The notes beneath the pieces are model-generated. The model was not told where the DNA came from. It did not search any database and was given only the letters and a program-made list of their open reading frames with translations. The position numbers and the translations under genes are program-made. Below, piece by piece: positions 1-64,000 of a stretch of DNA of 64,000 nucleotides (the stretch's first letter is position 1; the number at the start of each line of letters is the position of its first letter). Source of the stretch: an uncultured Planctomycetales bacterium (GTDB lineage: Bacteria > Omnitrophota > Gorgyraeia > Zapsychrales > JANLHA01); contig CAYJXI010000002.1 in the NCBI GenBank assembly GCA_964374105.1, positions 57,730 to 121,729 of the forward strand, written 5' to 3'.

Positions 1-2
1 TT

Positions 3-291
3 CAGGAGGAGTCCAGCCCGGGGATTAATACCACAATCCGCGACCGATTTTATGGTGCGGCATCAGCTACGCCGGTTACGGTATTTCCGCAGCTGCTCAA
101 ACTGAAGAACCATCATCTTGCTAAACTTCACCCTGGCAGGAAAATTAATCTAGAGAAAGAAATTCAGGAGGTTTTCGAATCGTTCAAGAGTTTTCCTTCG
201 CATTTGACGCTGGATGAGCAGGCCTATTTCGCGATAGGATACTACCACCAGCGACAGGATTTTTTTACGAAAAAGGATACGGACAATAAAT
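3..291 (+). CDS. cas8c: Type I-C Cas8c (Csd1) C-terminal fragment; the 5' end lies outside the window
   Basis: An open frame from the window edge reads ...[29 protein letters not shown] with a stop at 289-291. It lies immediately upstream of cas7, in the canonical I-C order. The C-terminal YFAIGYY-like motif resembles the Csd1 C-terminus. Identity is inferred mainly from position. Confidence 0.55.
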
Positions 292-316
292 AAAATACAA
301 GATAAGGAGTATTACA

Positions 317-1183
317 ATGTCAGCTATTACCAAACGTTATGATTTTGTTTTGTTCTTTGATGTCCAGGATGGTAATCCCAATGGCGATCCCGATGCCGGC
401 AATCTTCCGCGTGTAGATGCCGAAACAGGCATGGGGCTAGTGACGGATGTCTGTTTGAAGCGCAAGGTGCGGAATTATGTCCAGATAATTAAGGAATCAA
501 AAAAGCCATTCGACATATTTGTTAAGGAAAAAGCTGTGCTTAATTCGTTGATTGACGAAGCTCATGAACAACAAAATGTGAAGAATAAGGAGAAAGGTGA
601 TAAGACTGAAGCTGCCCGTCAATGGATGTGTGTGCAATACTATGACATTCGGGCGTTTGGCGCTGTTATGAGCACAGGGAAAAATGCTGGCCAGGTCCGA
701 GGGCCAATTCAGTTGACCTTTGCCCGGTCCGTAGAACCCATTGTTACTCTTGAGCATAGTATCACGCGTATGGCTGTAGCCACGGAAGCAGAAGCGGAAA
801 AACAAAGTGGTGATAACCGGACCATGGGTCGCAAGTTTACTGTTCCTTACGGTCTTTACCGTACTCACGGCTTTGTGTCCGCGCATCTGGCAGCACAAAC
901 AGGTTTTTCTGAAGAAGATTTGGAGTTGTTCTGGGAATCTTTGCAAAGGATGTTTGATCATGATCATTCTGCGGCGCGCGGCCTTATGAGCCCCCGGGCG
1001 TTAATTATTTTCGAGCATGGTTCAGCGCTGGGAACAGCAAACGCGTCGACCCTTTTTGATCGGGTTACATTCAAGCGCTCTAGCGAAGGCCCAGCACGCA
1101 AGTTTTCTGACTATCAGATTTTGCTTGATGGTCAAGCAGTAACAGAAATGCCTAAAATAGTGAACAGTAACAGAAATGCCTAA
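317..1183 (+). CDS. cas7: Type I-C Cas7 (Csd2/DevR family) Cascade backbone subunit
   Basis: The N-terminal motif [19 protein letters not shown] is the hallmark of Csd2/Csh2/DevR Cas7. The gene is 288 aa and followed by cas4-cas1-cas2 and I-C-type repeats. Its 3' end is modified by a 28-bp tandem duplication. Confidence 0.85.
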
Positions 1184-1250
1184 AATAGTGAAAGTGTAAG
1201 TATTTGTTTATCCCCCCAACCCTACCCCACAGCAAAAGGAGGAGTTAGAA

Positions 1251-2078
1251 ATGGGGAATAAAAATCAGATAGTAGAATTTCAGGCTCAGAAAATCCGGAG
1301 GTTTTGGGACGAACAACAAGAGAAGTGGTATTTTTCGGTCATTGATGTGATACAGGCGCTGACTGATAGTACAATCCCGCGCCGTTATTGGTCAGATCTT
1401 AAACGCAAGCTGACAGCAGAGGGAAGTCAGGTGTACGAGAAAATCGTACAACTGAAATTTGTATCAAGTGATGGGAAAAAGTACCTCAGCGGTGCCGCCG
1501 ATACGGAAACCATGTTCCGGATTATCCAGTCCGTCCCTTCCCCCAAAGCGGAGCCTTTCAAATTATGGCTAGCTCGTGTCGGATACGAACGGGTTGAGGA
1601 GGCCGCTGATCCCGAATTGGCCGTTCAAAGAGCCATGCAGTATTATTTGAAGAAAGGTTATTCGGAAGAGTGGATTAACCAGCGCTTAAAAAGTATCGAG
1701 ATTCGAAAATTTTTAACGGATGAATGGCGTAAAAGGGGCGTTAAAGGGAGTGATGAATTCGCGATTCTGACCGATGATATTACGTTTGCTTGGGCAGGGA
1801 TGAAAACCAAAGATTATAAAAAATTCAAGGAACTTAAGAAAGAAAATCTTCGGGATAATATGACCAATCTGGAGCTTATCCTTAACATGCTTGCCGAAGC
1901 GACTACGACTGAAATTTCACAAGTGAAAAAACCGGAAACTTTTAAGGATAACCGAAAGGTCGCGCGTCAAGGCGGCGGGGTGGCTGGCAAAGCGCGCAAG
2001 GACATTGAACAAAAAACAGGAAGAAGCGTTATCAGTCAAGAAACTCATCTTAAAATACTGAAGGGAAGAAAACGATGA
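1251..2078 (+). CDS. DinD-like / Bro-N domain protein (phage antirepressor-like N-terminal domain)
   Basis: The N-terminal 110 aa (QKIRRFWDEQQEKWYFSVIDVIQALTDS...YWSDLKRKL...) resemble the Bro-N fold of E. coli DNA-damage-inducible protein D. There is a strong SD (aaaggagg) 8 nt upstream. The gene sits between cas7 and cas4. Confidence 0.65.
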   Translation: MGNKNQIVEFQAQKIRRFWDEQQEKWYFSVIDVIQALTDSTIPRRYWSDLKRKLTAEGSQVYEKIVQLKFVSSDGKKYLSGAADTETMFRIIQSVPSPKAEPFKLWLARVGYERVEEAADPELAVQRAMQYYLKKGYSEEWINQRLKSIEIRKFLTDEWRKRGVKGSDEFAILTDDITFAWAGMKTKDYKKFKELKKENLRDNMTNLELILNMLAEATTTEISQVKKPETFKDNRKVARQGGGVAGKARKDIEQKTGRSVISQETHLKILKGRKR

Positions 2079-2229
2079 CTACCGCTAACTAAAGTTTTCC
2101 ACGTGCGTGGGGATGCATTGTGCGCGTAGGATTAATGTACAATATTTTGGAGCGAATTGAGCTGGACACATTAGCAGGTATTTTAATTATTCCCCCTCAA
2201 CCTACCCCACAACAAAGGAGAAGTCAGAA

Positions 2230-3336
2230 ATGGGGACACAGCATCGAAATGACCCGGCTCGTAATAAAGAGAAGCCGAGTGCGGCAAAAAAAGATTTAAT
2301 TCCAAAGGAATCAAAATTTATCCTCTATGCCAGCCCGGATGGGCAAGTTAAAGTGGAAGTCTTTCTTCAGGGGGAAACGGTTTGGCTGTCTCAGCAGTTA
2401 ATGGCGGAACTGTTTCAGACAACCAAGCAGAACATAAGTTTACATATTAAGAATATCTTTGAGGAAAATGAGCTGGTCGAAAATTCAGTTGTCAAGGAAT
2501 TCTTGACAACTGCCGCCGACGGGAAAAGTTATCAAACGAAGTTTTACAACCTTGATATGATTATATCCGTTGGATACCGTATCAAGTCCAACGTTGCCAC
2601 GCAATTCCGTATCTGGGCGACGCGTGTATTGCGCGAATATATTGTTAAGGGGTTTGCTCTTGACGATGATCGCCTTAAAAGCGGTAAATCTTTACGGCAG
2701 AAATATTTTGAAGAACTTTTGGAGCGCATCCGTGATATCCGCGCTTCGGAGCGTTTGTTCTATCAGAAAATCACTGATATTTACGCTCAATGCAGCATTG
2801 ATTATGATCCTAATTCATCCGTTACTGAGAAATTTTATGCGGTCGTCCAGAATAAACTGCATTGGGCTATTCATGGGCATACAGCCGCTGAATTGATTGC
2901 CAAGCGAGCCAATGCCTCAAAGCCGTATATGGGGTTGACCACATGGACTAATGCCCTCAGGGGGAAAATTCGTAAGATGGATGTATCGGTTGCGAAAAAT
3001 TATCTGGCGGAAAAGGAACTCCGGCAGTTGAACCGTATCGTGACAATGTATTTGGACTATGCGGAAATGCAGGCAGAAAACAAAAAGGCAATGACCATGA
3101 AGGATTGGGTGGCGAAGCTGGATTCTTTTTTAAGATTTAATGAAAAAGAAATACTCTCTAATCCGGGCAAAATATCATCTGAAGTTGCAAAAGAATTAGC
3201 CGAAAAGGAATTTGCGAAATACGAAAATCAAATTAGAACGTTTGAGGCCTCACAGCCCTCAACTGATTTCGATAAGCTTGTCAACCAAACTGAACAATTG
3301 AAAAGAAAAAGAATCAAACGGAATAAAGGACTATGA
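2230..3336 (+). CDS. RhuM-family protein (virulence protein RhuM family)
   Basis: The central region ETVWLSQQLMAELFQTTKQNISLHIKNIFEENEL...YNLDMIISVGYRIKSNVATQFRIWATRVLREYIVKGFALDDDRL is highly characteristic of RhuM-family proteins. The stop codon overlaps the cas4 ATG (ATGA). Confidence 0.75.
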   Translation: MGTQHRNDPARNKEKPSAAKKDLIPKESKFILYASPDGQVKVEVFLQGETVWLSQQLMAELFQTTKQNISLHIKNIFEENELVENSVVKEFLTTAADGKSYQTKFYNLDMIISVGYRIKSNVATQFRIWATRVLREYIVKGFALDDDRLKSGKSLRQKYFEELLERIRDIRASERLFYQKITDIYAQCSIDYDPNSSVTEKFYAVVQNKLHWAIHGHTAAELIAKRANASKPYMGLTTWTNALRGKIRKMDVSVAKNYLAEKELRQLNRIVTMYLDYAEMQAENKKAMTMKDWVAKLDSFLRFNEKEILSNPGKISSEVAKELAEKEFAKYENQIRTFEASQPSTDFDKLVNQTEQLKRKRIKRNKGL

Positions 3337-4001
3337 ACGAGACTGTGATATACAGTGAAGACAATCTTTTACCCCTATCCGCCATCCAGCACCTGTTTTT
3401 TTGCGAACGCCAGTGCGCGCTCATTCATATCGAACAGTTGTGGGATGAGAATTTGTTCACAGCGCAAGGGAGAATTATGCATGAGAAGGTGCATTCCGAG
3501 ACAGCCGAACGCCGGCGGGATATCCGGGTGGAGTATGGGATGCCGCTAAGATCGCTTAAACTGGGACTCTCCGGCAAAGCGGATGTGGTTGAGTTTCACC
3601 GTCTTGATGGCGGCCATTGGCCCCGCCAAGGACGGGGCTGGCAGCCTTTTCCGGTAGAGTTCAAACGAGGTCGACAAAAGCCCGACAACCGGGATAAAGT
3701 GCAGTTATGCGCTCAGGCGATTTGTCTGGAGGAGATGATGTCGCTTTCCGTCCCGCGAGGCGCGATTTATTATGGTAAAGAGCGGCATCGGACCGAGGTT
3801 GAATTTGACGAGTCTCTGCGGCAAGACACAGAGCAGACAGCGGCGCGGCTGCGCAAACTTATTGAATCGGGCAAAACTCCGCCGCCGGTTTATGAAGAGA
3901 AGTGTGATAGTTGTTCTTTGTTTTCTTTGTGTTTGCCTAAAACTATTGAGAAAAAAATATCGGTGCTGCAGTATCTTTCCCAAATGATCGAGGAATTATG
4001 A
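3333..4001 (+). CDS. cas4: Cas4 RecB-like nuclease with C-terminal Cys cluster
   Basis: The N-terminal LSAIQHLFFCERQCAL and the C-terminal CDSCSLFSLC four-Cys cluster are Cas4 hallmarks. The gene lies between cas7 and cas1, and its stop overlaps the cas1 start. Confidence 0.85.
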   Translation: MNETVIYSEDNLLPLSAIQHLFFCERQCALIHIEQLWDENLFTAQGRIMHEKVHSETAERRRDIRVEYGMPLRSLKLGLSGKADVVEFHRLDGGHWPRQGRGWQPFPVEFKRGRQKPDNRDKVQLCAQAICLEEMMSLSVPRGAIYYGKERHRTEVEFDESLRQDTEQTAARLRKLIESGKTPPPVYEEKCDSCSLFSLCLPKTIEKKISVLQYLSQMIEEL

Positions 4002-5029
4002 AAAAATATTTGAACACTATTTTTGTGACGACCCAGGGGGCATATCTTTTTAAGGAAGGCGAGACGGTCGCGGTTAAAGTGGAAGATGAAGTGAAGATGC
4101 GTGTTCCTGTCCATACAATCGGTGGAATTGTGTGCTTCGGTCAGGTGAGCTGTTCGCCGCCTTTGATGGGATTTTGCGCGGAGAATAATGTGGCGGTCAG
4201 CTTTTTGACGGAAAACGGATATTTTTTAGCGAAGGTGCAGGGATACATTTCAGGGAATGTATTGCTCAGGCGCGAGCAATACAGGCGGGCGGATGACTCA
4301 AAAAGTTCAACGACCATCGCCAAGTCCATATTAATGTCAAAATTTGCTAATTGCCGGACGGTTTTACAGCGGGCCCGGCGCGATCATGCTGATAAAATAG
4401 ATGATGAAGGGTTAAAAAAAGTTTCCGCCCGGTTGAGTTGGTCTTTGAAAGAATTGGAGCGGGACATGAGCTTGGATGCCTTGCGCGGATTGGAAGGCGA
4501 CACGGCGCATTCGTATTTCAGCGCCTTTGATCATTTGATCGTAAATCAGAAAGAGGACTTTTTTTTCCGCGAACGAAGTCGGCGTCCGCCGCTGGATAAT
4601 GTGAATTGTTTATTGTCATTTTTATATACTCTCCTTATGCACGACGTTCGTTCGGCTTTGGAAAGTGTAGGGTTGGATTCGGCGGTCGGATTTTTGCATA
4701 GGGACAGATCGGGCCGGCCGGGACTGGCGTTAGATTTGATGGAAGAATTCCGCCCATTTTTGGCCGACCGGCTGGCGTTGTCTTTGGTCAACTTGGGGCA
4801 GGTTAAAAAAAATGGTTTTAAGAAAAGTGAAGCGGGAGCGGTTTTGATGGATGATGAAACGAGAAAAACTGTTTTAATCGCCTATCAAAACAGGAAACAG
4901 GAAGAGATCACCCATCCGTTTCTTGATGAAAAAATTAACGTCGGTTTATTGTTTCATGTCCAGGCGTTGTTGTTGGCGCGGTATCTGCGCGGCGATTTGG
5001 ATGGTTATCCCGCGTTTATCTGGAAATAA
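3998..5029 (+). CDS. cas1: Cas1 integrase, type I-C
   Basis: 343 aa. It has the typical Cas1 N-terminus (LNTIFVTTQGAYLFKEGETVAV) and conserved acidic/His residues (HRDRSGRPGLALDLMEEFRP). It is followed by cas2. Confidence 0.9.
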   Translation: MKKYLNTIFVTTQGAYLFKEGETVAVKVEDEVKMRVPVHTIGGIVCFGQVSCSPPLMGFCAENNVAVSFLTENGYFLAKVQGYISGNVLLRREQYRRADDSKSSTTIAKSILMSKFANCRTVLQRARRDHADKIDDEGLKKVSARLSWSLKELERDMSLDALRGLEGDTAHSYFSAFDHLIVNQKEDFFFRERSRRPPLDNVNCLLSFLYTLLMHDVRSALESVGLDSAVGFLHRDRSGRPGLALDLMEEFRPFLADRLALSLVNLGQVKKNGFKKSEAGAVLMDDETRKTVLIAYQNRKQEEITHPFLDEKINVGLLFHVQALLLARYLRGDLDGYPAFIWK

Positions 5030-5043
5030 GAGGGAGGCATAAA

Positions 5044-5334
5044 ATGTTTGTCCTTGTTTCTTATGACGTGGCAGTGAGTGAGGAGGGCGGATCGCGACGC
5101 CTGAGGAGAGTGGCCAAGGCTTGTCAGGATTGGGGGCAGCGCGTTCAGTTTTCTGTTTTTGAGTGTATTGTGGATCCGGCTCAATGGACGGTGTTAAAAG
5201 ACAGATTGATAAGCGAGATGGATCAAGCAAAAGACAGCCTGAGGTTTTATTTTTTAGGTTCCAATTGGAAGCGGCGAGTAGAGCACATAGGAGTCAATAA
5301 ATCTTTGGACCAAGAAGGACCATTAATTGTGTAA
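5044..5334 (+). CDS. cas2: Cas2 endoribonuclease
   Basis: 96 aa. MFVLVSYDV...RVQFSVFEC is the Cas2 signature. It lies directly upstream of the leader and repeat array. Confidence 0.85.
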   Translation: MFVLVSYDVAVSEEGGSRRLRRVAKACQDWGQRVQFSVFECIVDPAQWTVLKDRLISEMDQAKDSLRFYFLGSNWKRRVEHIGVNKSLDQEGPLIV

Positions 5335-5517
5335 ACAGTTTTGCGAAGCGGTCAGAGACATATTGTATACAGAAGGTTCGCAGGATGTTTAAAGGCTTGA
5401 AATGTATATTCTTAAGTGAAGTGTTTGATTGTATAGAAAAAATTTTTAAGTTGTTTAAGGTTGGTTCGTGGAAACGTTGAAATAAAGTGTTGATAATTGA
5501 ATAGTTGTAAGAAGTCA

Positions 5518-5615
5518 GTCGCGCCCCGTGCGGGCGCGTGGATTGAAACTTTATAGATACTAATTTTTTCCGGGATCAACGGCGTCGCGCCCCGTGCGGG
5601 CGCGTGGATTGCCCC
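5518..5615 (+). CRISPR. Minimal type I-C CRISPR array: two repeats and one 34-nt spacer
   Basis: Repeat 1 (5518-5549) reads GTCGCGCCCCGTGCGGGCGCGTGGATTGAAAC, which is close to the canonical I-C repeat GTCGCGCCCCGCACGGGCGCGTGGATTGAAAC. The spacer at 5550-5583 reads tttatagatactaattttttccgggatcaacggc. Repeat 2 (5584-5615) is identical for 28 nt and then degenerates (…gattgcccc), as a terminal repeat often does. An AT-rich 183-bp leader lies between the cas2 stop and repeat 1. Confidence 0.8.
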
Positions 5616-5650
5616 GCCTTTCTGTAAGCTTTTTATGGGAGGCGGGGTCC
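5611..5650 (+). terminator. GC-rich hairpin immediately after the degenerate terminal repeat
   Basis: ccccgcctttctgtaagctttttatgggaggcgggg forms an 8-bp stem, ccccgcct/aggcgggg. Confidence 0.35.
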
Positions 5651-5815
5651 CGCTTTCATCTAAGATATAGTATGGAAAAAGCGAGAAAACCTTTCGGGAC
5701 ACGGATCCATCGCTTCAGCAAACTCGGACCTCGCGGCTCGTCTTGCCATGATCTTGGGGTTGACGTTCTTGGGTAGGGTGTGTTATGATACCGCCGTCAA
5801 TCAAAGAGGTTTTTT

Positions 5816-6118
5816 ATGAAAAAAATAGAGGCTATTGTTCGTAAGGAAAAGTTTGCCCAAGTCTATAAGGTTTTGGAAAAATCGGGAATTGGGGGAATGA
5901 CGGTCACCGAGGCTAAAGGTTTTGGACATCATCGCAATGGCCTCAAGGAGAAAGTCAAGATTGAAATTTATGCCGATGAATTTCAAGTCGATAAGGTCGT
6001 GGATATGATTAGACAAACGGCAAAAACTGGCACAACTGGAGATGGGAAGATTGCCGTCCTTAATCTGGAAAGATTATATCGCATTAGAACAGGAGAAGAA
6101 GGGGCCGCGGCCATTTAG
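5816..6118 (+). CDS. Nitrogen regulatory protein P-II family (GlnB/GlnK-like)
   Basis: 100 aa. MKKIEAIVRKEKF...GIGGMTVTEAKGFGHHRNG...EIYADE...GTTGDGKIAV matches the P-II fold and T-loop region. It is not adjacent to amtB or glnA. Confidence 0.75.
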   Translation: MKKIEAIVRKEKFAQVYKVLEKSGIGGMTVTEAKGFGHHRNGLKEKVKIEIYADEFQVDKVVDMIRQTAKTGTTGDGKIAVLNLERLYRIRTGEEGAAAI

Positions 6119-6263
6119 AGAGAAAAAATTTAAATATTATTTTTTTAGTACTCCCCCCATTTTTGAAGACTAATCTCTCACCCTTGAAAAAGTTTTATCT
6201 GTTCATTAACGATTTCAGCCAACGGCTGGAATTTATTAGGGAATTCTTAAGAATAAGTTGCTC

Positions 6264-6291
6264 TTTACAAATTTTGAAAGTGTAATATAAT
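6264..6291 (+). promoter_or_regulatory. Sigma70-like promoter upstream of rpsU
   Basis: tttaca, a 16-nt spacer, then tataat (-10 at 6286-6291), about 70 nt upstream of the rpsU ATG. Confidence 0.4.
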
Positions 6292-6362
6292 ACACTTTGT
6301 TTCAATGAATTTAAGCAAAAAATTATATTAATTCTCGAAGGGAAAGTGGGTGAATTGAAATT

Positions 6363-6524
6363 ATGGTCGAAGTCAGAATTACAGATAAGAACGGTTTTGA
6401 AAAAGCCATGCGGATTTTTAAAAAACAGTGTCAGAAAGAAGGGTTCCTTGTCGAATTAAAAGAGAGACGATACTATACCAAACCCTCAGAAAAGAAGCGC
6501 CGTAAGAAAACTACCTCCTTTTAG
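6363..6524 (+). CDS. rpsU: 30S ribosomal protein S21 (short form, 53 aa)
   Basis: The translation MVEVRITDKNGFEKAMRIFKKQCQKEGFLVELKERRYYTKPSEKKRRKKTTSF matches the S21 pattern (..FE.ALRRFKR.C.K.G.L.E.RRR.YEKPSE.RKR...). It is absent from the supplied ORF track because it is under 60 aa. Confidence 0.75.
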   Translation: MVEVRITDKNGFEKAMRIFKKQCQKEGFLVELKERRYYTKPSEKKRRKKTTSF

Positions 6525-6603
6525 TCATTTCAACAGGGTCCTTTAAACTTTATTTTAAGACAGCGATCATTATTTATTCGCTGTGGAGCGTTAAAGACCT
6601 CCT

Positions 6604-7170
6604 ATGGCAAAAACGCTTAAGCAAGCCCTGCCTGCCCGGCAGGCAGGCCTGCCTGCCGGCAGGCAGGTTGCGATTTTAGTGGAAGATTTATATCAGGTTT
6701 TGGAGGTGTGGTATCCCCTTTTACGACTTAAGGAAGAAGGCATTGCAGTCAAGACGATCGGGACCGGAACAAAAGAAACCTATAGCAGCAAAGAAGGATA
6801 TCCGATCAAGGTGGATTCAGGCATTCAGGATGTGGATGTCAAAGATTTCGATGGTGTCATTATTCCCGGGGGATATGCCCCGGATATCCTGCGCCGTTAT
6901 GAAAGGGTCGTCAATTTTATTAAACGTCTTTATATTGATGGCCGGGTGGTAGCAGCGATTTGCCATGGGGGATGGTTGTTGGTTTCTGCTGGGATCGCCA
7001 AAGGACATAAGCTTACGTGTTTTTTTGCTATCAAGGACGACTTGATCGCTGCGGGTGGGAAATATATCGATCGCGAAGTCGTTGTTGATAAAAATTTAAT
7101 TACCTCTCGTAAACCCGAAGACTTACCTCGATTTGTTCAAGAAATCATTAAACTCATCAAAAAAGGTTAA
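6604..7170 (+). CDS. DJ-1/PfpI family protein (class I glutamine amidotransferase-like)
   Basis: VAILVED...GVIIPGGYAP...AAICHGGWLL contains the nucleophile-elbow Cys typical of DJ-1/PfpI. The first ~20 codons are encoded by two tandem palindromes, so the true start is uncertain. Confidence 0.7.
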   Translation: MAKTLKQALPARQAGLPAGRQVAILVEDLYQVLEVWYPLLRLKEEGIAVKTIGTGTKETYSSKEGYPIKVDSGIQDVDVKDFDGVIIPGGYAPDILRRYERVVNFIKRLYIDGRVVAAICHGGWLLVSAGIAKGHKLTCFFAIKDDLIAAGGKYIDREVVVDKNLITSRKPEDLPRFVQEIIKLIKKG

Positions 7171-7252
7171 TCTTTGTATCAAGGATACTTCCAACGATCC
7201 TGGAGATTTTTAGCAACGACCTTTCCTTTTTAAATCTTAAAGAATTAGAGCG

Positions 7253-8809
7253 ATGATTAAAGTTAAACGAGCCCTCATCAGTGTTTCCGATAAAAATGGT
7301 CTTTTAGATTTTGCGAAAGGGCTTAATCAATTGGGAATTGAAATCATTTCCACCGGAGGGACAGCTAAAGTCCTTAAGGCGAGTGATATTCCGGTCAAAG
7401 AGGTTTCGGATTATACGGGTTTCCCGGAGATCTTGGATGGGCGGATCAAAACGCTTCATCCCGCCATCCATGGCGGGTTGTTGGCCTTGCGCGAAAAAGA
7501 AGAACATATCAGCCAGCTGAAAAAGTTTAATATGGGATTGATCGATATGGTGGTGGTCAATCTTTATCCCTTCCCCCGTTTTATTCAGAAAAAAAATGTA
7601 ACCTTAGAGGAGGCCCTGGAAAATATTGATATTGGAGGGCCCGCCGTGGTTCGTTCTGCTGCCAAAAATTTTAAAAGTGTCGCCGTAATTTGCAATCCCC
7701 TCCGTTATAAAGAAATCCTCAAAGAATTGGATTTGAATCAAGGCCTTTTATCCGATACGGTTTTGATGAATCTAGCGGTCGAGGCCTTTCAACATACGGC
7801 GGACTATGACCGAATCATCTATGATTTTCTTAAAAATAGGGATAAGGATCACGGACTCACTCGGATGCCCTCCGAGTTAAATTTACGATTTCATAAATTG
7901 CAAGATCTTCGTTATGGTGAAAATCCCCACCAAACGGCCGCGTTTTATCAAGATGAAGGACAGGCAAAAGGGTTGGCGAAATTAAAACAACTGCATGGGA
8001 AAGAGATGTCATTCAATAATTTATTGGATCTCAATTCTGCCGTTGAAATCCTTAAGGATTTTGCTTTGCCGACAGCCGTCATCATTAAACACAACAATCC
8101 GACCGGAGTTGCTTGTGCCTCTAGCTTAGGGAAGGCATTTCAAGAGGCTTATCAATGTGATTCCCTTTCTGCATTTGGCGGAATCATTGGTTTAAATAAA
8201 AAGGTTGATTTCAAAACGGCCCAGGCCATCCAAAAAAGTGGTTTCATGGAATGCGTTATTGCCCCGGCTTATGATAAAAACGCCTTTTTCCTTCTTTCCC
8301 AAAAGAAAAATCTAAGAATGATCCAGCTGGATACAAACGATTGGAATCGACAAGAATTTGATTTTAAAAAGATCCTCGGCGGGTTATTATTTCAGGATGA
8401 CGATAACAAAAATATTGATTCTAAGGAATGGCAAATCGCTACCCAAAGGAAGCCCACCCAATCCCAAAGGGAATCAATGTTATTCGGCTGGAAGATCATC
8501 AAACACATCCGATCCAATGCCGTGATTTTGGTCAAGGGGACAAGGACAATTGGCATTGGATGCGGCCAGACCTCTCGAATTGAAAGTATTGTCTTAGCTA
8601 TCAAAAAAGCAGGTCAACAGGCTAGGGATTCGATTTTGATTTCTGAAGCCTTTTTTCCTAAAACCGATAATGTCAAAGTTGCCGCCAGAGCCGGCATTCG
8701 GGCGATCATTCAATCAGGCGGATCCATCGCTGATCAAGATGTGATCAAAGAAGCCAATAGGGCTAAGATGGTCATGGTATTGACCGGAGTTCGGCATTTT
8801 AAACATTAA
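7253..8809 (+). CDS. purH: Bifunctional AICAR transformylase / IMP cyclohydrolase PurH
   Basis: 518 aa. The N-terminal MGS-like IMPCH domain (RALISVSDKNGL...ISTGGTAK...DGRIKTLHP) and the C-terminal AICARFT domain are recognisable. Confidence 0.9.
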   Translation: MIKVKRALISVSDKNGLLDFAKGLNQLGIEIISTGGTAKVLKASDIPVKEVSDYTGFPEILDGRIKTLHPAIHGGLLALREKEEHISQLKKFNMGLIDMVVVNLYPFPRFIQKKNVTLEEALENIDIGGPAVVRSAAKNFKSVAVICNPLRYKEILKELDLNQGLLSDTVLMNLAVEAFQHTADYDRIIYDFLKNRDKDHGLTRMPSELNLRFHKLQDLRYGENPHQTAAFYQDEGQAKGLAKLKQLHGKEMSFNNLLDLNSAVEILKDFALPTAVIIKHNNPTGVACASSLGKAFQEAYQCDSLSAFGGIIGLNKKVDFKTAQAIQKSGFMECVIAPAYDKNAFFLLSQKKNLRMIQLDTNDWNRQEFDFKKILGGLLFQDDDNKNIDSKEWQIATQRKPTQSQRESMLFGWKIIKHIRSNAVILVKGTRTIGIGCGQTSRIESIVLAIKKAGQQARDSILISEAFFPKTDNVKVAARAGIRAIIQSGGSIADQDVIKEANRAKMVMVLTGVRHFKH

Positions 8810-9031
8810 AACAATGTGCGACTTTTAATCAGTTCGGTTGTGAGGGTGAGTGGTGGGTGAGGCGTCGGGTTTTTGGGGTTAGGTTGCCTGAAGGTCAGTA
8901 CCCAAAATCTATAACACATCCGTATCCTTTTTAAAAGAGTGCACCTGACGTTTAACAGGAGGCCCTTTGGTCTTGATGCCTGGGTGATCAACCAATCAAA
9001 ATCCCAAACGTTACCCTTCCTTAAATAAACT

Positions 9032-10615
9032 ATGACACCTCAAGAAGCCAAAGAATATCTTGATTCGTTCATTAATTATGAGGTTCATCTTGGCTTAGGA
9101 GATCCGTCCCAGTTTAAGTTGAGCCGAGTGGAATATCTTTTGGAACTCTTAGGAGGACCTCATAAAAAGTTAAAGTTTATTCATATCGCGGGGACAAAGG
9201 GAAAGGGATCCACCTGTGCCTTTGCGGCCAATATATTAAAATATTCCGGCTACCGGGTTGGACTTTACACCTCCCCGCATTTTTGTGATCTCAACGAGCG
9301 AATAAGAATCCTTTCGTTGACCCATTCGACCCCGCCATGGCGGGGTTCAGGGGCAACCCTGAGTCCTTCGACAAGCTCATCCCGCCCGTTGGCGGGACGA
9401 GCGAAGTCGAGGGGCCAAGCCCCAACATACCTGGGGGGGATAGTCGAACACCTTCAACTTCGCTCAGTGCTCAACCCTGCCCGCCCCGCAAAGCGTAAGC
9501 GGGCCGGGGAGTATAATCGAAGGGCCGAAGGGTTGACCGACCCTTTAAAGAAGCACGACTTTATTTTTGAGGATTGTATTTCGGATCAAGAATTGTGTTC
9601 TTTGATTGAAAAAACCCAACCTTATTTAGAAAAGGCCAGATTGACGACAAAGTATGGACGATTGAGTTATTTTGAGGTCTTGACCGTTTTAGCCTTGTAT
9701 TATTTTTTTAAACAAAATGTCGATGTCGTTGTCTTGGAAACCGGTTTGGGAGGTCGACTCGATGCCACCAATGTCGTTGATTCTTTAGTTTGCGGAATAA
9801 CACCCATCAGCCTTGAACATACCCAACAACTCGGTAACACCCTGGATAAGATTGCTCAAGAGAAAGCAGGGATCCTAAAAGATCCAAATCAGCTGGCCGT
9901 TATCGCACTGCAGCCTTTGGAAGTGTATGAGGTGATTAAAAAAAGATGTGAGGATTTAGGGATTAGGTTTTACACAGTCGGAAAGGATATTCTTTTTCAT
10001 TCTCTTACTCAAGAAGAGTCGCAACAACGGTTTGAAATTAAGGCAGGCAAATCTCTCTATCGATTATCAACTTCCTTGGTAGGAAGACACCAGGTTGTTA
10101 ATGCGGCCACTGCGGTGGGTTTAATTGAGGCCGGTAAAGATTTCGGATTCCAGATAAACGAGGAAAATATTTCTGATGGCATTGCGCAATGCTTTTGGCC
10201 GGGACGTTTTGAGATCATTCAAAAATACCCTTGGGTCATCCTAGATTGTGCGCATAATCCTAGTTCCTGTTTAAAGTTGAAAGAAACAGTTTTAGAATTA
10301 TTTCCTCAGAAGAAAATCCTTTTGATTTTAGGGGTTTCGCAGGATAAGGATATTTTGGGGATTTGTCAAAATCTTCAAAGTATAGCCGCGAGGGTTATTA
10401 CTACCAAAGCCAATCATCCGCGGGCCTTTGATTTCACCCAAAAGAACAGCAAAGATTTATTCCCGGGATGTCAGACGACTATGACCGAAAGTGTTAAGGA
10501 GGCGGTATCGTTAGCTTTTAAAAAGGTGGATCCAGAAGATGTCATCTTAATCACCGGATCGATTTTTGCTGTGGGAGAAGCCAGAGCCTTATTAATTCCC
10601 TCACTCGTCATTTAA
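9032..10615 (+). CDS. folC: Folylpolyglutamate synthase / dihydrofolate synthase FolC, carrying a ~70-aa in-frame insertion
   Basis: FIHIAGTKGKGST (P-loop) and the Mur-ligase family motifs are present. The 527-aa length exceeds the typical ~420-440 aa. The excess is a GC-rich palindromic repeat element at 9320-9545. Confidence 0.8.
   Translation: MTPQEAKEYLDSFINYEVHLGLGDPSQFKLSRVEYLLELLGGPHKKLKFIHIAGTKGKGSTCAFAANILKYSGYRVGLYTSPHFCDLNERIRILSLTHSTPPWRGSGATLSPSTSSSRPLAGRAKSRGQAPTYLGGIVEHLQLRSVLNPARPAKRKRAGEYNRRAEGLTDPLKKHDFIFEDCISDQELCSLIEKTQPYLEKARLTTKYGRLSYFEVLTVLALYYFFKQNVDVVVLETGLGGRLDATNVVDSLVCGITPISLEHTQQLGNTLDKIAQEKAGILKDPNQLAVIALQPLEVYEVIKKRCEDLGIRFYTVGKDILFHSLTQEESQQRFEIKAGKSLYRLSTSLVGRHQVVNAATAVGLIEAGKDFGFQINEENISDGIAQCFWPGRFEIIQKYPWVILDCAHNPSSCLKLKETVLELFPQKKILLILGVSQDKDILGICQNLQSIAARVITTKANHPRAFDFTQKNSKDLFPGCQTTMTESVKEAVSLAFKKVDPEDVILITGSIFAVGEARALLIPSLVI
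9320..9545. repeat. GC-rich compound palindromic element (REP/MITE-like) inserted in-frame in folC
   Basis: It contains accccgccatggcggggt and tcccgcccgttggcgggacga, the same sub-palindromes seen in other copies at 28.8 kb, 46.9 kb and 51.5 kb. Local GC is far above the flanking folC sequence. Confidence 0.6.
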
Positions 10616-10755
10616 GAAACTCTGATTTTATTAGAAGTGGTTTCAAAACCTCTTTATTCCCCCGCCTTAGGGGGAGAATAAAGAAGAAGCTGTTGAGGAG
10701 ATATCCAATTTAGAGGTTATGAAATCAGTTCTAGTTCAAGGGGACGCAAGGAAGA

Positions 10756-12165
10756 ATGTATCAGTATAAAGGTCTTGAGGACACCATCGTTGCCATTTGC
10801 ACACCTTTCGGGCAGGGAGGAATTGGTATTGTCCGTTTAAGCGGGCAGGAAGCCGTCAAGATTGCGGATAAGATGTTTCTTTCAAAAAATAAAAAAAGGC
10901 CCTCCCAATTTAAAAATTTCATGGTGCATTACGGTTACGTCGTTTCTAAAAATGGAATAAATTTAAAAGGGCAAATCATTGATGAGGCACTTCTGACCGT
11001 GATGCGGGCTCCCAGAAGTTATACCAAAGAAAATATTGTAGAAATCAGCTGTCACGGAGGAGTTATGCCTTTAAGGTGCATATTGAATTTGAGCATAGAT
11101 TATGGGGCGCGCTTAGCAGAACCAGGAGAATTTACCAAAAGGGCTTTTTTGAATGGACGGATTGACTTAACCCAGGCCGAGGCGGTTTTGGATATTGTTC
11201 AAGCCAAGACAGAAGCGTTCATGCGAGTTTCTACCCATCAACTCAAAGGAGAGCTGACACTCGAACTAGAGGTTATTCGAGAAGGACTGATGAATATTTA
11301 TACAAAATTGGAGGCCTTTGTGAATTTTCCAGAGGATACAATCGGGGCCGAAGGGAAAAATGAAATTGTCAAACAAATAATTTACCTTGAAGAAAAAGTT
11401 AGTCAATTGTTGAGAACCAGCGAACAGGGAAGGATTTTGAAGGAAGGGATAAAGATTGTTCTCTGCGGTAGTCCCAATGTGGGAAAATCTTCTCTGCTTA
11501 ATTGTTTGCTAAAGCAACCTCGGGCTATTGTGAGTCCTATCCCGGGGACAACCCGAGATACCATCGAGGAAAGTGCGCAAATCAAAGGAATCCCTTTTCA
11601 GCTGGTGGATACCGCCGGTATCCTAGAGCCTCGGGATTTGATCGAACAAGAGGCTATCCACCGGAGCCGTTTGTATATTCAACAGGCGGATTTGATTTTA
11701 TTGATAGTGGATGGAGGCCAAAAAATTTCACAACAGGAGGAAAAATTAATTTCCCTGATTAAGGATCAGAATGTGCTGATTGTTATCAATAAATGTGATT
11801 TGCCAATTCAGTTAAGGGAGGATGAGATCCAAAGAATTCTTCCCAACCACAAAACGATTTTCGTTTCTGCTCTTAAGAAGATTGGAATCGATCAACTGGA
11901 GGAAGGTATTGTTGAAAATGTTTTAAAAGGGCAAGGCATTGATTCTCAAGGGATTCTCATTAGCAATGTCCGTCATATTCAATCCTTGAAAAATTGTATT
12001 AAAGCCATCCATCGCAGCAAAGAGATTTTAATTCAGGGTGTATCGTTGGAATTTGTTTCCGAAGAAATCAAAACCGCGATTAATGATTTGGATAGCATTA
12101 CGGGAAGGAATATCGATGCGGATTTGTTAGACCGGATTTTTTCGCAGTTCTGCATTGGCAAATGA
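10756..12165 (+). CDS. mnmE: tRNA modification GTPase MnmE (TrmE)
   Basis: 469 aa. The G-domain motifs GSPNVGKSSLLN and DTAG are present, together with the C-terminal CIGK motif. Confidence 0.9.
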   Translation: MYQYKGLEDTIVAICTPFGQGGIGIVRLSGQEAVKIADKMFLSKNKKRPSQFKNFMVHYGYVVSKNGINLKGQIIDEALLTVMRAPRSYTKENIVEISCHGGVMPLRCILNLSIDYGARLAEPGEFTKRAFLNGRIDLTQAEAVLDIVQAKTEAFMRVSTHQLKGELTLELEVIREGLMNIYTKLEAFVNFPEDTIGAEGKNEIVKQIIYLEEKVSQLLRTSEQGRILKEGIKIVLCGSPNVGKSSLLNCLLKQPRAIVSPIPGTTRDTIEESAQIKGIPFQLVDTAGILEPRDLIEQEAIHRSRLYIQQADLILLIVDGGQKISQQEEKLISLIKDQNVLIVINKCDLPIQLREDEIQRILPNHKTIFVSALKKIGIDQLEEGIVENVLKGQGIDSQGILISNVRHIQSLKNCIKAIHRSKEILIQGVSLEFVSEEIKTAINDLDSITGRNIDADLLDRIFSQFCIGK

Positions 12166-12190
12166 TTCAATGGAGTCTTTTGAAATTTAT

Positions 12191-13015
12191 TTAAGGATTG
12201 GCATCGGGATAGACATCAGATTGGTCGGTCTCGGAAGATGAGTCAAGATCTTCAAATTCTGTATCCTCCTCATCTTTGGAATCTGGGGGAGCCGATTTTA
12301 TTTTCTCCTGATAAACCTTTTCTGCAATCAGAGAGATTTTTTTCATCAACTCCTCATCGCGAAGAATAGCCAGAAATTTAGGATGGAAAATTAATTCTGA
12401 GTAGTTTTCCTCTTCTATCAGTTCTTGGACCTCTTCATCTTCAGCGAGTTCCTGAATTTTTTCATCAGATATAAAGTTTTGATACTCGGGCGTTTTGGCT
12501 ATTTTTTTTAATTGATCGGGATTCTTTAAAATTAAAAGAGAATCAAAAATATTTTTAGCCAACGGAGTTTGCTTGATCACGGATTCCGTAAACCAACCCC
12601 AGGTTAAAGATTGTTCGATATTTTTTTGCAGGCGCTCTAAGTCCCATAATTGCGGGGGTAGAAGGCTGATGAAAAAAATAACAATCATTGTCAGCCCACC
12701 TTTCCAGAGGAGACTTAAAAGACCACCCAAAAGGCGGCTGGCCCAAAACACGTAATGCCGAAAATTTTTATCGACTGTTCTGCGGCTTAAAAAGAATAGC
12801 AGGGTCAAAAGGATCGAAAGAACAATGGTCCCTCCAGACGTGACAAAAATAGCAGTTATAAGATTATTTGTCACATCATAATATAAAATTCCTACGATTA
12901 AAAAGACGAAAAAAGAAAAAGGCCCAATCAGAGCATATAAAAGGCCATTCCCCCAACCAATCAAAAAACACACTGCCCAAAAGACTAAAAGGAAATAGTC
13001 TAGGGACGTATACAA
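12191..13015 (-). CDS. CvpA-like polytopic membrane protein with an acidic C-terminal extension
   Basis: There are four predicted N-terminal TM helices with a CvpA-like pattern. The C-terminus is glutamate/aspartate-rich. Confidence 0.35.
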   Translation of the reverse strand: MYTSLDYFLLVFWAVCFLIGWGNGLLYALIGPFSFFVFLIVGILYYDVTNNLITAIFVTSGGTIVLSILLTLLFFLSRRTVDKNFRHYVFWASRLLGGLLSLLWKGGLTMIVIFFISLLPPQLWDLERLQKNIEQSLTWGWFTESVIKQTPLAKNIFDSLLILKNPDQLKKIAKTPEYQNFISDEKIQELAEDEEVQELIEEENYSELIFHPKFLAILRDEELMKKISLIAEKVYQEKIKSAPPDSKDEEDTEFEDLDSSSETDQSDVYPDANP

Positions 13016-13106
13016 GAGTTTCTCCTTTTTGAAATTAGTATAACTTAACTGATCATGTTACGAGAGCTTTTTTAGAATTTTTTTCCAGGGATGTGAATGG
13101 ATAGCT

Positions 13107-14825
13107 TTAAGGCCTTTTTGTATCAAACCATGCTTGGTGTAATTTTTTCGCATCGAGGATATAAACATAGGTATTTCTTTTATTCTGGTTAAAGATTTGA
13201 TTAAGGATAAGATCCCGGTACGTACAAACCTCTTCTTCCTGTGTCCAGATTTTACTGGAAGCCAAGGTTGGAAAATAAGCAACGGTAAACTTTTCTAGAT
13301 TTTGGGATAAATAAAGTTCGGTCAAAAAAGGATCACGCATAAAGTCATCTTCGGCACAGTCCAACCAGATAGATCGACCGGTGATCGGGGGAATGAGGAT
13401 GTAACCTTCTGGGACCTGTAAGACGGTCCTCATACCCTCAAATTGAACCTCGTGTTTTCTTTTAGGATTGTTGAGGACAGAAACAGTAAAAGGGTTGTTG
13501 GGGTGATGGATGTAAACCCAAAGCTTCTGAACATTATTTTTAGCAAGCCAGGTGTCAATTTTAGCCGTTGCCATCCGCGTTGGGAAAACATCGAAGAGAA
13601 AAATTCTTAAATTGAAGATGAGATGAGATAAGACTAAAAGGACAATAGTTACCCTCAAGATGTTTTTAAATCTTCTGCTAGGATTAGTAAAAAATCTATG
13701 CTTAATTTCCTGAAAGATAAAACAAACCAAAAAGATGATCCCCATGAACCACGAATAATAATTGCGGCCAAATTGAGACACTTGGGTGATTTCCACTGCC
13801 AGCGGAGTTGAGAGGCTGATCAGGATGAGAAAAAAGAGCGAACGTTGTTTTAGAGAAAGTTTGAATAAGTATAAGATGCTTAATAAATATACGGAAAACA
13901 ATAAAGGCATGATGAGAAAAAAATATTTAATAATCCAAATCCAACCGGCCCCACGAAAGGAAATAGGTTCGGGGAGATTATAGGCATAAGGATAAGGTAA
14001 GTATTTTACAAGATAATCATGGTAAGCCTCGAAATGATTGACATGTTGGCTGGTGAATAGAAAATCAATAAAATTTATCACGCTTTTGAGCGGATCGGGG
14101 AAGGTAAAAAGCAAGATAATGCCTAAACATCCGATAAGAAATAACAAGGCTCTTGTCATGAATGTTTTTATATGTGTTTTACTCAACGAAATTTTAAAAG
14201 GATCGAGAAAATAAACAAAAAGAAAGTAAGGGAGAAAGAGAGTCGCGGTGGGAGAAGAGAAAAGCATAAACCCAAAACAAATGCCGGCTACCAGCGAAGG
14301 AATTGATTTGTCTTGAGATTTAAGCAAGAAAAAAACGGTAAATAAGAAGAACATCATCACCCAAGGTTGATGGGCTCCCTGAAGGACATACTGGTATGAC
14401 CAAAACGATGTGGCAAAAATAAAAAAGGCGATCAGGCCAATATGGTGATCAAAAAGTTTTTTGATGATGAGGTAGATGAGAATCGAAGAGACCTGGACAG
14501 CTAGAATCAAAAGGAGAATGTTGGGATATAAGGTCTCGTTGTCTTTAAGGATTTTTTGCATAATGGCAATACCCAGGATCATGGATTCTTTGCCGTGCAT
14601 ACTAATCCGGCCCAATGTGCCCGGGGCAGGGACATTATGCATTTCTGAAAAGTAAGGCAGTTCGAAAAGTTTAGCAGCTGTCGGAATATAAGCAAAGTAG
14701 GAGTCGGTTGGCCAAAAGTTGATGTAAACGGTCGATAGGGCAAGACCTAAGGAAATGAAGGTCGTAAGCATGATAACCAAAACTAAATAGATGGACTTAA
14801 TGTTTTTTGTGATGGGAAGAGCCAT
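13107..14825 (-). CDS. Polytopic membrane protein, GT-C/PMT/ArnT-like candidate glycosyltransferase (paralog A)
   Basis: 572 aa with at least 10 TM helices, followed by a soluble ~150-aa C-terminal domain. It is a paralog of the adjacent gene. Conserved blocks include YINFWP.DSY..YIPTA and ILIPPITG. Confidence 0.4.
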   Translation of the reverse strand: MALPITKNIKSIYLVLVIMLTTFISLGLALSTVYINFWPTDSYFAYIPTAAKLFELPYFSEMHNVPAPGTLGRISMHGKESMILGIAIMQKILKDNETLYPNILLLILAVQVSSILIYLIIKKLFDHHIGLIAFFIFATSFWSYQYVLQGAHQPWVMMFFLFTVFFLLKSQDKSIPSLVAGICFGFMLFSSPTATLFLPYFLFVYFLDPFKISLSKTHIKTFMTRALLFLIGCLGIILLFTFPDPLKSVINFIDFLFTSQHVNHFEAYHDYLVKYLPYPYAYNLPEPISFRGAGWIWIIKYFFLIMPLLFSVYLLSILYLFKLSLKQRSLFFLILISLSTPLAVEITQVSQFGRNYYSWFMGIIFLVCFIFQEIKHRFFTNPSRRFKNILRVTIVLLVLSHLIFNLRIFLFDVFPTRMATAKIDTWLAKNNVQKLWVYIHHPNNPFTVSVLNNPKRKHEVQFEGMRTVLQVPEGYILIPPITGRSIWLDCAEDDFMRDPFLTELYLSQNLEKFTVAYFPTLASSKIWTQEEEVCTYRDLILNQIFNQNKRNTYVYILDAKKLHQAWFDTKRP

Positions 14826-14852
14826 GGTTAATCGTTCTGATCTAATAAGATT

Positions 14853-16586
14853 TTACCGGATGGGTAATATTTTAGGAAATTGAGCAAACCATTCTTTTTG
14901 GAGTTTACTAGCATCCAGGATGTAGACATATCCCTTTTTTCTGTCTTTTTCATCAATGCCCTTGATAATTAAGTCGAGATAAGTACAGATCTCTTCCTCT
15001 TGAACCCATATTTTACTTGTGGCCATCGTTTTAAAGGAAGCCGCAACATACTTTTTAAAATCTGAGGAATGATATAATTCGGTTAAATAGGGATCTAAAG
15101 TAAAATCCGTGTAACGGCATTCTTTAAAAATCGTTTTCCCAGTGATAGGAGGAATTAAAATATAACCCTCTTGGGCTTGTCGGATATTATCCATGCCATA
15201 AAATTTTATTTCCTCTTTTTGTTTGGGATTATTGAGAAACTGGACGAAATTGAGATTAAGGGGGTGGTTAAAATAAACATAAATTCTTTTGATATTTCGT
15301 TCCCTGAGCCAGTGATGAATTCGGGTGGTGGCTAATCGGGTAGGAAAAACATCGGTTGAAAAAATATAAAGGTTAAAGATAAGATGCAATAAGAAGAGGC
15401 CGATTAGCGAACCTAGAAATTTCAATTTGACTTTTTTGTTGGTCAAGTTTTTCTCAAAATGGTATGCGGCCAGGCAAATAAGAAAGATGAGCCCTACGAT
15501 CCAGGAGAAATAATTTCTCCCGAATTGGGCTACCCCAACCCACTCGGCCAGTAAAGGGGTGGAAAGGCTAATCAAACACAGATACAGCAGTTGGATTTTC
15601 TGCAACGAAGTTTTTATCAAATACAGTAAACTCACAATATACCAAGGAAACATAATAGGCATGATCAAGAAAAAATATTTGAATATCCATACAAATCCCT
15701 CGCCCCGCAGGCTCTCAGGGAGGGGAAAATAACGGGAGAGATAACTTTGATAAATAACAAAATTATTCCCTGACTGACTGGCACGGATGAATAGAGAATA
15801 ATCTTTAATGTTTTTGATACAATGCGGGAAGGTAAAAAGTAAAAAAATACCTAAGACCCCTAACCCAAAGATTAAACATTGATGGTAGGGGAAGGAGTGA
15901 ATTTTTGTAGCCGAAGAATTTTCGTTCATAATCTTCCATAAGTAGAAACCAAGAAAGTAAGGAAAGTAAAGGGGAGCCGTTGGTGAGGAGAATAACATAA
16001 ATCCAAAGAAGATGCCTGACAGAAGATACGAAAAATTTGATTCTTTAAAGCAGAACAAAAAGAAAACCGTAAAAAGAAAATTCAAAAGCACCAAAGGTTG
16101 GTGGGCTCCTTGCAAACAGTACATATATGGCCCAAAGCAAGTCATAAATAAAAGACTCGCCAAAATCCCTATCTCTCTACCGAAGAATTTAGAAAAGATT
16201 GTATAAAATAAGATGGACGATATGCCGATGGAAATAATCAAAAGAAACACATTGGGATATAAACTCTGAAAATCATTCAGTATTCGTTGCATGACGGCAA
16301 TTCCTAAAATCAGGGCTTCCTTGCCATGCATGGTAATCTTGATTAAGCCATCGATGGGTAGATCATGCATTTCGGAAAGAAAAGGTTTTTCAAAGAGACG
16401 TCTTGCGGTTGGAATATAAGGTGTATAGGAATCTGAGGGCCAAAAGTTAATGTAGTAGGTTGACAAGGATAAGAGAAATATGATTGTTAAGGAGAAGACA
16501 AGGATAAACAAAAAATAGAATCTTTGTCTTTGGATGAAGAATAAATCACGCAAAGATTGAGAGAATTTCCTTAGAGAATTGTTCAT
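14853..16586 (-). CDS. Polytopic membrane protein, GT-C/PMT/ArnT-like candidate glycosyltransferase (paralog B)
   Basis: 577 aa with the same architecture and conserved blocks as 13107-14825. Confidence 0.4.
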   Translation of the reverse strand: MNNSLRKFSQSLRDLFFIQRQRFYFLFILVFSLTIIFLLSLSTYYINFWPSDSYTPYIPTARRLFEKPFLSEMHDLPIDGLIKITMHGKEALILGIAVMQRILNDFQSLYPNVFLLIISIGISSILFYTIFSKFFGREIGILASLLFMTCFGPYMYCLQGAHQPLVLLNFLFTVFFLFCFKESNFSYLLSGIFFGFMLFSSPTAPLYFPYFLGFYLWKIMNENSSATKIHSFPYHQCLIFGLGVLGIFLLFTFPHCIKNIKDYSLFIRASQSGNNFVIYQSYLSRYFPLPESLRGEGFVWIFKYFFLIMPIMFPWYIVSLLYLIKTSLQKIQLLYLCLISLSTPLLAEWVGVAQFGRNYFSWIVGLIFLICLAAYHFEKNLTNKKVKLKFLGSLIGLFLLHLIFNLYIFSTDVFPTRLATTRIHHWLRERNIKRIYVYFNHPLNLNFVQFLNNPKQKEEIKFYGMDNIRQAQEGYILIPPITGKTIFKECRYTDFTLDPYLTELYHSSDFKKYVAASFKTMATSKIWVQEEEICTYLDLIIKGIDEKDRKKGYVYILDASKLQKEWFAQFPKILPIR

Positions 16587-16714
16587 GATTGTTTAAAACT
16601 TATTTCACATTTAGGGTTATATAACTAATGGTACTTATTTAAAGGAAAAACTAGAATAGAGATCGTAAGCTATTTTAATAAAATTTCTTTAGATGGTATA
16701 AGGATTATTTAAAA

Positions 16715-17026
16715 TTATTTGGAACGATGCACAGCCGAAGAAGAGCTTTGCGGGGCCTGCGATTCTTCAAGACTGGATTTGGATTGAGGAGAGGTCAAAA
16801 TGACATAACAGATATAAGGGATGAAGAAGATCCCAGCAAGGAAGACGACAAAGACGGGAGCAAGAAGGATATATTTGACAGGTGTGGGGAGTTTTAACTT
16901 CCCTTTCTTGGCCTTTTTGGCTTGGAGGGTTTCATATTCCGCCAGGCTCATTTGCTGAAACCCTCGTTCTTTGTATTTTTTTGATAGGTCTTCTTTATTA
17001 TCAGTCGTCATACTTAAATTTATCAA
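16715..17026 (-). CDS. Small single-pass membrane protein, hypothetical
   Basis: 103 aa with a Lys-rich N-terminus and one TM helix. Codon usage fits the local genome. Confidence 0.3.
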   Translation of the reverse strand: MINLSMTTDNKEDLSKKYKERGFQQMSLAEYETLQAKKAKKGKLKLPTPVKYILLAPVFVVFLAGIFFIPYICYVILTSPQSKSSLEESQAPQSSSSAVHRSK

Positions 17027-17205
17027 GTTTTCTTTTTGCCAGAAAGAAGTATAACAGGTAAAATCGATGAAATCAATGGGTGAAGAAATTTTTTAAATGA
17101 TCGTTTTCCCTTTTAATGATTGATGAAGAGAATTTTTTTGGAAAACCTATTGATAATTTCGCGAGTCGTAATAAAATGAAATTAGAGTTAAAAACATTAG
17201 AAGCT

Positions 17206-17332
17206 GTTTCATAACCTTCCTTTGTCATTCCCGAATGCCTTAATCGGAAATCCAAAGGAGAATTTTCCTCGGGCTGGATTCCTGCTTTCGCAGGAATGAC
17301 ATCGGAGACAGGTGATTTAGGGGTTATGAAAC
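17206..17332. mobile_element. MITE-like element: an 11-bp terminal inverted repeat flanking a REP palindrome
   Basis: The TIRs are gtttcataacc and ggttatgaaac. The inner palindrome reads gtcattcccgaatgccttaatcgg...ctgctttcgcaggaatgac. The minus-strand ORF 17073..17357 runs through it and is probably spurious. Confidence 0.5.
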
Positions 17333-17360
17333 CAGTTCTAATAAAATAGGATTTCAATTT

Positions 17361-17699
17361 ATGATCTATAGACCTGAACGCAGAAGAGATAAACGGGCTT
17401 TATGTCTGGTGCCGATTGAGTCTAAGCTGGGGACCTTGTTTGAGGGGATTAAGACTGTCGATATTAGTCTAGGAGGAATGGGATTTGTTTCCAAGAAGAA
17501 ACTTCCTCTTCATCAGAAAATGGCCATTGAAATAGAATTGATCCCTCAAGAAAGACCGATCCTTGTATTAGGCAAGGTGAGGTGGTTGACTCCTTTTTCT
17601 CAAGCGCGGTTATATCGCATTGGTTTGCAATTTGAAGGCGTTTTACAATATCCTTCAAGGTTACGGTTGAATAAATATATGAAATCAAGAGAAAAATAA
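17361..17699 (+). CDS. PilZ domain protein (c-di-GMP receptor-like)
   Basis: RRRDKR...DISLGGMGF matches the PilZ RxxxR ... DxSxxG motifs. Confidence 0.6.
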   Translation: MIYRPERRRDKRALCLVPIESKLGTLFEGIKTVDISLGGMGFVSKKKLPLHQKMAIEIELIPQERPILVLGKVRWLTPFSQARLYRIGLQFEGVLQYPSRLRLNKYMKSREK

Positions 17700-17759
17700 A
17701 ATTCTCTTTAGTGCTGGTTCGGGGATTTTAAAATTATTCTTGGTCAAGAGAAAGGATAT

Positions 17760-18095
17760 TTGCCGGTGAAAAATAATCGTATTTTTGAGCGATTCCCAGC
17801 AAGATTTCCAGCGAAATTTAGGAATTCTTTTAATGATTTTGGTACCAATGTCTTTTTAAGGAATGCCTCTGCCTCCGGGGTTAAAATTACAACCCATGAG
17901 AAGTTATTTCAAAATGATAGCGTCTCCTTATTGGTTAAATTACCGGATGGCCACGATCCCTTGGTTTTGAATTGTCAGGTTATTTGGTCTAAAAATAGAG
18001 ATCCCAATCTATGGGATGTGGGATTAAAACTCTATAAAATCAACTTTATGCAGATACAAAGATTATTTAAATTGGTAGAAGACAGCAGTCTGTGA
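17760..18095 (+). CDS. PilZ domain protein, second tandem copy
   Basis: NNRIFERFP...RNASASGVKI is PilZ-like. It lies directly downstream of the first PilZ gene. Confidence 0.5.
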   Translation: MPVKNNRIFERFPARFPAKFRNSFNDFGTNVFLRNASASGVKITTHEKLFQNDSVSLLVKLPDGHDPLVLNCQVIWSKNRDPNLWDVGLKLYKINFMQIQRLFKLVEDSSL

Positions 18096-18271
18096 AAAGA
18101 TTTCTTATCCTTGATCTTTATAGGCAGGATGTTTTGCAATTCCTTCTTTAATCTTTTATAAAAATCTTGACCAGAAAATCCCCGTGTGTTAAACTCCCCA
18201 ATATTTATTAATCAGAAAAATTCTTTACAAGATTTAACCTTAGTAATTTTTTTAGAAATGGAAAATAATAG

Positions 18272-20689
18272 ATGAAGTACGGGCATTTCTCCAAAGACGG
18301 ACTTGAATACATCATCACTGATCCTAATACTCCTCGCCCTTGGATCAATTATCTGACTAACGAACAATATTGCTGTATTATCTCGCAATGCGCTGGTGGT
18401 TATAGTTTTTATAAAGATTGTCGAACGAATCGGATCACGCGGTGGCTTCCGGAAAATTGGCATTTTGACCGACCAGGGAAATATCTTTTTATCCGCGATA
18501 AAAATAAAGTTTGGTCTTTAACTTACCAACCTCTTCGCGTCAAGCCGAAGTTTTTTCAATGCCGTCATGGACTAGGTTACACGGTTATTGAATCTCTAAA
18601 TCAGGGAGTAAAATCCAAGGTCACTTATTTTGTCCCCCCCAAGGATGATTGTGAAGTTTGGCTTGTGGAATTGACTAATACAACCAAAAAAGAGAGGGCC
18701 CTTGAGATTTATCCTTATGTGGAATTCCTTATTGGCGATTATCAGGAGGAACTCCGTTATCGCAATATCATGAATCTTTACAACCGTGTTTGGTTTGACA
18801 AATCCCGTCAGGCTGTCTTTGCCAAAAAGACCGCCATGTGGCAAGGGATGAATATCCAGCCTTTTGACACCTTGGTTTTTTTTGCTTCTTCCTTAGTGGT
18901 GAAAGGATGTTGCACTCATAAAGATACCTTTTTGGGAAGATATAATACTGAGGAAAAACCGGAAAGTATATTTCAGGGGAAATTCAAAAATTTCCTTTTG
19001 TGTTCGGGAGAAGAGGGAATCGGATCCTTTAAACACATTGTTCGTCTTAACCCCAGCGATACAAAAGAATTTACGGTGATCCTAGGGCAAACCACGGGAA
19101 TACCGGAAATTGCCAAGATCTTAACAAAATATAGGGATGTGAAGAATGCCAAAAAGGAGCTTACAAATACAAAAGAGCTTTGGCGTAAAAGGATTTTGGA
19201 TAATATCATGATTGATACCCCGGATAAAGATTTTAATTCGTTATACAATATTTGGGTAAAGTATCAAGTTTATATGTGTAATCTTTGGTCACGTTCTCCC
19301 AGTTATTATCATGAAGGTTCCGGAGGCAGGGGTTATCGAGATTCAGCCCAAGATTTAGAAGCGATTGTCTCCATCAATCCAAAATTGACTCGTCAAAAAA
19401 TTTTAAAAATTGCCTCTTTGATCCGACGGGATGGCACCTCGGCTCCAGGCTGGTCGGATACCTCCGGCCCATATAAACACCGTCCCAATAAAGATCATCC
19501 GATTTGGCTTACCGCTACTGTCAGTGCTTATATCAAAGAGACCGGAGACAAGGACGTTTTGTTTGAGTACGCCCCTTATTTAAAAGACCATTGGCGAGGA
19601 GGCTGGGAGATGGATCCAAATTATAAAGGAGGAAGCCAAACGGATGGGGAAGGGACGCTTTTGGAGCATTTAGAAAAAAATTTACAATTTTGTTTTAATG
19701 ATGTGGGGGAAAAAGGATTTCCTCGTATTGGCCATGCCGATTGGAATGATGCCATTGATGCGGCAGGGATTCGCCATAAAGGAGAAAGTGTTTGGTTAGC
19801 CCAGGCCTTGGTTCGGTCATTGAAAATATTGGCAGAAATTTTTGATTTGATTGGGAATGAAAAAAAGAAAACGGAATACCTGCAAATGGCTAAGACCATG
19901 GATGAACGCATCAACTCCATTGCCTGGGATGGGGAATGGTATACCCGAGGTTATGATGACGATGGGCTGGCTTATGGGAGCAAACAGGATAAAGAAGGAA
20001 AGATTTTCTTAAATACTCAGGCTTGGGCCATTTTAGCGGGGGTGGCTAGGGGAGAGAGATTAAAAACTGTCATCCAATCGGTTGATCAGTATCTGAATGG
20101 TCCTCACGGTTTGGCTTTATTTTATCCCGCCTATTCTTCTTGGGTTAAACGGTTAGGCCGCATCAGTATGTTCTCGGAAGGAACAAAAGAAAACGCTGCT
20201 GTTTTCTGCCATGCCGCTACATTTATGACAGTAGCTTTGGCGATGAGTGGCTATGGCGATAAGGCTCATGAGGCTATGCGCAAAATTATGCCCAATGCCC
20301 AAAAAGATATGGAAATTTATAAAACCGAACCCTATGTCTTTGCCGAATATCTTGTAGGGCCTCAGAATCCTTATCGATATGGAGAGGGGGCCTTTACTTG
20401 GATCACCGGTTCCTCGGGGTGGCAATTTATGTTGGCCACCGAATGGATTTTAGGTGCTAGACGAGATTACCAAGGATTAAGGATCGATCCTTGCATCCCT
20501 AAGAAGTGGAAAAAATGTTTTATCCGACGTCCGTTTCGCGGGGATATTTATGATATTGAGATTACGAATCCTTTTGGTAAGGAACACGGCGTTAAGCAAG
20601 TCTTCATCGATGGGAAAGAAATCGATGGGGATCTCATTGTTCCTTTTCAAGATGGGAGGATTCATCGAGTCAAAGTCATCATGGGTTGA
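18272..20689 (+). CDS. GH94 family glycoside phosphorylase (cellobiose / cellodextrin / chitobiose phosphorylase-like)
   Basis: 805 aa. The N-terminus MKYGHFSKDGLEYIITDPNTPRPWINYLTN matches the conserved start of cellobiose phosphorylases. Confidence 0.8.
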   Translation: MKYGHFSKDGLEYIITDPNTPRPWINYLTNEQYCCIISQCAGGYSFYKDCRTNRITRWLPENWHFDRPGKYLFIRDKNKVWSLTYQPLRVKPKFFQCRHGLGYTVIESLNQGVKSKVTYFVPPKDDCEVWLVELTNTTKKERALEIYPYVEFLIGDYQEELRYRNIMNLYNRVWFDKSRQAVFAKKTAMWQGMNIQPFDTLVFFASSLVVKGCCTHKDTFLGRYNTEEKPESIFQGKFKNFLLCSGEEGIGSFKHIVRLNPSDTKEFTVILGQTTGIPEIAKILTKYRDVKNAKKELTNTKELWRKRILDNIMIDTPDKDFNSLYNIWVKYQVYMCNLWSRSPSYYHEGSGGRGYRDSAQDLEAIVSINPKLTRQKILKIASLIRRDGTSAPGWSDTSGPYKHRPNKDHPIWLTATVSAYIKETGDKDVLFEYAPYLKDHWRGGWEMDPNYKGGSQTDGEGTLLEHLEKNLQFCFNDVGEKGFPRIGHADWNDAIDAAGIRHKGESVWLAQALVRSLKILAEIFDLIGNEKKKTEYLQMAKTMDERINSIAWDGEWYTRGYDDDGLAYGSKQDKEGKIFLNTQAWAILAGVARGERLKTVIQSVDQYLNGPHGLALFYPAYSSWVKRLGRISMFSEGTKENAAVFCHAATFMTVALAMSGYGDKAHEAMRKIMPNAQKDMEIYKTEPYVFAEYLVGPQNPYRYGEGAFTWITGSSGWQFMLATEWILGARRDYQGLRIDPCIPKKWKKCFIRRPFRGDIYDIEITNPFGKEHGVKQVFIDGKEIDGDLIVPFQDGRIHRVKVIMG

Positions 20690-20729
20690 TCCCCATGTTT
20701 ATTATATCCTTTGTTGGCTTAAGTCGGTT

Positions 20730-20758
20730 TTGACAAATTTCTGTTGGCGTGTTAAAAT
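20730..20758 (+). promoter_or_regulatory. Strong sigma70-type promoter for the sugar ABC operon
   Basis: TTGACA (20730-20735), a 17-nt spacer, then TAAAAT (20753-20758). Confidence 0.55.
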
Positions 20759-20835
20759 GCACCCTTTGAATTAGCCACATTTCTTTTTGCAATTGGAGGC
20801 AAATGGTTGGCGAACATTGATCATTCCACCCATTT

Positions 20836-20869
20836 CCAAACACCCGGTGTTTGGAGACAGGTGTTTGGG
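20836..20869 (+). promoter_or_regulatory. Perfect 19-bp palindrome plus a half-site repeat between the promoter and the ABC binding-protein gene; a candidate operator
   Basis: ccaaacacccggtgtttgg is a perfect palindrome. It is followed by agacaggtgtttggg, which repeats the right half-site. Confidence 0.4.
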
Positions 20870-20896
20870 ATGACCAAAATGTAGCCTTTAAATTCA

Positions 20897-22204
20897 ATGA
20901 ACATAAATAAAAAAATTTTTCTTACCATCCAATTCTTCCTGTTATCCCTTCTTCTTTTCTTTCCATTAGGATGTTTCAACAGAGTAAAAAATCCGAATAC
21001 CCTTGTCGTATGGCATTGGATGACGGATCGTCATGAGGTCTTTGAAACATTAGCAGAAAAATACGAAAAAGAAACTGGTAATAAAATTATTTTTGAACTC
21101 TATGCGCCTTCCGATGTTTACTCACAGAAAGTGGTTGCTGCTGCTCAGGCAAAAATTTTACCCGATATCTTTGGGATCTTGGATAAAAAGTCAATTGTCG
21201 CCTCTTTCATTGAAAGCGGGTTTGTAGCGGATTTGTCCGAAGAGTTCAAAAAAGATGATGCGGCTTGGGAGAAAACTTTCTTCCCTAAGGCTTTGGCGGT
21301 CAATCGCTTTGAGGAAGGCAACTCCTATCATATCAAACCCGGCATTTATGGAGTTCCCATTGATGTAACAAATATTCAAATGCTTTATAACAAAAAGTTA
21401 TTGAAGAAAGCAGGTATTGACCAACCTCCAAAAACATTTGCGGAATTACTTGAGGCGAGCGAGGCTCTCAAACGCGTTGGGATAGCAGGAATTGTTTCAG
21501 GCTGGGGGGAACTTTGGATGGCAGAGTGTTTCGCCTCAAATTATGCCTTTAACATCATGGGAGAAGAAAAAGTGATGGCCACATACCGAGGGGAAATCCC
21601 CTACACTGATCCGGATTGGATCAAAGTTTTTGATATATTCGCCCAGCTGAGAGACAAAGGAGCTTTGGCAGAAGGGATTGTGACAAAAGCAAATAAATAT
21701 GCGGAACAAGATTTTGCCTTAGAGCGAGCTGCGTTTGCCTTTAATGGTTCCTGGGGTGTGAATGAATATCATAAAAGGAATCCGGAATTAGAGTATGGGG
21801 CCATGCTCCCACCTGCGATAAATGACAAATTACCGATGAAAATATGGGGGGGAGCTGGGTCATCATTTAAAGTTAATAATCATTCAAAGAATAAGGACAA
21901 GGCTATTGCTTTTTTAAAATGGTTAACGGCCAAAGAACAACAGGTCTTTCTAGCTCAGCAGACAAAAAATTTGCCCTCGAATAGAGATGCTTTAGCTTCT
22001 ATCCCTAAGATACTTTCAGAATTTGCCATGGTCATGGATCATACAACACATCCTACGATCTGGCCCATTAATGAAGATGCCCTTGTGACCGAGGCTTTTG
22101 ATAAAGGGCTGCAAGCCATTATGATAGGGGAAATGACCCCTCAAGAAGTTGCCCAAGAGGTGCAAGGAGTTAAGAAACGTCAGTTGGGAAAGACCAAAAG
22201 GTGA
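20897..22204 (+). CDS. ABC transporter extracellular solute-binding protein (carbohydrate, family 1)
   Basis: 435 aa with an N-terminal signal/lipobox-like sequence (LLLFFPLGCF) and a sugar-SBP fold. Two MalF/MalG-type permeases follow. Confidence 0.8.
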   Translation: MNINKKIFLTIQFFLLSLLLFFPLGCFNRVKNPNTLVVWHWMTDRHEVFETLAEKYEKETGNKIIFELYAPSDVYSQKVVAAAQAKILPDIFGILDKKSIVASFIESGFVADLSEEFKKDDAAWEKTFFPKALAVNRFEEGNSYHIKPGIYGVPIDVTNIQMLYNKKLLKKAGIDQPPKTFAELLEASEALKRVGIAGIVSGWGELWMAECFASNYAFNIMGEEKVMATYRGEIPYTDPDWIKVFDIFAQLRDKGALAEGIVTKANKYAEQDFALERAAFAFNGSWGVNEYHKRNPELEYGAMLPPAINDKLPMKIWGGAGSSFKVNNHSKNKDKAIAFLKWLTAKEQQVFLAQQTKNLPSNRDALASIPKILSEFAMVMDHTTHPTIWPINEDALVTEAFDKGLQAIMIGEMTPQEVAQEVQGVKKRQLGKTKR

Positions 22205-22218
22205 TAAAAACGGTTAGT

Positions 22219-22251
22219 CAGTAGGGGCGACCCGGCGGGTCGCCCCTACTT
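22219..22251 (+). terminator. Intra-operon hairpin (partial terminator) between the SBP gene and the permease genes
   Basis: agtaggggcgacccggcgggtcgcccctact forms a perfect 13-bp stem with a short T tract. Confidence 0.5.
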
Positions 22252-22262
22252 TAGGGATTATC

Positions 22263-23189
22263 ATGGAAGGTTATAAAACTCAAAGGTCTTTGTCGGCAAA
22301 GTTAAAAGATAAAACCGAAAATTTTTTTTTCATTGCCCCCGCTGTCGTTATCTTCTCAATTTTTTATGTTTATCCTTTCATCAATATCTTCCATTTATCT
22401 CTTTTTGAATGGAATGGAATCAGTCCAAGCCGAGAATTTGTCGGTTTAGATAATTTTAAAGAATTGATGTATGATAAGGTGTGGTGGTCATCCATGGGGC
22501 ATGCGGCCTATATCACCCTTATCGCGCTTACGTTTCAAAATGCCCTGGCCTTTGCCTTGGCACTTGCTTGTGACCGAGAAATCCGGCTTAAAAAATTTTA
22601 TCGAGTTGTTTTTTTTATTCCACCTGTTTTATCTGAGATCGTTATCGGGTTAATTTGGCAGTGGATCCTATATTCGGGAATTCACGATGGAGAATATATA
22701 GGATTATTAAATTATTTTCTCGATAAGGCAGGATTGCATCATTTGGCGCATAATTGGTTATCGGACCCTAAGACGGCTTTGACGTGTATTGCGGTTGTTC
22801 ACAGTTGGAAGGGATTCGGTTGGGGATTTATCATTTTATTGGCGGGATTGCAGACAATTGATCGACAATTGTATGAAGCCGCTCGCGTGGATGGAGCGGG
22901 AAGTTGGAATATATTCTTGAATGTGACTATCCCCTTGATGCTGCCGGTGATTGTCGTTGTTGTTATTTTAACAATTTTAGGATCGATGCAAGTGTTTGTT
23001 CTTATTCTCTCCATGGTAGGACAAGGTTTGGTTTACCATACTGAGGTGCCGGTGACAAGGATTCTGGCTTCCATGATGGGAACAAATCGTTTTGGTTATG
23101 CGTGTGCCCAGGGGGTAGTTTTTGGATTGATTTTGGTCGTTGTCTCTTTCACGCTCAAGCTTTTATCGAATAAAATGAAACAGGCCTAA
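22263..23189 (+). CDS. Sugar ABC transporter permease (MalF/UgpA-like)
   Basis: The EAA-loop region is EAARVDGAGSWNIFLNVTIPL. Six TM helices are predicted. Confidence 0.85.
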   Translation: MEGYKTQRSLSAKLKDKTENFFFIAPAVVIFSIFYVYPFINIFHLSLFEWNGISPSREFVGLDNFKELMYDKVWWSSMGHAAYITLIALTFQNALAFALALACDREIRLKKFYRVVFFIPPVLSEIVIGLIWQWILYSGIHDGEYIGLLNYFLDKAGLHHLAHNWLSDPKTALTCIAVVHSWKGFGWGFIILLAGLQTIDRQLYEAARVDGAGSWNIFLNVTIPLMLPVIVVVVILTILGSMQVFVLILSMVGQGLVYHTEVPVTRILASMMGTNRFGYACAQGVVFGLILVVVSFTLKLLSNKMKQA

Positions 23190-23280
23190 AAGCCTTCAGC
23201 CATCAGTTTTCAGTTATCAGAAAGAAGATAAAGCTTATGATTAACTGAGAGCTGATGACTGAAAGCTGAAAACTCAAATT

Positions 23281-24123
23281 ATGATCGAACGCTATAAAAT
23301 TATTCGTATCTTCAAATCGGTTGTCACCCATTTGTTATTGGGGAGTGTCACCTTGACGTGTTTATTGCCATTTTTTTGGATGGTAAGGTGTGCGTTGATG
23401 AGTGAAGATACGATTTTTACGGATAAATCTTTGATTCCTTCCCAATTGCATTTTGAAAATTTTTACTTGGCTTGGACCAAAGGAAACTTTGGAATTTATT
23501 TTTTGAATAGTGTGATTTATACGGCTACGGTCGTCATGGGTATTATTTTGATTTCCTCTTTAGCCGCCTTTGCTTTTTCCCGATTGAAATTCCCTGGGAG
23601 AAATTTATTCTATTTTGTGTTTGTGGCGGCGATGATGATCCCCTTGCCAGGAAGTTTTGTCCCTCTGTATGTGCTTATGAATAAATTAGGATTGGTGAAT
23701 AATCCGGTTGGATACATCATTTGTATGATCAATGTGGGATTGTCTTTGAGCATATTGCTTCTTAAAACATTTTTTGACAAAATGCCCTTGGATCTAGAAG
23801 ACGCCGCCAGAATTGACGGATGTTCCAAATTAGGGATCTGGTGGCATGTGGCCTTGCCCCTCGCTCGGCCGGCCATTGCGGTCATAGCTATCTTTAATTC
23901 CCTCAATGTTTGGAATGAGTACATCCTTGCTATGCTTTTATTGAATGATAAAAATTTAATGCCGCTCCAAAGGGGGTTGATGGTCTTTCAGGGACAACAT
24001 AGTGTTGATTATCATCTGTTGTTGGCGGGATTGACGATTACAGCCATTCCTATAATTATCATATATTTATTTATGCAAAAACATATTATTAAAGGGCTTT
24101 CCTCGGGTGCTATTGTAGGATAG
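23281..24123 (+). CDS. Sugar ABC transporter permease (MalG/UgpE-like)
   Basis: The EAA-loop region is EDAARIDGCSKLGIWWHVALPLARPA. Confidence 0.85.
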   Translation: MIERYKIIRIFKSVVTHLLLGSVTLTCLLPFFWMVRCALMSEDTIFTDKSLIPSQLHFENFYLAWTKGNFGIYFLNSVIYTATVVMGIILISSLAAFAFSRLKFPGRNLFYFVFVAAMMIPLPGSFVPLYVLMNKLGLVNNPVGYIICMINVGLSLSILLLKTFFDKMPLDLEDAARIDGCSKLGIWWHVALPLARPAIAVIAIFNSLNVWNEYILAMLLLNDKNLMPLQRGLMVFQGQHSVDYHLLLAGLTITAIPIIIIYLFMQKHIIKGLSSGAIVG

Positions 24124-24162
24124 CTTTTGTGTGATCCTGCCTGATGGCAGTCAGGTGTTGGC

Positions 24163-26586
24163 ATGAAGGATAGAGTGGTGAAATTCAAAATTCGATTCTT
24201 ATTAATTGGTGCTTGCCTTCCCGGGTTCTTACTGCAATCTGCCCTCCTTTCCTTTTCTCAAACAGAAAAGGATGTTCAATCAGCAGAAACTCCCGAACCT
24301 TCTGTTGAAGTCAACGAAACCACAATTCCTCCAGTGGAGAGTTCATCCAAACCGCCAGACGTGCCTTCCAAAGAGCTTGTCGGTCGAGCGTGGGAGGCCT
24401 CCAGCCAAGGCGACCTTAAAAAACTTGACTTTTTAGTGAATGAGTGTTTAACCCAATATGAAAGCCAAGCCAGAAGACTGCATGCTCAATTGAATGATTT
24501 CCCGGCGCGCGATAAGATTGAAGAATACCGGGTCATGAATGATGTGGCGACAATCCTCTTTGTTCAAGGGGAGGCCCTGATGAATTTTGGGAAAACAGAA
24601 GAGGCCATGGTTGTTTTTAAGAAAATTATTGATGAGTACAAATGGTCGCAGGCCTGGGATCCTCGGGGATGGTATTGGTCCATTGCCGAAAAAAGTCAAG
24701 CAAGTATCAATGTGATAACAGGCAATATCCCCGATGAAGAACCCGATAAAATTGAAGAACGCATAAAGACATTACCCAATTTGTTCACCAAGGGAAAAGA
24801 AAGTATTATTAATTATTTAAGATATGGTAACTTTTTTGAGGTTGGAACGCAGAATTATCGTTATGAGATCAAGGATCCCCAAGGCCTTTCTGCGGCTGTG
24901 GGAGAGGGGATTTATCCGAATACAGGATCGGTATTAAAAAATCCGGGTTACAAAAAGGCCCATGAAGAAGGGCGTCTGGGAGGGAGTCATTGGGATTTTG
25001 TGCACAGTGATGATCTGGAAGCCGCCTTTTACAAATGGGCGACAGCTCCGGAGCCTTGGGGGGTAAAGCTTTTTTATATTGGGATGATTTTTGAGAAGGC
25101 CAAAATGTATTTAGAGGCCATCAAGGCTTATCAGTCAATTGTTGTGCATTTTCCCCAATCGGTGGGATGGACCTATTGGCAGACTCCCTGGTATCCTGCC
25201 CAGGCAGCCATTGCTAAGATTAAACACATCATCCGCAGTCATCCGGAATTAAACCTCAAGGCCAAATGGATGAAAGTGGAGATAAAAAATGGGTTTGATA
25301 ATAATATCAGAAATGATATTGTCGTGACTTATCCTGGGGTGATCAAAAAGAAATCCGTTTGGGATCATCTGCAAGATAAGCTACCCGCGGCAAGATCCCA
25401 AGTGCAATTAGGCAAAATCAAAAAAAAGGTTGGTGAGGGAAAAGTCCAACTTCTTCAGTACGACAATGGTCACTGGCAATTGTTAGTCGAAGGAAAACCG
25501 TTCCTTATAAGAGGGATGACCTATCATCCCACTAAGGTTGGCCAAAGCCCGGATAAGGGAACTTTAGTCAGTTGGATGGATGTGGATATAAATAAAAATG
25601 GCCTTGCCGATGGGCCCTATGATTCTTGGGTGGATAAAAATAAAAACCATCAACAAGACCCGGATGAATCAGTCGTAGGAGACTTTCGATTGATGAAAGA
25701 ATTAGGGGTAAATACCCTTCGGGAATATCATCAGCCTTTCAAATTGAATAAAGATTTCTTAAGAAAGATGCATAAAGAATATGGATTTTATGTGATGTTA
25801 GGAGATTATTTAGGAAAATACACTTTGGGATCAGGGGCATCGTGGTTTGAAGGGACTGATTATGAAAATCCCGAACACCAAAAAAATATGATGGAAGCGG
25901 TTAAGAACATGGTTATGGAATTCAAAGACGAACCATATATTTTGCTTTGGATTTTAGGGAATGAAAATAATTATGGAGTAGCCTGTAATGCGGATCAAAA
26001 GCCCGAAGCCTATTTTAAGTTTGTCAATGAGGTTGCCAAAATGATGAAATCCATTGATCCCCATCATCCCATTGCCCTGTGTAACGGAGATACGTTATAT
26101 TTGGATGTGTTTGCGAAATATGCCACGGAAATTGATGTCTATGCGGCTAACGTCTATCGAGGAGATTATGGGTTTGGTTCCTTTTGGGAACAGGTTTCGG
26201 ATGCCTCTGGGAGGCCGGCCTTTATCACGGAATATGGAAGCCCGGCCTATGCCAGACATTTAGCGCTCGAGGAAGCAGAAGAAGCCCAGGCTAATTATCA
26301 TCGGGGAAATTGGCTAGATATTGAGTCCAATGCGGTGGGACAAAAAGAAGGAGTTGGAAATGCCTTGGGAGGGGTACTGTTTGAATGGGTCGATGAATGG
26401 TGGAAAAATTATGAGCCGTTTTATCATGATAAGAAATCCGATGCGATTGGTCCTTTCCCAGGAGGATATTATTATGAAGAATGGTTCGGGATCACCAGTC
26501 AAGGCAAAGGTAATCACAGCCCTTTTTTAAGACAGTTAAGAAAGAGTTATTTTACTTATAGAGAAATGTGGAATAAAGATAGGTAG
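24163..26586 (+). CDS. Secreted GH2-like TIM-barrel glycoside hydrolase with a novel N-terminal ~110-aa domain
   Basis: It has a signal peptide. The N-terminal domain is shared with ORF 26971-27831. The central region carries LacZ-like motifs (VNTLREYHQP like NAVRCSHYP; ILLWILGNENNYG like IIWSLGNESG). Confidence 0.5.
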   Translation: MKDRVVKFKIRFLLIGACLPGFLLQSALLSFSQTEKDVQSAETPEPSVEVNETTIPPVESSSKPPDVPSKELVGRAWEASSQGDLKKLDFLVNECLTQYESQARRLHAQLNDFPARDKIEEYRVMNDVATILFVQGEALMNFGKTEEAMVVFKKIIDEYKWSQAWDPRGWYWSIAEKSQASINVITGNIPDEEPDKIEERIKTLPNLFTKGKESIINYLRYGNFFEVGTQNYRYEIKDPQGLSAAVGEGIYPNTGSVLKNPGYKKAHEEGRLGGSHWDFVHSDDLEAAFYKWATAPEPWGVKLFYIGMIFEKAKMYLEAIKAYQSIVVHFPQSVGWTYWQTPWYPAQAAIAKIKHIIRSHPELNLKAKWMKVEIKNGFDNNIRNDIVVTYPGVIKKKSVWDHLQDKLPAARSQVQLGKIKKKVGEGKVQLLQYDNGHWQLLVEGKPFLIRGMTYHPTKVGQSPDKGTLVSWMDVDINKNGLADGPYDSWVDKNKNHQQDPDESVVGDFRLMKELGVNTLREYHQPFKLNKDFLRKMHKEYGFYVMLGDYLGKYTLGSGASWFEGTDYENPEHQKNMMEAVKNMVMEFKDEPYILLWILGNENNYGVACNADQKPEAYFKFVNEVAKMMKSIDPHHPIALCNGDTLYLDVFAKYATEIDVYAANVYRGDYGFGSFWEQVSDASGRPAFITEYGSPAYARHLALEEAEEAQANYHRGNWLDIESNAVGQKEGVGNALGGVLFEWVDEWWKNYEPFYHDKKSDAIGPFPGGYYYEEWFGITSQGKGNHSPFLRQLRKSYFTYREMWNKDR

Positions 26587-26970
26587 CTGATGGGCAGGCA
26601 TAATTTCAATAACTCAAATCGTATCAGAAATAAAACTCTCTAGAAACCAAAGGGTTAGAAAGTTTAAGAGTTAGAATTATGATTTAAAAATCATCCTAGA
26701 TCCGGTGGCCGGGGCCAGGGTAAATTTAATTTTGTCGAAATGGAAAAAAAATGTTAAACTTTTATAGCGAGCAAGTCAGGAAGTATATCGAAATTAACCA
26801 GAGGGGAGGTGTCGTGAAGTCATTAAAAAGGGAGAAATCTATAAATTCAATTGTATTTTCAAAGAAACTTCCGCAAAACATTCAAGGGTTAAGATAATTT
26901 AGAGATAAGCGTTTCATTTCACTAGAGAAAAGAAGTAAAATCTTCTTATAAAAATAGGAGGTAAGTTGCA

Positions 26971-27831
26971 ATGGCAAAGAAAGTTGTAGGCAAAGTTTTG
27001 ATTTTAATCTTGGCATCTGTTCTTTTTTGGCCTAGGCAGGCTTCAGCATACAATTATGGTGATTATCGTTCCGTCACCTTAGCGACTAAGGCATGGGAAG
27101 CATTAGCCAAGAAAGATCTAGAAGCGGTCTTAGCCTTTAGCAATAAATGCATTGAATTATATGCTGATCAGGCAAAGAAGATGCAAGAAAGCCTTAGCGA
27201 ATATCCTTCTGGTAGCAATGAAGAAATTTTTGCTTATTGGGCTTTGAATGATGTAGCTACCAGCTTGTTTATTCAAGGGGAGGCCTACCGTAATGCTAAT
27301 ATGCAGGAAGAGGCTAAAACAGTCTATCAAAGGATTATTGAGGAATTCAGTTTTGGCCAGTGTTGGGATAATGGGGGTTGGTTCTGGAAACCCGCTGAGG
27401 CGGCTAAGGAAAAAGTCGCCATGATTGAATCTGGCTCCAATTTGGATTTCGGTGATTATAAATCTACTACCCTTACCGTCAAGGCTTGGGAGGCCCTCGC
27501 TAGCGAAGACCTAGATGCGGTCTTGGCTTATGCGAATAAATGCTTGGAATTGTATGAAAATAAAGCTAAAGAAATGCAGAATTCTTTGACAGAATATCCT
27601 TGGGAGTCTAAAGAAAAAATCTTTAGCTATTGGGCTCTCAATGATGTTGGGACATCTCTATTTATTAAAGGCGAGGCCTTAAAACACGCTGGAAAAGTCG
27701 AAGAAGCTAAAAAAGCCTATCAGAGATTGATTGGTGAATACTATTATGCCCAGTGCTGGGATCCGCAAGGCTGGTTTTGGAAACCTTCTGAAGCTGCACA
27801 GCAAAAATTGGATGAATTATCAGAGACTTAA
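26971..27831 (+). CDS. Secreted protein made of two tandem copies of the novel ~110-aa YWALNDV...QCWD..GWFWKP domain
   Basis: A signal peptide is present. The two internal repeats are about 55% identical to each other and clearly related to the N-terminal domain of the upstream hydrolase. Confidence 0.5.
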   Translation: MAKKVVGKVLILILASVLFWPRQASAYNYGDYRSVTLATKAWEALAKKDLEAVLAFSNKCIELYADQAKKMQESLSEYPSGSNEEIFAYWALNDVATSLFIQGEAYRNANMQEEAKTVYQRIIEEFSFGQCWDNGGWFWKPAEAAKEKVAMIESGSNLDFGDYKSTTLTVKAWEALASEDLDAVLAYANKCLELYENKAKEMQNSLTEYPWESKEKIFSYWALNDVGTSLFIKGEALKHAGKVEEAKKAYQRLIGEYYYAQCWDPQGWFWKPSEAAQQKLDELSET

Positions 27832-27964
27832 TTCCTAATCAATTGATTAAAGGTAGAGGATAGAGGGAGAAATTGGTCATTTGAGTTGTATATGAAATTT
27901 TCGGATGACACCAATCATCCTCTATCCTATACCGACAACCTTGTTTAGAAAGTGAGTTTTAAAA

Positions 27965-28606
27965 ATGAGATTCATTATCTATTTTTTATTCCTTACTGTT
28001 GTAATGGGCTGTCAGAAAACAATTGCCGATAACCCTTCACCATCCGATCCCAATCAAAAGATTCAAGGGGTGGCTGAGGATCCTGCTTTTAAATCTTTTA
28101 TGCTTTATAAAGATAAAGGTTCACGTGATAATCATTTTATTCCTTCGGGATTTATGCCAAACGGAAAGTGTCTTACCCTTGAGGATGCCTGGAAGGAAGG
28201 GTGTTTTGATGGCAGTACTTGTATCGAGATTATTTATGATAGAGAGTGTTCACTCAAGGATCAAAAGTGGGCAGGAATCTATTGGTTAAATCCAGCAAAT
28301 AATTGGGGTAACCAAAAAGGAGGTTTTAATCTTTCGGGTGCCAAGAAATTGACATTCTGGGCCAAAGGGAAAAAAGGGGGGGAAAGAATCGAAGAATTTA
28401 AGATCGGAGGAATCACGGGTGATTATCCTGATACCGATATGGCCATGATTGGTCCTGTTGTCTTAACCAATGAATGGCAGCAATATACCATTGACTTACG
28501 GGGTAAAGATTTATCTTATATTAGTGGAGGGTTTTCCTGGGCTACCAATGTGGATGTCAATTCGGAAAGCTGTACTTTTTATTTGGATAATATTCAATAC
28601 GAATAA
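27965..28606 (+). CDS. Lipoprotein, possibly carbohydrate-binding (beta-sandwich)
   Basis: It has a lipobox (VVMGC). The mature part is rich in aromatic residues and Gly, and it sits in a glycan-utilisation context. Confidence 0.35.
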   Translation: MRFIIYFLFLTVVMGCQKTIADNPSPSDPNQKIQGVAEDPAFKSFMLYKDKGSRDNHFIPSGFMPNGKCLTLEDAWKEGCFDGSTCIEIIYDRECSLKDQKWAGIYWLNPANNWGNQKGGFNLSGAKKLTFWAKGKKGGERIEEFKIGGITGDYPDTDMAMIGPVVLTNEWQQYTIDLRGKDLSYISGGFSWATNVDVNSESCTFYLDNIQYE

Positions 28607-28711
28607 TAGTTTTCAAAAAAGTAATTCATTATAAATACTCTTCTGTAACTCTCCTGTAAATCTCGGGACACGCGTTCACTTAAGAACGGTGTCCTTTTTT
28701 ATTTTACCCCG

Positions 28712-28830
28712 ATGCCAGAAAGCCATTCATCCATACCCGTAACGGACATGGCTTTCTGGGTCGGGGTTCCGACCCCCGAAGGGGCGTCGGAACCCCGAAA
28801 GAAGAGATGTCACCCCGCCATGGCGGGGTG
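28712..28830. repeat. REP/MITE-like GC-rich palindromic element
   Basis: The flanking inverted repeat is ccagaaagccat / atggctttctgg. Inner palindromes ggggttccgacccc, gtcggaaccccg and accccgccatggcggggt are shared with the folC insert. Confidence 0.5.
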
Positions 28831-29038
28831 GAGCTTCACAAGTTGCATGGGGGGGATTGATGCATAAAATCAAAATTCTTCAAATCATATTTTTCATCGG
28901 TGGCTTAAGATTGATAAAGAGAACGCCTGAAACACGAGAATATATATGAATTTATTTACTTTTTTCTTGTATTGCCTTTGATACTTTGTTATATTCATTA
29001 CGTTATATTTTATTTTTAAAATAAATAAAAGGGGGGAT

Positions 29039-30340
29039 ATGTCCAAAGTCGCAAGACAGATTGTTTTGATTTTAGCAATTCTTGTCGTAGGTGTTTTTCT
29101 TTTTGCGGGTTATACATTAATAGAAAAACAAAGGTTAATCAAAGAGAAGGATTCATTAGAAAAACAAATTGAAGAATTCCAAAATCGAGAGAAAAAATAC
29201 GTTGTTGATAATAAAGCCTTGCAAGACAAACTGAACGATGTGGAAAAGGCCAAGGCCAAGATGGAGGAGCGCTTGAAGACAGTGGATGCCGATATGGAGG
29301 CCTTAAATACGAAAATCAAACAGTTAACCCAAGAGCGTGATGAATGGCAAAAACGAGTTGATGAAATTAAAAAAGAAAGAGACGATCTGTTAGTCAAAGT
29401 TCAAGAGAAACCCGAACCACAGATCGTTTACAAATATATCGAGAAAGAGGCCACTGAGGAAGAAAAAGAAGGGCAAGTTCAACCCCCGGAGGGTCAAGGA
29501 AAGGAAGACGGCGTTTATAAAATCGAATCTGTTACTGAGGAAGATGAATCCTATTGGGCAGATGTCCTTAAGGGAAAGGCCGCTTTAGCATTGGAAGTCG
29601 AAAAGTTGACAGAAGAATTATCCAAGAGTTCGGTTGAGGTCGTTGAATTAAAGAAACAGAACTCTGATTTACAATTAGAATTGAGCAGTGTTAAGAATCA
29701 GAAAGAGGGTATTGAAAGAGATATCAAATATGGAAAGGATTTATCGGATACTCTCTCTTTAGAGTTGGCCCGTTCCAAGAATGACAACAAGTTTTTAAAT
29801 AATCGAATTGGCAAATTGAATGAAGAGAATAATTACCTTAGAGAGCAAATGAAACAATTGACTTCTACCAAGATCGCCTTGGAAAAAAGCATTGTGCGTT
29901 TACAAGATGAGAAAAAGGAAGTTGAGAAGAAACTCCTAGAAACAGAAAATGTGATCCAAAGTCGGATTGATGAGATTTGGCAGATCAAAGAGAGTTTAGA
30001 TAAAAGCTTTCAAACGACAAAACCGGGGATGACAAATGAAATTGAACTCCCACCCATTATTGTGAGTGCGCAAGAATCGGGAGGGGAATCAACTGATGAA
30101 TCAAGGAAAGAGACAGGTCCGGGTTTTCAGGGTAATGTTGTTAGCGTTAATGAAGAGAACAATTTTGTCATTCTCGATCTGGGAGAGGCAGAGGGCATAA
30201 AAATCGGGGATGCGTTAAGTGTCTATCGTGGTACGGAATTCGTGGCGGCCTTAGAAGTCATTCAAGTCCGCAAGGACATTGCCGCAGCGGATATTAAAAA
30301 TAAAGTTGCCAAAATTTTGATTGGAGATGAAGTTCGATAA
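29039..30340 (+). CDS. Membrane-anchored long coiled-coil protein with a small C-terminal beta domain
   Basis: It has an N-terminal TM helix and about 300 aa of heptad-rich sequence rich in E, K, L and Q. An acidic linker is followed by a C-terminal ~70-aa G.VV...ILDLG...G.KIGD domain, which may be SAF/FlgA-like. Confidence 0.45.
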   Translation: MSKVARQIVLILAILVVGVFLFAGYTLIEKQRLIKEKDSLEKQIEEFQNREKKYVVDNKALQDKLNDVEKAKAKMEERLKTVDADMEALNTKIKQLTQERDEWQKRVDEIKKERDDLLVKVQEKPEPQIVYKYIEKEATEEEKEGQVQPPEGQGKEDGVYKIESVTEEDESYWADVLKGKAALALEVEKLTEELSKSSVEVVELKKQNSDLQLELSSVKNQKEGIERDIKYGKDLSDTLSLELARSKNDNKFLNNRIGKLNEENNYLREQMKQLTSTKIALEKSIVRLQDEKKEVEKKLLETENVIQSRIDEIWQIKESLDKSFQTTKPGMTNEIELPPIIVSAQESGGESTDESRKETGPGFQGNVVSVNEENNFVILDLGEAEGIKIGDALSVYRGTEFVAALEVIQVRKDIAAADIKNKVAKILIGDEVR

Positions 30341-30379
30341 GTTCTTTCTCTCTCAAAGGTAGAGTTCTTAAATTTTATC

Positions 30380-31417
30380 TTGCCCATTTCCTATCGAGGT
30401 GAATTCACATTGATCAAAAATAAGAAAGTCAGAATTGAAGATGTTGCCCAGAGGGCTAAAGTCTCTATTACCACTGTCTCGCGTGTGATCAATAATATCC
30501 CGACAGTCAGTAAAAAAAATCAGGCCCGCGTGGAGGAGGCTATTGCTTTTTTTAAATATAAGCCCAATGTCAGTGCTCAGCGGTTGGCACGCGGGCTTAA
30601 TAATGCGGTGGGGCTTGTCATGCCAGGATATCCGGGGATTTTTCACTCCTTTTATGCCATCGAGTTGATTCGCGGGGTAGGACATGCTTGTGAAACTTTG
30701 AAGTTAGACCTTGTTTTTCATATCACCAATGGGGCCAATCCTATCAATTCCAACAGCGTGGGAGGTGTCATCTTTGCAGATATCATCGATAATAGGCAAC
30801 AAGTCATTTCTGCCATAGAACATGGGGTTCCCTGCATGGTCATTAACAATATCGTTGATGATTTAGAGGTGAATTATATCGGAATTGATAATTTTACTGG
30901 TGGTAATATGGCGACGGATTATCTGGTCAGCCTGGGTCACCACCGGATTGCTACGGTCACCGGGAATTTGCAAACTCAGGCTGGGAAACACCGATTTGAA
31001 GGTTATAAGCAGGCTTTCAATAAGTATAAAATTGATATCAACAATGATTATATCATTGAAGGCGATTATTCCCGTCGAACTGCCCGACTGGGGGCAGAAA
31101 AATTATTATCCCTCCCGAAACCTCCTACCGCAATTTTTGCCGCTAGCGACGATATGGCTTTGGAAATCATCACGGTGATTATGGAAAAAGGGTTCAAAGT
31201 CCCTGAAGATATCTCGGTGATTGGTTTTGATGATAATCCCTCCGCCATTTATGGCCCCATTGCCTTAACGACCGTCAGACAACCCTTGTTTAAAATGGGT
31301 GAGGATGCCGTTAAGTATTTAAACGCTATTGTGACCGAAAAAAAGAGATCACCAGTTCAGATGGTCTTAACGCCTCAACTCGTGGTCAGAGATTCGTGTA
31401 CGACTCCTAAGAAATAA
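30380..31417 (+). CDS. LacI family transcriptional regulator
   Basis: The HTH reads VRIEDVAQRAKVSITTVSRVINN, followed by a periplasmic-binding-protein-like domain. The true start is probably the TTG near 30410. Confidence 0.85.
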   Translation: MPISYRGEFTLIKNKKVRIEDVAQRAKVSITTVSRVINNIPTVSKKNQARVEEAIAFFKYKPNVSAQRLARGLNNAVGLVMPGYPGIFHSFYAIELIRGVGHACETLKLDLVFHITNGANPINSNSVGGVIFADIIDNRQQVISAIEHGVPCMVINNIVDDLEVNYIGIDNFTGGNMATDYLVSLGHHRIATVTGNLQTQAGKHRFEGYKQAFNKYKIDINNDYIIEGDYSRRTARLGAEKLLSLPKPPTAIFAASDDMALEIITVIMEKGFKVPEDISVIGFDDNPSAIYGPIALTTVRQPLFKMGEDAVKYLNAIVTEKKRSPVQMVLTPQLVVRDSCTTPKK

Positions 31418-31510
31418 AATCATTCCCTTAAGATGAATGGATTGACAAAACTCCAATCTCGCTGTAATTTATAGCGAAATCCATCCTGCAGGAAAGAGGA
31501 GTTTTTTTTA

Positions 31511-31681
31511 ATGAATAAAATTATTACAATCATCATGTACGTGTTATGGATCGGTACGGTCATTGCCATCTTGGCGACGACCTTCACAAATTTCCAATAT
31601 GAGGATTTAAATCTCTTTGCTCTCGTTCTTTTTGCTCTTGCATTATTGAATTCTTTTTTTGTTGTCACAAGAAGAAGATAA
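31511..31681 (+). CDS. Small hydrophobic protein (56 aa), hypothetical
   Basis: MNKIITIIMYVLWIGTVIAILATTF...LFALVLFALALL encodes two TM segments. It lies upstream of mnmG and is under 60 aa, so it is not in the ORF track. Confidence 0.25.
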   Translation: MNKIITIIMYVLWIGTVIAILATTFTNFQYEDLNLFALVLFALALLNSFFVVTRRR

Positions 31682-33596
31682 GGTATTGAAAGTGAATCGA
31701 AATGAATTTGATTGTATCGTGATTGGAGCTGGTCATGCCGGAATTGAGGCGGCCTTGGCCACCTCCCGCATGGGGCTTAAAACCGCTATGGTGACGTTGT
31801 CTATTGAGACGATTGGCCAGATGAGCTGTAACCCAGCCATCGGTGGTGTGGGTAAGGGGCAACTGGTTAAGGAGATCGATGCCTTAGGTGGGGAAATGGG
31901 GCTGGCGGCTGATCGGACAGCAATCCAGTTTCGTCAATTGAATGCCTCTAAGGGAGGTGCCGTGCGTTCTTCCCGTTGCCAGTCGGATCGAAAGCTTTAT
32001 CGACTTTATATGCAAAATGTTATTCTCAAGCAAGATCATCTTAAGGTTATCGCGGATAAGGTGGGAGAGATTTTGGTCCAGAATGGGAAAGTCATTGGCA
32101 TTAAAACAGAATCTGGGGAAGAATTTCGCACCCCAACTGTTGTTGTGACAACCGGTACTTTCTTAAAAGGACGCATTCATGTGGGGACAATAATCACTCC
32201 CGGAGGAAGAATCGGAGAGCAAAATTCCACCTGCTTAGCTGACAATCTTAAGGGTCTTGGTTTTGAGATCTTGGCTTTTAAGACAGGAACGCCTCCTCGG
32301 CTGGATGGCCGAACCATCGATTTTTCCAAAATGGAAATCCAATATTCCGATGATCCGCCTATTCCTTTTTCTTTCCGAACATCCGGTATTCCCAAAGATC
32401 AAAAATTATTGCCCTGTTATATTACCCATACGAGCTTAAAAACCCATGATATCATTCGGGCTAATCTTCACTTATCTCCCATGTATTCCGGCCAGATCAA
32501 GGCAACGGGGGTAAGGTACTGCCCCTCCATCGAGGATAAAATTAAGAAATTTGTTGACAAACCTACGCACCATGTGTTCCTTGAACCAGAAGGTTTGGAT
32601 ACTTGTGAATATTATCCCAATGGAATTTCTACCGGTCTTCCCGCGGATGTCCAAGAGGAAATGGTTCATTCCATTCCGGGCTTAGAAAAGGCGGTGATGA
32701 CCCGTGCGGGATATTCTATTGAACACGGAGTAGTCCCTCCCACAGAATTGACTCCCTTTCTTGAAACAAAAAAGATCCAAGGGCTTTTCTTAGCTGGCCA
32801 GATTAACGGGACAACAGGATATGAAGAGGCGGCTTCCCAGGGGATTGCGGCGGGGATCAATGCGGCGTTGAAGGTTAAAAATCAAGAACCCTTTATCTTA
32901 GGCCGGCATGAATCCTATATTGGGGTCTTGATAGATGATTTGACTACCAAAGGAACGGATGAGCCTTATCGTATGTTTACCTCGCGGGTGGAGTATCGCC
33001 TTATTATTAGAGAAGATAATGCCGACAGACGCTTGTCGCACTATGGGTATCGATTCGGACTCTTGTCGCATGAGGACTATCGAAAGATTGAAAAGAAATA
33101 TGAGCTGATCGAGAAAGAGTTGGATCACCTGAAATCAACTCGTATTGATCCGGGTTCAGAAACAACTAAACACCTTAATCAGATTCTGGTTGCTAATAAC
33201 AGCAGTCCCTTAAGACAGCCTATGCTTTTAAGTGAAATTTTAAAAAGACCAGAGGTGAGTTATTGCATGATTGCCCCGTTTGATGGGCAGCTTAAAGATT
33301 TCCCCAAAGCACTGATTGATCAGGTGGAATATGAAATTAAATATGAAGGTTTTATTCAAAGACAGTTAAAAAGTGTAGAGAGATTTAAGCATATCGAAAA
33401 CATTAAAATTCCTGCTGATATCGACTATGGAATGATCCCTGGTCTTTCCAACGAAATTAAGCAGAAATTAAAGCGGTTCTTGCCCCTAACGTTAGGCCAG
33501 GCTAATCGGATTTCGGGGGTCACTCCAGCGGCTATCACGATCTTGATGATTTATTTAAGAAAATTAAGCCTTCAGCGGAAAGGACAAACTCTTTAG
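31659..33596 (+). CDS. mnmG: tRNA uridine-5-carboxymethylaminomethyl modification enzyme MnmG (GidA)
   Basis: The FAD-binding N-terminus reads FDCIVIGAGHAGIEAALATSRMG...CNPAIGG. The true start is probably the GTG at 31692 (VNRNEFDCIV). Confidence 0.9.
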   Translation: MLSQEEDKVLKVNRNEFDCIVIGAGHAGIEAALATSRMGLKTAMVTLSIETIGQMSCNPAIGGVGKGQLVKEIDALGGEMGLAADRTAIQFRQLNASKGGAVRSSRCQSDRKLYRLYMQNVILKQDHLKVIADKVGEILVQNGKVIGIKTESGEEFRTPTVVVTTGTFLKGRIHVGTIITPGGRIGEQNSTCLADNLKGLGFEILAFKTGTPPRLDGRTIDFSKMEIQYSDDPPIPFSFRTSGIPKDQKLLPCYITHTSLKTHDIIRANLHLSPMYSGQIKATGVRYCPSIEDKIKKFVDKPTHHVFLEPEGLDTCEYYPNGISTGLPADVQEEMVHSIPGLEKAVMTRAGYSIEHGVVPPTELTPFLETKKIQGLFLAGQINGTTGYEEAASQGIAAGINAALKVKNQEPFILGRHESYIGVLIDDLTTKGTDEPYRMFTSRVEYRLIIREDNADRRLSHYGYRFGLLSHEDYRKIEKKYELIEKELDHLKSTRIDPGSETTKHLNQILVANNSSPLRQPMLLSEILKRPEVSYCMIAPFDGQLKDFPKALIDQVEYEIKYEGFIQRQLKSVERFKHIENIKIPADIDYGMIPGLSNEIKQKLKRFLPLTLGQANRISGVTPAAITILMIYLRKLSLQRKGQTL

Positions 33597-33636
33597 AAAG
33601 AAGTTAATTGGACTTTAATAAACAGGGGGAAGGGAA

Positions 33637-34599
33637 ATGGCACAAGTGAATACGGAAAGTAAAATGAGGATTGCTAGTGACGTCACCGAATTGATCGGGA
33701 ACACACCACTAGTGAGAGTCAATAAAGTGAACAAGGGCTGTTTTGCGGATGTTGTCTTGAAGCTCGAGTTTTGTAACCCTTTAGGTTCAGTGAAAGACCG
33801 CATTGGGTTTAGTATGATTGAGGCCGCAGAAAAGGCCGGCAAGATCAAAAAAGAAGAAACGATTATTTTAGAACCAACTTCCGGCAACACGGGCATTGCC
33901 TTGGCCTTTGTCTGCGCGGTCAAAGGATACAAATTAACCTTGACCATGCCGGAAACGATGAGTTTGGAAAGACGAGCCCTGCTGAGGGCCTTTGGCGCTA
34001 ATTTGATTTTAACTCCTGGACCTGAAGGGATGCGAGGGGCGGTTAAGAAAGCCCAGGAATTGGCGGCTTCGGACAAACGGTATTTTATTCCGCAACAATT
34101 TGAAAACCCGGCCAATCCCGAGATCCACCGAAAAACGACTGCCGAGGAAATTTGGAATGATACCTGTGGTCAGGTTGATATCTTAATTTCTGGGATCGGG
34201 ACAGGAGGGACGATCACCGGTGTGGCGGAGGTCATCAAGAAACGAAAACCATCGTTTAAGGCTATCGCGGTTGAACCCAAAGGATCCCCAGTTCTCTCAG
34301 GAGGGAAACCAGGTCCGCATAAAATTCAGGGGATTGGGGCGGGATTTGTTCCCGCCATTCTTAATACCAAGATCATTGATGAAATCATTCAGGTGGATAA
34401 TGATGAGTCCTTTGCCCATGCCAAGATGTTAATCCGGGAGGAAGGAATTTTAGGTGGAATCTCATCGGGGGCAGCTCTTTGTGCGGCCTTGCAGGTGGCG
34501 CGCAGACCAGAGAATAAAGGAAAACTGATCGTTGTGATTATCCCCAGCACCGCAGAGCGATATTTAAGTACCGATCTCTTTGCGGAATTTCGGGGATAA
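33637..34599 (+). CDS. cysK: Cysteine synthase A (O-acetylserine sulfhydrylase)
   Basis: LIGNTPLVR...[11 protein letters not shown] (the PLP lysine) and GTGGT are present. Confidence 0.9.
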
Positions 34600-34645
34600 A
34601 ATTTCGTGACCAGCGGCACCGCATTAAAAAATTTTTAGAGAGTGA

Positions 34646-34683
34646 CAAGTAGGGGCACGGCATGCCGTGCCCCTACTTGTTTT
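34646..34683 (+). terminator. Rho-independent terminator after cysK
   Basis: caagtaggggcacggcatgccgtgcccctacttg forms a perfect stem and is followed by tttt. Confidence 0.7.
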
Positions 34684-34694
34684 AAGGAGATCCG

Positions 34695-35384
34695 ATGCCT
34701 TACGAGGCTTCAAACAAAGTCTTAAAGTTTTTCTTATTAATTTTTTTAATAATATTTTTTTTGGCGATTGGGAGCTTTTTTCATTTTGATGTGGATTCTT
34801 TTAAGACGTTTTTGTCGCAATTCCCACCTTGGATCACTTGGATTATTTATATCGTTTTATATGTTGTCGTCACCTTTTTTATTTGGCTTGGGCCCAAGGA
34901 TGTTTTTCGAATTGCCGCGGCAGTCATTTATGGGGCGTTGATCAGCACTCTTTTAGTTTATACGGCCGAGATGTTCAATTGTCTTGTGCTGTTTACTTTG
35001 AGCCGGAAACTAGGACGCTCTTTTGTGGAAAGTAAACTTAAAGGGAAGATGCGGCGAGTGGATGAGGCGATTGCCGATACAAGTTTTTGGTCGATTTTCT
35101 TTTTAAGATTTTTCCCGATTATCCCGTTTCGATTTCTTGATCTCGGGTTTGGATTAACGAAGATTTCCTTGAGGAAGTATTTCGTGATTTCCCTGATTTC
35201 TTCGCCTTTACGGATTTTCTTCAATCTATTTTTTTTAAGCCTGGGGACAGAGTTTATTCTGAATCCCTTTAAGCTTCAAGAATATCTTTGGGAACATCCC
35301 TATATTATGTATTTGGGTTTTGGATATGTTGTCAGTTCGCTTTTTATAATTTTTATTTTAAAGAGAAAGTGGAAGAAAAATTGA
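34695..35384 (+). CDS. DedA / TVP38 (SNARE-associated) family membrane protein
   Basis: The topology is multi-TM and the conserved DedA glycine-rich reentrant region is present. Confidence 0.6.
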   Translation: MPYEASNKVLKFFLLIFLIIFFLAIGSFFHFDVDSFKTFLSQFPPWITWIIYIVLYVVVTFFIWLGPKDVFRIAAAVIYGALISTLLVYTAEMFNCLVLFTLSRKLGRSFVESKLKGKMRRVDEAIADTSFWSIFFLRFFPIIPFRFLDLGFGLTKISLRKYFVISLISSPLRIFFNLFFLSLGTEFILNPFKLQEYLWEHPYIMYLGFGYVVSSLFIIFILKRKWKKN

Positions 35385-35412
35385 TTTCAATTTTATCGGG
35401 ATCACCTTCGGT

Positions 35413-36069
35413 TTATAAATTCCTAGGACCTTCCTCCGTATTTTGATATCCCTCGGTAGCGGTTAATTCCCCTCCGGTTTTAATCGTGTAAGATTTAAAT
35501 CCACTGGATCCTGGATATTCCGGGGTGGCTTTGAAGGAATATCCATCAGAATGAAATTCGCACTGATAGGTATATCCTTTGATAGATTCATCACAATAGT
35601 TTGAGTTAAGGTAAGGAAGATTAGCAGAGGTGAGATCCAATAGGCTTGTGGGATAACTCCCATGGTTGTCGGTGGCATATTTCTCGCTGGCGGTGGATAA
35701 GGTTTGTAAGGTGCCCTTGGCAATGGCTTCATTGGCGCTGATCTTGGCCTTTAACAAGTTAGGGATCGCAATAGCGGCCAATAAAGCAAAGACAGGGAGA
35801 ATAGCAAAAATAATGATGAGAACTAAAACGGGGGTAGGGAGGGATGCTGGAGGTCTTTGGGCACCCGCCATTGAGGGATTCCTGTGGATTGGCCAATCAC
35901 TGAAGGCTAAGAAGATTGGCATAATGAGATTGGCAACGGGGATAAACATAAGAAGCCCGATGGCTCCGGGAAAACCCGCCTTGCTAAAAATTCGCCACCA
36001 GATCCAACCGTAGAGGACGATAAAACCTATAATGATTCCAAAAGTAAACAATGAGATAAGCATGAGCAT
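35413..36069 (-). CDS. Type IV pilin-like domain protein with an atypical multi-TM N-terminal extension
   Basis: A pilin-type hydrophobic helix (FALLAAIAIPNLLKAKISANEAIAKGTLQTL) is recognisable. There is no G/FTLIE prepilin cleavage motif. About 90 aa with 3-4 TM segments precede it. Confidence 0.45.
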   Translation of the reverse strand: MLMLISLFTFGIIIGFIVLYGWIWWRIFSKAGFPGAIGLLMFIPVANLIMPIFLAFSDWPIHRNPSMAGAQRPPASLPTPVLVLIIIFAILPVFALLAAIAIPNLLKAKISANEAIAKGTLQTLSTASEKYATDNHGSYPTSLLDLTSANLPYLNSNYCDESIKGYTYQCEFHSDGYSFKATPEYPGSSGFKSYTIKTGGELTATEGYQNTEEGPRNL

Positions 36070-36166
36070 GTATTCCTCCTAGATTTTTAAAGCATTATGG
36101 CAGATAGAAATCTTTTTTAACGAAAATAAGAATGGTTATTTTTATGAATTTTAATTTTAGTATTAT

Positions 36167-37189
36167 TTAAATAAGTTCATTGCCAATGGGCCGCCAATCG
36201 GTAAAGACAGGGTCGAATTGACGTCCTTTGAGTATCGCAATAATCTCGGCAACGGATCGGGTGTCTTCAATATCAAATTGGGGATCTTGTTCTTCCGGCG
36301 GCTTTAAGGTATAGCCTCCCACCGAGGTGTTAGATCCAGCAGAAATTCTCGTGACACCTAATTCAAGGGCGTGGTCGCGTAAATGCGCACTTTCGCGGGT
36401 GGAGAGATTAATCCCCACACGGGGGAATTGAATACGTGTAAGACAGATGATTTTGATAAAAGTCACATCATCGACACTGCAGATGGCAAATTCCCTTCCT
36501 TTAATTTTCTTAAGACGAGGAAAAGAAACAGTATATTCCACTCCCGGGAAATTCTTTTCCATATAACGCAGGTGTTGATAAAGGGCATAAAGATCTTCCG
36601 CAACATCGGCTAATCCCAAAAGGATTCCTAGCGAGATTTGTCTTATTCCTGCCGTAGCCGCCCTTGGGGGGGTATTCAATCGGTAATCGTAATCACTCTT
36701 TTTCCCGGAGATATGAACCTCGGCATACCGATTTCGATTATAGGTTTCCTGATATACCGTTATTCCATCCACCCCATGCAAATATAAATTTTTGTATTCT
36801 TCTATTCCCATGGGATGAACTTCTAAGCCGATACTCGTGAAATACTGTTTAGCAACGGCGACAGCTTCTTTGAGATAAGACGTAGGGGTTACCTTGTAGG
36901 ATTCGCCGGTGAGGATCAAAATATTCTCAATCCCGGTTCTTGCCACAAAGTCCATTTCCTTGTGCATGTCTTCGATGGATAACTTGATTCGGTCAATGCG
37001 GTTATGGCTGTGGTAACCGCAGTAGGTACACCAGCTGCTACAATAATTGGAAATATACAAAGGGGCATAAAGAGAGATGGTTCGACCGAAATATTGGCGC
37101 GTGATCTTTGCCGACTCTTGCGCTAAAAATTCGGTTGCTTCTGGTTGAGGATCATTAAGAATGTCTTTGAGGGAGGCAAGGTCTAACAT
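36167..37189 (-). CDS. thiH: Radical SAM 2-iminoacetate synthase ThiH (tyrosine lyase)
   Basis: The CSSWCTYCG motif (CxxxCxxC) is present. It lies in an operon with thiG and thiS. Confidence 0.7.
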   Translation of the reverse strand: MLDLASLKDILNDPQPEATEFLAQESAKITRQYFGRTISLYAPLYISNYCSSWCTYCGYHSHNRIDRIKLSIEDMHKEMDFVARTGIENILILTGESYKVTPTSYLKEAVAVAKQYFTSIGLEVHPMGIEEYKNLYLHGVDGITVYQETYNRNRYAEVHISGKKSDYDYRLNTPPRAATAGIRQISLGILLGLADVAEDLYALYQHLRYMEKNFPGVEYTVSFPRLKKIKGREFAICSVDDVTFIKIICLTRIQFPRVGINLSTRESAHLRDHALELGVTRISAGSNTSVGGYTLKPPEEQDPQFDIEDTRSVAEIIAILKGRQFDPVFTDWRPIGNELI

Positions 37190-37263
37190 ATTTTCATATT
37201 GTCATACCTGTGTAAGCAGGTATCTAGAAGATTAATATTGGAGTGGATTCCCGCTTCGCGCGT

Positions 37264-38079
37264 TTAAGGTTTGTCATAAAGAAATCCCGTTAAGGGAGAA
37301 GAGGCGTTGGCCATATTTTTTTTGCCGGGGATTTTACTTAAATAACCAAGTCGTCCCGCCTTTACCGCTAAAGAAAAGGCCTCCGCCAAAAGGGCGGGAT
37401 GACCTGCGGTGGCAACAGCCGTGTTTGCCAAAACAGCATCAGCCCCCAATTCCATGGCTTCGGCAGCCTGAGAGGGCTTTCCAATTCCTGCATCCACCAC
37501 AATGGGGATATCAATTTCCTGAATGAGGATTTTAATAAATTCCTTAGCCTTGAGGCCTTGGTTACTTCCCATTAAAGATCCCAAGGGCATGACTGTCGCA
37601 GCTCCGGCTTTCACCAATTCGCGGGCTACATAAAGATCGGGATATATATAGGGAAGAACCACAAAACCTTCTTTGGTTAAGAGTTCAGTGGCCTTGATGG
37701 TTTCGTAATTATCCGGAAGAAGATATTTACTGTCATTAATGACTTCTATCTTAATCCAGTTGCCGCAGCCGGATTCACGGGCAAGGCGGGCAATGCGCAG
37801 TGCTTCTTTAGCATTTCTTGCCCCTGAGGTGTTGACCATTAACGTGATGTGAGGTGGGATGTATTCCAAGATATTTTCCTCATGGCGTTCCAAATCGATT
37901 CGCCTTAAGGCCACAGTCACTAATTCTATTCCTGAGGCTTGGATACATTCGGTCAGCTCTGTTTTATTTTTGAATTTTCCTGTCCCCAGGAAGAATCGAT
38001 TGGTGAACATCTTCCCCGCGATCAAAAGAGGTGCATCCTTAATGGTTTCTGATAATTTTAGGTCACTGGAGGTATTCAT
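37264..38079 (-). CDS. thiG: Thiazole synthase ThiG
   Basis: 271 aa. The ThiG family pattern (…VTVALRR…GA..VMP.GS.IGS..G…) is present. Confidence 0.85.
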
Positions 38080-38156
38080 AATTTCTATTAAGTTTTAATT
38101 GAAATATTTATGTAAATTATTGAATTGTGGGATGTGAATGGTTGAAAGAGTCTGAA

Positions 38157-38360
38157 TTATCCGCCACCCACAAAGTTGATTAGTTCTATCGCATCTCCAT
38201 TGTTTACGGCTGTCTTTGACCATTGGGGCCGTTTGATAATTTGCCCATTAACCTCCGCCATGACACGGACAGTCCCTTTACAAAAAAGATCAACGACATT
38301 TTGCAAGTTGGTGGAAGCGGGAAGATCCCTTTGTTGGCCATTCAATATAATTTTCATCAT
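38157..38360 (-). CDS. thiS: Sulfur carrier protein ThiS
   Basis: 67 aa with a ubiquitin-like fold and a C-terminal GG. It lies upstream of thiG. Confidence 0.7.
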   Translation of the reverse strand: MMKIILNGQQRDLPASTNLQNVVDLFCKGTVRVMAEVNGQIIKRPQWSKTAVNNGDAIELINFVGGG

Positions 38361-38556
38361 TTAACCCCAATGTTTAAACAAAAGTATTTTAAAATAGTTT
38401 ACTTGAAAAAGCAAATGATTCAAGATAAGCTATCTCAAGTCGCGAAGAAATTTTAACATTTCATTGCCGAAATTCTCTAATTGGTGTTATTATTTTTTTA
38501 ATCAATAGAATATCTGCTATAGTTAAAAATAAGAAGGGATAATAAGATTTAGAAAA

Positions 38557-39090
38557 ATGGAAGATAAAAAATTAATCAATATCGTCATTATTCTCTTTCT
38601 TGTTGCTTTTGGGGTGCGGTATATAATAAAGAACCTCCATGACCCGACCGTTTATAAAGGCAGTTGGTATACTGTCAAGATCCCAGAAGGTTGGCAAAAA
38701 CGCCAAGAGAAAGATGAAGTATTATTTATAAGCCCTGAGGTAGATGTGCTAACCGATACCCCCTATGCCATCTTCTCCATTTATACCAAGGCAGCGCAAG
38801 GCGCTTTATTCATTGAAGATTATATGCAACAAGTTTTTGAAATGCTATCCCAGGCTAACGGTCAAATTGTGGATAAGGGAGAGATTAAGGTCGATGAAGA
38901 AATCGCTCAATGGGTTTTATTCCATCAGCATGAACCAGCCCTCGTTTATTTAACCTTTTATGTCGTTGATGATTATAATAGGTTGACGCGGATCCAATTT
39001 GTTTCGACTCCCAATAAATTTCAGAAATATCGAGAAGAGTTTGAAAAATTTAAAGGAAGTCTTAAGTTCAAAAGATTATTTAAGGTTTAA
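38557..39090 (+). CDS. Hypothetical membrane-anchored protein
   Basis: It has an N-terminal TM helix and no recognisable motifs. Confidence 0.35.
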   Translation: MEDKKLINIVIILFLVAFGVRYIIKNLHDPTVYKGSWYTVKIPEGWQKRQEKDEVLFISPEVDVLTDTPYAIFSIYTKAAQGALFIEDYMQQVFEMLSQANGQIVDKGEIKVDEEIAQWVLFHQHEPALVYLTFYVVDDYNRLTRIQFVSTPNKFQKYREEFEKFKGSLKFKRLFKV

Positions 39091-39518
39091 CCCTTTCCTA
39101 AAAGGAATTTTGCATGAATTGGGAACCGTTATTCTTTTTTATAACCCGTGGTATCATTACTATTCGAGAAAAGACTTTAAATTTTTTTAAAAAATTTATA
39201 TTTCCTTTTGACTTCAATTCATTAACGTGTAATAATTGCACACTAGAAAACTTTTTCTCCTTGTCTGTATTTTATTTGGACATTGATTCTTTGAATTTAT
39301 TCGGTTATTAAATAAATTTTCCGATACCAAATGAAACCCAATGGCGAGATATTTATGGCCGATTTATCAAGAATGAAAGGCTCAAGAAGGGGGTTGGAGA
39401 ATCCGTATTAATATTTTTTATATTTGTAGTATAAAAAATTTAATTTTATTAGATAATAATAGTTAGAAAGGTTAGAAGAGTCTCCATAACCTTTTAACAA
39501 GGAGAACAAAGATAAAAG

Positions 39519-40028
39519 ATGAACGAACCTCATGAACGTCTGAATAAAACAAGTAGTAAAACTTCGACAGCTTTTGGTTATCAATTATTACTTGATCTTT
39601 ATGATTGCCAAGAAGGAGTCTGTGATGATTTAGGCCGGTGTTATCAGTTTCTGGATGAAGCGGTGACGACCTTAGGGATGGAAAAACAAGCCCCGCCCAA
39701 TATCTTTCGTAGTGATGAAAGACTTTTCCCCGACAAGGCGGGCCTTTCGGGATGGGTCCCTTTGATTGAAAGTTCCATTGTCATTCATACGTTGTCAGTT
39801 AAGAATTTTATTTCCATTGATGTTTACTGCTGTAAATGTTTTGATGTCAAGGTCGCTAAAGAACTGTGCCGGAAATTTTTTAGTCCTAAGCGAATGGATG
39901 TCCAATACATCGAACGGGGACAGGATTACTACAAGACCGATTCCAACTATCACAGTTTAGTGGTGAAAAAGGCACAGGCAAAACCGGCAGAGGTTACAAT
40001 CCATAAAAAAGAGCCGCAGTTAGTTTAA
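39519..40028 (+). CDS. speH: S-adenosylmethionine decarboxylase proenzyme, class 1A (SpeH/SpeD)
   Basis: LLLDLYDC...ESSIVIHTLSV...ISIDVYCC parallels the Bacillus SpeH pattern (..ESHLTIHSFPE...ASIDVYTCG), including the processing Ser. Confidence 0.65.
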   Translation: MNEPHERLNKTSSKTSTAFGYQLLLDLYDCQEGVCDDLGRCYQFLDEAVTTLGMEKQAPPNIFRSDERLFPDKAGLSGWVPLIESSIVIHTLSVKNFISIDVYCCKCFDVKVAKELCRKFFSPKRMDVQYIERGQDYYKTDSNYHSLVVKKAQAKPAEVTIHKKEPQLV

Positions 40029-40146
40029 TCCTACTCATCAATTTATCTTTGCTTTATTCTTTGAAGGGGAATGGCCAAAATATTGGAAATTCCCCATTAT
40101 TTTTTAATATCTGCTAAAATAACCCCAACTTGGTTGTGGCGATATT

Positions 40147-40193
40147 TTCCTAACACCCGGTATTTGTGTCAAACAAACACCGGGTGTTAGGAA
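40147..40193 (+). promoter_or_regulatory. 14-bp perfect inverted repeat with a 19-nt loop upstream of leuS
   Basis: The arms are ttcctaacacccgg and ccgggtgttaggaa. The arm shares the aacacccggtgtt core with the operator-like palindrome at 20836. Confidence 0.35.
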
Positions 40194-40261
40194 ATGTACT
40201 TTTAGAAAAAACGATTAAATCAAAATTCTCTCATACATATAAAACTTATTAAAAGCGATAT

Positions 40262-42742
40262 ATGGCTGCCTATACCACTCACGAAATAAAACGTATCGAA
40301 CAAAAGTGGCAGGACATCTGGGCCAAGAAAGAAATTTTTAAAGCCATCTTGGATTTAAAGAAGCCCAAATACTATTGTCTGGAGATGTTTCCTTATCCTT
40401 CGGGGAAGATCCACCTGGGACATGTGCGGAATTACACAATTGCCGATTGTATTGCCCGTTTTAAAATGATGCAAGGCTTTAATGTGCTTCATCCCATGGG
40501 ATATGATGCCTTTGGTCAGCCCGCGGAGAATGCGGCCATCAAACATAAAATTGATCCTGCGCAATGGACGGAACGGTGTATTGAGGACATGCGCGATGGT
40601 TTAAAGAGAATGGGTTTTTCCTACGACTGGAGTCGTCAGATAGCCACCTGCGATAAAGAATATTATCGCTGGAACCAATGGATCTTTTTAAAAATGTTTG
40701 AGAAAGGCCTAGCCTATCGTAAAGCCTCATCGGTCAATTGGTGCCCCAGCTGTGAGACAACCTTGGCCAATGAAGAGGTCATTCAAGGCGAATGCTGGCG
40801 CTGCAAGATACAAGTGATTCAGAAAGATTTAGAACAATGGTATTTAAAAATCACCCATTATTCGGAAAGCTTATTAGCGGATTTAAAGACATTGAACCAT
40901 TGGCCGCAGCGAGTCCTCACCATGCAGGAAAACTGGATTGGGAAAAGTTTTGGGGTAGAGATTTATTTTAAGATTAAAAAGACCGGTAAGACTCTGTCGG
41001 TTTTTACCACCCGTCCAGATACGATTTTTGGCGCCACTTACGTCGTCTTGGCCCCAGAGCATCCTTTAGTGAAAGAACTCATTCCCGGGACTTCTTTTGA
41101 AAACCCCATCCAGAAATTTGTAGAGAAGACCAGCCGCATGAGTAAAAGTTTAAGGATGTCAGCGGATCTTAGAAAGGAAGGGATTTTCACCGGTCAATAT
41201 GCGATCAATCCCGTTAATGGCGAGGAAATCCCTATTTGGGTAGCGGATTATGTGCTGATGGAATACGGAACAGGGGCCATCATGGCTGTTCCTACTCATG
41301 ATCAAAGGGATTTTCTATTTGCCAAAGAATATAAACTTTCCATGCGGATTGTCATTCAAAATCCAAAAGAACCAAATCTGACCGAAAAAGATTTAGTGCA
41401 AGCCTATGAGGAGGCCGGCATCCTTATCAATTCCAAGCAATTTAACGGTCTTGACAATGAAGCAGCCAAGAAAAAAATTGCCGAATGGATGCAAAATAAT
41501 TCTATAGGGAAGATCAATGTTTACTGGCGCTTGAGGGATTGGCTGATTTCCCGTCAGAGATATTGGGGGACACCAATTCCGATCATTTATTGCGAAACCT
41601 GTGGTCTTGTCCCGGTTCCCGAATCTCAATTGCCGGTTGAATTGCCCAAAAAAATCAAGATTACCGGAGTCGGGGGAAGTCCTTTAGCCCAATGCCGTGA
41701 GTTTGTCGAGGCCCAATGTCCTCGGTGTTGGAAAAAGGCCCGGAGGGAAACCGACACCATGGCGACCTTTTTTGATTCCTCGTGGTATTTTCTTCGTTTT
41801 TGTTCACCCCATAATGATCGAGAAGTGTTTGATCAAACCGAGGTCCGATATTGGATGCCGGTGGATCAATATATCGGCGGAATTGAACATGCTATCCTGC
41901 ATTTATTGTACTCCCGGTTTTTTACCAAGTTTTTCAAAGATTTAGGATGGATTGATTTTACGGAGCCTTTCCGTTGCCTCTTGACGCAGGGGATGGTCTT
42001 AAAAGGCGGGGAGGTCATGTCCAAATCCAAGGGCAACACGGTTGATCCCGATTGTGTCATTGACAAATACGGGGCAGATACCTTAAGGCTTTTTATTTTG
42101 TTTGCTGCACCACCGGAGGATCAATTGGAATGGAATGACAATGCTATGGATGGCTCCTGGAGATTTTTAAGCCGCGTTTTTAATCTGGTGCAGAATCGTT
42201 ATAAAACCCTTTCGTTGCCAGGTGATCCCCATACCTTGGATGAGGAAGACGAGGATTTAGAAAGGGAACGGCATGCAACGATCAAAAAAGTGACCGAGGA
42301 CATCACCAATGGTTTTAAGTTCAACACCGCGATCAGCCAGGCTATGATTTTAATGAATTGCATAGAAAAATATGATGCAGGGGGTGATTCCCACAAGCAG
42401 ACCTTGCTCAATAAAACGTTAAAAACAGTGGTTTTGTTATTATCGCCATTTACTCCTCACATCTGTGAAGAACTATGGCACCTGATGGCCGGCAAGGAAG
42501 AGAGTATTATTCAAGTCCCTTGGCCTGAATTTGATGCAAAGGCAATCAGGTTTAAGACGATCACAATCGTCGTTCAAGTGAATGGGAAGCTCCGCGGCAA
42601 ATTCGAATTTCCTCCCGGCGCAACCGAACCCCAACTGCGGGAAACCATCCTCAGGGATGAAAAGATCCGCCAACACCTCAATGACAAACCCATCCAAAAA
42701 TTCATTGTCGTTCCCGATAAGCTCGTGAATATTGTGGTGTAA
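40262..42742 (+). CDS. leuS: Leucyl-tRNA synthetase
   Basis: 826 aa. The HIGH motif ([12 protein letters not shown]) and the KMSKS motif are present. Confidence 0.95.
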
Positions 42743-42916
42743 AACCTTTGTGAAGATAATTCCCAGCATGGACGAAGGGATATAAGCCTCCAGGACACAA
42801 TTTTTTAGTTTTAGCTTGTGAATCTTCTTTAATCCCCTTATAGTGAGTGCTATCAGGGCACGTGGTATGAGTGCGTCACCGCAGTGCTTAATTAAACTAT
42901 CTACAAAAGGGAGAAA

Positions 42917-43042
42917 ATGCTAAGAAAAATGATTTTTTTGATTGTGGTTTGCCTGATGATGGTCATGAATGCTGGATGTGCCTTGATCCCAGTAGCCCTC
43001 AGTGCCGGGGCGGCTTATGGGATTTATCGGGCGACGCACTAA
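42917..43042 (+). CDS. Small lipoprotein (41 aa), entericidin-like
   Basis: The translation is MLRKMIFLIVVCLMMVMNAGCALIPVALSAGAAYGIYRATH. It has a lipobox (NAGC) and a good SD. It is absent from the ORF track. Confidence 0.35.
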   Translation: MLRKMIFLIVVCLMMVMNAGCALIPVALSAGAAYGIYRATH

Positions 43043-43246
43043 AGGTGGACGCATAAGAAAAAGGGAAGAAAAAGGGGACAACGCCCTTTTAAGAAAATCG
43101 CTGTTGTCACGGTATCCTCGAAATTTGTCAGTCAAGGTTATCATTGACATGATGACTTAAGCCTGTTAATATTTTTCCATTCCCCCCAAGAATTTTTTTT
43201 CTATTTCCCCTCCCAATACTTATTATTTCCCCTTAAACAATCGTTT

Positions 43247-43594
43247 ATGTTTGATTTAACCAAACAAGAGCGGATTGTGCTTATTTCTTTGGGTTTGATC
43301 ATCTTGCTGGGGTCTTTGTTTAAGTATTTTATCAAGAGATATCCTTTTTTAGAGGAGTCTGTCCATTATCTAGAGAAAAACCGTTATTTTAAAAAAATTG
43401 ATCTCAATACTGCCACGATCGAGCAATTGAAACAAATCCCCTATATCGGCGACAAAAGGGCCGAGTGGATTGTGGAATTCCGCACTCAACAAGGGAATTT
43501 TAAAACCGCGGAGCAATTGAAAGAGGTCAAAGGTATCGGGGATACCACGTATGAGCAGATCCTTCCCTTTGTTAAAATCAAATTAAAAGATTAA
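43247..43594 (+). CDS. comEA: ComEA-like DNA-binding competence protein (helix-hairpin-helix)
   Basis: It has an N-terminal TM helix. The HhH motifs are IDLNTATIEQLKQIPYIGDKRAEWIV and LKEVKGIGDTTYEQI. Confidence 0.8.
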   Translation: MFDLTKQERIVLISLGLIILLGSLFKYFIKRYPFLEESVHYLEKNRYFKKIDLNTATIEQLKQIPYIGDKRAEWIVEFRTQQGNFKTAEQLKEVKGIGDTTYEQILPFVKIKLKD

Positions 43595-43599
43595 ATCTT

Positions 43600-45150
43600 A
43601 TGATCCATATTCGCTCCTTTTTCTGTCTGGTTGTTTCCTTTGGGTGTGGGATTGCCTTGGAAAATTTCTATTCCCTTCCTTTAACGCTGTCTTCGGTTAT
43701 TACAACGCTGCTATTCATTTTAAGCATGTCCTTTGTGAATCAAAGGGTTGTTTCCCTGCTTCTTCTTTTGATCGCCTTTTTGGGTCTGGGGATGGGTTAT
43801 ACCCAAGCGTTCACAACCTTTCCCAAAAATCATTTCTATTATTCCCTGGGCGATCATTACCGAAAAATGATCGGGATAGAAGGGGTGATCACATCCGAGG
43901 TGCAAAGAAGAGAATATTTCCGCGGCACAAAGACCACTTTTGAACTTGAGGTCAAAAGAATTCGGGTGCACACAAAATGGCTTAACAAAGAGGGAAGGCT
44001 ATTAGTCAATCTTTACCAAGATTCGGACTTAAGGTACGGAGACTATCTTTCTTTAACCGGCCATCTGCATCGGCCTTATGAATTTTTTGTAAGAAAGAAT
44101 TTTTCCTATCGAGAATATCTGAAAAGAAAAAGGATTCACTTTATTTTAAGTGTGGGAAGAGAGGGAACATCCCAAGTGTTAGATCAACATCGAGCGAATG
44201 GCACAATCGATCTTGCCTACCGATTGCGGGAACATTTAAAGAGTATTTATGCCAAACACCTCACACCTAGGGAGGCCTCTGTCTTGCAGGCCTTAGTGGT
44301 GGGAGACCAGTCCCACATCCCACGCACCCTTAGAGACTTATTCGTCAGAACCGGCACCGCCCATATTCTGGCGGTGAGTGGGTTTAATGTGGGGATTGTA
44401 GCGGCCTTTATATTTCTTTTCTTAAGATTGCTCCCTGTGCCTTTACAAATTCAATACGTGCTGACCATTTTATTGATCATTGGTTATGCGATCTTGACCG
44501 GTCTTCAACCCTCGATTGTAAGGGCCGCCATCATGGCCGTCATTTTTTTCTTAGGTTTATTGATTGAGAAGGAGGTTGACGGCCTCCATACCTTATCCTT
44601 GGCCGCGTTTCTTTTACTTCTTTATAATCCGATGTATCTATTCGATATCGGTTTTCAGCTTTCCTTTATGAGTGTCTTGGCCTTGATTGTCTTGTATCCT
44701 GCCCTTTATCATCCTTTGACTTTGCTTCCCATCCCTTTCGATAAGCACCCGGTTCGCTATCTTATCCATTCTCTTTTAGTTTCTCTGGCGGCGTGGCTGG
44801 GGGTGGCGGCCTTGATCGCCTTTTATTTTGAGATTGTGACCCCCGTTACGATCCTGGCGAATCTCTTGATTCTCCCGTTAACGACGATGATTGTATTTTT
44901 GGGATTGGGTTTGCTTTTGATCGAGACCCTTTTCCCTTTGCTGGCTTATCCCTTTGTTATCTGTATTAAAGTTGTCTTAAATTTGATGGTGGCGATTGTC
45001 TTTGGGTTGGATCAACTCCCGGGGTCGCATTTTTATTTAAGAGAAATTTCTTGGGGCTTTGTCATTCTCTATTATCTTGTCTTAGGGATCATGACAGGCA
45101 TTTTACTTAAGAAGGCAGAGAAGATCCGGACTGCATCTGTTTTGACCTGA
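43600..45150 (+). CDS. comEC: ComEC/Rec2 family DNA internalisation channel (competence domain only, no beta-lactamase domain)
   Basis: 516 aa and polytopic. The DUF4131 and competence domains are recognisable. It lies immediately after comEA. Confidence 0.7.
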   Translation: MIHIRSFFCLVVSFGCGIALENFYSLPLTLSSVITTLLFILSMSFVNQRVVSLLLLLIAFLGLGMGYTQAFTTFPKNHFYYSLGDHYRKMIGIEGVITSEVQRREYFRGTKTTFELEVKRIRVHTKWLNKEGRLLVNLYQDSDLRYGDYLSLTGHLHRPYEFFVRKNFSYREYLKRKRIHFILSVGREGTSQVLDQHRANGTIDLAYRLREHLKSIYAKHLTPREASVLQALVVGDQSHIPRTLRDLFVRTGTAHILAVSGFNVGIVAAFIFLFLRLLPVPLQIQYVLTILLIIGYAILTGLQPSIVRAAIMAVIFFLGLLIEKEVDGLHTLSLAAFLLLLYNPMYLFDIGFQLSFMSVLALIVLYPALYHPLTLLPIPFDKHPVRYLIHSLLVSLAAWLGVAALIAFYFEIVTPVTILANLLILPLTTMIVFLGLGLLLIETLFPLLAYPFVICIKVVLNLMVAIVFGLDQLPGSHFYLREISWGFVILYYLVLGIMTGILLKKAEKIRTASVLT

Positions 45151-45332
45151 AATCCCCATCATGGCAGGCAAAACTGGGGACAGACACACTATTTTTTAAA
45201 ATCCTTTGCCTTGCAAAAAGGGATAGGGTAAAATGGGAGGTAATGGGAAAAAGAAAACAGAAGAAACACCCCAAAGTTAAGTACAATTTGTTTAACAGAT
45301 TTCTAAGCAGTTAAAAACAAAAGGAGTTGCCT

Positions 45333-45485
45333 ATGGATCCAGATTCAAGTAAACAGCTGTTGGACAAATTAGAAGCCATAACCAAAGAATTAAAAAGAAT
45401 GGCCGATGCCTTGTCGGTCTTTAAAGTGGCCACCATTGCTTTCATTATTGCCGCATTAGCCGTTATTATAAAAAATTTTTTGTGA
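45333..45485 (+). CDS. Small membrane protein (50 aa), hypothetical
   Basis: MDPDSSKQLLDKLEAITKELKRMADALSVFKVATIAFIIAALAVIIKNFL, preceded by a good SD (aaaggag). Confidence 0.3.
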   Translation: MDPDSSKQLLDKLEAITKELKRMADALSVFKVATIAFIIAALAVIIKNFL

Positions 45486-45811
45486 ATATAAGACTTTCTC
45501 GCCAACATAAGAATAGTCCTGTCATTTCTTTTTATACTGCCGGAAGTCGTCGAACGTTTTTAGATAAAACTTGGCCTTAAGAGAAATTTTAACAGAATTA
45601 ACCAGTTGGATATTTTTGTCACAACTCGATGAAATGAAGAGGGATAACTAGAAACACTCTAAATCAGATCCAATCCTTTGCTTTTGCCATTTTTTCCTTC
45701 TATACTTAATTTAGATATCAGAATAAGCAAGAGATATCCAGGCAAGATGGTTGGACCAATGTCTACCTTCAGAGGAGAGCATTGGGGTTTTGACCAAAGA
45801 GAAGGAAGTTA

Positions 45812-46849
45812 TTGATGGATTCAAAAAAAGAAAAAAATCAGGATGTTAAACCTGCGAATTTTCCTGGGCTTAAGCTCTTGGCTAAATATCAAAACCCCAA
45901 GCGCATCCGCAGTATTTGGCAATTGATCAATACGATGGTGCCGTATGCGTTTTTGTGGTATGTGATGTACTACAGCCTCTCAGTTTCCTATTGGCTCACA
46001 CTTCTTATTGCGGTGCTTGCCGGTGGGCTTTTGGTACGTGTTTTCATTATTTTTCATGACTGCGGCCATGGATCCTTTTTTAAATCCACCAAGGTTAATC
46101 ATTTTTGGGGATTTATAACGGGAGTTTTGACCTTCACCCCTTTTGATACTTGGCGGCATGAACATGCGAGGCATCATGCCGCGGCCGGGAATTTGGATAA
46201 ACGCGGATTCGGGGATGTGTGGACCATGACTGTTAAGGAATATCTTAAGGCCCCTCGCTTAAAACGTTTCTGCTACCGGTTTGTCCGCAATCCGTTTTGT
46301 TTGCTTTTTATTATCCCCAGTTTCTTGTTTTTGATTATTCATCGGATTCCCAAACCTAGCCATGGCCCCCGAGGATCTTGGGAGACTCATCTGACGAATC
46401 TAGCGATTTTGGAGATGGCGATTTTTTTAAGTCTTTTGATCGGGTGGAAGGAATATCTTTTAATCCAACTGCCGGTTGTCATCGTTGCCGGGACGGCCGG
46501 GGTGTGGCTTTTTTACGTCCAGCATCAGTTTGAAGGGGTTTATTGGGAGCGTCATGGTCAGTGGGATTATGTGACTGAGGCCTTGAAAGGGAGTTCATTT
46601 TATAAATTGCCCAAAGTTTTAGACTGGTTTACTGGAAGTATCGGTTTTCATCACATTCATCATCTCTGTCCAAGGATCCCCAATTATTATCTGGCGAAAT
46701 GTTACAGAGAAAATAAAATTTTTCAGAAGATCAAACCCATCACGATCCTTTCAAGCCTGAAATCGCTGACCTTTCGTCTCTGGGATGAACAGAATCAACG
46801 ATTAGTGGGTTTTGGATACCTAAGGAAATTGAAGCAACAAGGCGCCTAA
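45812..46849 (+). CDS. Membrane fatty-acid desaturase
   Basis: The three His boxes are HDCGH, HEHARHH and HHIHHL. Confidence 0.8.
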   Translation: MMDSKKEKNQDVKPANFPGLKLLAKYQNPKRIRSIWQLINTMVPYAFLWYVMYYSLSVSYWLTLLIAVLAGGLLVRVFIIFHDCGHGSFFKSTKVNHFWGFITGVLTFTPFDTWRHEHARHHAAAGNLDKRGFGDVWTMTVKEYLKAPRLKRFCYRFVRNPFCLLFIIPSFLFLIIHRIPKPSHGPRGSWETHLTNLAILEMAIFLSLLIGWKEYLLIQLPVVIVAGTAGVWLFYVQHQFEGVYWERHGQWDYVTEALKGSSFYKLPKVLDWFTGSIGFHHIHHLCPRIPNYYLAKCYRENKIFQKIKPITILSSLKSLTFRLWDEQNQRLVGFGYLRKLKQQGA

Positions 46850-46874
46850 CGGTTTAATCCACCTCCACATCTTG

Positions 46875-46990
46875 AATTCCAAGGGAGTCCCGGTCCCTTT
46901 CGAATCCCATGTCATGCCTGCGAAAGCAGGCATCTGGGTGGTTTTCCTTCTTCGTGGATTCCTCCCGCCCTTGGCGGGACGGGAATGACA
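46875..46990. repeat. REP/MITE-like GC-rich palindromic element
   Basis: It contains gtcatgcctgcgaaagcaggcatc and attcctcccgcccttggcgggacgggaatgac. Confidence 0.5.
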
Positions 46991-47160
46991 AAATCGATTA
47001 TTAACTTTTACCGAACAGATGTAGATATTTAAGTTATTTCCTTCCTTACCTCTCTGTTGAAAGAAATTGAAAAAACAAGTGAACTATGTTAAATTGGTGC
47101 AAGATTTGAGTTTTTACAGAGTTTAGAAATTAGTAACGGCCTGCTTACAGGAAAAAAGGA

Positions 47161-48111
47161 ATGTTCCGACGTAGTCTTTTAACTTTAATTTTTATTTTAT
47201 TATTTAATACCTTATCTTATGCCTTCTGGGTTTGGACTCCTGAGACAAACCAATGGGTTAATCCCAAATATGCGGTCAAGCAAACCCCTCAGGATCAACT
47301 GAACTTTGCCAAAGAATTTTACCAGGCCAAAGACTATAAAAAGGCCATCAACGAGTTCCAAAAATTGATCAAACATTACCCCCGGGCGCGGGAAGCGGCT
47401 GAGGCTCAGTTTTATATTGCCCGCTCTTATGAAGAGCAGGGAGAACTGTTTGCGGCCTTCAAGAATTATCAGACCGTTGTTGAGAAATACCCTTTCAGTG
47501 AGCGATCCTCAGAAATTATTAAAAGACAGTATGAGGTGGGAAATCAATTTTTAGAAGGAAAAGAAAGAAGGAATAAGTTCATGTCCACGGTGGCAGGGGA
47601 AGATTATAATATGATTGAGATTTTTCGCACCGTCATCAAGAATGCCCCTTACGGAGAATTTGCCGCCCCCTCCCAATACAAGATTGGACTTTATCTTCAA
47701 GAAAAACAATTGTTTCAAGAGGCCAGGGACGAATTTGAGAAGACGATCAATGATTATCCGGATTCAGAATGGGCCAAGGCGGCGAAATATCAGATAGCCC
47801 TTTCGGATGCCAAGCGCTCCGCCGAGGCGCAATATGATCAAAAGGTGACAAATTCTGCCATCGAGGAGTTCAAAGACTTTGTTAAGGACAATCCTGAAGT
47901 AGAATTATCCAAAGAAGCCAGAAATCAGATTTATCAGTTAAGAATCAAAGAGGCGGAGAATAATTATCTGATCGCGAAATTCTACGAAAAACAAAAACAA
48001 TATGATGCAGCCAAGGTCTATTACACGACCATAGTCGAAAAATATAAAAATACGCCTTGGGCAGCCAAGGCCTTGGAAAAGTTGCGTCAACTTAACCGCA
48101 ATAAGAAATAA
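47161..48111 (+). CDS. bamD: Outer-membrane protein assembly factor BamD-like TPR lipoprotein
   Basis: It has a signal peptide and TPR repeats (YQAKDYKKAINEFQKLIKHYP...). Confidence 0.65.
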   Translation: MFRRSLLTLIFILLFNTLSYAFWVWTPETNQWVNPKYAVKQTPQDQLNFAKEFYQAKDYKKAINEFQKLIKHYPRAREAAEAQFYIARSYEEQGELFAAFKNYQTVVEKYPFSERSSEIIKRQYEVGNQFLEGKERRNKFMSTVAGEDYNMIEIFRTVIKNAPYGEFAAPSQYKIGLYLQEKQLFQEARDEFEKTINDYPDSEWAKAAKYQIALSDAKRSAEAQYDQKVTNSAIEEFKDFVKDNPEVELSKEARNQIYQLRIKEAENNYLIAKFYEKQKQYDAAKVYYTTIVEKYKNTPWAAKALEKLRQLNRNKK

Positions 48112-48112
48112 A

Positions 48113-48646
48113 GTGAAAAGATTCAGTATCATCATTGGGATCATCCTCTATCTAGGCTCGGGGTGCGGATATTCAGCCAGATCGGCCTTGCCTGGGGGGG
48201 CAAAGTCTATTCACGTTGATAATATCAAAAATAGTATCGATTACACCTCAGATCAAGCCGATCGTGCCCGCAATATTTACCTTCCCCTTTTGGAAGTGAA
48301 GATCCGCAATGCGATCGTGGATCGATTCTTGTTTGACGGCAACTTACGGATCCAAGAGGCGGATATAGCCAACCTTTTTTTAAAGGGCGAATTGGTCAAT
48401 TATCAGCGAATCGCATTACGGTATACCGATAATAATGACGTGGAAGAATATCGTGTCCAGATCATTGTGAATTTAGTTTTATCGGATCAAAAGCAAGATG
48501 AGGTCATCTGGGAAGAGAAAGGATTTACCGGGGAGGCGACGTATTTTGTCAGTGGCCCTTCGGCCCGATCCGAGACTGCTGCCGTAGAAGAGGCAACAGT
48601 AGATTTGGCCAGACGAATTGTCGAACGAACAATTGAAAATTGGTAA
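48113..48646 (+). CDS. lptE: LPS-assembly lipoprotein LptE-like
   Basis: It has a lipobox (LGSGCGYS). The conserved leuS-lptE-holA synteny, as in E. coli, supports the call. Confidence 0.5.
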   Translation: MKRFSIIIGIILYLGSGCGYSARSALPGGAKSIHVDNIKNSIDYTSDQADRARNIYLPLLEVKIRNAIVDRFLFDGNLRIQEADIANLFLKGELVNYQRIALRYTDNNDVEEYRVQIIVNLVLSDQKQDEVIWEEKGFTGEATYFVSGPSARSETAAVEEATVDLARRIVERTIENW

Positions 48647-48742
48647 ATTCTAAAAATTACGACGAGAAGATTTGTTGTTTAGTCTATTGTGATTTTTGTA
48701 TTGTTTATTGTTTGTGATTTGTGAAACTGTCAGTTGTAAATT

Positions 48743-49471
48743 TTGGGTCACTCAACTAATAAGCATTTACATCCACTTGCTTTTAATTCACTCATTTTTA
48801 ATATTTTTATGATTTATTTTTTCTTAGGGGATGACAAGAAACACGATACCCAAATTTTGGAGCTCAAACAAAAGTATCTCACAACCCCCTTAGCTTTGCA
48901 ATTTGATTGCGATGTCCTTACGGCAACGAAACTCGATAAAGACTCTCTTAAGAAAACCCTCCTTTTAGTTCCGGCGGTTTCCAAGCAACGTTTGATTGTG
49001 ATCCGTGACTGTCATCAGATGAATGAAGATAACAAGACCTTTCTTGTGGATTTTGTTAGCCATCGACCGGATGAGGTTGTTTTGATTTTAGAGTCCCGGG
49101 AATTAACGTCGCAAGATTCTTTTGTGAAGAGATTAAAATCCTTTGCTAAGATCAGTGAGAGTTTCATTGAAGAAAAGACCAATGTCTTTAGCATGACCCG
49201 TGCCTTAAGCGAAAGGCGTCTCTCTGAGGCTTTAAAGATATTATCCGAGCTTCTAATGGAAGGGGTCCATCCCTTGCAAATCATGGGTGGGGTTGTCTGG
49301 TTTTGGGGAAAAACGAGATCCCAGTTATCTTTTTATCAATTTGAAAATGGTCTAAAGGTATTAGAAGAAGCGGATTTGAATATGAAGAGAAGTCGCTTGA
49401 AGCCCGATTACACTTTGGAAGTCTTGATCACCAAATTGGCTGAAATTCTTAGAGCGCCACAAAAGGGATGA
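48743..49471 (+). CDS. holA: DNA polymerase III delta subunit (compact HolA)
   Basis: The position after leuS-lptE and a delta-like N-domain pattern (YFFLGDD...RLIVIRDCHQM) support the call. Confidence 0.55.
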   Translation: MGHSTNKHLHPLAFNSLIFNIFMIYFFLGDDKKHDTQILELKQKYLTTPLALQFDCDVLTATKLDKDSLKKTLLLVPAVSKQRLIVIRDCHQMNEDNKTFLVDFVSHRPDEVVLILESRELTSQDSFVKRLKSFAKISESFIEEKTNVFSMTRALSERRLSEALKILSELLMEGVHPLQIMGGVVWFWGKTRSQLSFYQFENGLKVLEEADLNMKRSRLKPDYTLEVLITKLAEILRAPQKG

Positions 49472-49495
49472 ATTTAAAATCCGGGAGGGACGTTT

Positions 49496-49771
49496 TCAAT
49501 TTTTAAGACCGGCTAGCAACCGAGCAAAACTCGATTTTCGACGGGCTGCCGTATTCTTATGGAGGAGATTTCGTTTAGTTGCTTTATCTAACTTTTTATA
49601 GAGAGTCTTTAAGTTGACAGCTGCCTCGGTTAAATTTTTATTATTAACCGAAATCAGAAATCTCTTGATGGTTTTCTTAAGGTCCGTTTTAATGTCGAGA
49701 TTATGCAGCTTTCTTTTTAAACTTTTTCGTAAATCTTTGATACCCGTTCTTCGTTGAGGCAAATCAATCAC
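49496..49771 (-). CDS. rpsT: 30S ribosomal protein S20
   Basis: 91 aa. The basic, alpha-helical sequence ends ...LHKNTAARRKSSFARLL as S20 does. Confidence 0.85.
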   Translation of the reverse strand: MIDLPQRRTGIKDLRKSLKRKLHNLDIKTDLKKTIKRFLISVNNKNLTEAAVNLKTLYKKLDKATKRNLLHKNTAARRKSSFARLLAGLKN

Positions 49772-49814
49772 TCCTTTCTTTAAGAAGCCTATACTTTATC
49801 AGAGAGGTTTAAGG

Positions 49815-51374
49815 ATGTCAACTGTAAATTCTTCTGAGGGTGAACATCAACGTTTAATCCTCAAATCAACTTCTTTGATTGCCTTGGGAACCTTGAGTTC
49901 CCGTATCTTGGGATTTTTTCGAGATATTATCTTGGCCAATATCTTTGGGACAGGGATGAAGGCGGATTGTTTTTTTGTAGCCCTTAAGATCCCTAATCTG
50001 TTTCGGGATCTGGTGGGGGAGGGGGCAACGAACTCTGCCGTCGTTCCCGTCCTATCCGAATATCACCAGAAAAAGGAAAGGAAAGAATTCTGGCAATTTG
50101 TGGCGGTGATCTTTCTCTGGGCCTTTTTGATTTTAAGTTTCCTTACCATGATCGGTGTTTTAATGGCCCCTTTTCTTATCCGCGTCATTGCCCCTGGCTT
50201 TCTAGATGATCTTGAGAAATTCTCTTTGACGGTTCAGTTAACCCGGATGATGTTCCCTTATTTGATCTTTATTGGTCTGGTGGCCTACAGTATGGCGATT
50301 TTATATACTTTCCGATTGTTTTTAGTTCCAGCCTTTAGTCCTTGTTTGTTGAATATCGCCATGATCACAAGCGCGGTTTTGGCCGCTTCCACAATGCCAG
50401 AACCCATTTATGGGCTGGCGATTGGGGTTCTGGCAGGGGGAATCTTGCAGTTCTTGGTTCAGATTCCTCCTTTATTCAAAACTGGAATCATTTGGCAATG
50501 GCCCAGGAGTTTAAACCATCCGGGGGTGGCCAAGGTTGGGAGGCTTTTGATCCCTCGCTTATTCGGGGCGGGGATTTATCAATTGAGTGTTTTTGTGGAT
50601 ACGTTCTGTGCCTCGTTATCTTTTCTGGTTGGGTTGGGCGGGATTTCCGCGATTTATTATGCCAATAGAATTGTCCAATTCCCCATGGGGATCTTTAGCA
50701 TTGCCTTGGCCTCGGCGGTTTTGCCTACTCTCTCGAGTTTGGCGGCTTTAAACAATCATGATCAATTGAAGAGCACTTTAAAATTTGCCATCGCCAATAA
50801 TTTCTTTATAATGTTTCCCATCAGTTTTGCGTTGATCCTCTTGGCCGAACCGGTGATCCGCGTTCTTTTTGAAAGAGGGGAATTTGACCATTATTCCACG
50901 ATGATCACTGCCATCACCTTATTGTTTTATTCGATAGGTTTGTTTAGTTTTGGCGGGATCAAAATTCTGGTGACCGTCTTTTATGCCCTGCAGGACACCA
51001 AAACCCCGGTTAAGGTGGCAGCCTTTTGCCTTGTTTTGAATATTCTGCTCAATGTCCTTTTGATCAAGCCCTTAAAAATAGGAGGGATTGCTTTAGCCAA
51101 TTCCCTCGCCTCTTTGACCAATTTTTTGATTTTATTTTATCTGATTGAAAAAAGATTAGGGGAAATTACTTCCCAGCTGAAGTTGGTGGTAGGAAAGGTA
51201 ACCTTCGCTACCCTTGGTTTGGGGGTCTTTGTTTCCTGGTCTAAATTTTTGATCAGCCAGGAAGTGCTCCTGTTGTTGTTGGTGGGGTTCCTGGGGCCTG
51301 TGATTTATGGTCTATTGTGTTATGCCTTAAAGGTAGAAACAATGAAGTCGTTCTTCTCTTTGCTTAAGCGCTAG
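49815..51374 (+). CDS. murJ: Lipid II flippase MurJ (MviN)
   Basis: 519 aa with 14 TM helices. The N-terminal RDIILANIFGTGMKADCFFVALKIPNLFRDL is characteristic. Confidence 0.9.
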   Translation: MSTVNSSEGEHQRLILKSTSLIALGTLSSRILGFFRDIILANIFGTGMKADCFFVALKIPNLFRDLVGEGATNSAVVPVLSEYHQKKERKEFWQFVAVIFLWAFLILSFLTMIGVLMAPFLIRVIAPGFLDDLEKFSLTVQLTRMMFPYLIFIGLVAYSMAILYTFRLFLVPAFSPCLLNIAMITSAVLAASTMPEPIYGLAIGVLAGGILQFLVQIPPLFKTGIIWQWPRSLNHPGVAKVGRLLIPRLFGAGIYQLSVFVDTFCASLSFLVGLGGISAIYYANRIVQFPMGIFSIALASAVLPTLSSLAALNNHDQLKSTLKFAIANNFFIMFPISFALILLAEPVIRVLFERGEFDHYSTMITAITLLFYSIGLFSFGGIKILVTVFYALQDTKTPVKVAAFCLVLNILLNVLLIKPLKIGGIALANSLASLTNFLILFYLIEKRLGEITSQLKLVVGKVTFATLGLGVFVSWSKFLISQEVLLLLLVGFLGPVIYGLLCYALKVETMKSFFSLLKR

Positions 51375-51446
51375 AGATAAAGGAAATAAAAGTACCGGGT
51401 GCTTCGGGGATAGGTAACGGATATTTTCTCATTTAACGTATCCTTT

Positions 51447-51610
51447 GGGTAGCCGAATATGTGTCCAAATAAAATGCTTATTCTCGATGACAATAGTGGC
51501 TTGAGAGATGATTTGTGCTATCCCCGAATGTCTTAATCGGTCCCGCCTTGGCGGGGCTGCTTTCGCAGGAATGACAAATCTAATAATTTGGACATGAGTG
51601 GGGGTAGCCG
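51447..51610. mobile_element. MITE-like element: imperfect terminal inverted repeats flanking a REP palindrome
   Basis: The left arm is gggtagccgaatatgtgtccaaat and the right arm is atttggacatgagtgggggtagccg. The core tccccgaatgtcttaatcggtcccgccttggcggggctgctttcgcaggaatgac is related to the 17.2 kb copy. Confidence 0.5.
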
Positions 51611-51625
51611 GTAGCTTCCAATGCT

Positions 51626-52861
51626 ATGGACTTGAAAGAAAAAATCAAGAGCCTGCCTTTGACGAGCGGTGTTTATCTTATGAAAAATTCGAAGAATGAG
51701 GTCCTCTATGTCGGCAAGGCGGTCTCTTTACGCAAACGGCTTCAATCATACTCCCGGTCATCTAAAACATTTTCAAAGACCGATTTGCTTATCTCTGCGC
51801 TAGACGATGTAGAAGTGATTACGACGCATAGTGAGGCCGAGGCCCTCATCTTAGAAGCCAGTCTGATTAAAAAATATCAGCCCAAATACAATGTGGAACT
51901 GCGGGATGATAAAAGTTATCCCTTTATCGAAGTGACAGATGAGAAGTTCCCGCGGATTGCGGTTGTTCGTCCAAGAAAAAGAAATCCGGGATCCCAGTAT
52001 TATGGCCCTTATGTGAATCCCCGTTTGATCCGGAAGGCCCTTTCGATCATCCGCAAAATTTTCCACTTTCGAACCTGTAATCCCTTTCCGAATAAAGAGT
52101 GCCTTGATTATCACATTGGGCTTTGTGATGCCCCTTGCATCCAAAATATCAGCGAGGAAGAATATCGAAAGAATATCGAGAATGTGTGTTTCATTCTAGA
52201 AGGGAAAAAGGATGAATTGTATCGAAATTTAAGGCAACAGATGGAAACTTTAGCCCGAGAGAAAAAGTATGAACAGGCCGCAAAGGTCAGAGATCAATTG
52301 CGGGCGATCGGTGCCCTTTATTCGGGAACACGAGACATCAATTATTATAAGGAATCAGAACAGCTTCAGCGAATCTTAGGGTTACCCAAACGTCCGGAAA
52401 GGATAGAGGCGTTTGACATTTCCAACATCATGGGGAACCAAAGTGTAGGATCGATGGTGTCTTTTTTTAATGGCCAACCGGATAAAAATTATTATCGGCG
52501 TTTTCGCATCAAAGAAGTTGCGGGAATCGATGATTTTAAAATGATGGCCGAGATTGTGAAACGCCGTTACCGACGTCTTAAAAATGAAGGGGCTACCTTT
52601 CCTGATCTGATTGTGATCGATGGCGGGAAAGGACAATTATCAGCGGCCTTGGAACAACTAGTAGGATTAAAGATAGAAATCCCCATAATTTCTTTGGCCA
52701 AAAGAGAAGAAGAGATTTTTGTTCCCCACAAAAAAAACTCCATTGTGTTGCCCAAGGATTCTCTAGGGTTAAAACTTTTACAGCGAATCAGAGATGAAGC
52801 GCACCGATTTGCCGTCTCTTATCATCGCATTCTAAGAAGGAAAAACACGTTTCCTTCTTGA
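51626..52861 (+). CDS. uvrC: Short UvrC-family excinuclease (GIY-YIG plus endonuclease domain, no C-terminal (HhH)2)
   Basis: The GIY-YIG domain reads SGVYLMKNSKNEVLYVGKA. UvrBC-interaction and RNase-H-like regions are present (…RDEAHRFAV). The protein ends at 411 aa, against about 600 aa for canonical UvrC. Confidence 0.7.
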   Translation: MDLKEKIKSLPLTSGVYLMKNSKNEVLYVGKAVSLRKRLQSYSRSSKTFSKTDLLISALDDVEVITTHSEAEALILEASLIKKYQPKYNVELRDDKSYPFIEVTDEKFPRIAVVRPRKRNPGSQYYGPYVNPRLIRKALSIIRKIFHFRTCNPFPNKECLDYHIGLCDAPCIQNISEEEYRKNIENVCFILEGKKDELYRNLRQQMETLAREKKYEQAAKVRDQLRAIGALYSGTRDINYYKESEQLQRILGLPKRPERIEAFDISNIMGNQSVGSMVSFFNGQPDKNYYRRFRIKEVAGIDDFKMMAEIVKRRYRRLKNEGATFPDLIVIDGGKGQLSAALEQLVGLKIEIPIISLAKREEEIFVPHKKNSIVLPKDSLGLKLLQRIRDEAHRFAVSYHRILRRKNTFPS

Positions 52862-53175
52862 CTCGATTAATAGATTCAGTAAAAATGAAAGCGAAGATAT
52901 TAACCGATTTTGAGTGGAAGGTCTTAAAGGAGACTTTAAAAATCCCTTTGGGAGAGACACGAACCTACAAATGGATTGCCCAAAGGATCGGTCATCCTAA
53001 AGCTGGCAGGGCGGTAGGCCAGGCCTTGAGGAGAAATCCTTATCCCTTGATCATTCCCTGTCATCGGGTGATTCGCGCAGATGGTTCGCTGGGCGGATAC
53101 GCAGGCCATAGGACACAAAAAAAAGCCCAATTGTTGGCGCTGGAGAGAAGGATAGCCCATCATTTTAAAAGATAA
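52858..53175 (+). CDS. Stand-alone methylated-DNA-protein-cysteine methyltransferase (MGMT/Ogt) C-terminal domain protein
   Basis: The active-site motif IPCHRVIRADGSLGGY is present. The likely true start is the ATG at 52885 (MKAKIL...). It overlaps or abuts the uvrC-like stop. Confidence 0.7.
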   Translation: MTRLIDSVKMKAKILTDFEWKVLKETLKIPLGETRTYKWIAQRIGHPKAGRAVGQALRRNPYPLIIPCHRVIRADGSLGGYAGHRTQKKAQLLALERRIAHHFKR

Positions 53176-53258
53176 AAAGAAAATTTTTTCTTCTTTGAGT
53201 TAAGAGACATTTTTAGATTTATAGCAGTAAGTAACGAAGGAAAGTTTAACAAAAACCT

Positions 53259-54065
53259 ATGAGAATAATCTTTAGGGTCTTCCTGGCAGTCATTTGTCTC
53301 TGCTTGGCCATCATAGCTTATTATCAATGGTCAGAATTTCGCTATTTACAAGAATTAGGTGGGAGTAGACATTGTGGCCAGGATTATGATAGGGAAGCGG
53401 TCGTGAAAGAAATTATTAGTTTCAATGAACTGCTTCTTACCAATGGGCAACGCGTTCGTTTGATAGGTATGCTCATTCCAGATCAAAATTCCGGTCAGCA
53501 AAGATATTACTCAGTAATTTCGAGTAATGACTTTGGAGAGGGATACCATTTAACAATCGTAAAAGATAATATAGAATGGATTGCCCAAGAAGCGGCTTCT
53601 TTCCTTGAGGCTGCCGTTGAAGGGCGGCATGTTTGTTTAGAGTTCGATCAACAGAAGAAAGACAAAGATGGAAGATTATTGGCTTATGTTTATTTGTCTC
53701 GCACAAGTTATTATAATATGGAACCTGCGCCTCAAGAAAAGGAGTTCCTTTATCAACCTGGTTTAGATAGATTGCCTTTCGAAGGGAAATACCTGCTCAT
53801 CAATAAATATCTCCTTATTTTTTATAATCTTGGTTCTTCAGACGATCCTTCCCATTTAAAACATGCTGAATTATTCAGAGATCTTTATAACAATTATTCA
53901 ATATATCAAACTGAGCAAACCTGTTTGGTTTATGAAGACTGCCAGGATATAGATTGTTCGGTTTTTAGGGAAAGAGTCGATGATTCGTTTCAGAAAATTT
54001 GTACGGAGGGAAAATGTGAATGTGCTTATTATAATCATTACGGTTATTTTTTTCATAGACGTTGA
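53259..54065 (+). CDS. Thermonuclease (SNase-like) family protein with an N-terminal membrane anchor
   Basis: GQRVRLIGMLIPD and DKDGRLLAYVYL parallel the staphylococcal nuclease motifs (VRLIGVDTPE; DKYGRGLAYIY). Confidence 0.5.
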   Translation: MRIIFRVFLAVICLCLAIIAYYQWSEFRYLQELGGSRHCGQDYDREAVVKEIISFNELLLTNGQRVRLIGMLIPDQNSGQQRYYSVISSNDFGEGYHLTIVKDNIEWIAQEAASFLEAAVEGRHVCLEFDQQKKDKDGRLLAYVYLSRTSYYNMEPAPQEKEFLYQPGLDRLPFEGKYLLINKYLLIFYNLGSSDDPSHLKHAELFRDLYNNYSIYQTEQTCLVYEDCQDIDCSVFRERVDDSFQKICTEGKCECAYYNHYGYFFHRR

Positions 54066-54326
54066 TAGATGTGACCCAGTGGACCGTTTACGGGACTAGG
54101 GGAGGTTAAAGATAAAGACCGTTTTTGCTAACCATAGGCAGGAGTGATAGGTTGTGTCAGCAGTGCCCCTTTAAGGACACTTCTAGTGAAAATTATTGAT
54201 GCATTTAAAGTTATTTAGAAACGGTCTTGTTGAGATACAACAGTTTCAGATTTGTAGGAAATGTATTTTTATCCGATGGATTTATAAGTAAAATACCTCC
54301 AAATAACGAAAAATAATAGAAGACTT

Positions 54327-55406
54327 ATGGATCTTAAAAATTTATTTAAGATGATGGTGGAAAAAGAGGCTTCGGATTTATTCCTGCGGACCGATACCTA
54401 TCCGCGGGCGCGAATTCATGGGGTGGTGAAGATTATTGATTCAGAAAAGATCACCAAAGAAGAGATGGTCAATGCGACCAATACTCTTTTGGCCACTGAT
54501 GAGCGTAAAAAAAGATTTGCTGAGAACATGGATATTGATTTTGCCCATTATGAAGCGGAGGTAGGCAGATTCCGGATCAATATCTTTATCCAGCGAGGGA
54601 CACCGGCGATTGTGGCCAGACACATTCATACCCATGTGAAGACCTTTCAGGAATTGAATCTTCCGGATGAACTTTTAAAAAAATTATGCGAAGAATCTTC
54701 CGGACTTGTTATTATTTCCGGTCCAGCCGGAAGCGGAAAATCAACGACCATCGCCAGCATGATGGATTACATCAATCAAAATAGTGAAAAACACATCGTC
54801 ACCTTAGAGGATCCCATTGAATTCATCTTCGAAGATCAAAAAAGTATCATTAATCAGAGGGAACTAGGGGCGGATGTCCATTCGTATCCGGCGGCCCTTA
54901 AACATGTGACGCAACAAAGTCCGGATATCATTTATATTGGAACAATCCGGGATGTCGATACTATGCGGGCGGCCATCCATTCCACTGAATTAGGAACCTT
55001 TGTCTTGACCACTTTTCATACGGTCAATGCAGTCCAAACCATTACCAGGATTATTAATTTCTTCCCTCCTTATTTACACGATGAAGTCCGGATGCAGCTT
55101 TCGATTATTCTTAAAAGCGTTATCTCCTTAAGGCTCCTGCCCCGTTTGGATAAAACGGGCCGTATCCCAGCCTTTGAAACTATAGTTGTCACTCCCACCA
55201 TTGCCCGTCTTATCAGGGAAGGGAATATCAATCAAATCCAATCCTTCATTGATGAGGGTGAATTATTCGGGATGCAGTCCTTCAAAAAGTCCCTGGTCCA
55301 CTTGGTCAAGCAGGGGATCGTTGCCGAAGAAGATGCCCGCAAGGCGGCCGACAGCAAAGATGATTTCAATCTGGAATTGAGGGGAGTCAAGAGATTTCAA
55401 AAATAA
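54327..55406 (+). CDS. pilT: Type IV pilus retraction ATPase PilT/PilU family
   Basis: ASDLFL, Walker A (GPAGSGKSTT), Asp box and His box are present. Confidence 0.85.
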   Translation: MDLKNLFKMMVEKEASDLFLRTDTYPRARIHGVVKIIDSEKITKEEMVNATNTLLATDERKKRFAENMDIDFAHYEAEVGRFRINIFIQRGTPAIVARHIHTHVKTFQELNLPDELLKKLCEESSGLVIISGPAGSGKSTTIASMMDYINQNSEKHIVTLEDPIEFIFEDQKSIINQRELGADVHSYPAALKHVTQQSPDIIYIGTIRDVDTMRAAIHSTELGTFVLTTFHTVNAVQTITRIINFFPPYLHDEVRMQLSIILKSVISLRLLPRLDKTGRIPAFETIVVTPTIARLIREGNINQIQSFIDEGELFGMQSFKKSLVHLVKQGIVAEEDARKAADSKDDFNLELRGVKRFQK

Positions 55407-55420
55407 TTTTTAAATAGAAT

Positions 55421-55479
55421 GGGGGACGTTTCTATTTTTCAGGTGAAGATAAGAATTAAAAATAGAAACGTCCCCCTAA
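55421..55479 (+). terminator. Perfect 19-bp inverted repeat after pilT
   Basis: gggggacgtttctattttt ... aaaaatagaaacgtccccc. A tataat -10 element for prfB follows. Confidence 0.6.
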
Positions 55480-55540
55480 ATATTATGTTATAATACCCCT
55501 CAATAATTTAACTTTTGAAGACAATTTTTGATTTAAAACA

Positions 55541-56639
55541 ATGTTAGACGATATTCTGCAAAAGACCGAATCTCTTGATGAGAAACTCGCCCAATTAAGG
55601 GGGTTTCTTTGACATCCCCAAGAAACGAGAAGAAATCCAGTCCATCCAAGAAAAAATGTCCCAGCCCAATTTCTGGCAAGAAGTAGAATCTTCCAGCAAA
55701 TTAGTGAGTGTACTTAAAAACCTCAAATCCTGTGTGGATCCCTTTGAAAAATGTGTAAAAAAGTTGGAAGACATTAGGGCACTGGCAGAGGTTTCGCTTA
55801 AAGAGAGAGATGAGGAATTTTTAAAACATCTTGAAGAAGAAATTGGGACACTGGAAAAAGAAATTCAGACCCTAGAGACCCAATCCTTTTTAAATGGGCC
55901 CTTTGATCGAAACAATGCCATTTTGAGTATCAATGCCGGAGCAGGCGGGACAGAATCCTGTGATTGGAGCAATATGTTATTAAGGATGTATACCCGCTGG
56001 GCGGATAACCACCATTATCGGGTGATGATGACCGACATTCTGCCTGGCGAGGAGGCCGGGATTAAAAATGTGACCTTGACTATTGAAGGGGAAATGGTTT
56101 ATGGGTATCTTAAAGGGGAAAAAGGGGTTCATCGCTTAGTGAGGATTTCTCCCTTTGATGCCAATAAAAGACGGCATACCTCCTTTGCCTCAGTGGATGT
56201 TATTCCTGAGATTGAAGATGAGATTGAGGTCCAGATCAATCCCGATGATTTAAGGATAGACATCTTCCGTTCTTCCGGACCCGGAGGGCAGAGTGTCAAC
56301 ACCGCGGATTCGGCCGTGAGGATGACGCATATACCAACGGGAATTGTGGTCCAATGCCAGAATGAACGTTCTCAACTGCAAAATAGACAAACGGCCATGA
56401 AGATCTTAAGAGCACGATTGTATGAACGAAAAAGTAAAGAGCAAGAAGAACGGATGGCCAAAGAATATGGAAAGAAGCAGAAAATCGAATGGGGAAGTCA
56501 GATCCGATCGTATGTGATGCATCCCTATTTCCTGGTCAAAGATCACCGCACAGAAATTGAGACAGCTCAAGTACAAAAGGTTATGGATGGGGATTTAAGT
56601 TTGTTTATTGAGGGCTATCTTAGAATGAAGAAAGAATAA
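55541..56639 (+). CDS. prfB: Peptide chain release factor 2, made by programmed +1 ribosomal frameshift
   Basis: Frame 0 reads [23 protein letters not shown] then UGA. The classic shift site CUU UGA C lies at 55607-55613, preceded by the SD-like AGGGGG at 55598-55603. The +1 frame continues [10 protein letters not shown]...SQPNFWQEV through the GGQ motif (SGPGGQSVN). Confidence 0.9.
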
Positions 56640-56643
56640 ACTC

Positions 56644-59616
56644 ATGTTTGATTTCATTGTCAGAAAAATTGCGGTTAAAAATGCGCAGAGATTTATTGAT
56701 CGATTGGAGCCTAAAGTCGGGATCCATATCCCGCGTGATTTGCCGATTCCCGCTATCGGCAGCGTAAAAAGGATGAGTGCCGTGGTTTCCAAGATCAATG
56801 GTCTTGAGCCTAAGATGAGCCAGATGTCGGATCATGAGTTAAAGGAAAAAACCCAAGAGTTTAAGATAAGATATGAACAGTCAATCCAAGAGAAACGAAA
56901 AGAGTTAGAGGAGCTGCAAAGTCAGCTTAAGAAAGCTGTATCCCTTGCTGACCGCGAGGAGTTAAGTCTCGCCTTAGCCAAGGGTAAAGAAGAATTCAAA
57001 AAAACAAGAAAAGCTGCCTTGAACGCCATTCTGCCCGAGGTCTTTGCGGTTGTCCGGGAGGTGGGAAAACGTGTTTTATCCATGCGGCACTTTGATGTGC
57101 AATTGGTGGGTGGGATTGTCCTGCATGAAGGAAATATTGCGGAGATGGCCACGGGTGAAGGGAAAACCCTTGTCGCCACCCTGCCGGCGTATCTTAATGC
57201 GTTGACCGGTGAGGGTGTACATATTGTGACAGTCAATGATTATTTGGCCAGACGAGATCGGGAATGGATGGGGCCTATCTATGAATTTTTAGGCCTTCGG
57301 GTCGGGGTGATTTTACATGATATGGATCCTCAGGAAAGACAGGAGGCTTATCATTGCGACATCACTTATGGCACCAATAATGAGTTTGGATTCGATTATT
57401 TGCGGGATAACATGGTGGATACGAAGAAACGGATGACCCAGCGGGGACATCATTTTGCCATTGTTGATGAGGTGGATAGTATTCTGATTGATGAGGCCAG
57501 GGTTCCTCTGATCATCTCTGGTCCCGCGGAGGAATCAACCGATAAATATTATACTGCCAACGAGATTGTCAAAAGATTAAAGGGAAGACGGACTACCGAA
57601 CAAGAAGAGGTGGATGCTAAATATCGTAATGAAGATCTCTCTATTGGTTATGATTACCTGGCTAATGAAAAAAATCGTTCTATTGCTTTAACCGAAGAGG
57701 GAGAAATCAAGGCGGCCCGTCAATTTGGAGTGGATAATTTGCATGACATGGATACCATTGAATACCGTCATCATGTCCTGCAGGCCCTGCGAGCAAAAGA
57801 ATTTTTTAAAAGGGATGTGGATTATGTTATGCGCGACGGTCAGGTCATCATCGTGGATGAATTCACGGGACGCCTGATGCCGGGACGGCGTTGGTCAGAC
57901 GGCCTGCATCAAGCGGTGGAAGCCAGAGAGGCCATTAAAATCGAACGCGAGAATCAAACCCTGGCGACAATAACCTTTCAGAATTATTTCCGCATGTATG
58001 ACAAGTTAAGCGGCATGACCGGCACCGCTTATACCGAGGCTAATGAATTTAAACAGATTTATCTCTTGGATTGTGTGGTGATCCCGCCCAATCGGATTTT
58101 AAGACGCACGAATCACACGGATTGCATTTATAAAAGTGTCAAAGAGAAATTCAATGCGGTTGTCAGTGAGATTGAAGATTACTATAATCGCGGTCAACCG
58201 GTTTTGGTAGGGACGATTTCCATTGAAAAGTCGGAATATCTTTCTTTAGCTTTACGACAAAAAGGTATTCCTCATCAGGTTTTGAATGCCAAGTATCATG
58301 AAAGGGAGGCCCAGATTATTGCCCAAGCAGGCCGCCACAAAGCGGTGACCATTGCTACCAACATGGCGGGACGCGGGACCGATATCTTGTTGGGTGGGAA
58401 TGCGGAGGTCCTCACCAAAAACCTTGCTGATCAGAAATTGAAAGATATGGAAAATAAAGAAGAGCGGGCCGCCTCGATGAAAAAATTTTTAGAACAATTC
58501 CAGCAGCAGGTCCAAAAGGAACACGAGTTGGTTGTCTCCATAGGAGGATTGCATGTCTTGGGAACAGAACGCCATGAATCCCGGCGGATTGATAATCAGC
58601 TGCGCGGACGATCCGGTCGGCAGGGAGATCCAGGATCATCGCGATTTTACGTTGCCTTGGAAGATGATCTGATGCGCCTTTTTGGCCAGGGGATTATGAA
58701 TATGTGGAATAAATTGGGGGTGGAGGAAGGTCAGGTGATTGAACACCCTTGGGTGGCGGGGGCCTTGGAGAGGGCCCAAAAGCGGGTCGAAAACTACAAT
58801 TTTGAAATCCGCAAACAGCTTTTGGAATTTGATAATGTCATGAATAAACAAAGAGAGGCCATTTATGGACTTAGGCGGATGATTTTGGAGAGTGAGGACA
58901 TTAAGGATCGTGTCATCGAAGCCATGGAAGAAATCGTTAACTTAATTTTAAACCAATATTTATTTTCTGGGCAACAAGAAGGCAACTGGGATATCGATGG
59001 CCTGGAGGTTTATCTAAAGTCAAAATTTAACTTTGATATTGCTCCCTTGAAAGAACAAATTCGTAACATGAATCAAGATGAGATTTATGATTTGATCTTA
59101 GGAGGGTTGCTTAAGGTTTATGAACACAGAGAGCAGGATTTTCCCAAGGAAGAGCTGCGGGAAATTGAGAAATTTTTACTTCTTAATATCATTGATGCAA
59201 AATGGAAAGATCATCTCTATGCCATGGATCAGCTCAAAGAAGGGGTGGGGTTAAGATCCTATGGGCAGCGCGATCCTTTGGTTGAATACAAACGGGAAGG
59301 GTTTATGATGTTCCAGATGATGTATGAATCCATCAACCAAGAACTTGTGGAAACAATTTTTCGAGTCCGGCCGGTTGTGCGAGGGAATTGGCCCAAAGGT
59401 GTCTTTAGTTCCTTGCCACAAAATTTGATTCATCAAGATATCACCAGTTTTTCCGCAGGACCAGAAGAAGGAGCTTCTTCTCTAGAATCTGATGCCATTA
59501 AAGAACCCCCTCTCTCCCCCAAACCTTATCAGAAATCTCAACCCAAGGTGGGGCGCAACGACCCTTGTCCTTGCGGCAGCGGGAAGAAGTATAAAAAATG
59601 CTGTGGAAGAGCTTAA
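56644..59616 (+). CDS. secA: Preprotein translocase ATPase SecA
   Basis: 990 aa. The DEAD-like motor and the C-terminal zinc finger [14 protein letters not shown] are present. There is a ~35-aa N-terminal insertion relative to E. coli SecA. Confidence 0.95.
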
Positions 59617-61157
59617 AGAAACCACCCTCTCTTTTATCTTCGATCATTCTTTGCCTTCTATCTTCTTTTCTATTAATTTTATCTTATCCTCAATTTAATT
59701 TTTGGATATTGGCCTGGGTCGGTCTTGTGCCTTGGATGATATCCTTGGAAGGTCAAAAAGGAGGGAAGGCCTTTGGTTTAGGCTATTTGTGTGGACTTGT
59801 TTTTTTCACCGGAACTCTTTATTGGTTTGTGCATGTGACCGTTCTGGGGACTATTTTACTCATGTTGTATCTGGCTGTGTATTTTGGTTTATTTGCTTTG
59901 GGTTTTGTGTATTTTCAAAGAAAAAAATATATTTGGAGACTGTTTTTAATCCCAAGCCTTTGGGTGGGCTTAGAATTTATCCGAGATAAATTTTTGACAG
60001 GATTTGGCTGGGTCAGTTTAGGTCATTCACAATATTTGGTGTTACCGCTCATTCAAGTCGCCGATGTGACCGGGGTATGGGGAGTTTCCTTTCTCTTGGT
60101 TTTGGTAAATTTTTTTTTAAAAGAATTGTTGCTTGATAAGAGAAAAGAGGGGCAACCGAGAACAGAGGTGGCGGTATCAACGTTTTTGGTTGTGGGGATT
60201 TTAATCCTCATCTTAGTTTACGGGATCTATCAACTTCAATTTCCCTCTAGGAAGCCAATGGCGAAAGTGAATATGACAATCGTCCAAACGAATGTCGTTC
60301 AAGAAATCAAATGGGATGAAAGGGCTTGGCCGTCCATTTTGGATAAAGTGTTAGCGCTCACCCAAAGGGCGGCCAGATCCCAAACTGATCTTATAATTTG
60401 GCCGGAGACATCTTTCCCGGGGATCTTATGGGAATCGGAATCGAAGAAAAGTTTTGAAAAGTTAAAACAATCCATCACCCAAGAGAGAATCCCCCTCTTG
60501 GTGGGGGCGGTGACAAAAGTAAAGGAAAATTATTTTAATTCCGCTATTTTGATTTCCAAAGAAGGGGAGATTGTACAACAACACGATAAATTGCATTTAG
60601 TGCCTTTCGGAGAATATATACCTTTAAGAAACATTTTTCCATTTTTCGAGGATATTGTCCCTATTGCTGATTTCACCGCGGGAAAGAGATTAACCTTTTT
60701 TCCGGTATTCCCCGATCGTCTCCCAGAACAAAATTATTATTTTGGAGTCCTGATTTGTTTTGAAGATACGATCTCCGAAATTTCAAGATTATTTGTCAAT
60801 AAAGGAGCCCATCTTTTGATCAATATGACAAACGACGCCTGGTTTTTAGATACTAAAGCTCCTTATTTGCATTTGCAGGCTAGCATTTTCCGAACGATTG
60901 AGAATCGCAGAAGCCTTGTCCGTTCAACCAATACGGGGGTTAGTTGTATCATTGATCCCTGGGGACGGATAACCCAAACTTTGCAGGATCCGCATGGGAA
61001 AGAAACATTTATTGAGGGATGGATCACTCCATCCATTCTTTTGAACGATCAAAAGACTTTTTATACAAAATTTGGAGATATTTTTACATATTTTTGTTTT
61101 GGTTGTATACTAATGGGTGTTGTTTTGGCTAAAAATAGGAAAGATCCAGTCTCTTAA
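59598..61157 (+). CDS. lnt: Apolipoprotein N-acyltransferase Lnt
   Basis: It has an N-terminal polytopic domain and a C-terminal nitrilase-like domain with the catalytic Cys context (VLICFEDT). Confidence 0.8.
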
Positions 61158-61209
61158 TCTTTTTAAGTAGAGGCAAGCCGGCGGGAAAGCCCCTCCCCGA
61201 TCGTAAGAG

Positions 61210-61971
61210 GTGGGACTTAATAACCTAAGAACTCTAGGGAGGATCTTTATGATACTAGGCAGAAATAGTTTAATGGTCATTGGTTACAGCTTATGCATCC
61301 TGTATGGGACTTCATTTCTAATTTATTTTTGGATTATGGCTTATGAGCCTTTCCGTATCCACTCGTTTGTTTTGTCGTTTCTTTTTTTTATTCTATTCTT
61401 TTCTTCATGGGCCACCATGCAATTTAAGGAATGGGGACGTAGAACACTCATCCTGGCCAACGGGATTGCTCTTGTCTATCAGCTAGCACTCTATAGTCAG
61501 TTTGCTGATTTTATTCAGCCGAGTTATCTTTTTATGCACGGTATCGTTGTTTTATTTTTCGGCCAGAAAAAAATCGTTCAACAATTTAAGGGAGAATGGC
61601 AATTCAAAAGAAAGAGTATTCTTATTGTTGATGATGATGAGGGGTTACAAAAAACGGTTCAAAAAATTTTGCTTCCTAGAGGTTACAGTGTTCTGACCGC
61701 CACTAGCGGTGAAAAGGGTTTGCAAATCGCAAAATTGCAAAAACCCGATTTGATCGTTCTCGATGTGATCCTGCCGGGCATTAAAGGAAGAGACGTGTGT
61801 GCTCAATTAAAACAAAATCATGACACAAAGAGTATCCCTGTGATTTTTCTAACCGCAAAAGATTCTGAAGATGATATTAAGGCAGAATTAGCGGCAGGGG
61901 GGATTTCCCATCTTACAAAACCGGTCAGCGCCAACACCCTGTTGGTAGAAATTAAAAAAATCCTCGGGTAA
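61210..61971 (+). CDS. Membrane-anchored stand-alone receiver (REC) domain protein
   Basis: About 130 aa of 4-TM N-terminal region, then REC (ILIVDDDEG...DLIVLDVILPG...TAKDS...LTKP). The phospho-acceptor Asp and conserved Lys are present. There is no output domain. Confidence 0.6.
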   Translation: MGLNNLRTLGRIFMILGRNSLMVIGYSLCILYGTSFLIYFWIMAYEPFRIHSFVLSFLFFILFFSSWATMQFKEWGRRTLILANGIALVYQLALYSQFADFIQPSYLFMHGIVVLFFGQKKIVQQFKGEWQFKRKSILIVDDDEGLQKTVQKILLPRGYSVLTATSGEKGLQIAKLQKPDLIVLDVILPGIKGRDVCAQLKQNHDTKSIPVIFLTAKDSEDDIKAELAAGGISHLTKPVSANTLLVEIKKILG

Positions 61972-62038
61972 TTTGTATATTCCTTATTTCAATCATGCAG
62001 ATGAAGTCAACAAGTCAGTCGAGTCATAACATATCAAC

Positions 62039-62752
62039 ATGAAATTAAGACTATTATTTAGATTAGTCGCATTTTTCTTTGCAATTTTGTACGGGACTTT
62101 ACTTTTAGTTTGGTATTTGACGGATAGGACACTGGATTTTGAATTGATTCTATTTATTGTTTTATTGCTTTCCACGGTAGGACTTATATTAGAAAAAGAG
62201 TGGGCAAGAAAGACCGTAGTTTTTGTTAGTCTGGTGGGAGTGGGTTATGTTTTGTGGGATATGATTTATCTTACGCGCCAGATGGATATCCTTCCTCTTA
62301 TTTTTATTGGAATTTGTATTTTGGTCATTTGCATTTATCAATATCCACAGTTTAAGAGATATTATCAAAGCGGGTTTCTTCATCCCAATTGGAAAATTTT
62401 GGTGGTCGATGATGACAAGATTTTTTTGAAATTAATCCGTACTCACTTCCTACGCTATGGGATTTATTTATTGGCCGCTCAGACAGGGGAGGAAGGCCTG
62501 CAAATGGCCAGTAAAAAGATTCCGGATTTAATTATCCTGGATGTGATCTTGCCTGATATGAATGGCAAAGAAGTTTGTGTTCAACTGAAAGAAGATAGTC
62601 GAACGAAAGATATCCCAGTGATATTCTTAACCGTTAAGGAATCTCCAGAAGAATTGAAGGCGGAGCTGGAGGCCGGAGGGATTTTGCATTTCACCAAGCC
62701 GGTTGATTTTCAAGAACTGTACTTAGAAATTAAGAAAATTTTAGGTTCCTAA
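62039..62752 (+). CDS. Membrane-anchored stand-alone receiver (REC) domain protein, tandem paralog
   Basis: Same architecture, with REC reading ILVVDDDKIFL...DLIILDVILPD...TVKESPEEL...FTKP. Confidence 0.6.
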   Translation: MKLRLLFRLVAFFFAILYGTLLLVWYLTDRTLDFELILFIVLLLSTVGLILEKEWARKTVVFVSLVGVGYVLWDMIYLTRQMDILPLIFIGICILVICIYQYPQFKRYYQSGFLHPNWKILVVDDDKIFLKLIRTHFLRYGIYLLAAQTGEEGLQMASKKIPDLIILDVILPDMNGKEVCVQLKEDSRTKDIPVIFLTVKESPEELKAELEAGGILHFTKPVDFQELYLEIKKILGS

Positions 62753-62849
62753 AGGGGATAGTCCCTAAAAAGGGTACACTTCCCTTGCCTAATGTTCCTA
62801 AGAGGGACACACAACTGTCCCCTTAACGTACTTAAGGGTTTGGAAGACC

Positions 62850-63821
62850 ATGTTGAATTCCCATGATCGGATTAAAAAAATTAAAAGGACTGTTGCCCGT
62901 TATGGTCTTTATACTTTTTCCTGGTTAATTGAGAAGCTCCCCTATCCCATTGTTAAGGGCATAACGCGTGCTTTTATTGCTTTAGGATTTCAATTGACGA
63001 TGAGACAGAAAAAAATAGCCAGAGAGAGTCTTAAGATTGCTTTTGGCCAGGTTATGGATAGGCACAAGATCAATCGGATTATTCGTGCTTGTTTTGAAAA
63101 TTTAGGGAGGGGCATGATTGAACTCATTTATTTTATGGCTCATCCCAAGATGATTAAAGAGAAAGTCTTTTTTGAAGGAAAGGAGCATTTGGATAATGCG
63201 CTTAAAGAGGGACGAGGAGTTGTTGCGGTCAGTGCCCATTTTGGGAATTTTCCATTAATGCTTTTGCGATTGGCCCAGGAAGGATATAAAACCAACGCCA
63301 TTATTCGGCCGACCCGGGACCAAGATATCGAGAAATATTTTCTTCAACAAAGAACTAAACTTGGACTTACGACAATCTATAGTCACCCGCGTAAGACGTG
63401 TGTGGATACAACGATCAAGGCTTTGAGAAATAATGAGATTGTCTTTATTCCTTTAGATCAAAATTTTGGAAGTGACGGCGGGATCTTTGTGGATTTTTTT
63501 GGTCAAAAGGCGGCAACGGCTACCGGCCCAGTTGTCTTTGCGAAGCGAACCAAATCCCTCATTCTTCCTATGTTTATTGTTCGAGAAAAGGAAGACCTCA
63601 ATAAAATTATCATCGAACCAGCTTTTGCTTTGGAAGAGATAGAAGATGATGAAGAGATGGTTTATGTGAATGTTTCCAAGATCACGCAACTCATTGAAAG
63701 ATATATAAGAAAGTATCCTCATGAATGGGGATGGATGCATCGTCGTTGGAAAAGTCGACCGGTAGGGGAGGAGAATTTAATATCTCAACTGAAGTATAAG
63801 TCCAAGAGTGAGGCCGTCTAA
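62850..63821 (+). CDS. Lipid A biosynthesis late acyltransferase (LpxL/HtrB-like, LPLAT family)
   Basis: 323 aa with an N-terminal membrane anchor and an HX4D-type acyltransferase region (SAHFGNF). Confidence 0.65.
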   Translation: MLNSHDRIKKIKRTVARYGLYTFSWLIEKLPYPIVKGITRAFIALGFQLTMRQKKIARESLKIAFGQVMDRHKINRIIRACFENLGRGMIELIYFMAHPKMIKEKVFFEGKEHLDNALKEGRGVVAVSAHFGNFPLMLLRLAQEGYKTNAIIRPTRDQDIEKYFLQQRTKLGLTTIYSHPRKTCVDTTIKALRNNEIVFIPLDQNFGSDGGIFVDFFGQKAATATGPVVFAKRTKSLILPMFIVREKEDLNKIIIEPAFALEEIEDDEEMVYVNVSKITQLIERYIRKYPHEWGWMHRRWKSRPVGEENLISQLKYKSKSEAV

Positions 63822-63837
63822 AGTAAAGTGAGGGAAT

Positions 63838-64000
63838 ATGTCGATAGATAAGAAGATTAAATCCAGCAAACCATTATTATTTATTTTAGGGAGTTTTGTT
63901 TTGATTTTGGGGACCATTTTGATATTACTTTGGTGGCAGGATGTGGTGATTCTCTTTCGAGGGATCTTTGGGATATTATTAGCCTTAGGTGGAATGTTTG
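63838..64000 (+). CDS. Start of a membrane protein (5' partial; continues beyond the window)
   Basis: An ATG with an SD is followed by hydrophobic segments. Confidence 0.25.
   Translation, partial: MSIDKKIKSSKPLLFILGSFVLILGTILILLWWQDVVILFRGIFGILLALGGMF

Follow-up and report, generated by a model that had tools for sequence, protein, structure and literature searches.

The genes of a type I-C cas operon include two embedded cargo genes with closely similar leaders, and these two blocks are probably copies of a single translation-initiation region of ~58 nt that was duplicated within the lineage. A sequence-only reading of this DNA had taken them for a duplicated expression signal, and this has held up, in that the duplication itself is real and a shared expression signal is the best interpretation of it. 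The duplicated leader is a real but fairly ordinary finding, and is unlikely to be a regulatory or mobile element of wide occurrence.

The host operon has the gene order cas3-cas5d-cas8c(csd1)-cas7(csd2)-cas4-cas1-cas2, followed by I-C-type repeats, and therefore belongs to type I-C. Cas7, Cas4, Cas1 and Cas2 are matched in the locus by Pfam profiles, and cas3, cas5d and csd1 lie upstream in an identical contig of the same locus (L001). The closest Cas7 homologues (92% identity) are annotated as Omnitrophica WOR_2, and the source bacterium is Omnitrophota-like. The earlier suggestion that two genes have been inserted here is supported by Cas7 relatives at 89-91% identity (L020/L021, L104), in which the slot between cas7 and cas4 is empty and cas4 begins 6 nt after cas7. 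In other close relatives the same slot is occupied by a DinD-like gene (L014-L019), only 48% identical to that of the window, meaning the whole 64-kb stretch of DNA analysed, or by a DUF1016/YhcG gene (L102/L105), and in 21 of 70 JGI I-C loci cas7 and cas4 are separated by 300 nt or more. On sequence comparison the cas7/cas4 junction is thus a cargo hotspot. DinD-like genes recur between interference and adaptation modules in both I-C and I-E operons, an observation that we rate as more interesting than the leader. The features of the locus are collected in Table 1.

Table 1. Positions of the features discussed, numbered from the first nucleotide of the window
Feature	Coordinates	Strand	Evidence or description
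cas7 (Csd2)	317..1183	+	Pfam Cas_Cas7, E = 1e-105; last interference gene before the insertion
Perfect 28-bp tandem duplication, cas7 3' end	1137..1192	+	Repeat-family search; comparison of relatives' cas7 ends
Leader copy 1	1200..1257	+	AT-rich head GTATTTGTTTA; C-rich, G-poor tract 1211-1236; Shine-Dalgarno AAGGAGGAG 1236-1244; spacer; ATGGGGA
DinD-like Bro-N protein, 275 aa (cargo gene 1)	1251..2078	+	Pfam Bro-N; PADLOC phage-defence candidate PDC-S13; phrog_15286
Non-coding spacer, cargo gene 1 to leader copy 2	2079..2177	+	Between the DinD-like stop and the leader
Leader copy 2	2178..2236	+	Head GTATTTTAATTAT; C-rich tract 2191-2216; AAAGGAGAAG; spacer; ATGGGGA
RhuM-family protein, 368 aa (cargo gene 2)	2230..3336	+	Pfam Virulence_RhuM (PF13310), E = 8e-114; PADLOC PDC-S05
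cas4	3333..4001	+	Pfam Cas_Cas4; ATG overlaps the RhuM stop (ATGA)
cas1 (3998-5029) and cas2 (5044-5334)	3998..5334	+	Pfam; adaptation module
Minimal CRISPR array	5518..5615	+	Two I-C repeats GTCGCGCCCCGTGCGGGCGCGTGGATTG, one 34-nt spacer

The two leaders lie 980 nt apart and head coding sequences that are otherwise unrelated in DNA; between the proteins there is no more than a faint resemblance of Bro-N type (E = 0.004). An identity of ~85% had been put forward for 1211-1256 against 2191-2235, and with both strings located at these positions the estimate is borne out: ungapped identity is 85% between 1211-1236 and 2191-2216 and 91% between 1235-1257 and 2214-2236, a single 1-nt indel separating these blocks. 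The intergenic local alignment scores 49, a value reached by none of 500 shuffles (maximum 23), and extends the repeat upstream to GTATTT, such that the unit of ~58 nt (1200-1257 and 2178-2236) is slightly longer than first noted. Downstream, the similarity ends directly past ATGGGGA and so takes in the first 4 coding nucleotides. The Shine-Dalgarno sequences (copy 1 AAGGAGGAG, copy 2 AAGGAGAAG) agree in core and spacing, and as had been claimed they are equidistant from the start codon: in each, 8 nt separate the end of the GGAG(G/A) core from the ATG, and ATG GGG opens both reading frames. More specifically, GGAGG precedes the ATG at 1251 and GGAGA the ATG at 2230, each by 8 nt, and both frames encode conserved families, as is typical of Shine-Dalgarno initiation regions, which have a GGAGG-like motif 5-10 nt before the start of a conserved ORF. 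Upstream of this motif, the 26-nt tract is rich in C and poor in G and is therefore expected to be weakly structured. Only three such tracts occur on the + strand of the 64-kb window, two of them being the leaders.

In other respects as well the leader is not a generic ribosome-binding context. A 20-mer from its core, with up to 3 mismatches allowed, occurs at two sites only in the 64 kb, where 0.01 would be expected, and among the 60-nt regions upstream of 46 window ORFs no leader-like sequence was seen at the 44 other starts. An exact-pattern scan of 185,579 species-representative genomes returned no true match; its two chance matches, one in a recG coding region and the other at an unrelated regulator, were dismissed. 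The leader is likewise absent from IMG/VR (three pattern scans) and from 127 related loci, and a BLAST search against 105 loci returned only same-locus contigs and the same two pattern-selected chance matches. It had been reasoned that the duplication would lose its significance if the same 45-mer stood before many unrelated housekeeping genes; neither in the window nor in the scanned public genomes does it do so. The leader of a sister lineage's DinD-like gene (L015, AATAATCCCCCCTC) is suggestive by eye, but homology was rejected when 28 of 500 and 92 of 500 shuffles did as well. Within the 64 kb of source genome and the collections scanned, the leader is thus, as judged from sequence, private to this lineage.

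The homologues of the two cargo genes are revealing of how the second leader was placed. The DinD-like protein is a clear member of its family (PF02498, Bro-N, 32 bits against a cut-off of 25.6; PDC-S13, E = 2e-127 over residues 1-271 of 275), although no NCBIfam model matched it and no solved structure was found. Its start codon has the same position as in its homologues (MGNKNQIV versus MEDKKQIV). The closest of these (86% identity in L007, 81% in L006 and 77% in L008/9) have unrelated upstream sequences, and the nearest ones are also found inside cas operons, with other leaders. The RhuM protein aligns with positions 1-250 of the 252 of PF13310 and matches PDC-S05 at E = 1e-147, and its homologues at 79-73% identity (L010-L013, L127) also have unrelated upstream sequences. 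These homologues begin with M-x-K-D/E-L-x-P, which corresponds to residues 20-26 of the window protein, whereas residues 1-24 of the latter fall outside all profiles and homologues. An alignment with seven homologues, together with the 5' end of the gene in L127, defines codons 1-19 (2230-2286) as a lineage-private N-terminal extension. There is no in-frame ATG, GTG or TTG near the homologues' start, and the frame is open back to the ATG of the leader. Because this ATG lies 19 codons upstream of the start used by the homologues, the leader appears to have been grafted onto RhuM and not carried along with it. The proposal that the two genes each brought a 5' UTR along with them thus finds no support, the nearest homologues of both genes having unrelated upstream regions and the RhuM copy being displaced by 19 codons. 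Viral homologues (39-67% identity) also have unrelated upstream regions, and a leader travelling with its gene was rejected on these as well. Two possible remnants of donor sequence were also discarded: the RhuM extension as a stub of the L127 5' UTR (282 of 1000 shuffles) and the short peptide after the DinD stop (MTTAN*) as a stub of the I-E cas1 start in L007 (835 of 1000).

The same comparisons bear on whether the duplication is older than the insertion into the cas operon. The genes, singly or as a pair, could have arrived with the leader from a lineage-private donor context, for example an operon for restriction-modification (R-M) or another defence function in the same organism, with both genes placed behind one signal. 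DinD-like, RhuM and DUF1016 genes do co-occur inside type I R-M operons (PMC9881135, PMC3710099), and it was from genes nested within BREX, DISARM and type I R-M systems that the PDC families matched here were established (bioRxiv 10.1101/2024.01.29.577857). However, the collections scanned, with 64 kb of the source genome covered, yielded no donor of this kind, the RhuM copy is joined upstream of the homologues' start and not at it, and the nearest DinD-like homologues already sit in cas operons behind other leaders. An origin of this kind is distinctly unlikely.

Under the preferred reading, that of a translation-initiation region copied in place, the leader of RhuM would most likely have been copied from the one before the DinD-like gene as RhuM entered the slot or became fixed there. 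The copy would have been joined 57 nt upstream of the homologous RhuM start, and since it was joined there it would have supplied both a new start codon and the 19-residue extension. The direction of copying is hinted at by two features of copy 1, namely the agreement of the DinD-like start with its homologues and a likeness of its Shine-Dalgarno and spacer to those of L007, the closest homologue, which suggest that copy 1 is the original. The score of this likeness is reached in 3 of 1000 shuffles for copy 1 and in 123 of 1000 for copy 2. It includes a Shine-Dalgarno sequence, which can arise by convergence. Unequal crossing-over between two alleles was rejected as the source of the duplication, in that the spacer between the cargo genes (tested as 2075-2190) does not significantly resemble the start of cas4, the end of cas7 or the junctions of relatives.

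The native cas genes of this locus rely on short gaps and overlaps, and the leaders of other embedded DinD-like and RhuM genes are short and unrelated. Each copy of the leader may serve as an independent ribosome entry site within a long cas transcript. No terminator-like site above chance occurs from cas7 to cas4, the only ones being chance-level sites inside RhuM, and none is present on the + strand of the spacer; co-transcription with the cas genes is thus plausible, as is a plain function in translation start. At the left edge of the insertion, the 28-bp duplication shifts the frame of cas7, which ends in a different 12-letter tail and not in the ...PKIVKV* of its relatives. At the right, Cas4 has five additional N-terminal residues (MNETV), and the position of the relatives' start Met is occupied by ATA. 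A new stop/start overlap, ATGA, would thereby have coupled cas4 to RhuM again, and because the new N-terminus of Cas4 overlaps the RhuM stop, the junctions appear to have been remodelled for expression. Compared with the nearest cas7 relatives, third codon positions diverge by ~46-50%, which implies that the leader copies are younger than the split from these relatives or are under constraint. A plain ribosome binding site needs neither a 26-nt C-rich tract nor an AT-rich head, and their retention at ~85% identity may be due to constraint or to recency.

Constraint would be expected if the block were a cis-regulatory element that co-regulates both cargo genes, whether as a hairpin or thermosensor sequestering the Shine-Dalgarno, as a protein or sRNA site on the C-rich tract, or as an operator for the Bro-N-type domains shared by the products. 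The conserved stretch exceeds what a ribosome binding site requires and includes the first 4 coding nucleotides, C-rich and G-poor tracts are rare in the window, and both proteins have a related N-terminal Bro-N-type region. The minimum-energy folds predict a UCCCC/GGGGA stem in both copies, and because this pairing partly covers the Shine-Dalgarno in each fold, some regulation of ribosome access is possible. However, the predicted folds are no more stable than those of shuffled sequences (z = -1.5 to +0.3), and two copies offer no covariation by which to judge an RNA switch or thermometer. Rfam 15 is silent, with no match at gathering score in the whole window and only two noise matches (E about 5) over 1100-2400, and a comparable element is absent from homologous cargo genes elsewhere. 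Dedicated cis-regulation is thus unlikely. A stronger version, in which the block is a purpose-built operator that makes the expression of two embedded candidate defence genes depend on the state of the CRISPR-Cas operon, is quite improbable. In such a case a trans factor or a change of temperature could, for example, mask or unmask the C-rich tract, or the two proteins could bind it through their Bro-N-type domains, and the duplication would reflect selection for placing every new item of cargo under the same control.

An internal promoter, with the AT-rich head of the block as its -10 element, would allow the cargo to be transcribed independently of the cas operon. A sigma-70-like match at 9 of 12 positions (TGGACA, 16 nt, AATTAT) lies at 2163-2190 and ends at the head of copy 2, and an AT-rich TTAT motif opens both copies; a promoter at copy 2 only is thus weakly indicated. 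Against a promoter within the block, the -35 element of this match lies outside the repeat and has no equivalent at copy 1, and the scan yields 14 sites where 9.4 would be expected by chance, with a sigma-70 consensus that may not be that of Omnitrophota. We regard this explanation as very improbable.

That a repeat adjoins each cargo gene on its 5' side, in a slot that is a hotspot (the 21 of 70 JGI loci above), invites comparison with a recombination site that captures cassettes, like the att site of integrons. In integrons, attC follows the cassette ORF and consists of imperfect inverted repeats recognised by IntI. The present genes resemble integron cassettes in being apparently promoterless, stacked in one orientation and bounded by a repeated sequence, and two Logan contigs, each from a different run, break off within copy 2, with an assembly-graph branch after ...AAGGAGAAGT. 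In contrast to attC, the leader precedes its ORF, contains a ribosome binding site and start codon, lacks inverted symmetry and has no integrase partner. No third copy is present at the RhuM/cas4 boundary, no inverted repeats occur at the edges, neither an integrase nor another site-specific recombinase was found among the ORFs of the locus, no related sequence is found in 13 other occupied slots, and insertions at other loci are flush with gene boundaries. Of rve-type genes there is a single one, an IS-like ORF that precedes cas3 in L001. The cassette architecture or recombination site suggested by the sequence-only reading is thus unsupported, and such a role is highly improbable.

Comparison with known systems places the locus among those with embedded defence genes. 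Shmakov et al. described cas-locus cargo that consists mostly of toxin-antitoxin genes and is regulated by a spacer partly complementary to a promoter (bioRxiv 10.1101/2023.03.03.530964). Like those loci, the present one has a variable hotspot inside the cas locus, occupied or empty in close relatives, and a two-repeat mini-array. In contrast to their mini-arrays, that of the present locus has a single spacer for which neither the leaders nor the cas locus offers a partial match. Targeting of the leaders by this spacer was rejected, the best match in the window (21 of 34 positions) lying outside the cas locus and the best in L001 (19 of 34) also not falling at the leaders. Payne et al. derived their candidate families from BREX, DISARM and type I R-M operons, in a study whose main text never uses the word "CRISPR" (bioRxiv 10.1101/2024.01.29.577857). 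The DinD-like protein, RhuM and the relatives' DUF1016/YhcG match PADLOC PDC-S13, PDC-S05 and PDC-S02 over their full length and are similarly nested between core genes of a defence operon; the difference is that the host operon here is type I-C CRISPR-Cas (with homologues also in I-E), and the cargo genes are putative defence genes. The literature searched yielded nothing specific on cas operons that contain DinD-like or Bro-N genes, except for RhuM-domain ORFs between cas1 and cas9 in the type II-C locus of Bacteroides fragilis (PMC5704556). There, as here, a RhuM-family gene in a cas operon adjoins adaptation genes, but CRISPR type and position differ and no shared leader was reported. The leader resembles ordinary Shine-Dalgarno regions and coupled operon junctions in its AAGGAG(G) 8 nt before ATG, its G-poor upstream tract and the ATGA overlap with the next gene. 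It differs from them in that one 58-nt region, including 4 coding nucleotides, has been used twice, and in that one copy creates a new N-terminus.

Taken alone the leader matters little. It does suggest that a gene captured into a tight defence operon can gain expression by copying the start signal of its neighbour, the price being a new N-terminus. The families that nest in type I R-M operons, namely DinD-like Bro-N proteins, RhuM and DUF1016 nucleases, also recur at the boundary between interference and adaptation modules in I-C and I-E operons, and the logic of guilt by embedding may thus be extended to CRISPR-Cas, with the cas7/cas4 junction as an apparent cargo hotspot open to mining and testing.

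From cas7 to the CRISPR array, the window covers the 3' half of a type I-C CRISPR-Cas operon, with cas3-cas5d-csd1 seen upstream of these genes in identical Logan contigs; the proteins closest to its Cas7 are 92% identical and annotated Omnitrophica WOR_2. Two cargo genes lie between cas7 and cas4. The first encodes a 275-aa DinD-like Bro-N protein, some of whose more distant homologues (~69% identity) are source-labelled DNA-damage-inducible protein D or antirepressor, and the second a 368-aa RhuM-family protein. These are full-length matches to the PADLOC phage defence candidate families PDC-S13 and PDC-S05, respectively. PDC families were defined on genes nested within operons for BREX, DISARM and type I R-M systems (bioRxiv 10.1101/2024.01.29.577857); R-M loci have long been known to contain RhuM-like proteins (PMC3710099), and dinD, RhuM and DUF1016 domains occur between R-M core genes (PMC9881135). 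The array is minimal, with one 34-nt spacer and two repeats, the second degenerate at its 3' end. Mini-array control of the cargo (bioRxiv 10.1101/2023.03.03.530964) was ruled out, as the spacer does not match the leaders of the cargo genes even in part, nor anything else in the cas locus.

Comparison with related loci indicates that both cargo genes are true insertions. The slot is empty in relatives with Cas7 89-91% identical (L020/L021, L104), where cas4 starts 6 nt past cas7. Loci L014-L019 (Cas7 92%) carry one DinD-like gene there, just 48% identical to that of the window, and the slot holds a DUF1016/YhcG nuclease gene in L105 (Cas7 87%; complete) and L102 (Cas7 91%; 5' end only, where the contig ends). 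Among 70 JGI type I-C loci (within L022-L101) having both cas7 and cas4, the gap is below 100 nt in 45 and at least 300 nt in 21; these 21 slots include eight DinD-like genes and one RhuM gene, a further RhuM gene being found in a locus without cas4. The cas7/cas4 junction is a cargo hotspot.

Features of the window and of comparison loci (L numbers), with positions in each
Feature	Locus	Position
cas7	window	317-1183
Leader copy 1	window	1200-1257
DinD-like Bro-N gene	window	1251-2078
Leader copy 2	window	2178-2236
RhuM gene	window	2230-3336
cas4	window	3333-4001
cas1	window	3998-5029
cas2	window	5044-5334
CRISPR array, two repeats	window	5518-5615
DinD-like Bro-N gene in cas operon	L006	6001-6858
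DinD-like Bro-N gene in cas operon	L007	252-1079
DinD-like Bro-N gene in cas operon	L008	6001-6831
DinD-like Bro-N gene in cas operon	L015	3564-4412
DinD-like Bro-N genes in cas operons, further loci	L041, L045, L049, L064, L069, L072	
DinD-like gene between cas4 and cas1	L081	6501-7313
23S-rRNA-IVP-like (23S_rRNA_IVP) four-helix proteins in slot	L044, L051, L075, L085/86, L089	
ParE toxin-antitoxin pair in slot	L030/31	
DUF559 protein in slot	L041	
IS200-like Y1 transposase in slot	L028	

The near-identical leaders described in the sequence-only reading are present at the positions it gave, with 85% ungapped identity between 1211-1236 and 2191-2216 and 91% between 1235-1257 and 2214-2236, a single 1-nt indel separating the two blocks. 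Local alignment of the intergenic regions upstream of the two cargo genes gives a score of 49, where none of 500 shuffles exceeds 23, and extends the repeat upstream to a common GTATTT, giving a unit of ~58 nt; the similarity stops directly after ATGGGGA. In both copies the Shine-Dalgarno sequence GGAG(G/A) lies 8 nt ahead of an ATG opening a long ORF. Only the two leaders match their 20-nt core with up to 3 mismatches in the 64-kb window (0.01 expected), and they account for two of only three C-rich, G-poor 26-mers on its + strand, where such tracts are rare. Nothing like the leader stands at any of the other ORF starts in the window, so that a generic ribosome-binding context is not borne out. 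Across 185,579 species-representative genomes, scanning for the pattern gave two matches, both by chance (inside recG and ahead of a response regulator), three scans of IMG/VR gave none, and BLAST against all fetched loci returned same-locus contigs only. Upstream regions unrelated to the leader were found for the closest DinD-like (L007, L006, L008/9) and RhuM (L010-L013, L127) homologues and for viral homologues of the cargo genes. Because homologue upstream regions, genome and viral scans and other window ORF starts all lack it, the leader is neither a generic context nor a widespread element, and is private to this lineage. The leader of L015 (AATAATCCCCCCTC) was considered as a relative, and its resemblance is not significant; the spacer at 2079-2177, between the DinD-like gene and copy 2, has no match. 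Elsewhere in the window, GC-rich palindromes (GTAGGGGC...GCCCCTAC) at ~22225-22255 and 34660-34690, just upstream of ORFs at 22263 and 34695, and a repeated palindrome (cctgcctgcccggcaggcagg) at ~6626-6668, near the start of an ORF at 6604, resemble REP or terminator elements.

The unrelated upstream sequences of the nearest homologues also contradict the proposal that each gene moved with its own 5' UTR, and the remaining embedded DinD-like and RhuM genes have short leaders unrelated to those of the window. Import of the cargo from a donor context in which the leader was already present found no support and is unlikely. The suggestion that the leader is a recombination site used to build a cassette is likewise disfavoured: the right-hand boundary of the insertion has no leader copy, neither inverted repeats nor a recombinase were found, and other occupied slots hold no related sequence.

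The two copies relate differently to the starts of their genes; the direction of copying is one that we infer. The DinD-like start codon matches the homologue position (MGNKNQIV versus MEDKKQIV or MEESKQVV). The Shine-Dalgarno sequence and spacer of copy 1 are like those of the closest homologue, L007, at a score reached by 3 of 1000 shuffles (123 of 1000 for copy 2); as evidence this is weak, since Shine-Dalgarno sequences are prone to convergence. RhuM homologues begin M-x-K-D/E-L-x-P, aligning with window residues 20-26, where the window lacks any ATG, GTG or TTG. Its reading frame continues without a stop upstream to the leader ATG, leaving a unique 19-residue N-terminal extension, MGTQHRNDPARNKEKPSAA. 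On this alignment, copy 2, ATGGGGA included, was evidently grafted upstream of the original RhuM start. Apparent donor-gene "stubs" behind the DinD stop and within the RhuM extension do not reach significance. The RhuM/cas4 junction was remodelled as well: at 3333-3350, the N-terminus of Cas4 is longer by five residues (MNETV), ATA occupies the start Met position of relatives, and the new ATG shares bases with the stop codon of RhuM (ATGA). At the cas7 3' end, a perfect 28-bp tandem duplication (1137-1192), found in each of the three Logan contigs of the locus, shifts the frame and alters the Cas7 end relative to the terminal ...PKIVKV(S) or ...PKIVKL of relatives; this junction is thus prone to duplication.

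The leader is probably a duplicated translation-initiation region, by which each cargo gene would have been given a strong Shine-Dalgarno sequence at optimal spacing with a G-poor tract ahead. The leaders would then allow independent ribosome entry within a polycistronic cas mRNA, and a terminator scan found no terminator-like site above chance between the genes. That they are instead a dedicated regulatory element is unlikely: the block exceeds the length required by a ribosome-binding site, and UCCCC pairs with GGGGA in the minimum-energy folds of both copies, but these predicted folds are no better than shuffles, two copies offer no covariation and there is no Rfam match. A promoter is hinted at in copy 2 alone, and the -35 of its match falls outside the repeat.

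Two Logan contigs of the same locus from different runs, L001 (end 8083) and L003 (end 4372), stop within copy 2 at window 2224, directly after ...AAGGAGAAGT. Because both stop there, an assembly-graph branch in copy 2 is implied, which in turn points to a variant or a recombinant in the population. Over 3.3 kb, the window differs from contig L002 by only six changes, all at third codon positions within 16 nt of RhuM (2346-2361), five of them synonymous and one replacing E with D, a pattern like that of a short recombination patch.

DinD-like genes (PDC-S13) recur in cas operons of types I-C and I-E, separating the interference genes from cas4/cas1, and their stop codon often overlaps the start of the next cas gene. 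The nearest homologues of the window's gene are themselves inside cas operons, as L006 (81%) lies between I-C cas7 and cas4, L008/L009 (77%) ahead of cas1 in I-E loci, and L007 (86%) downstream of a cas6e-like 3' end on a 1.2-kb contig. A cas6e 3'-end remnant (GLGPEKGFGCGLMLVRRV, then a stop) follows cas5 upstream of the DinD-like gene in L008 (5822-5878) and L009 (196-252), although a complete cas6e is present elsewhere in the operon, which suggests that the gene may have moved between cas loci with flanking sequence. No description of this association turned up in the searchable literature; the sole specific precedent found there is the presence of RhuM in II-C loci of B. fragilis (PMC5704556), besides "cargo" and "embedding" as general concepts. 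Duplication of the leader is in itself a minor event, private to this lineage and familiar in kind; more interesting is that DinD-like, RhuM and DUF1016 genes repeatedly separate the interference module from the adaptation module in type I-C and I-E systems.

Follow-up and report, generated by a model that had tools for sequence, protein, structure and literature searches.

The folC gene of an uncultured member of the Omnitrophota was found to contain, in frame, a 216-nt block of GC-rich palindromes. The block occupies positions 9323-9538 (+) of the window, that is, of the whole 64-kb stretch of DNA that was analyzed, and accounts for 72 codons, residues 98-169 of the FolC protein. On balance we favor the interpretation that hairpin-rich DNA of a non-coding type was inserted into a permissive loop of FolC, in the manner of the Rickettsia palindromic elements. 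The earlier note on this DNA had already described a foreign palindromic block in folC, with slightly wider limits (9320-9545). The features discussed below are listed in Table 1.

Table 1. Positions in the window of folC, of the direct repeats and hairpins of its insert, and of an intergenic three-hairpin element
Feature	Position	Strand	Remarks
folC (folylpolyglutamate/dihydrofolate synthase)	9032..10615	+	527-aa ORF, reads through the insert
Left 7-bp direct repeat GTTGACC	9316..9322	+	Possible target-site duplication or microhomology
Hairpin 1	9329..9346	+	Perfect 18-nt palindrome ACCCCGCCA/TGGCGGGGT; same 18-mer at 28812-28829
Hairpin 2	9347..9362	+	TCAGGG-GCAA-CCCTGA; centroid structure
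Hairpin 3	9363..9415	+	Long, 21 bp; core TCCCGCC-CGTT-GGCGGGA; resembles 46963-46981 with one indel
Hairpin 4	9420..9436	+	CCCCA-N7-UGGGG; centroid structure
Hairpin 5	9443..9537	+	Long, imperfect, reaches the right junction; centroid structure, inverted repeats I6 and I7
Right 7-bp direct repeat GTTGACC	9532..9538	+	Exactly 216 nt from the left copy
Intergenic three-hairpin GC-rich element	28701..28842	+	Shares hairpin 1 with the folC insert; lies outside the insert

The insert and its host gene

In composition, the insert is non-coding-like and foreign to its host gene. Its GC content is about 0.61-0.62 as against about 0.41 for the genome (0.414 for the whole window). In 100-nt windows over 9300-9549 the GC content is 0.59-0.65, compared with 0.35-0.49 in the remaining part of folC, and 9305-9561 is the longest island in the window with a GC content of at least 60%. 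The insert is also flat over the three codon positions (0.62/0.67/0.62), whereas the host gene is not (0.49/0.35/0.41). Only one of the six reading frames of the insert is free of stops, namely the one in use, and since its length is moreover a multiple of three, folC has stayed open. At the composition of the insert, an open frame is expected by chance with a probability of 0.23, which becomes about 0.08 with the factor of 1/3 for a length divisible by three.

The encoded peptide, HSTPPWRGSGATLSPSTSSSRPLAGRAKSRGQAPTYLGGIVEHLQLRSVLNPARPAKRKRAGEYNRRAEGLT, is of low complexity and rich in Arg, Ser, Gly, Ala, and Pro, as well as in Lys; it begins with HSTPP and ends with AEGLT, the next residue being Asp. 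Deletion of 9323-9538 in silico yields a 455-aa FolC of normal length with the loop ERIRILSLTDPLKKHDFIFEDC. The corresponding segment has 116 aa in the window FolC as compared with a modal length of 44 aa in 119 homologs, an excess of 72 aa where about 70 added residues had been proposed. The 72-aa segment is absent from all 119 homologs (identity up to 53%). A six-frame search with the insert peptide against 5.8 billion clustered proteins returned only the query's own protein, and a full HMMER search of 1.84 billion representative proteins likewise found no relative of the 72-aa peptide besides that protein.

The host protein is similar to the FolC and FPGS structures in the PDB (E-values from 6e-57 to 3e-42), and its only Pfam domains are Mur_ligase_M and Mur_ligase_C. 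In the alignment to the solved structures, query residues 29-93 correspond to residues 34-98 of 1o5z, and residues 180-522 to residues 100-432, which places the insert between the strand ending in ...ERIRI and the next helix, starting with ...IFEDCISDQEL. This position is past the P-loop and the SPH loop, in agreement with the proposed location after the P-loop-containing N-terminal segment. In the AlphaFold model (pLDDT 86, pTM 0.84), residues 99-174 have pLDDT below 50 and no secondary structure, while the rest of the protein is above 90, and a Foldseek comparison of the model with FPGS and FolC crystal structures gives TM scores of 0.87-0.93. The insert is therefore predicted to form a disordered surface loop on a FolC fold that is modeled with confidence elsewhere; the earlier note had suggested an in-frame loop insertion.

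The same note had also considered that this folC copy is being pseudogenized. The ORF contains neither a stop nor a frameshift, all 47 alignment-invariant residues are kept, and the gene order P-II/S21/DJ-1/purH/folC/mnmE is conserved. Given the invariant residues and the preserved purH-folC-mnmE order, folC is not a visibly decaying pseudogene; the insertion is in frame and apparently tolerated. It is very unlikely that folC is a young pseudogene, inactivated by the insertion, whose frame is open by coincidence and has yet to decay. The chance of about 0.08 given above is not negligible for such a scenario, a second folC could lie in the genome beyond the examined 80 kb or so, and the activity of this FolC is a prediction. 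But besides the integrity of the gene, the insertion affects the one loop that tolerates 12-80 aa elsewhere, and the modeled fold is confident.

Both junctions of the insert are spanned by the Logan assembly of run ERR3478686, which is 100% identical to the window over positions 6639-17244 (10.6 kb). The contig from a second run, ERR4904390, starts at 9594, 56 nt past the insert, so that the junctions are confirmed by the ERR3478686 Logan contig only. This FolC is also carried by a public MAG. When an empty site was sought through the identical neighbors PurH and MnmE, only the same Logan contig and the ERR4904390 contig were retrieved. An assembly artefact or a chimera, a concern raised in the earlier note, has become highly improbable. 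The window does belong to a metagenome-assembled genome, and the second-run contig does start just past the block, but the two assemblies agree completely across both junctions, and both reading frame and usual loop length are retained exactly, as would be rare for a chimera.

The ends of the Logan contig coincide with the 17.2-kb repeat and with a 6.6-kb palindrome. Together with the contig start 56 nt past the insert, this indicates that such repeats may break metagenome assemblies.

Hairpins and junctions of the insert

When folded as RNA, region 9300-9560 has an energy of -123.4 kcal/mol, with z-scores of -5.97 on the plus strand and -4.24 on the minus strand, and none of 200 shuffled sequences folds as well; for the loop DNA alone the z-score is -6.6. 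The centroid structure consists of five back-to-back hairpins. Sub-repeats within the insert, either tandem or inverted, are marginal (P about 0.06-0.19). No Rfam family matched the whole window at gathering thresholds, and the search of 9150-9700 with E-values up to 10 produced eight weak matches (10.5-17.3 bits, E from 0.44 to 7.8), all of them far under the gathering scores and none to an intron or ribozyme family. In the absence of a meaningful Rfam match, known introns, ribozymes, and riboswitches were dropped from consideration. In a scan of 8800-10800 for promoters and terminators, the counts did not exceed those in shuffled sequences, and none of the candidates was within the insert.

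The insert corresponds to a compact and strongly folded RNA within a conserved gene and could in principle be removed before the mature enzyme is made, as an intron, as an intein, or by ribosomal bypass; it is also flanked by a weak inverted repeat (9299-9312 with 9570-9583, 11 of 14 bases). We consider this extremely improbable: Rfam gives no group I or group II intron and no ribozyme, excision at the flanking repeat would take out 257 nt, a length not divisible by three, and the presence of stops in every frame except the used one argues that the insert is probably translated. As for inteins, even mini-inteins are over about 130 aa, so that 72 aa is far too small. An intein has Cys, Ser, or Thr as its first residue and His-Asn as its last two, the next residue being Cys, Ser, or Thr, whereas the insert starts with His and ends with GLT followed by Asp.

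It is also highly unlikely that the block is functional, either as an mRNA structure module affecting translation rate, stability, or localization, or as a basic disordered loop recruited for binding proteins or nucleic acids. The peptide, although rich in Arg and Lys, is unique and of low complexity. The RNA fold, though highly stable and slightly favored on the sense strand, belongs to no Rfam family even at E-values up to 10. The three-hairpin repeat family described below keeps its helices by compensatory changes; paired changes of this kind, however, are shown by palindromic DNA repeats without an RNA function too.

The heptamer GTTGACC is the only 7-mer common to both junction zones. With its right copy counted, the 216 bp of the insert are made up of 209 bp and a duplication of 7 bp. 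Some common 7-mer is expected in shuffled junction zones with a probability of about 0.10, which by our estimate falls to about 0.005 if the 216-nt spacing is required. Microhomology-mediated repair could equally give such a 7-bp direct repeat. The best alignment of the ends as terminal inverted repeats is no better than in shuffled sequences (P = 0.81); by manual count, 8 of the 11 terminal bases are complementary (CATTCGACCCC vs CCTTCGGCCCT), the ends being CATTCGACCCC...GGGCCGAAGG. An rve integrase is encoded upstream of the window (L128).

Repeats in the FolC loop and in intergenic regions

The FolC loop is a proven permissive, length-variable site. All internal insertions of at least 12 aa among 120 homologs fall into this one loop, at differing residues, and in other full-length FolC proteins they range from 12 to 80 aa. 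For instance, the extra 19 aa of P0010 are encoded by a near-perfect GC-rich hairpin (z = -5.1), and the extra 43 aa of P0087 by a copy of the three-hairpin element found between genes in the window. The loop insert of P0041 reads SLRGASFATKQS...DCFASLRCARND, and according to our own back-translation, made from the protein only, its KQS and DCF ends are consistent with a single short inverted repeat read on both strands (KQS is AAG CAA TCN, the reverse complement of which, NGA TTG CTT, reads DCF).

The three-hairpin family comprises five copies from four sources, with unrelated flanks (the window, L121, L123, L133, and L134). The window copy at 28701-28842 is 78.7% identical to L121 3321-3426 over 108 nt (E 6e-16), and the alignment of the five copies contains nine compensated pairs. 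Two copies are intergenic. The remaining ones lie in frame within coding sequences: in FolC, in a linker between BioD and BioA, and close to two N-termini (P0087, in the same FolC loop, P0121, P0122, and P0123). Thus the family behaves like a protein-colonizing repeat. The folC insert resembles it in the three-hairpin layout, in a similar 5' end (ATTNNACCCCG), and in the common 18-nt hairpin, in addition to the family copy occupying the same loop in P0087. On the other hand, the family contains nothing that corresponds to the second half of the insert, 9416-9537. A covariance model (R1) built on the window, L121, and L123 copies matches the insert at 9324-9410 (+), beginning one base past the left GTTGACC, but with a marginal score of only 11.2 bits (E = 0.0044 when 1 kb was searched with the filters off); with default filters in a 95-kb search the insert is not reported, and true members score 76-152 bits.

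Could the Omnitrophota possess a system of their own similar to the Rickettsia elements? Families of GC-rich multi-hairpin elements, their helices maintained by compensatory change, would then pass from genome to genome and repeatedly take up in-frame positions in permissive loops and linkers of proteins, with the folC insert as one of their divergent or composite members, and some modules might have been co-opted as RNA structures or basic loops. In-frame examples were seen in FolC from at least three lineages and at the BioD-BioA junction. At present we regard such a system as rather doubtful. No title or abstract that we found deals with palindromic repeats in Omnitrophota.

The earlier note regarded the insert as a copy of intergenic repeats at 17.2, 28.8, 46.9, and 51.5 kb, with the same sub-palindromes recurring at all four sites. 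The recurrence holds for three of them: ACCCCGCCATGGCGGGGT is identical at 28812, TCCCGCCC-TTGGCGGGACG is located at 46963, and CCCGCCTTGGCGGGG at 51542, while the 17.2-kb element has no such hairpin. That the insert is a copy of these repeats, however, is not supported by the data, as the common pieces are only 15-20 nt long and represent generic CCCGCC..GGCGGG hairpins, and the R1 score is as low as given above. CCCGCC-loop-GGCGGG units occur at 9331, 9381, 28814, 46964, and 51542, and they are also common in unrelated phyla. For instance, a scan of a genome collection found the 18-mer ACCCCGCCATGGCGGGGT in at least 118 stretches, including those of Streptomyces, Pseudomonas, and Saccharibacteria; among the matches listed, none carries an Omnitrophota label and none has more than 28 nt in common with the insert. 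Hence the link between the folC insert and the intergenic repeats is weak.

In the 64-kb window and a further 16 kb of the genome (about 80 kb together), the insert was found only once. Six back-translated peptide seeds produced 600 seed matches in JGI metagenome contigs, none of which was confirmed; in IMG/VR there were no matches either for a 24-mer of the insert or for a pattern from the 28.7-kb family; and a blastn search of plasmid and phage collections with the insert gave no match. A stem of similar sequence at 37351-37402 proved to be ordinary coding sequence, within a 271-aa minus-strand ORF that we take, from its sequence, to be thiG, and was rejected as a chance match. As no second copy was found, the mobile character of the element is something that we infer. 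Of the earlier proposal that a mobile palindromic element had landed in the gene and been tolerated, the insertion and its retention in frame in a loop are upheld, and the mobility is unproven.

The insert being a singleton in every search, one may ask whether any transposable repeat was involved. Instead, repair or template switching at a break could have captured the block as filler DNA, for example by the joining of a piece of genomic DNA, foreign or distant, via the GTTGACC microhomology, or the palindromes could have arisen by local replication slippage. The terminal inverted repeats are not significant, the 7-bp repeat fits microhomology equally well, and the internal sub-repeats are marginal (P about 0.06). 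Still, we consider an origin of this type unlikely: the searches gave no donor sequence, the close packing of five hairpins (z about -6) is characteristic of REP- or MITE-type repeats, and the same loop in other Omnitrophota carries demonstrably repeated palindromic elements. Moreover, the 5' end of the insert, ATTCGACCCCG, is like ATTTTACCCCG of the three-hairpin family, and the R1 match starts beside the left direct repeat.

Under the favored interpretation, an insertion resembling the Rickettsia elements, hairpin-rich DNA of a non-coding type would have entered the codons of a solvent-exposed, length-variable FolC loop. Its 216 nt, divisible by three, in a phase and orientation without stops, would leave the gene open, and translation would add a disordered loop of 72 residues without affecting the FolC fold or the catalytic residues. 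As with the Rickettsia palindromic elements, the agent would probably have been a small non-autonomous palindromic element of the MITE or REP kind. It is plausible that purifying selection acts as a filter on such events and would retain only an in-frame, stop-free insertion in a permissive loop. We infer that transposition brought the insert into folC and that it is translated without harm.

Comparison with known palindromic elements

The Rickettsia palindromic elements are about 150 bp long and are found in frame in many unrelated genes, and the host proteins are predicted to accommodate them in both fold and function; families RPE-1 to RPE-10 come from Ogata et al. 2000 and 2002, as summarized in PMC10969869. 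The folC insert is likewise a short palindromic repeat in a housekeeping gene, in frame and stop-free, with the host otherwise intact, and the peptide is added where the fold is predicted, from the model, to accommodate it. The Rickettsia elements, however, are present in many copies per genome, each with a conserved peptide (PMC10969869), while the folC block has 209-216 bp and no detectable second copy, occurs in another phylum, and encodes a peptide seen in one protein only. This comparison is made by description; the insert has no Rfam match.

Among bacterial MITEs, ERIC, Correia/NEMIS, Nezha, and QMITE1 have intragenic copies that preserve the ORF (PMC10969869). Like MITEs, the folC insert is small and strongly structured, does not code for a protein by itself, and is flanked by a short direct repeat (7 bp in this case), but it differs in that no significant terminal inverted repeats, parent insertion sequence, or copy family were found. 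Its organization as a head-to-tail mosaic of short GC-rich imperfect palindromes is reminiscent of REP/BIME sequences, and its CCCGCC..GGCGGG unit recurs in the intergenic repeats of the window. In contrast to the intragenic folC insert, REPs are extragenic by definition and exist in tens to hundreds of copies, and their movement, as REPINs mobilized by RAYT transposases, occurs without target duplication. Finally, the GC clusters and "byp" elements of yeast mitochondria are GC-rich palindromic mobile clusters that invade coding sequences of an AT-rich genome. The byps are 27-55 nt long and are skipped by the ribosome, whereas the folC insert has an open frame and should be read through.

In-frame selfish palindromic DNA in essential enzymes has been documented mainly in Rickettsia and represents one route to new protein loops; with folC, the same outcome is seen in a phylum that is uncultured and free-living. 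Inserts of this kind inflate gene lengths and may be mistaken for lineage-specific domains or pseudogenes. The FolC loop, which has repeatedly absorbed unrelated insertions, is a natural permissive site, for instance for the engineering of FolC/FPGS. Since folC is otherwise intact, its insert is a new example of the Rickettsia-type phenomenon rather than a new kind of system. It is another case of what is known from Rickettsia, and a modest extension of it with no new mechanism.

Limits and composition of the folC insert

In a window of 41.4% GC, the longest GC island lies within the folC gene (9305-9561, with a GC content of 0.59-0.69), and five hairpins that directly adjoin one another make up the fold of the region 9300-9560, with an energy of -123.4 kcal/mol (sense strand, z = -5.97; antisense strand, z = -4.24). 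Thus the earlier note was correct in describing a GC-rich palindromic block in the folC reading frame. The main features are listed in the table.

Coordinates of the folC insert, related repeats and supporting contigs (window positions unless a source is named)
Feature	Position	Strand	Remarks
folC (FolC/FPGS)	9032-10615	+	527 aa; PDB 1o5z, 1w78, 1fgs matches, E 6e-57 to 7e-47
Insert	9323-9538		216 nt, in frame; includes right GTTGACC copy
GTTGACC direct repeat	9316-9322 and 9532-9538	+	exactly 216 nt apart
Hairpin 1	9329-9346	+	fold of 9300-9560
Hairpin 2	9347-9362	+	same fold
Hairpin 3	9363-9415	+	same fold
Hairpin 4	9420-9436	+	same fold
Hairpin 5	9443-9537	+	same fold
L132 (Logan contig, ERR4904390)	9594-12388		mnmE and 3' part of folC
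Three-hairpin element	28701-28842
Three-hairpin element	L121 3320-3458		in FolC homologue P0087
Three-hairpin element	L123 1360-1483	-
Three-hairpin element	L134 1718-1856
Three-hairpin element	L133 695-881
Loop insert of FolC homologue P0066	L122 383-517		weak reverse-strand match to covariance model R1, 11.3 bits

HMMER aligns residues 29-93 of the product with chain residues 34-98 of Thermotoga FolC, and 180-522 with 100-432, which puts the extra residues after the strand ...ERIRI and before the helix that follows it. When the 120 best FolC homologues were aligned with MAFFT, the TSPH...EKT stretch was 116 aa long in the window protein, an excess of 72 aa over the mode of 44 aa among the 119 others, of which 97 have 42-45 aa. 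Excision of the insert yields a 455-aa FolC with a loop of normal length, ERIRIL-SLTDPLKKHDF-IFEDC. GTTGACC is the only 7-mer common to both junction zones; some common 7-mer is expected between shuffled zones in ~10% of cases, and by our own estimate in roughly 0.5% if the frame-restoring spacing is also required. The repeat is suggestive, though not proof, of a target-site duplication. Terminal inverted repeats at the insert ends were tested and were not significant.

GC content by codon position is flat in the insert (0.62/0.67/0.62) compared with 0.49/0.35/0.41 elsewhere in folC. Of the six frames, only the one in use is free of stops (0, 3, and 2 stops on the plus strand; 3, 1, and 1 on the minus strand). 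A sequence of this composition is open in a given frame with a probability of ~0.23, so ~8% of comparable random insertions would leave the gene undisrupted. Arg, Ser, Gly, Ala, and Pro abound in the 72-aa peptide. Searches in all six frames against 5.8 billion clustered proteins yielded no relative, nor did a full HMMER search with the peptide against 1.84 billion representative proteins, and an Rfam search gave no match. On these grounds, the insert is neither a conserved domain nor an intein, and it is no known type of intron or ribozyme.

The Logan contig L001 from run ERR3478686, an independent assembly, is 100% identical to window positions 6639-17244, across both junctions. The same organism is present at 100% identity in ERR4904390, ERR4904391, and GCA_947085705.1, where the only contig reaching folC (L132 in the first of these) begins at 9594, 56 nt past the insert, which speaks neither for nor against it. 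This start could mean that coverage falls off in the GC-rich hairpins, or that presence/absence polymorphism interrupts the assembly graph.

Integrity of FolC and insertions in its loop

The FolC product contains the Pfam Mur-ligase M and C domains and has the expected residue at all 47 positions that are invariant in an alignment of 52 sequences, including the P-loop residues G54, K58, G59, and S60 and the S81-P82-H83 motif. An AlphaFold2 model built on this alignment (mean pLDDT 86, pTM 0.84, 400 residues above 90) superimposes on FPGS/FolC crystal structures with a target-normalised TM of 0.87-0.93. Its sole low-confidence segment, residues 99-174 between strand 91-94 and helix 185-204, has no secondary structure, so the model predicts a disordered loop on an intact fold. 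The gene keeps the P-II/S21/DJ-1/purH/folC/mnmE order of other Omnitrophota; the named homologues belong to Candidatus Omnitrophota genomes. About 80 kb of the genome was inspected for a second folC copy. Judged from the sequence, nothing points to decay of folC. Of the two outcomes considered in the earlier note, these data favor an in-frame insertion apparently tolerated by the gene and do not bear out pseudogenisation.

All internal insertions of at least 12 aa among the 120 homologues fall in this one loop. They occur at differing residues in P0001, P0010, P0041, P0066, P0067, and P0087, which argues for a permissive site rather than a specific integration site. For instance, the extra residues of P0010 (L124 2523-2612) are encoded by a GC-enriched, near-perfect long hairpin (z = -5.1), and the 80 extra residues of P0067 (L120 3283-3555) show no GC or structure signal. 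P0010, P0067, and P0066 are from other Omnitrophota, and their inserts are unrelated. The P0041 insert reads SLRGASFATKQS...DCFASLRCARND, and by our own back-translation its KQS and DCF ends are what a single short inverted repeat would encode on its two strands.

Relation to repeats of the window and to the three-hairpin family

The block had been regarded as a copy of intergenic repeats with sub-palindromes recurring at 17.2, 28.8, 46.9, and 51.5 kb. By blastn-short against the remaining window sequence, the 18-nt palindrome ACCCCGCCATGGCGGGGT recurs at 28812, TCCCGCCC-TTGGCGGGACG matches at 46963, and CCCGCCTTGGCGGGG at 51542, and no longer match was found there; the 17.2-kb element lacks the shared hairpin motif. 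Among the matches listed, the 18-mer recurs widely, in Streptomyces, Pseudomonas, Saccharibacteria, and further groups, at loci that have nothing else in common with the insert. No other copy was found in 16 kb of additional same-genome sequence, JGI metagenomes, IMG/VR, plasmids, or phages. The recurrence thus holds at three of the four sites, for short hairpins only, and the insert does not appear to be a copy of these repeats; in every source reached its sequence is an orphan.

REP-like repeats GTCATTCC...CTGCTTTCGCAGGAATGAC occur at 17215-17305, 37200-37260, 46905-46990, and 51515-51585, with translated peptides such as IPAFAGMT; two enclose a CCCGCC..GGCGGG hairpin. L001 ends inside one, at 17244, which suggests that they are multi-copy in the sample. 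It starts, at 6639, inside a dense palindromic run, CCTGCCTGCCCGGCAGGCAGGCCTGCCTGCCGGCAGGCAGG (6627-6667), that immediately precedes the DJ-1/PfpI gene. The segments 10618-10653, directly past the folC stop, and 17319-17354, adjoining the 17.2-kb REP-like element, form a 36-nt inverted repeat with 83% complementarity, which may be another dispersed repeat. Hairpins can also arise by chance in coding sequence, as CCCGCCATCCATGGCGGG in purH (7460-7477) is a perfect palindrome with an 8-bp stem encoding PAIHGG of TLHPAIHGGLL, a stretch we take to be conserved in PurH. A type I-C CRISPR-Cas locus with a higher GC content than the remaining window sequence (317-5611, continued upstream by L128 1-5860) comprises cas3, cas5d, csd1, cas7, and then what we read from the sequence as presumable cas4, cas1, and cas2. 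Non-cas Bro-N and RhuM domain genes (1251-2078, 2230-3336) separate cas7 from cas4, the two repeats GTCGCGCCCCGTGCGGGCGCGTGGATTG at 5518 and 5584 make up the whole array, and an rve integrase gene lies just upstream.

The three-hairpin element, ~140 nt with ends TACYCCGA...YTTCAC, is not known to Rfam. Its five copies come from four sources, with unrelated flanks, and nine base pairs stay paired despite changes on both sides. The P0087 insert is 78.7% identical to the window copy over 108 nt (E 6e-16), and the genes flanking it are only ~66% identical to the window. The element is intergenic in the window and in L123. In-frame copies occur inside P0087 and in three other proteins: in P0121 the copy separates the BioD domain from the BioA domain (peptide residues 222-267), in P0122 it is at the N-terminus, and in P0123, which shares an assembly with P0087, it lies near the N-terminus. 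The L133 copy carries a further 48-nt hairpin (CTCCGATGGAGTTCGACACTTCGTGTCGTTCTCATCGGAG..., ~763-811) nested in the conserved middle hairpin, so hairpin modules appear to insert into one another. R1, the covariance model of the family, scores marginally on the folC insert (9324-9410, 11.2 bits; the match begins one base past the left repeat) and likewise on the P0066 insert; distant kinship of either with the family is possible.

Proposed origin and comparison with known elements

We propose that the codons of the solvent-exposed FolC loop received a small, non-autonomous DNA element rich in hairpins, presumably by transposition; capture of a DNA fragment is a less likely alternative. Since the insert length is divisible by three and the landing phase is stop-free, the ribosome would read through it, the 72 residues would form a floppy and probably harmless loop, and selection on folC would have no reason to purge the allele. 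The original observation is thus confirmed and its interpretation partly supported. The case is of moderate interest, mainly because a single FolC loop has been used repeatedly and because an RPE-like three-hairpin family lies nearby. The same model of in-frame insertion and read-through has been proposed for Rickettsia palindromic elements (review PMC10969869).

Follow-up and report, generated by a model that had tools for sequence, protein, structure and literature searches.

A tandem pair of predicted GT-C glycosyltransferases from a little-studied family, encoded beside genes for PilZ proteins

GT-C glycosyltransferases build or decorate key surface molecules (LPS, arabinogalactan, and N- and O-glycoproteins), and the characterised enzymes of this type all take polyprenyl-phosphate-linked sugar donors. 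ArnT and RgtA to RgtD, which belong to the Pfam family PMT_2 and to CAZy family GT83, transfer sugars from undecaprenyl or dodecaprenyl phosphate to lipid A or the LPS core, and ArnT contains an Asp residue that is followed, after 30 to 40 residues, by a Lys/Glu pair ahead of the next transmembrane (TM) helix. PMT enzymes (GT39), represented by the Pmt1-Pmt2 heterodimer and the Pmt4 homodimer of yeast and by actinobacterial Pmt, possess 11 TM helices with the N terminus inside and the C terminus outside. Three-component systems (Gtr, CsbB/YfhO, GT136) combine a polyprenyl-phosphate sugar synthase, a flippase, and a GT-C enzyme, and ALG12, ALG9, and ALG3 are Dol-P-Man-dependent mannosyltransferases of the eukaryotic ER (GT22/GT58). 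In ArnT, loop 1 contains juxtamembrane helices, and TM7 and TM8 are connected by a helix and a flexible loop (PMC7801869). In Rhizobium LPS, the outer Kdo receives GalA from RgtA as well as from RgtB (PMC4402001), and in one GT-C enzyme the C-terminal domain binds the acceptor in the manner of a carbohydrate-binding module (PMC11127046).

A sequence-only reading of the window, which is the whole 64-kb stretch of DNA analyzed here, had claimed two adjacent minus-strand genes with like architecture and 45 to 50% identity. Two ORFs, A and B, were found exactly at the positions listed in Table 1, separated by a spacer of 27 nt. In BLASTP, 279 of 559 residues were identical (50%), with 68% positives, 515 bits, and E = 0, so that the similarity of the deduced proteins is far beyond chance. 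The loop and C-terminal motifs quoted in that reading were present in A and B, namely, YINFWP[ST]DSY, YIPTA, SEMH, HGKE, ILGIA.MQ, and ILIPPITG, as well as DP[YF]LTELY, SKIW.QEEE.CTY, and YVYILDA. In an alignment of 57 family members, most of them fall on columns that are invariant or nearly so. Paralog B (P0009 of the family search) has all 21 invariant family residues, and every invariant residue is retained in both copies.

Table 1. Positions of the GT-C gene pair, its candidate functional parts, and neighboring genes in the window
Feature	Position	Strand	Remarks
GT-C paralog A	13107..14825	(-)	Downstream copy, 572 aa
GT-C paralog B	14853..16586	(-)	Upstream copy, 577 aa
C-terminal periplasmic alpha/beta domain of A	13110..13553	(-)	Predicted; residues 425-572
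D41 codon of A	14703..14705	(-)	Candidate catalytic/acceptor-activating Asp; from conservation and position
CvpA-like membrane protein	12191..13015	(-)	Last gene of the unit; weak Colicin_V match
Small conserved membrane protein (small103)	16715..17026	(-)	ORF; ATG at 17011 is the likelier start
PilZ protein 1	17361..17699	(+)	Stand-alone, 112 aa; Pfam PilZ E 4.5e-12
PilZ protein 2	17760..18095	(+)	Stand-alone, 111 aa; Pfam PilZ E 8.3e-10

Both paralogs matched Pfam PMT_2 (PF13231) with scores modestly above the gathering threshold of 26.1 bits (A, 39.9; B, 29.7), and 46 of 57 relatives matched this family at E<=0.01. Together with an invariant Asp in loop 1, these matches support the earlier proposal of GT-C enzymes of the PMT/ArnT kind, and no transporter or other non-GT family scored in the profile search that had been suggested as a check. 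The earlier caution concerning the exact family was justified, since no significant similarity to ArnT or to any solved GT-C enzyme was found. Searches of PDB chains with phmmer and with the family profile in hmmsearch returned nothing relevant, the profile giving no match at E<=10, and alignment of the profile to E. coli ArnT with hhalign was not significant (E 0.19, probability 0.3%). Neither paralog matched Pfam PMT (PF02366), MIR, or PMT_4TMC at E<=1, nor Pfam STT3 or Glyco_transf_22; WWD, from the WWDxG motif of the C-terminal periplasmic domain of STT3/PglB/AglB (GT66), was absent from both translations, and NCBIfam gave no meaningful match for the paralogs. Because there was no sequence link to solved structures or to ArnT, no CAZy-type family (GT83, GT39, GT66) can be assigned, and the name “glycosyltransferase family 39 protein” that NCBI gives to some relatives is not established for these proteins. 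The pair belongs to the well-known GT-C type but to a little-studied family. Most likely, the two genes code for active, inverting GT-C glycosyltransferases of the inner membrane, and A and B probably add sugars to a component of the cell envelope.

An AlphaFold2 model of high confidence (pLDDT 92.2, pTM 0.93) placed a polytopic helical region with the GT-C fold at residues 7-417 and, after it, an alpha/beta domain at about 430-572 (numbering of A). Two juxtamembrane helices lay between TM1 and TM2; farther on, TM7 and TM8 were separated by a juxtamembrane helix and a disordered loop. No beta-trefoil domain was inserted. In addition to the juxtamembrane helices, 11 TM helices were counted, a number within the range of 10 to 12 proposed before that depends on helix 80-93 being juxtamembrane, as assigned from charge bias and a weak alignment with ArnT. 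The density of Lys plus Arg was 0.21-0.24 in the predicted cytoplasmic loops versus 0.06-0.09 in the periplasmic loops, and this charge bias fits a topology of 11 TM helices with the N terminus in and the C terminus out. The first periplasmic loop of A (residues 32-99) contains the invariant residues D41, K79, Q90, and D95, the TM7-TM8 loop is long (residues 242-294), and the QFGRNY loop (residues 348-358) is conserved. A conserved soluble C-terminal domain of about 150 aa had also been noticed from the sequence, and it corresponds to the alpha/beta domain that follows the helical region in the model. It carries the invariant residues G474, D498, S524, and W527 plus the QEEE motif, and none of the solved structures, including the ArnT and OST domains, matched it significantly. 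Cys490 and Cys534 were both present in 52 sequences and both absent from 94, while one of them occurred alone in 7. Charge bias and Cys co-variation fit a location of the putative active-site residues and of the soluble domain on the extracytoplasmic side.

A check of the first periplasmic loop for an acidic residue, which had been recommended, led to D41 of A, the equivalent of D52 in B (WPSDSY). This Asp is invariant in 57 of 57 core family members and kept in 152 of 153 when two more distant subgroups are included. In the model, helix 41-55 begins with this residue, nine positions after TM1 (helix 7-31). The following residue is Ser, Ala, Thr, or Asn and not the Glu of an Asp-Glu motif. Most of the other conserved polar residues, among them K79, E80, Q90, D95, H152, E345, Q351, R354, and Y356, are in loops placed on the periplasmic side. 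With roles assigned from position and conservation, D41 would activate or position the acceptor nucleophile, K79 and R354 would hold the donor phosphate, the flexible TM7-TM8 loop may close over the site, and the C-terminal periplasmic domain may recognize the acceptor. By analogy, the donor would be a polyprenyl-phosphate-linked sugar, synthesized in the cytoplasm before being flipped to the periplasmic leaflet, and A and B would either modify one acceptor with two different sugars or linkages, as in the case of RgtA/RgtB, or heterodimerize like Pmt1-Pmt2. An outer-membrane glycolipid or the LPS core is tentatively considered as the acceptor; a Ser/Thr-rich envelope protein, for instance, the small operon partner, might take this role with some doubt, and another periplasmic glycan is rather unlikely to do so.

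The family comprises about 457 clusters at 50% identity, and its named members are almost all from Omnitrophota, uncultured bacteria that are often ultra-small and may depend on hosts. In most genomes there is just one GT-C copy, and the pair is kept in three genomes, the tandem order B then A being present also in two others (L001/L002 and L032). The members of these pairs group each in a clade of their own, B together with the other upstream copies and most single-copy loci. Neighbor-joining bootstrap values for this split were low (39 and 59 of 100), and the topology was consistent. The A/B duplication is old. The GT-C gene of a second Omnitrophota clade has genes for Lnt and for two secreted proteins with Pro/Ser/Thr/Gln-rich linkers as its neighbors, the distant relative P0061 resides in a nucleotide-sugar, O-antigen-like cluster, and the neighborhoods of the distant-lineage loci (L013, L017-L019, L021, L024, L026) are variable and offer no guidance on function.

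The pair lies among housekeeping genes in a conserved neighborhood and forms part of a conserved unit that encodes a small protein with a single TM helix, one or two GT-C proteins, and an extended CvpA-like protein. In the small protein (small103), a Lys-rich N-terminal part precedes the TM helix, which contains G(L/I)F(Y/F)IP(F/Y), and the C-terminal tail is rich in Ser, Thr, and Lys; it belongs to no Pfam or NCBIfam family. According to clustering, its gene is directly upstream of the GT-C gene in eight related loci, and L032 and L033 also carry it as a gene of 103 to 104 aa. The CvpA-like protein matched Pfam Colicin_V with residues 5-143 (E 0.001), followed by a C-terminal extension of about 130 aa, and its homologues in related loci match Colicin_V too. 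In 12 loci of the clustering, and also in L032 and L033, its gene is the next one downstream of the GT-C gene(s). Because folC and cvpA adjoin each other in E. coli too, part of this synteny may be an ancestral trait without relation to the GT-C genes, and the CvpA-like gene was treated with caution as evidence of a functional link. On the other side, genes for GH94 and GH2-like proteins and for a sugar ABC transporter are conserved. A promoter and terminator scan of positions 12000-17800 gave counts no higher than those of shuffled sequence, so the operon structure is deduced from spacing and synteny only. An Rfam scan of the whole window, which would include a c-di-GMP riboswitch, gave nothing at gathering scores, and no tRNAs were found in the window.

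Modification of LPS in the manner of ArnT and the Rgt enzymes, with transfer of a sugar from undecaprenyl phosphate to lipid A or the inner core and one position per paralog, is a possible function, proposed tentatively. PMT_2 is the Pfam family of ArnT- and Rgt-like enzymes, the periplasmic alpha/beta domain and the juxtamembrane helices of loop 1 are arranged as in ArnT, RgtA/RgtB provide the precedent of a paralog pair, and the housekeeping gene setting fits a constitutive envelope function. Since LptE, MurJ, and a BamD-like protein are encoded in the window, the organism has an outer membrane with LPS. The insignificant alignment with ArnT, the 11 TM helices counted instead of the 13 of ArnT, and the acidic character of the conserved periplasmic motif QEEE, which is unexpected for binding of lipid A phosphates, argue against this function. 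So does the lack of genes for donor synthesis nearby: neither the window nor the inspected related loci contained arnBCADEF-like genes, and Pfam scans of 30 further ORFs of the 64-kb window revealed neither a GT2 polyprenyl-phosphate sugar synthase nor a GtrA- or ArnEF-type flippase.

The predicted topology is that of the PMTs, and a PMT-like O-glycosylation of Ser/Thr-rich, disordered stretches of envelope proteins, perhaps by an A-B heterodimer and with the small protein as substrate or subunit, would agree with the Ser/Thr/Lys-rich predicted periplasmic tail that this upstream protein has in all seven aligned homologues. The retention of the pair in three genomes and the Lnt and linker-containing secreted proteins around the GT-C gene of the second clade point in the same direction. 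This function is nevertheless doubtful: the Pfam searches for PMT, MIR, and PMT_4TMC were negative, the acidic motif is D-S/A/T/N instead of the D-E of PMTs, and the single copy in most genomes indicates that a heterodimer is not obligatory.

Two adjoining PilZ genes, claimed from the sequence, were verified by Pfam, and both contain RxxxR and D/NxSxxG motifs, RRRDKR and DISLGG (DxSxxG) in PilZ 1 and RIFER and NASASG ((D/N)xSxxG) in PilZ 2. PilZ 1 is divergently transcribed from the GT-C unit and has orthologues at the same position in L005, L006, L008, L028, L032, and L033; orthologues of PilZ 2 are present in these six loci and in L001. All 12 related loci that could be assessed have canonical PilZ genes next to the unit. 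A PilZ gene is located inside the operon, between the GT-C and the CvpA-like genes, in four of them (L003, L011, L020, L022), with gaps of 25-57 nt around it in L003. This constant neighborhood suggests that c-di-GMP may modulate the GT-C unit, and it strengthens the earlier hint at c-di-GMP without proving it; the exopolysaccharide alternative offered with this hint received no specific support. The PilZ genes of the window have the orientation of the GH94/sugar-ABC genes, toward which they point, and may belong to these sugar genes instead.

A c-di-GMP-controlled step in the formation of a periplasmic glycan or exopolysaccharide, with the GT-C enzymes building or decorating a secreted or periplasmic glucan and PilZ switching their activity, could explain the PilZ genes with intact motifs next to or inside the unit and the conserved GH94, GH2-like, and sugar ABC genes on the other side, but it is unlikely. 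To our knowledge, every polysaccharide synthase under c-di-GMP control is a GT2-type enzyme that faces the cytoplasm, or a partner of one, and none is a GT-C enzyme. A cytoplasmic PilZ protein could act on a periplasmic catalytic site just indirectly, no polysaccharide export genes are present, the PilZ genes of the window share the orientation of the GH94/ABC genes, and the other family clades with the Lnt context have no PilZ gene nearby. It is improbable, although conceivable, that the small TM protein, the GT-C enzymes, PilZ, and the extended CvpA-like protein form one module in which c-di-GMP controls the periplasm-facing GT-C via a stand-alone PilZ adaptor at the cytoplasmic face; in a sub-version, A and B would be a bacterial heterodimer similar to Pmt1-Pmt2, with the Ser/Thr-rich tail of the small protein as its glycosylation target. 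If true, this would be the first GT-C enzyme regulated by a second messenger, and envelope glycosylation instead of GT2-dependent exopolysaccharide synthesis would be a c-di-GMP output in Omnitrophota. A non-catalytic GT-C-fold scaffold or lipid-binding subunit like PIG-U/GAB1, or a transporter, is very improbable because the invariant Asp of loop 1 and the invariant polar set of the periplasmic loops in about 150 diverse sequences fit an active site, and the transporter or other non-GT reading was rejected with Foldseek matches just at E>0.4 and TM-scores of 0.12-0.13.

Several hundred clusters, a conserved housekeeping locus, and a periplasmic domain of its own without a solved analogue indicate that the A/B family probably marks a phylum-typical envelope modification in Omnitrophota. 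Proteins mostly labeled “hypothetical” can now be annotated as GT-C glycosyltransferases with the predicted catalytic Asp D41 and a putative periplasmic acceptor-binding domain. The constant PilZ neighborhood offers a testable link between c-di-GMP signaling and a GT-C enzyme, for which we know of no precedent.

Among the known systems, ALG12, ALG9, and ALG3 differ from the A/B family, with 10% sequence identity, no Glyco_transf_22 match, and an extra C-terminal domain in the latter. With the three-component systems, A and B share a periplasm-facing GT-C enzyme with a C-terminal domain that is able to bind the acceptor glycan there (PMC11127046), and the O-antigen-like sugar cluster around the relative P0061 is a further likeness. 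Unlike in these systems, synthase and flippase genes are unlinked at the A/B locus, which is a conserved housekeeping neighborhood and not a variable glycan island or prophage. PMTs resemble A and B in the 11-TM topology with N-in and C-out, in the acidic residue of loop 1, which is essential in PMTs, and in the existence of paralogous pairs; A and B differ by the absence of a MIR domain and of a Pfam PMT or PMT_4TMC match, by D-S instead of D-E, and by a soluble domain that is C-terminal and not inserted into a loop. Compared to ArnT, there is neither significant sequence similarity nor a significant match of the C-terminal domain, 11 TM helices were counted versus 13, no donor-synthesis or flippase genes are nearby, and the operon partners are different ones, a small TM protein, a CvpA-like protein, and PilZ. 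A and B are like ArnT and the Rgt enzymes in scoring above the PMT_2 threshold, like ArnT in the juxtamembrane helices of loop 1, the helix and flexible loop between TM7 and TM8, the C-terminal periplasmic alpha/beta domain, and the Asp that precedes a Lys/Glu pair by 30 to 40 residues before the next TM helix, and like RgtA/RgtB, which act on one acceptor, in being a paralog pair.

The two genes on the minus strand that the sequence-only reading had described as adjacent paralogs of the same architecture with 45 to 50% identity were found exactly where it had placed them, 27 nt apart. The downstream copy, paralog A, and the upstream copy, paralog B, were 50% identical and 68% similar over 559 residues (BLASTP, 515 bits, E = 0), and all sequence motifs quoted for them were present, most of them on invariant or nearly invariant columns of the family alignment. 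A profile search had been proposed as a check on the suggested GT-C-like glycosyltransferase fold, and both proteins matched Pfam PMT_2 (PF13231, residues 86 to 230) as the only family, with 39.9 bits for A and 29.7 bits for B at a gathering score of 26.1. PMT_2 was also matched at E <= 0.01 in 46 of the 57 full-length relatives, in which no other Pfam family appeared consistently. PMT, MIR, and STT3 domains were not found in A or B with Pfam, the WWDxG motif was likewise absent from them, and an NCBIfam search with them gave nothing useful. No PDB chain showed sequence similarity in single-sequence or family-profile searches. The family profile was not significantly similar to the characterized ArnT of Escherichia coli (hhalign, E 0.19, probability 0.3%), and the weakly aligned ArnT stretch in this nonsignificant alignment corresponded to the PMT_2 region.

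A word-indexed search found 61 relatives, those with a name being all from Candidatus Omnitrophota MAGs, with labels that were mostly "hypothetical" and in some cases "glycosyltransferase family 39 protein." In an exhaustive search with the family profile, 457 of 1.84 billion cluster representatives scored at E <= 0.001, and 235 of them reached E <= 1e-30. Three size classes could be discerned: 550 to 580 aa, the type of A and B; about 700 to 745 aa with a C-terminal extension; and about 600 to 680 aa with the strongest similarity in the C-terminal half. Named members of the latter two were mostly Omnitrophota, and a few of their bins were labeled Dehalococcoidia, Chloroflexota, or Margulisiibacteriota. 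Because the family profile stayed clear of the very large general PMT_2 population, A and B represent a distinct family centered on Omnitrophota. When the GTDB species genomes were scanned with two strict peptide patterns, 23 loci emerged; every one belonged to an Omnitrophota MAG, and some of these MAGs were mislabeled "uncultured Planctomycetales."

Features of the window and of the AlphaFold2 model of paralog A
Feature	Position	Strand	Remark
Cas7	317-1183	+	CRISPR-Cas genes, 317-5029
BRO-N gene	1251-2078
RhuM-family gene	2230-3336
Cas4	3333-4001	+
Cas1	3998-5029	+
Repeat array	5518-5611		28-nt repeat
folC	9032-10615	+	527 aa
GC-rich stretch in folC	9325-9545
CvpA-like protein	12191-13015	-
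Paralog A	13107-14825	-	ORF, 572 aa
Paralog B	14853-16586	-	ORF, 577 aa
Small protein	16715-17026	-
Spurious ORF	17073-17357	-	94 aa
Palindromic element	17215-17330		GC rich
PilZ1	17361-17699	+	Pfam PilZ, E 4.5e-12; RRRDKR...DISLGG
PilZ2	17760-18095	+	Pfam PilZ, E 8.3e-10; RIFER...NASASG
GH94 phosphorylase	18272-20689	+
Sugar ABC binding protein	20897-22204	+
ORF	22263-23189	+	308 aa
ORF	23281-24123	+	280 aa
TPR + GH2-TIM-barrel protein	24163-26586	+	807 aa
Radical-SAM/BATS-domain gene	36167-37189	-	ThiH/BioB-like
ThiG	37264-38079	-
A, first helix	residues 7-31		model
A, three short helices	residues 41-55, 59-64, 71-75		model
A, 14-residue helix	residues 80-93		model
A, middle helices	residues 100-124, 127-149, 153-169, 175-188, 194-207, 216-241		model
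A, amphipathic helix, leading to loop	residues 245-261		model
A, partly disordered loop	residues 273-294		pLDDT about 54
A, last helices	residues 295-324, 329-347, 359-379, 384-417		model
A, alpha/beta domain	residues about 430-572		model

Roughly 10 to 12 transmembrane helices had been described for each protein. When the 14-residue helix of the model is taken as juxtamembrane, 11 would result, with the N terminus inside and the C-terminal domain outside. This topology is suggested by the charge bias, the weak alignment with ArnT, and the published layout of this enzyme: the density of Lys plus Arg was 0.21 to 0.24 in the six predicted cytoplasmic segments compared to 0.06 to 0.09 in the periplasmic loops of both paralogs; helix 100-124 fell on TM2 of ArnT in the nonsignificant alignment; and in ArnT the first periplasmic loop consists of two juxtamembrane helices, with a third one leading into the flexible TM7-TM8 loop (PMC7801869).

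In the core alignment of 57 sequences, P39, D41, Y46, K79, Q90, D95, P101, Y146, H152, G181, P243, W297, P307, E345, Q351, G353, N405, G474, D498, S524, and W527 (numbering of A) were invariant. When the alignment was enlarged to 153 sequences with two further subgroups, which contributed 96 more distant relatives, Q90, D95, G181, S191, P243, W297, P307, E345, Q351, Y356, D498, and S524 were strongly conserved or invariant, position 79 was Lys or Arg throughout, and position 80 was Glu or Asp in 150. An acidic residue in the first periplasmic loop, which the sequence-only reading had named as typical of GT-C enzymes, is present as D41 and was kept in 152 of the 153 sequences. It is located nine residues past TM1, where the first juxtamembrane helix starts, presumably the site at which GT-C enzymes carry their essential acidic residue. 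The conservation pattern, with conserved polar residues in loops that were assigned to the periplasmic side, fits an active site facing the periplasm. The acidic motif of PMT proteins is the subject of reference 78 of PMC7801869. Two cysteines of the C-terminal domain, Cys490 and Cys534, occurred together in 52 sequences, were both absent from 94, and one alone was found in 7; such a co-occurrence would be expected of a disulfide and fits a periplasmic location of this domain.

By analogy to the established GT-C mechanism, the donor would be a polyprenyl-phosphate sugar that has been flipped into the periplasmic leaflet, with its phosphate bound by K79 and R354, D41 would activate or position the acceptor, the TM7-TM8 loop would gate the active site, and the C-terminal domain would bind the acceptor. 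For the latter there is a precedent in the GT136 founder, whose C-terminal domain binds carbohydrates (PMC11127046). No gene for a polyprenyl-phosphate sugar synthase or flippase was found within the 64-kb window.

Tandems in the order B then A were also present in two further genomes (loci L001/L002 and L032). Most genomes had a single copy of either type at the same locus. In neighbor-joining trees of the family, all three upstream copies formed one clade and the three downstream copies another, with weak bootstrap values for this split of 39 and 59 of 100. Since the members of a pair were no closer to each other (50% identity) than to relatives from other genomes (45 to 50%), the duplication is old, with differential loss afterwards. 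Both A and B keep all invariant residues of the family and are, therefore, probably both active glycosyltransferases.

One large clade has a conserved unit in which genes for a small protein (about 100 aa) and for a CvpA-like protein with an extension accompany the GT-C gene, itself present once or twice; the unit is convergent with mnmE, folC, and purH. The small protein has a Lys-rich N terminus, one transmembrane helix with G(L/I)F(Y/F)IP(F/Y), and a tail rich in Ser, Thr, and Lys; in the CvpA-like protein, a 4-TM Colicin_V domain is extended by a helical stretch of about 100 to 130 aa. Upstream of a single-copy unit (L003, 1230-8305), a dTDP-amino-deoxy-sugar pathway is encoded by genes for an NTP transferase, dehydratase/epimerases, an FdtA-like isomerase, and a DegT aminotransferase, accompanied by a 266-aa GT2 and a 527-aa protein without Pfam match; this set could be a donor pathway for the polyprenyl-phosphate sugar. 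In a second clade (L004, 7750-12358; L014, L015, L016, and L025), the GT-C gene is located directly 3' of that for apolipoprotein N-acyltransferase (Lnt) and is flanked by Lnt and by a pair of paralogous secreted proteins with linkers rich in Pro, Ser, Thr, and Gln. A secreted protein of this type, about 220 aa long and conserved in its C-terminal domain (…YDFENGQ(D/N)KD…NRxRLG(L/M)P), is either fused to Lnt or encoded next to it, and another copy of it follows the GT-C gene, with inositol monophosphatase, carA, and carB further on. This locus may be a context for glycosylation of lipoproteins or secreted proteins. A distant relative (P0061, 24% identity) resides in a nucleotide-sugar, O-antigen-like cluster, and no conserved context was found in the more distant lineages.

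The two neighboring PilZ genes, which had been taken as a hint of a link to c-di-GMP, are real and both contain canonical c-di-GMP-binding motifs. Stand-alone PilZ genes adjoined the unit in all 12 loci that could be judged. They were upstream of it and divergently oriented in the window, L001, L005, L006, L008, L028, L032, and L033; in L003, L011, L020, and L022 they were part of the operon, with the GT-C and CvpA-like genes on either side. A functional tie between PilZ and the unit is argued for most strongly by the fact that they have stayed together in two different layouts; regulation of the unit by c-di-GMP via PilZ is hypothesized from this synteny. Alternatively, PilZ may serve only the GH94, sugar ABC, and GH2 genes on the other side, a set (18272-26586) that several relatives likewise have next to the GT-C unit and that may be the actual target; its 308-aa and 280-aa products cluster with BPD_transp_1 permeases of related loci. 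As for the GT-C unit itself, a module for envelope glycosylation under control of c-di-GMP and PilZ, in which an A-B heterodimer might act on the small operon protein, is improbable.

LptE, MurJ, and a BamD-like protein are encoded in the window; the organism therefore possesses an outer membrane with LPS. The LPS core or a lipid A-type glycolipid is tentatively placed first among the possible acceptors, on the basis of the kinship with PMT_2, ArnT, and Rgt and the precedent of RgtA and RgtB, paralogs that both act on the same Kdo (PMC4402001). Next comes a Ser/Thr-rich envelope protein, a possible but doubtful acceptor, to which the PMT-like topology, the abundance of Ser and Thr in the tail of the operon partner, and the lowest rmsd of the model, found against Pmt structures, point. 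Another periplasmic glycan is unlikely.

Several further elements were observed. The CRISPR-Cas genes are interrupted by the BRO-N and RhuM-family genes, and downstream the repeat GTCGCGCCCCGTGCGGGCGCGTGGATTG occurs just twice at a spacing of 66 nt, which makes this a minimal, one-spacer array. FolC is longer than the about 450 aa of its relatives, with about 75 extra residues (HSTPPWRGSGATLSPST...RPAKRKRAGEYNRRAEGLTDP) from the in-frame GC-rich stretch, which contains several short inverted repeats and resembles a small repeat element or MITE-like sequence that inserted into the gene and was tolerated there. The palindromic element (…ATTCCTGCGAAAGCAGGAATCCAG…CATTCGGGAATGACAAAGGAAGG…) between the small-protein gene and PilZ1 gives rise to the spurious ORF, and its 24-nt core occurs once within the window. 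The folC insert had no Rfam match, and no Rfam family, such as a c-di-GMP or TPP riboswitch, was found at the gathering score anywhere in the window, the ThiG and radical-SAM/BATS-domain genes included.

Comparison with GT-C proteins
Protein	Value
ALG12	23.4
Pmt4	21.8
ArnT	20.0
STT3B	19.8
Pmt2	19.5
AglB	18.9
Pmt1	17.4
AftD	17.4
ALG9	17.4
GPI mannosyltransferase 1	17.0
AftA	16.1
ALG3	15.6
PglB	14.9
AftB	14.7
PIG-U	13.3
ALG6	12.6
DPY19	12.2
GAB1	11.7
PimE	10.3
EmbA	8.3

The general idea of a glycosyltransferase is not new because some public annotations already name family 39. New are the delineation of a phylum-centered family with its own periplasmic domain, its candidate catalytic residues, the old tandem pair, and the invariable PilZ neighborhood. 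At the family level, A and B are not demonstrably GT83, GT39, or GT66; at the level of fold and Pfam clan, they belong to the known GT-C kind.
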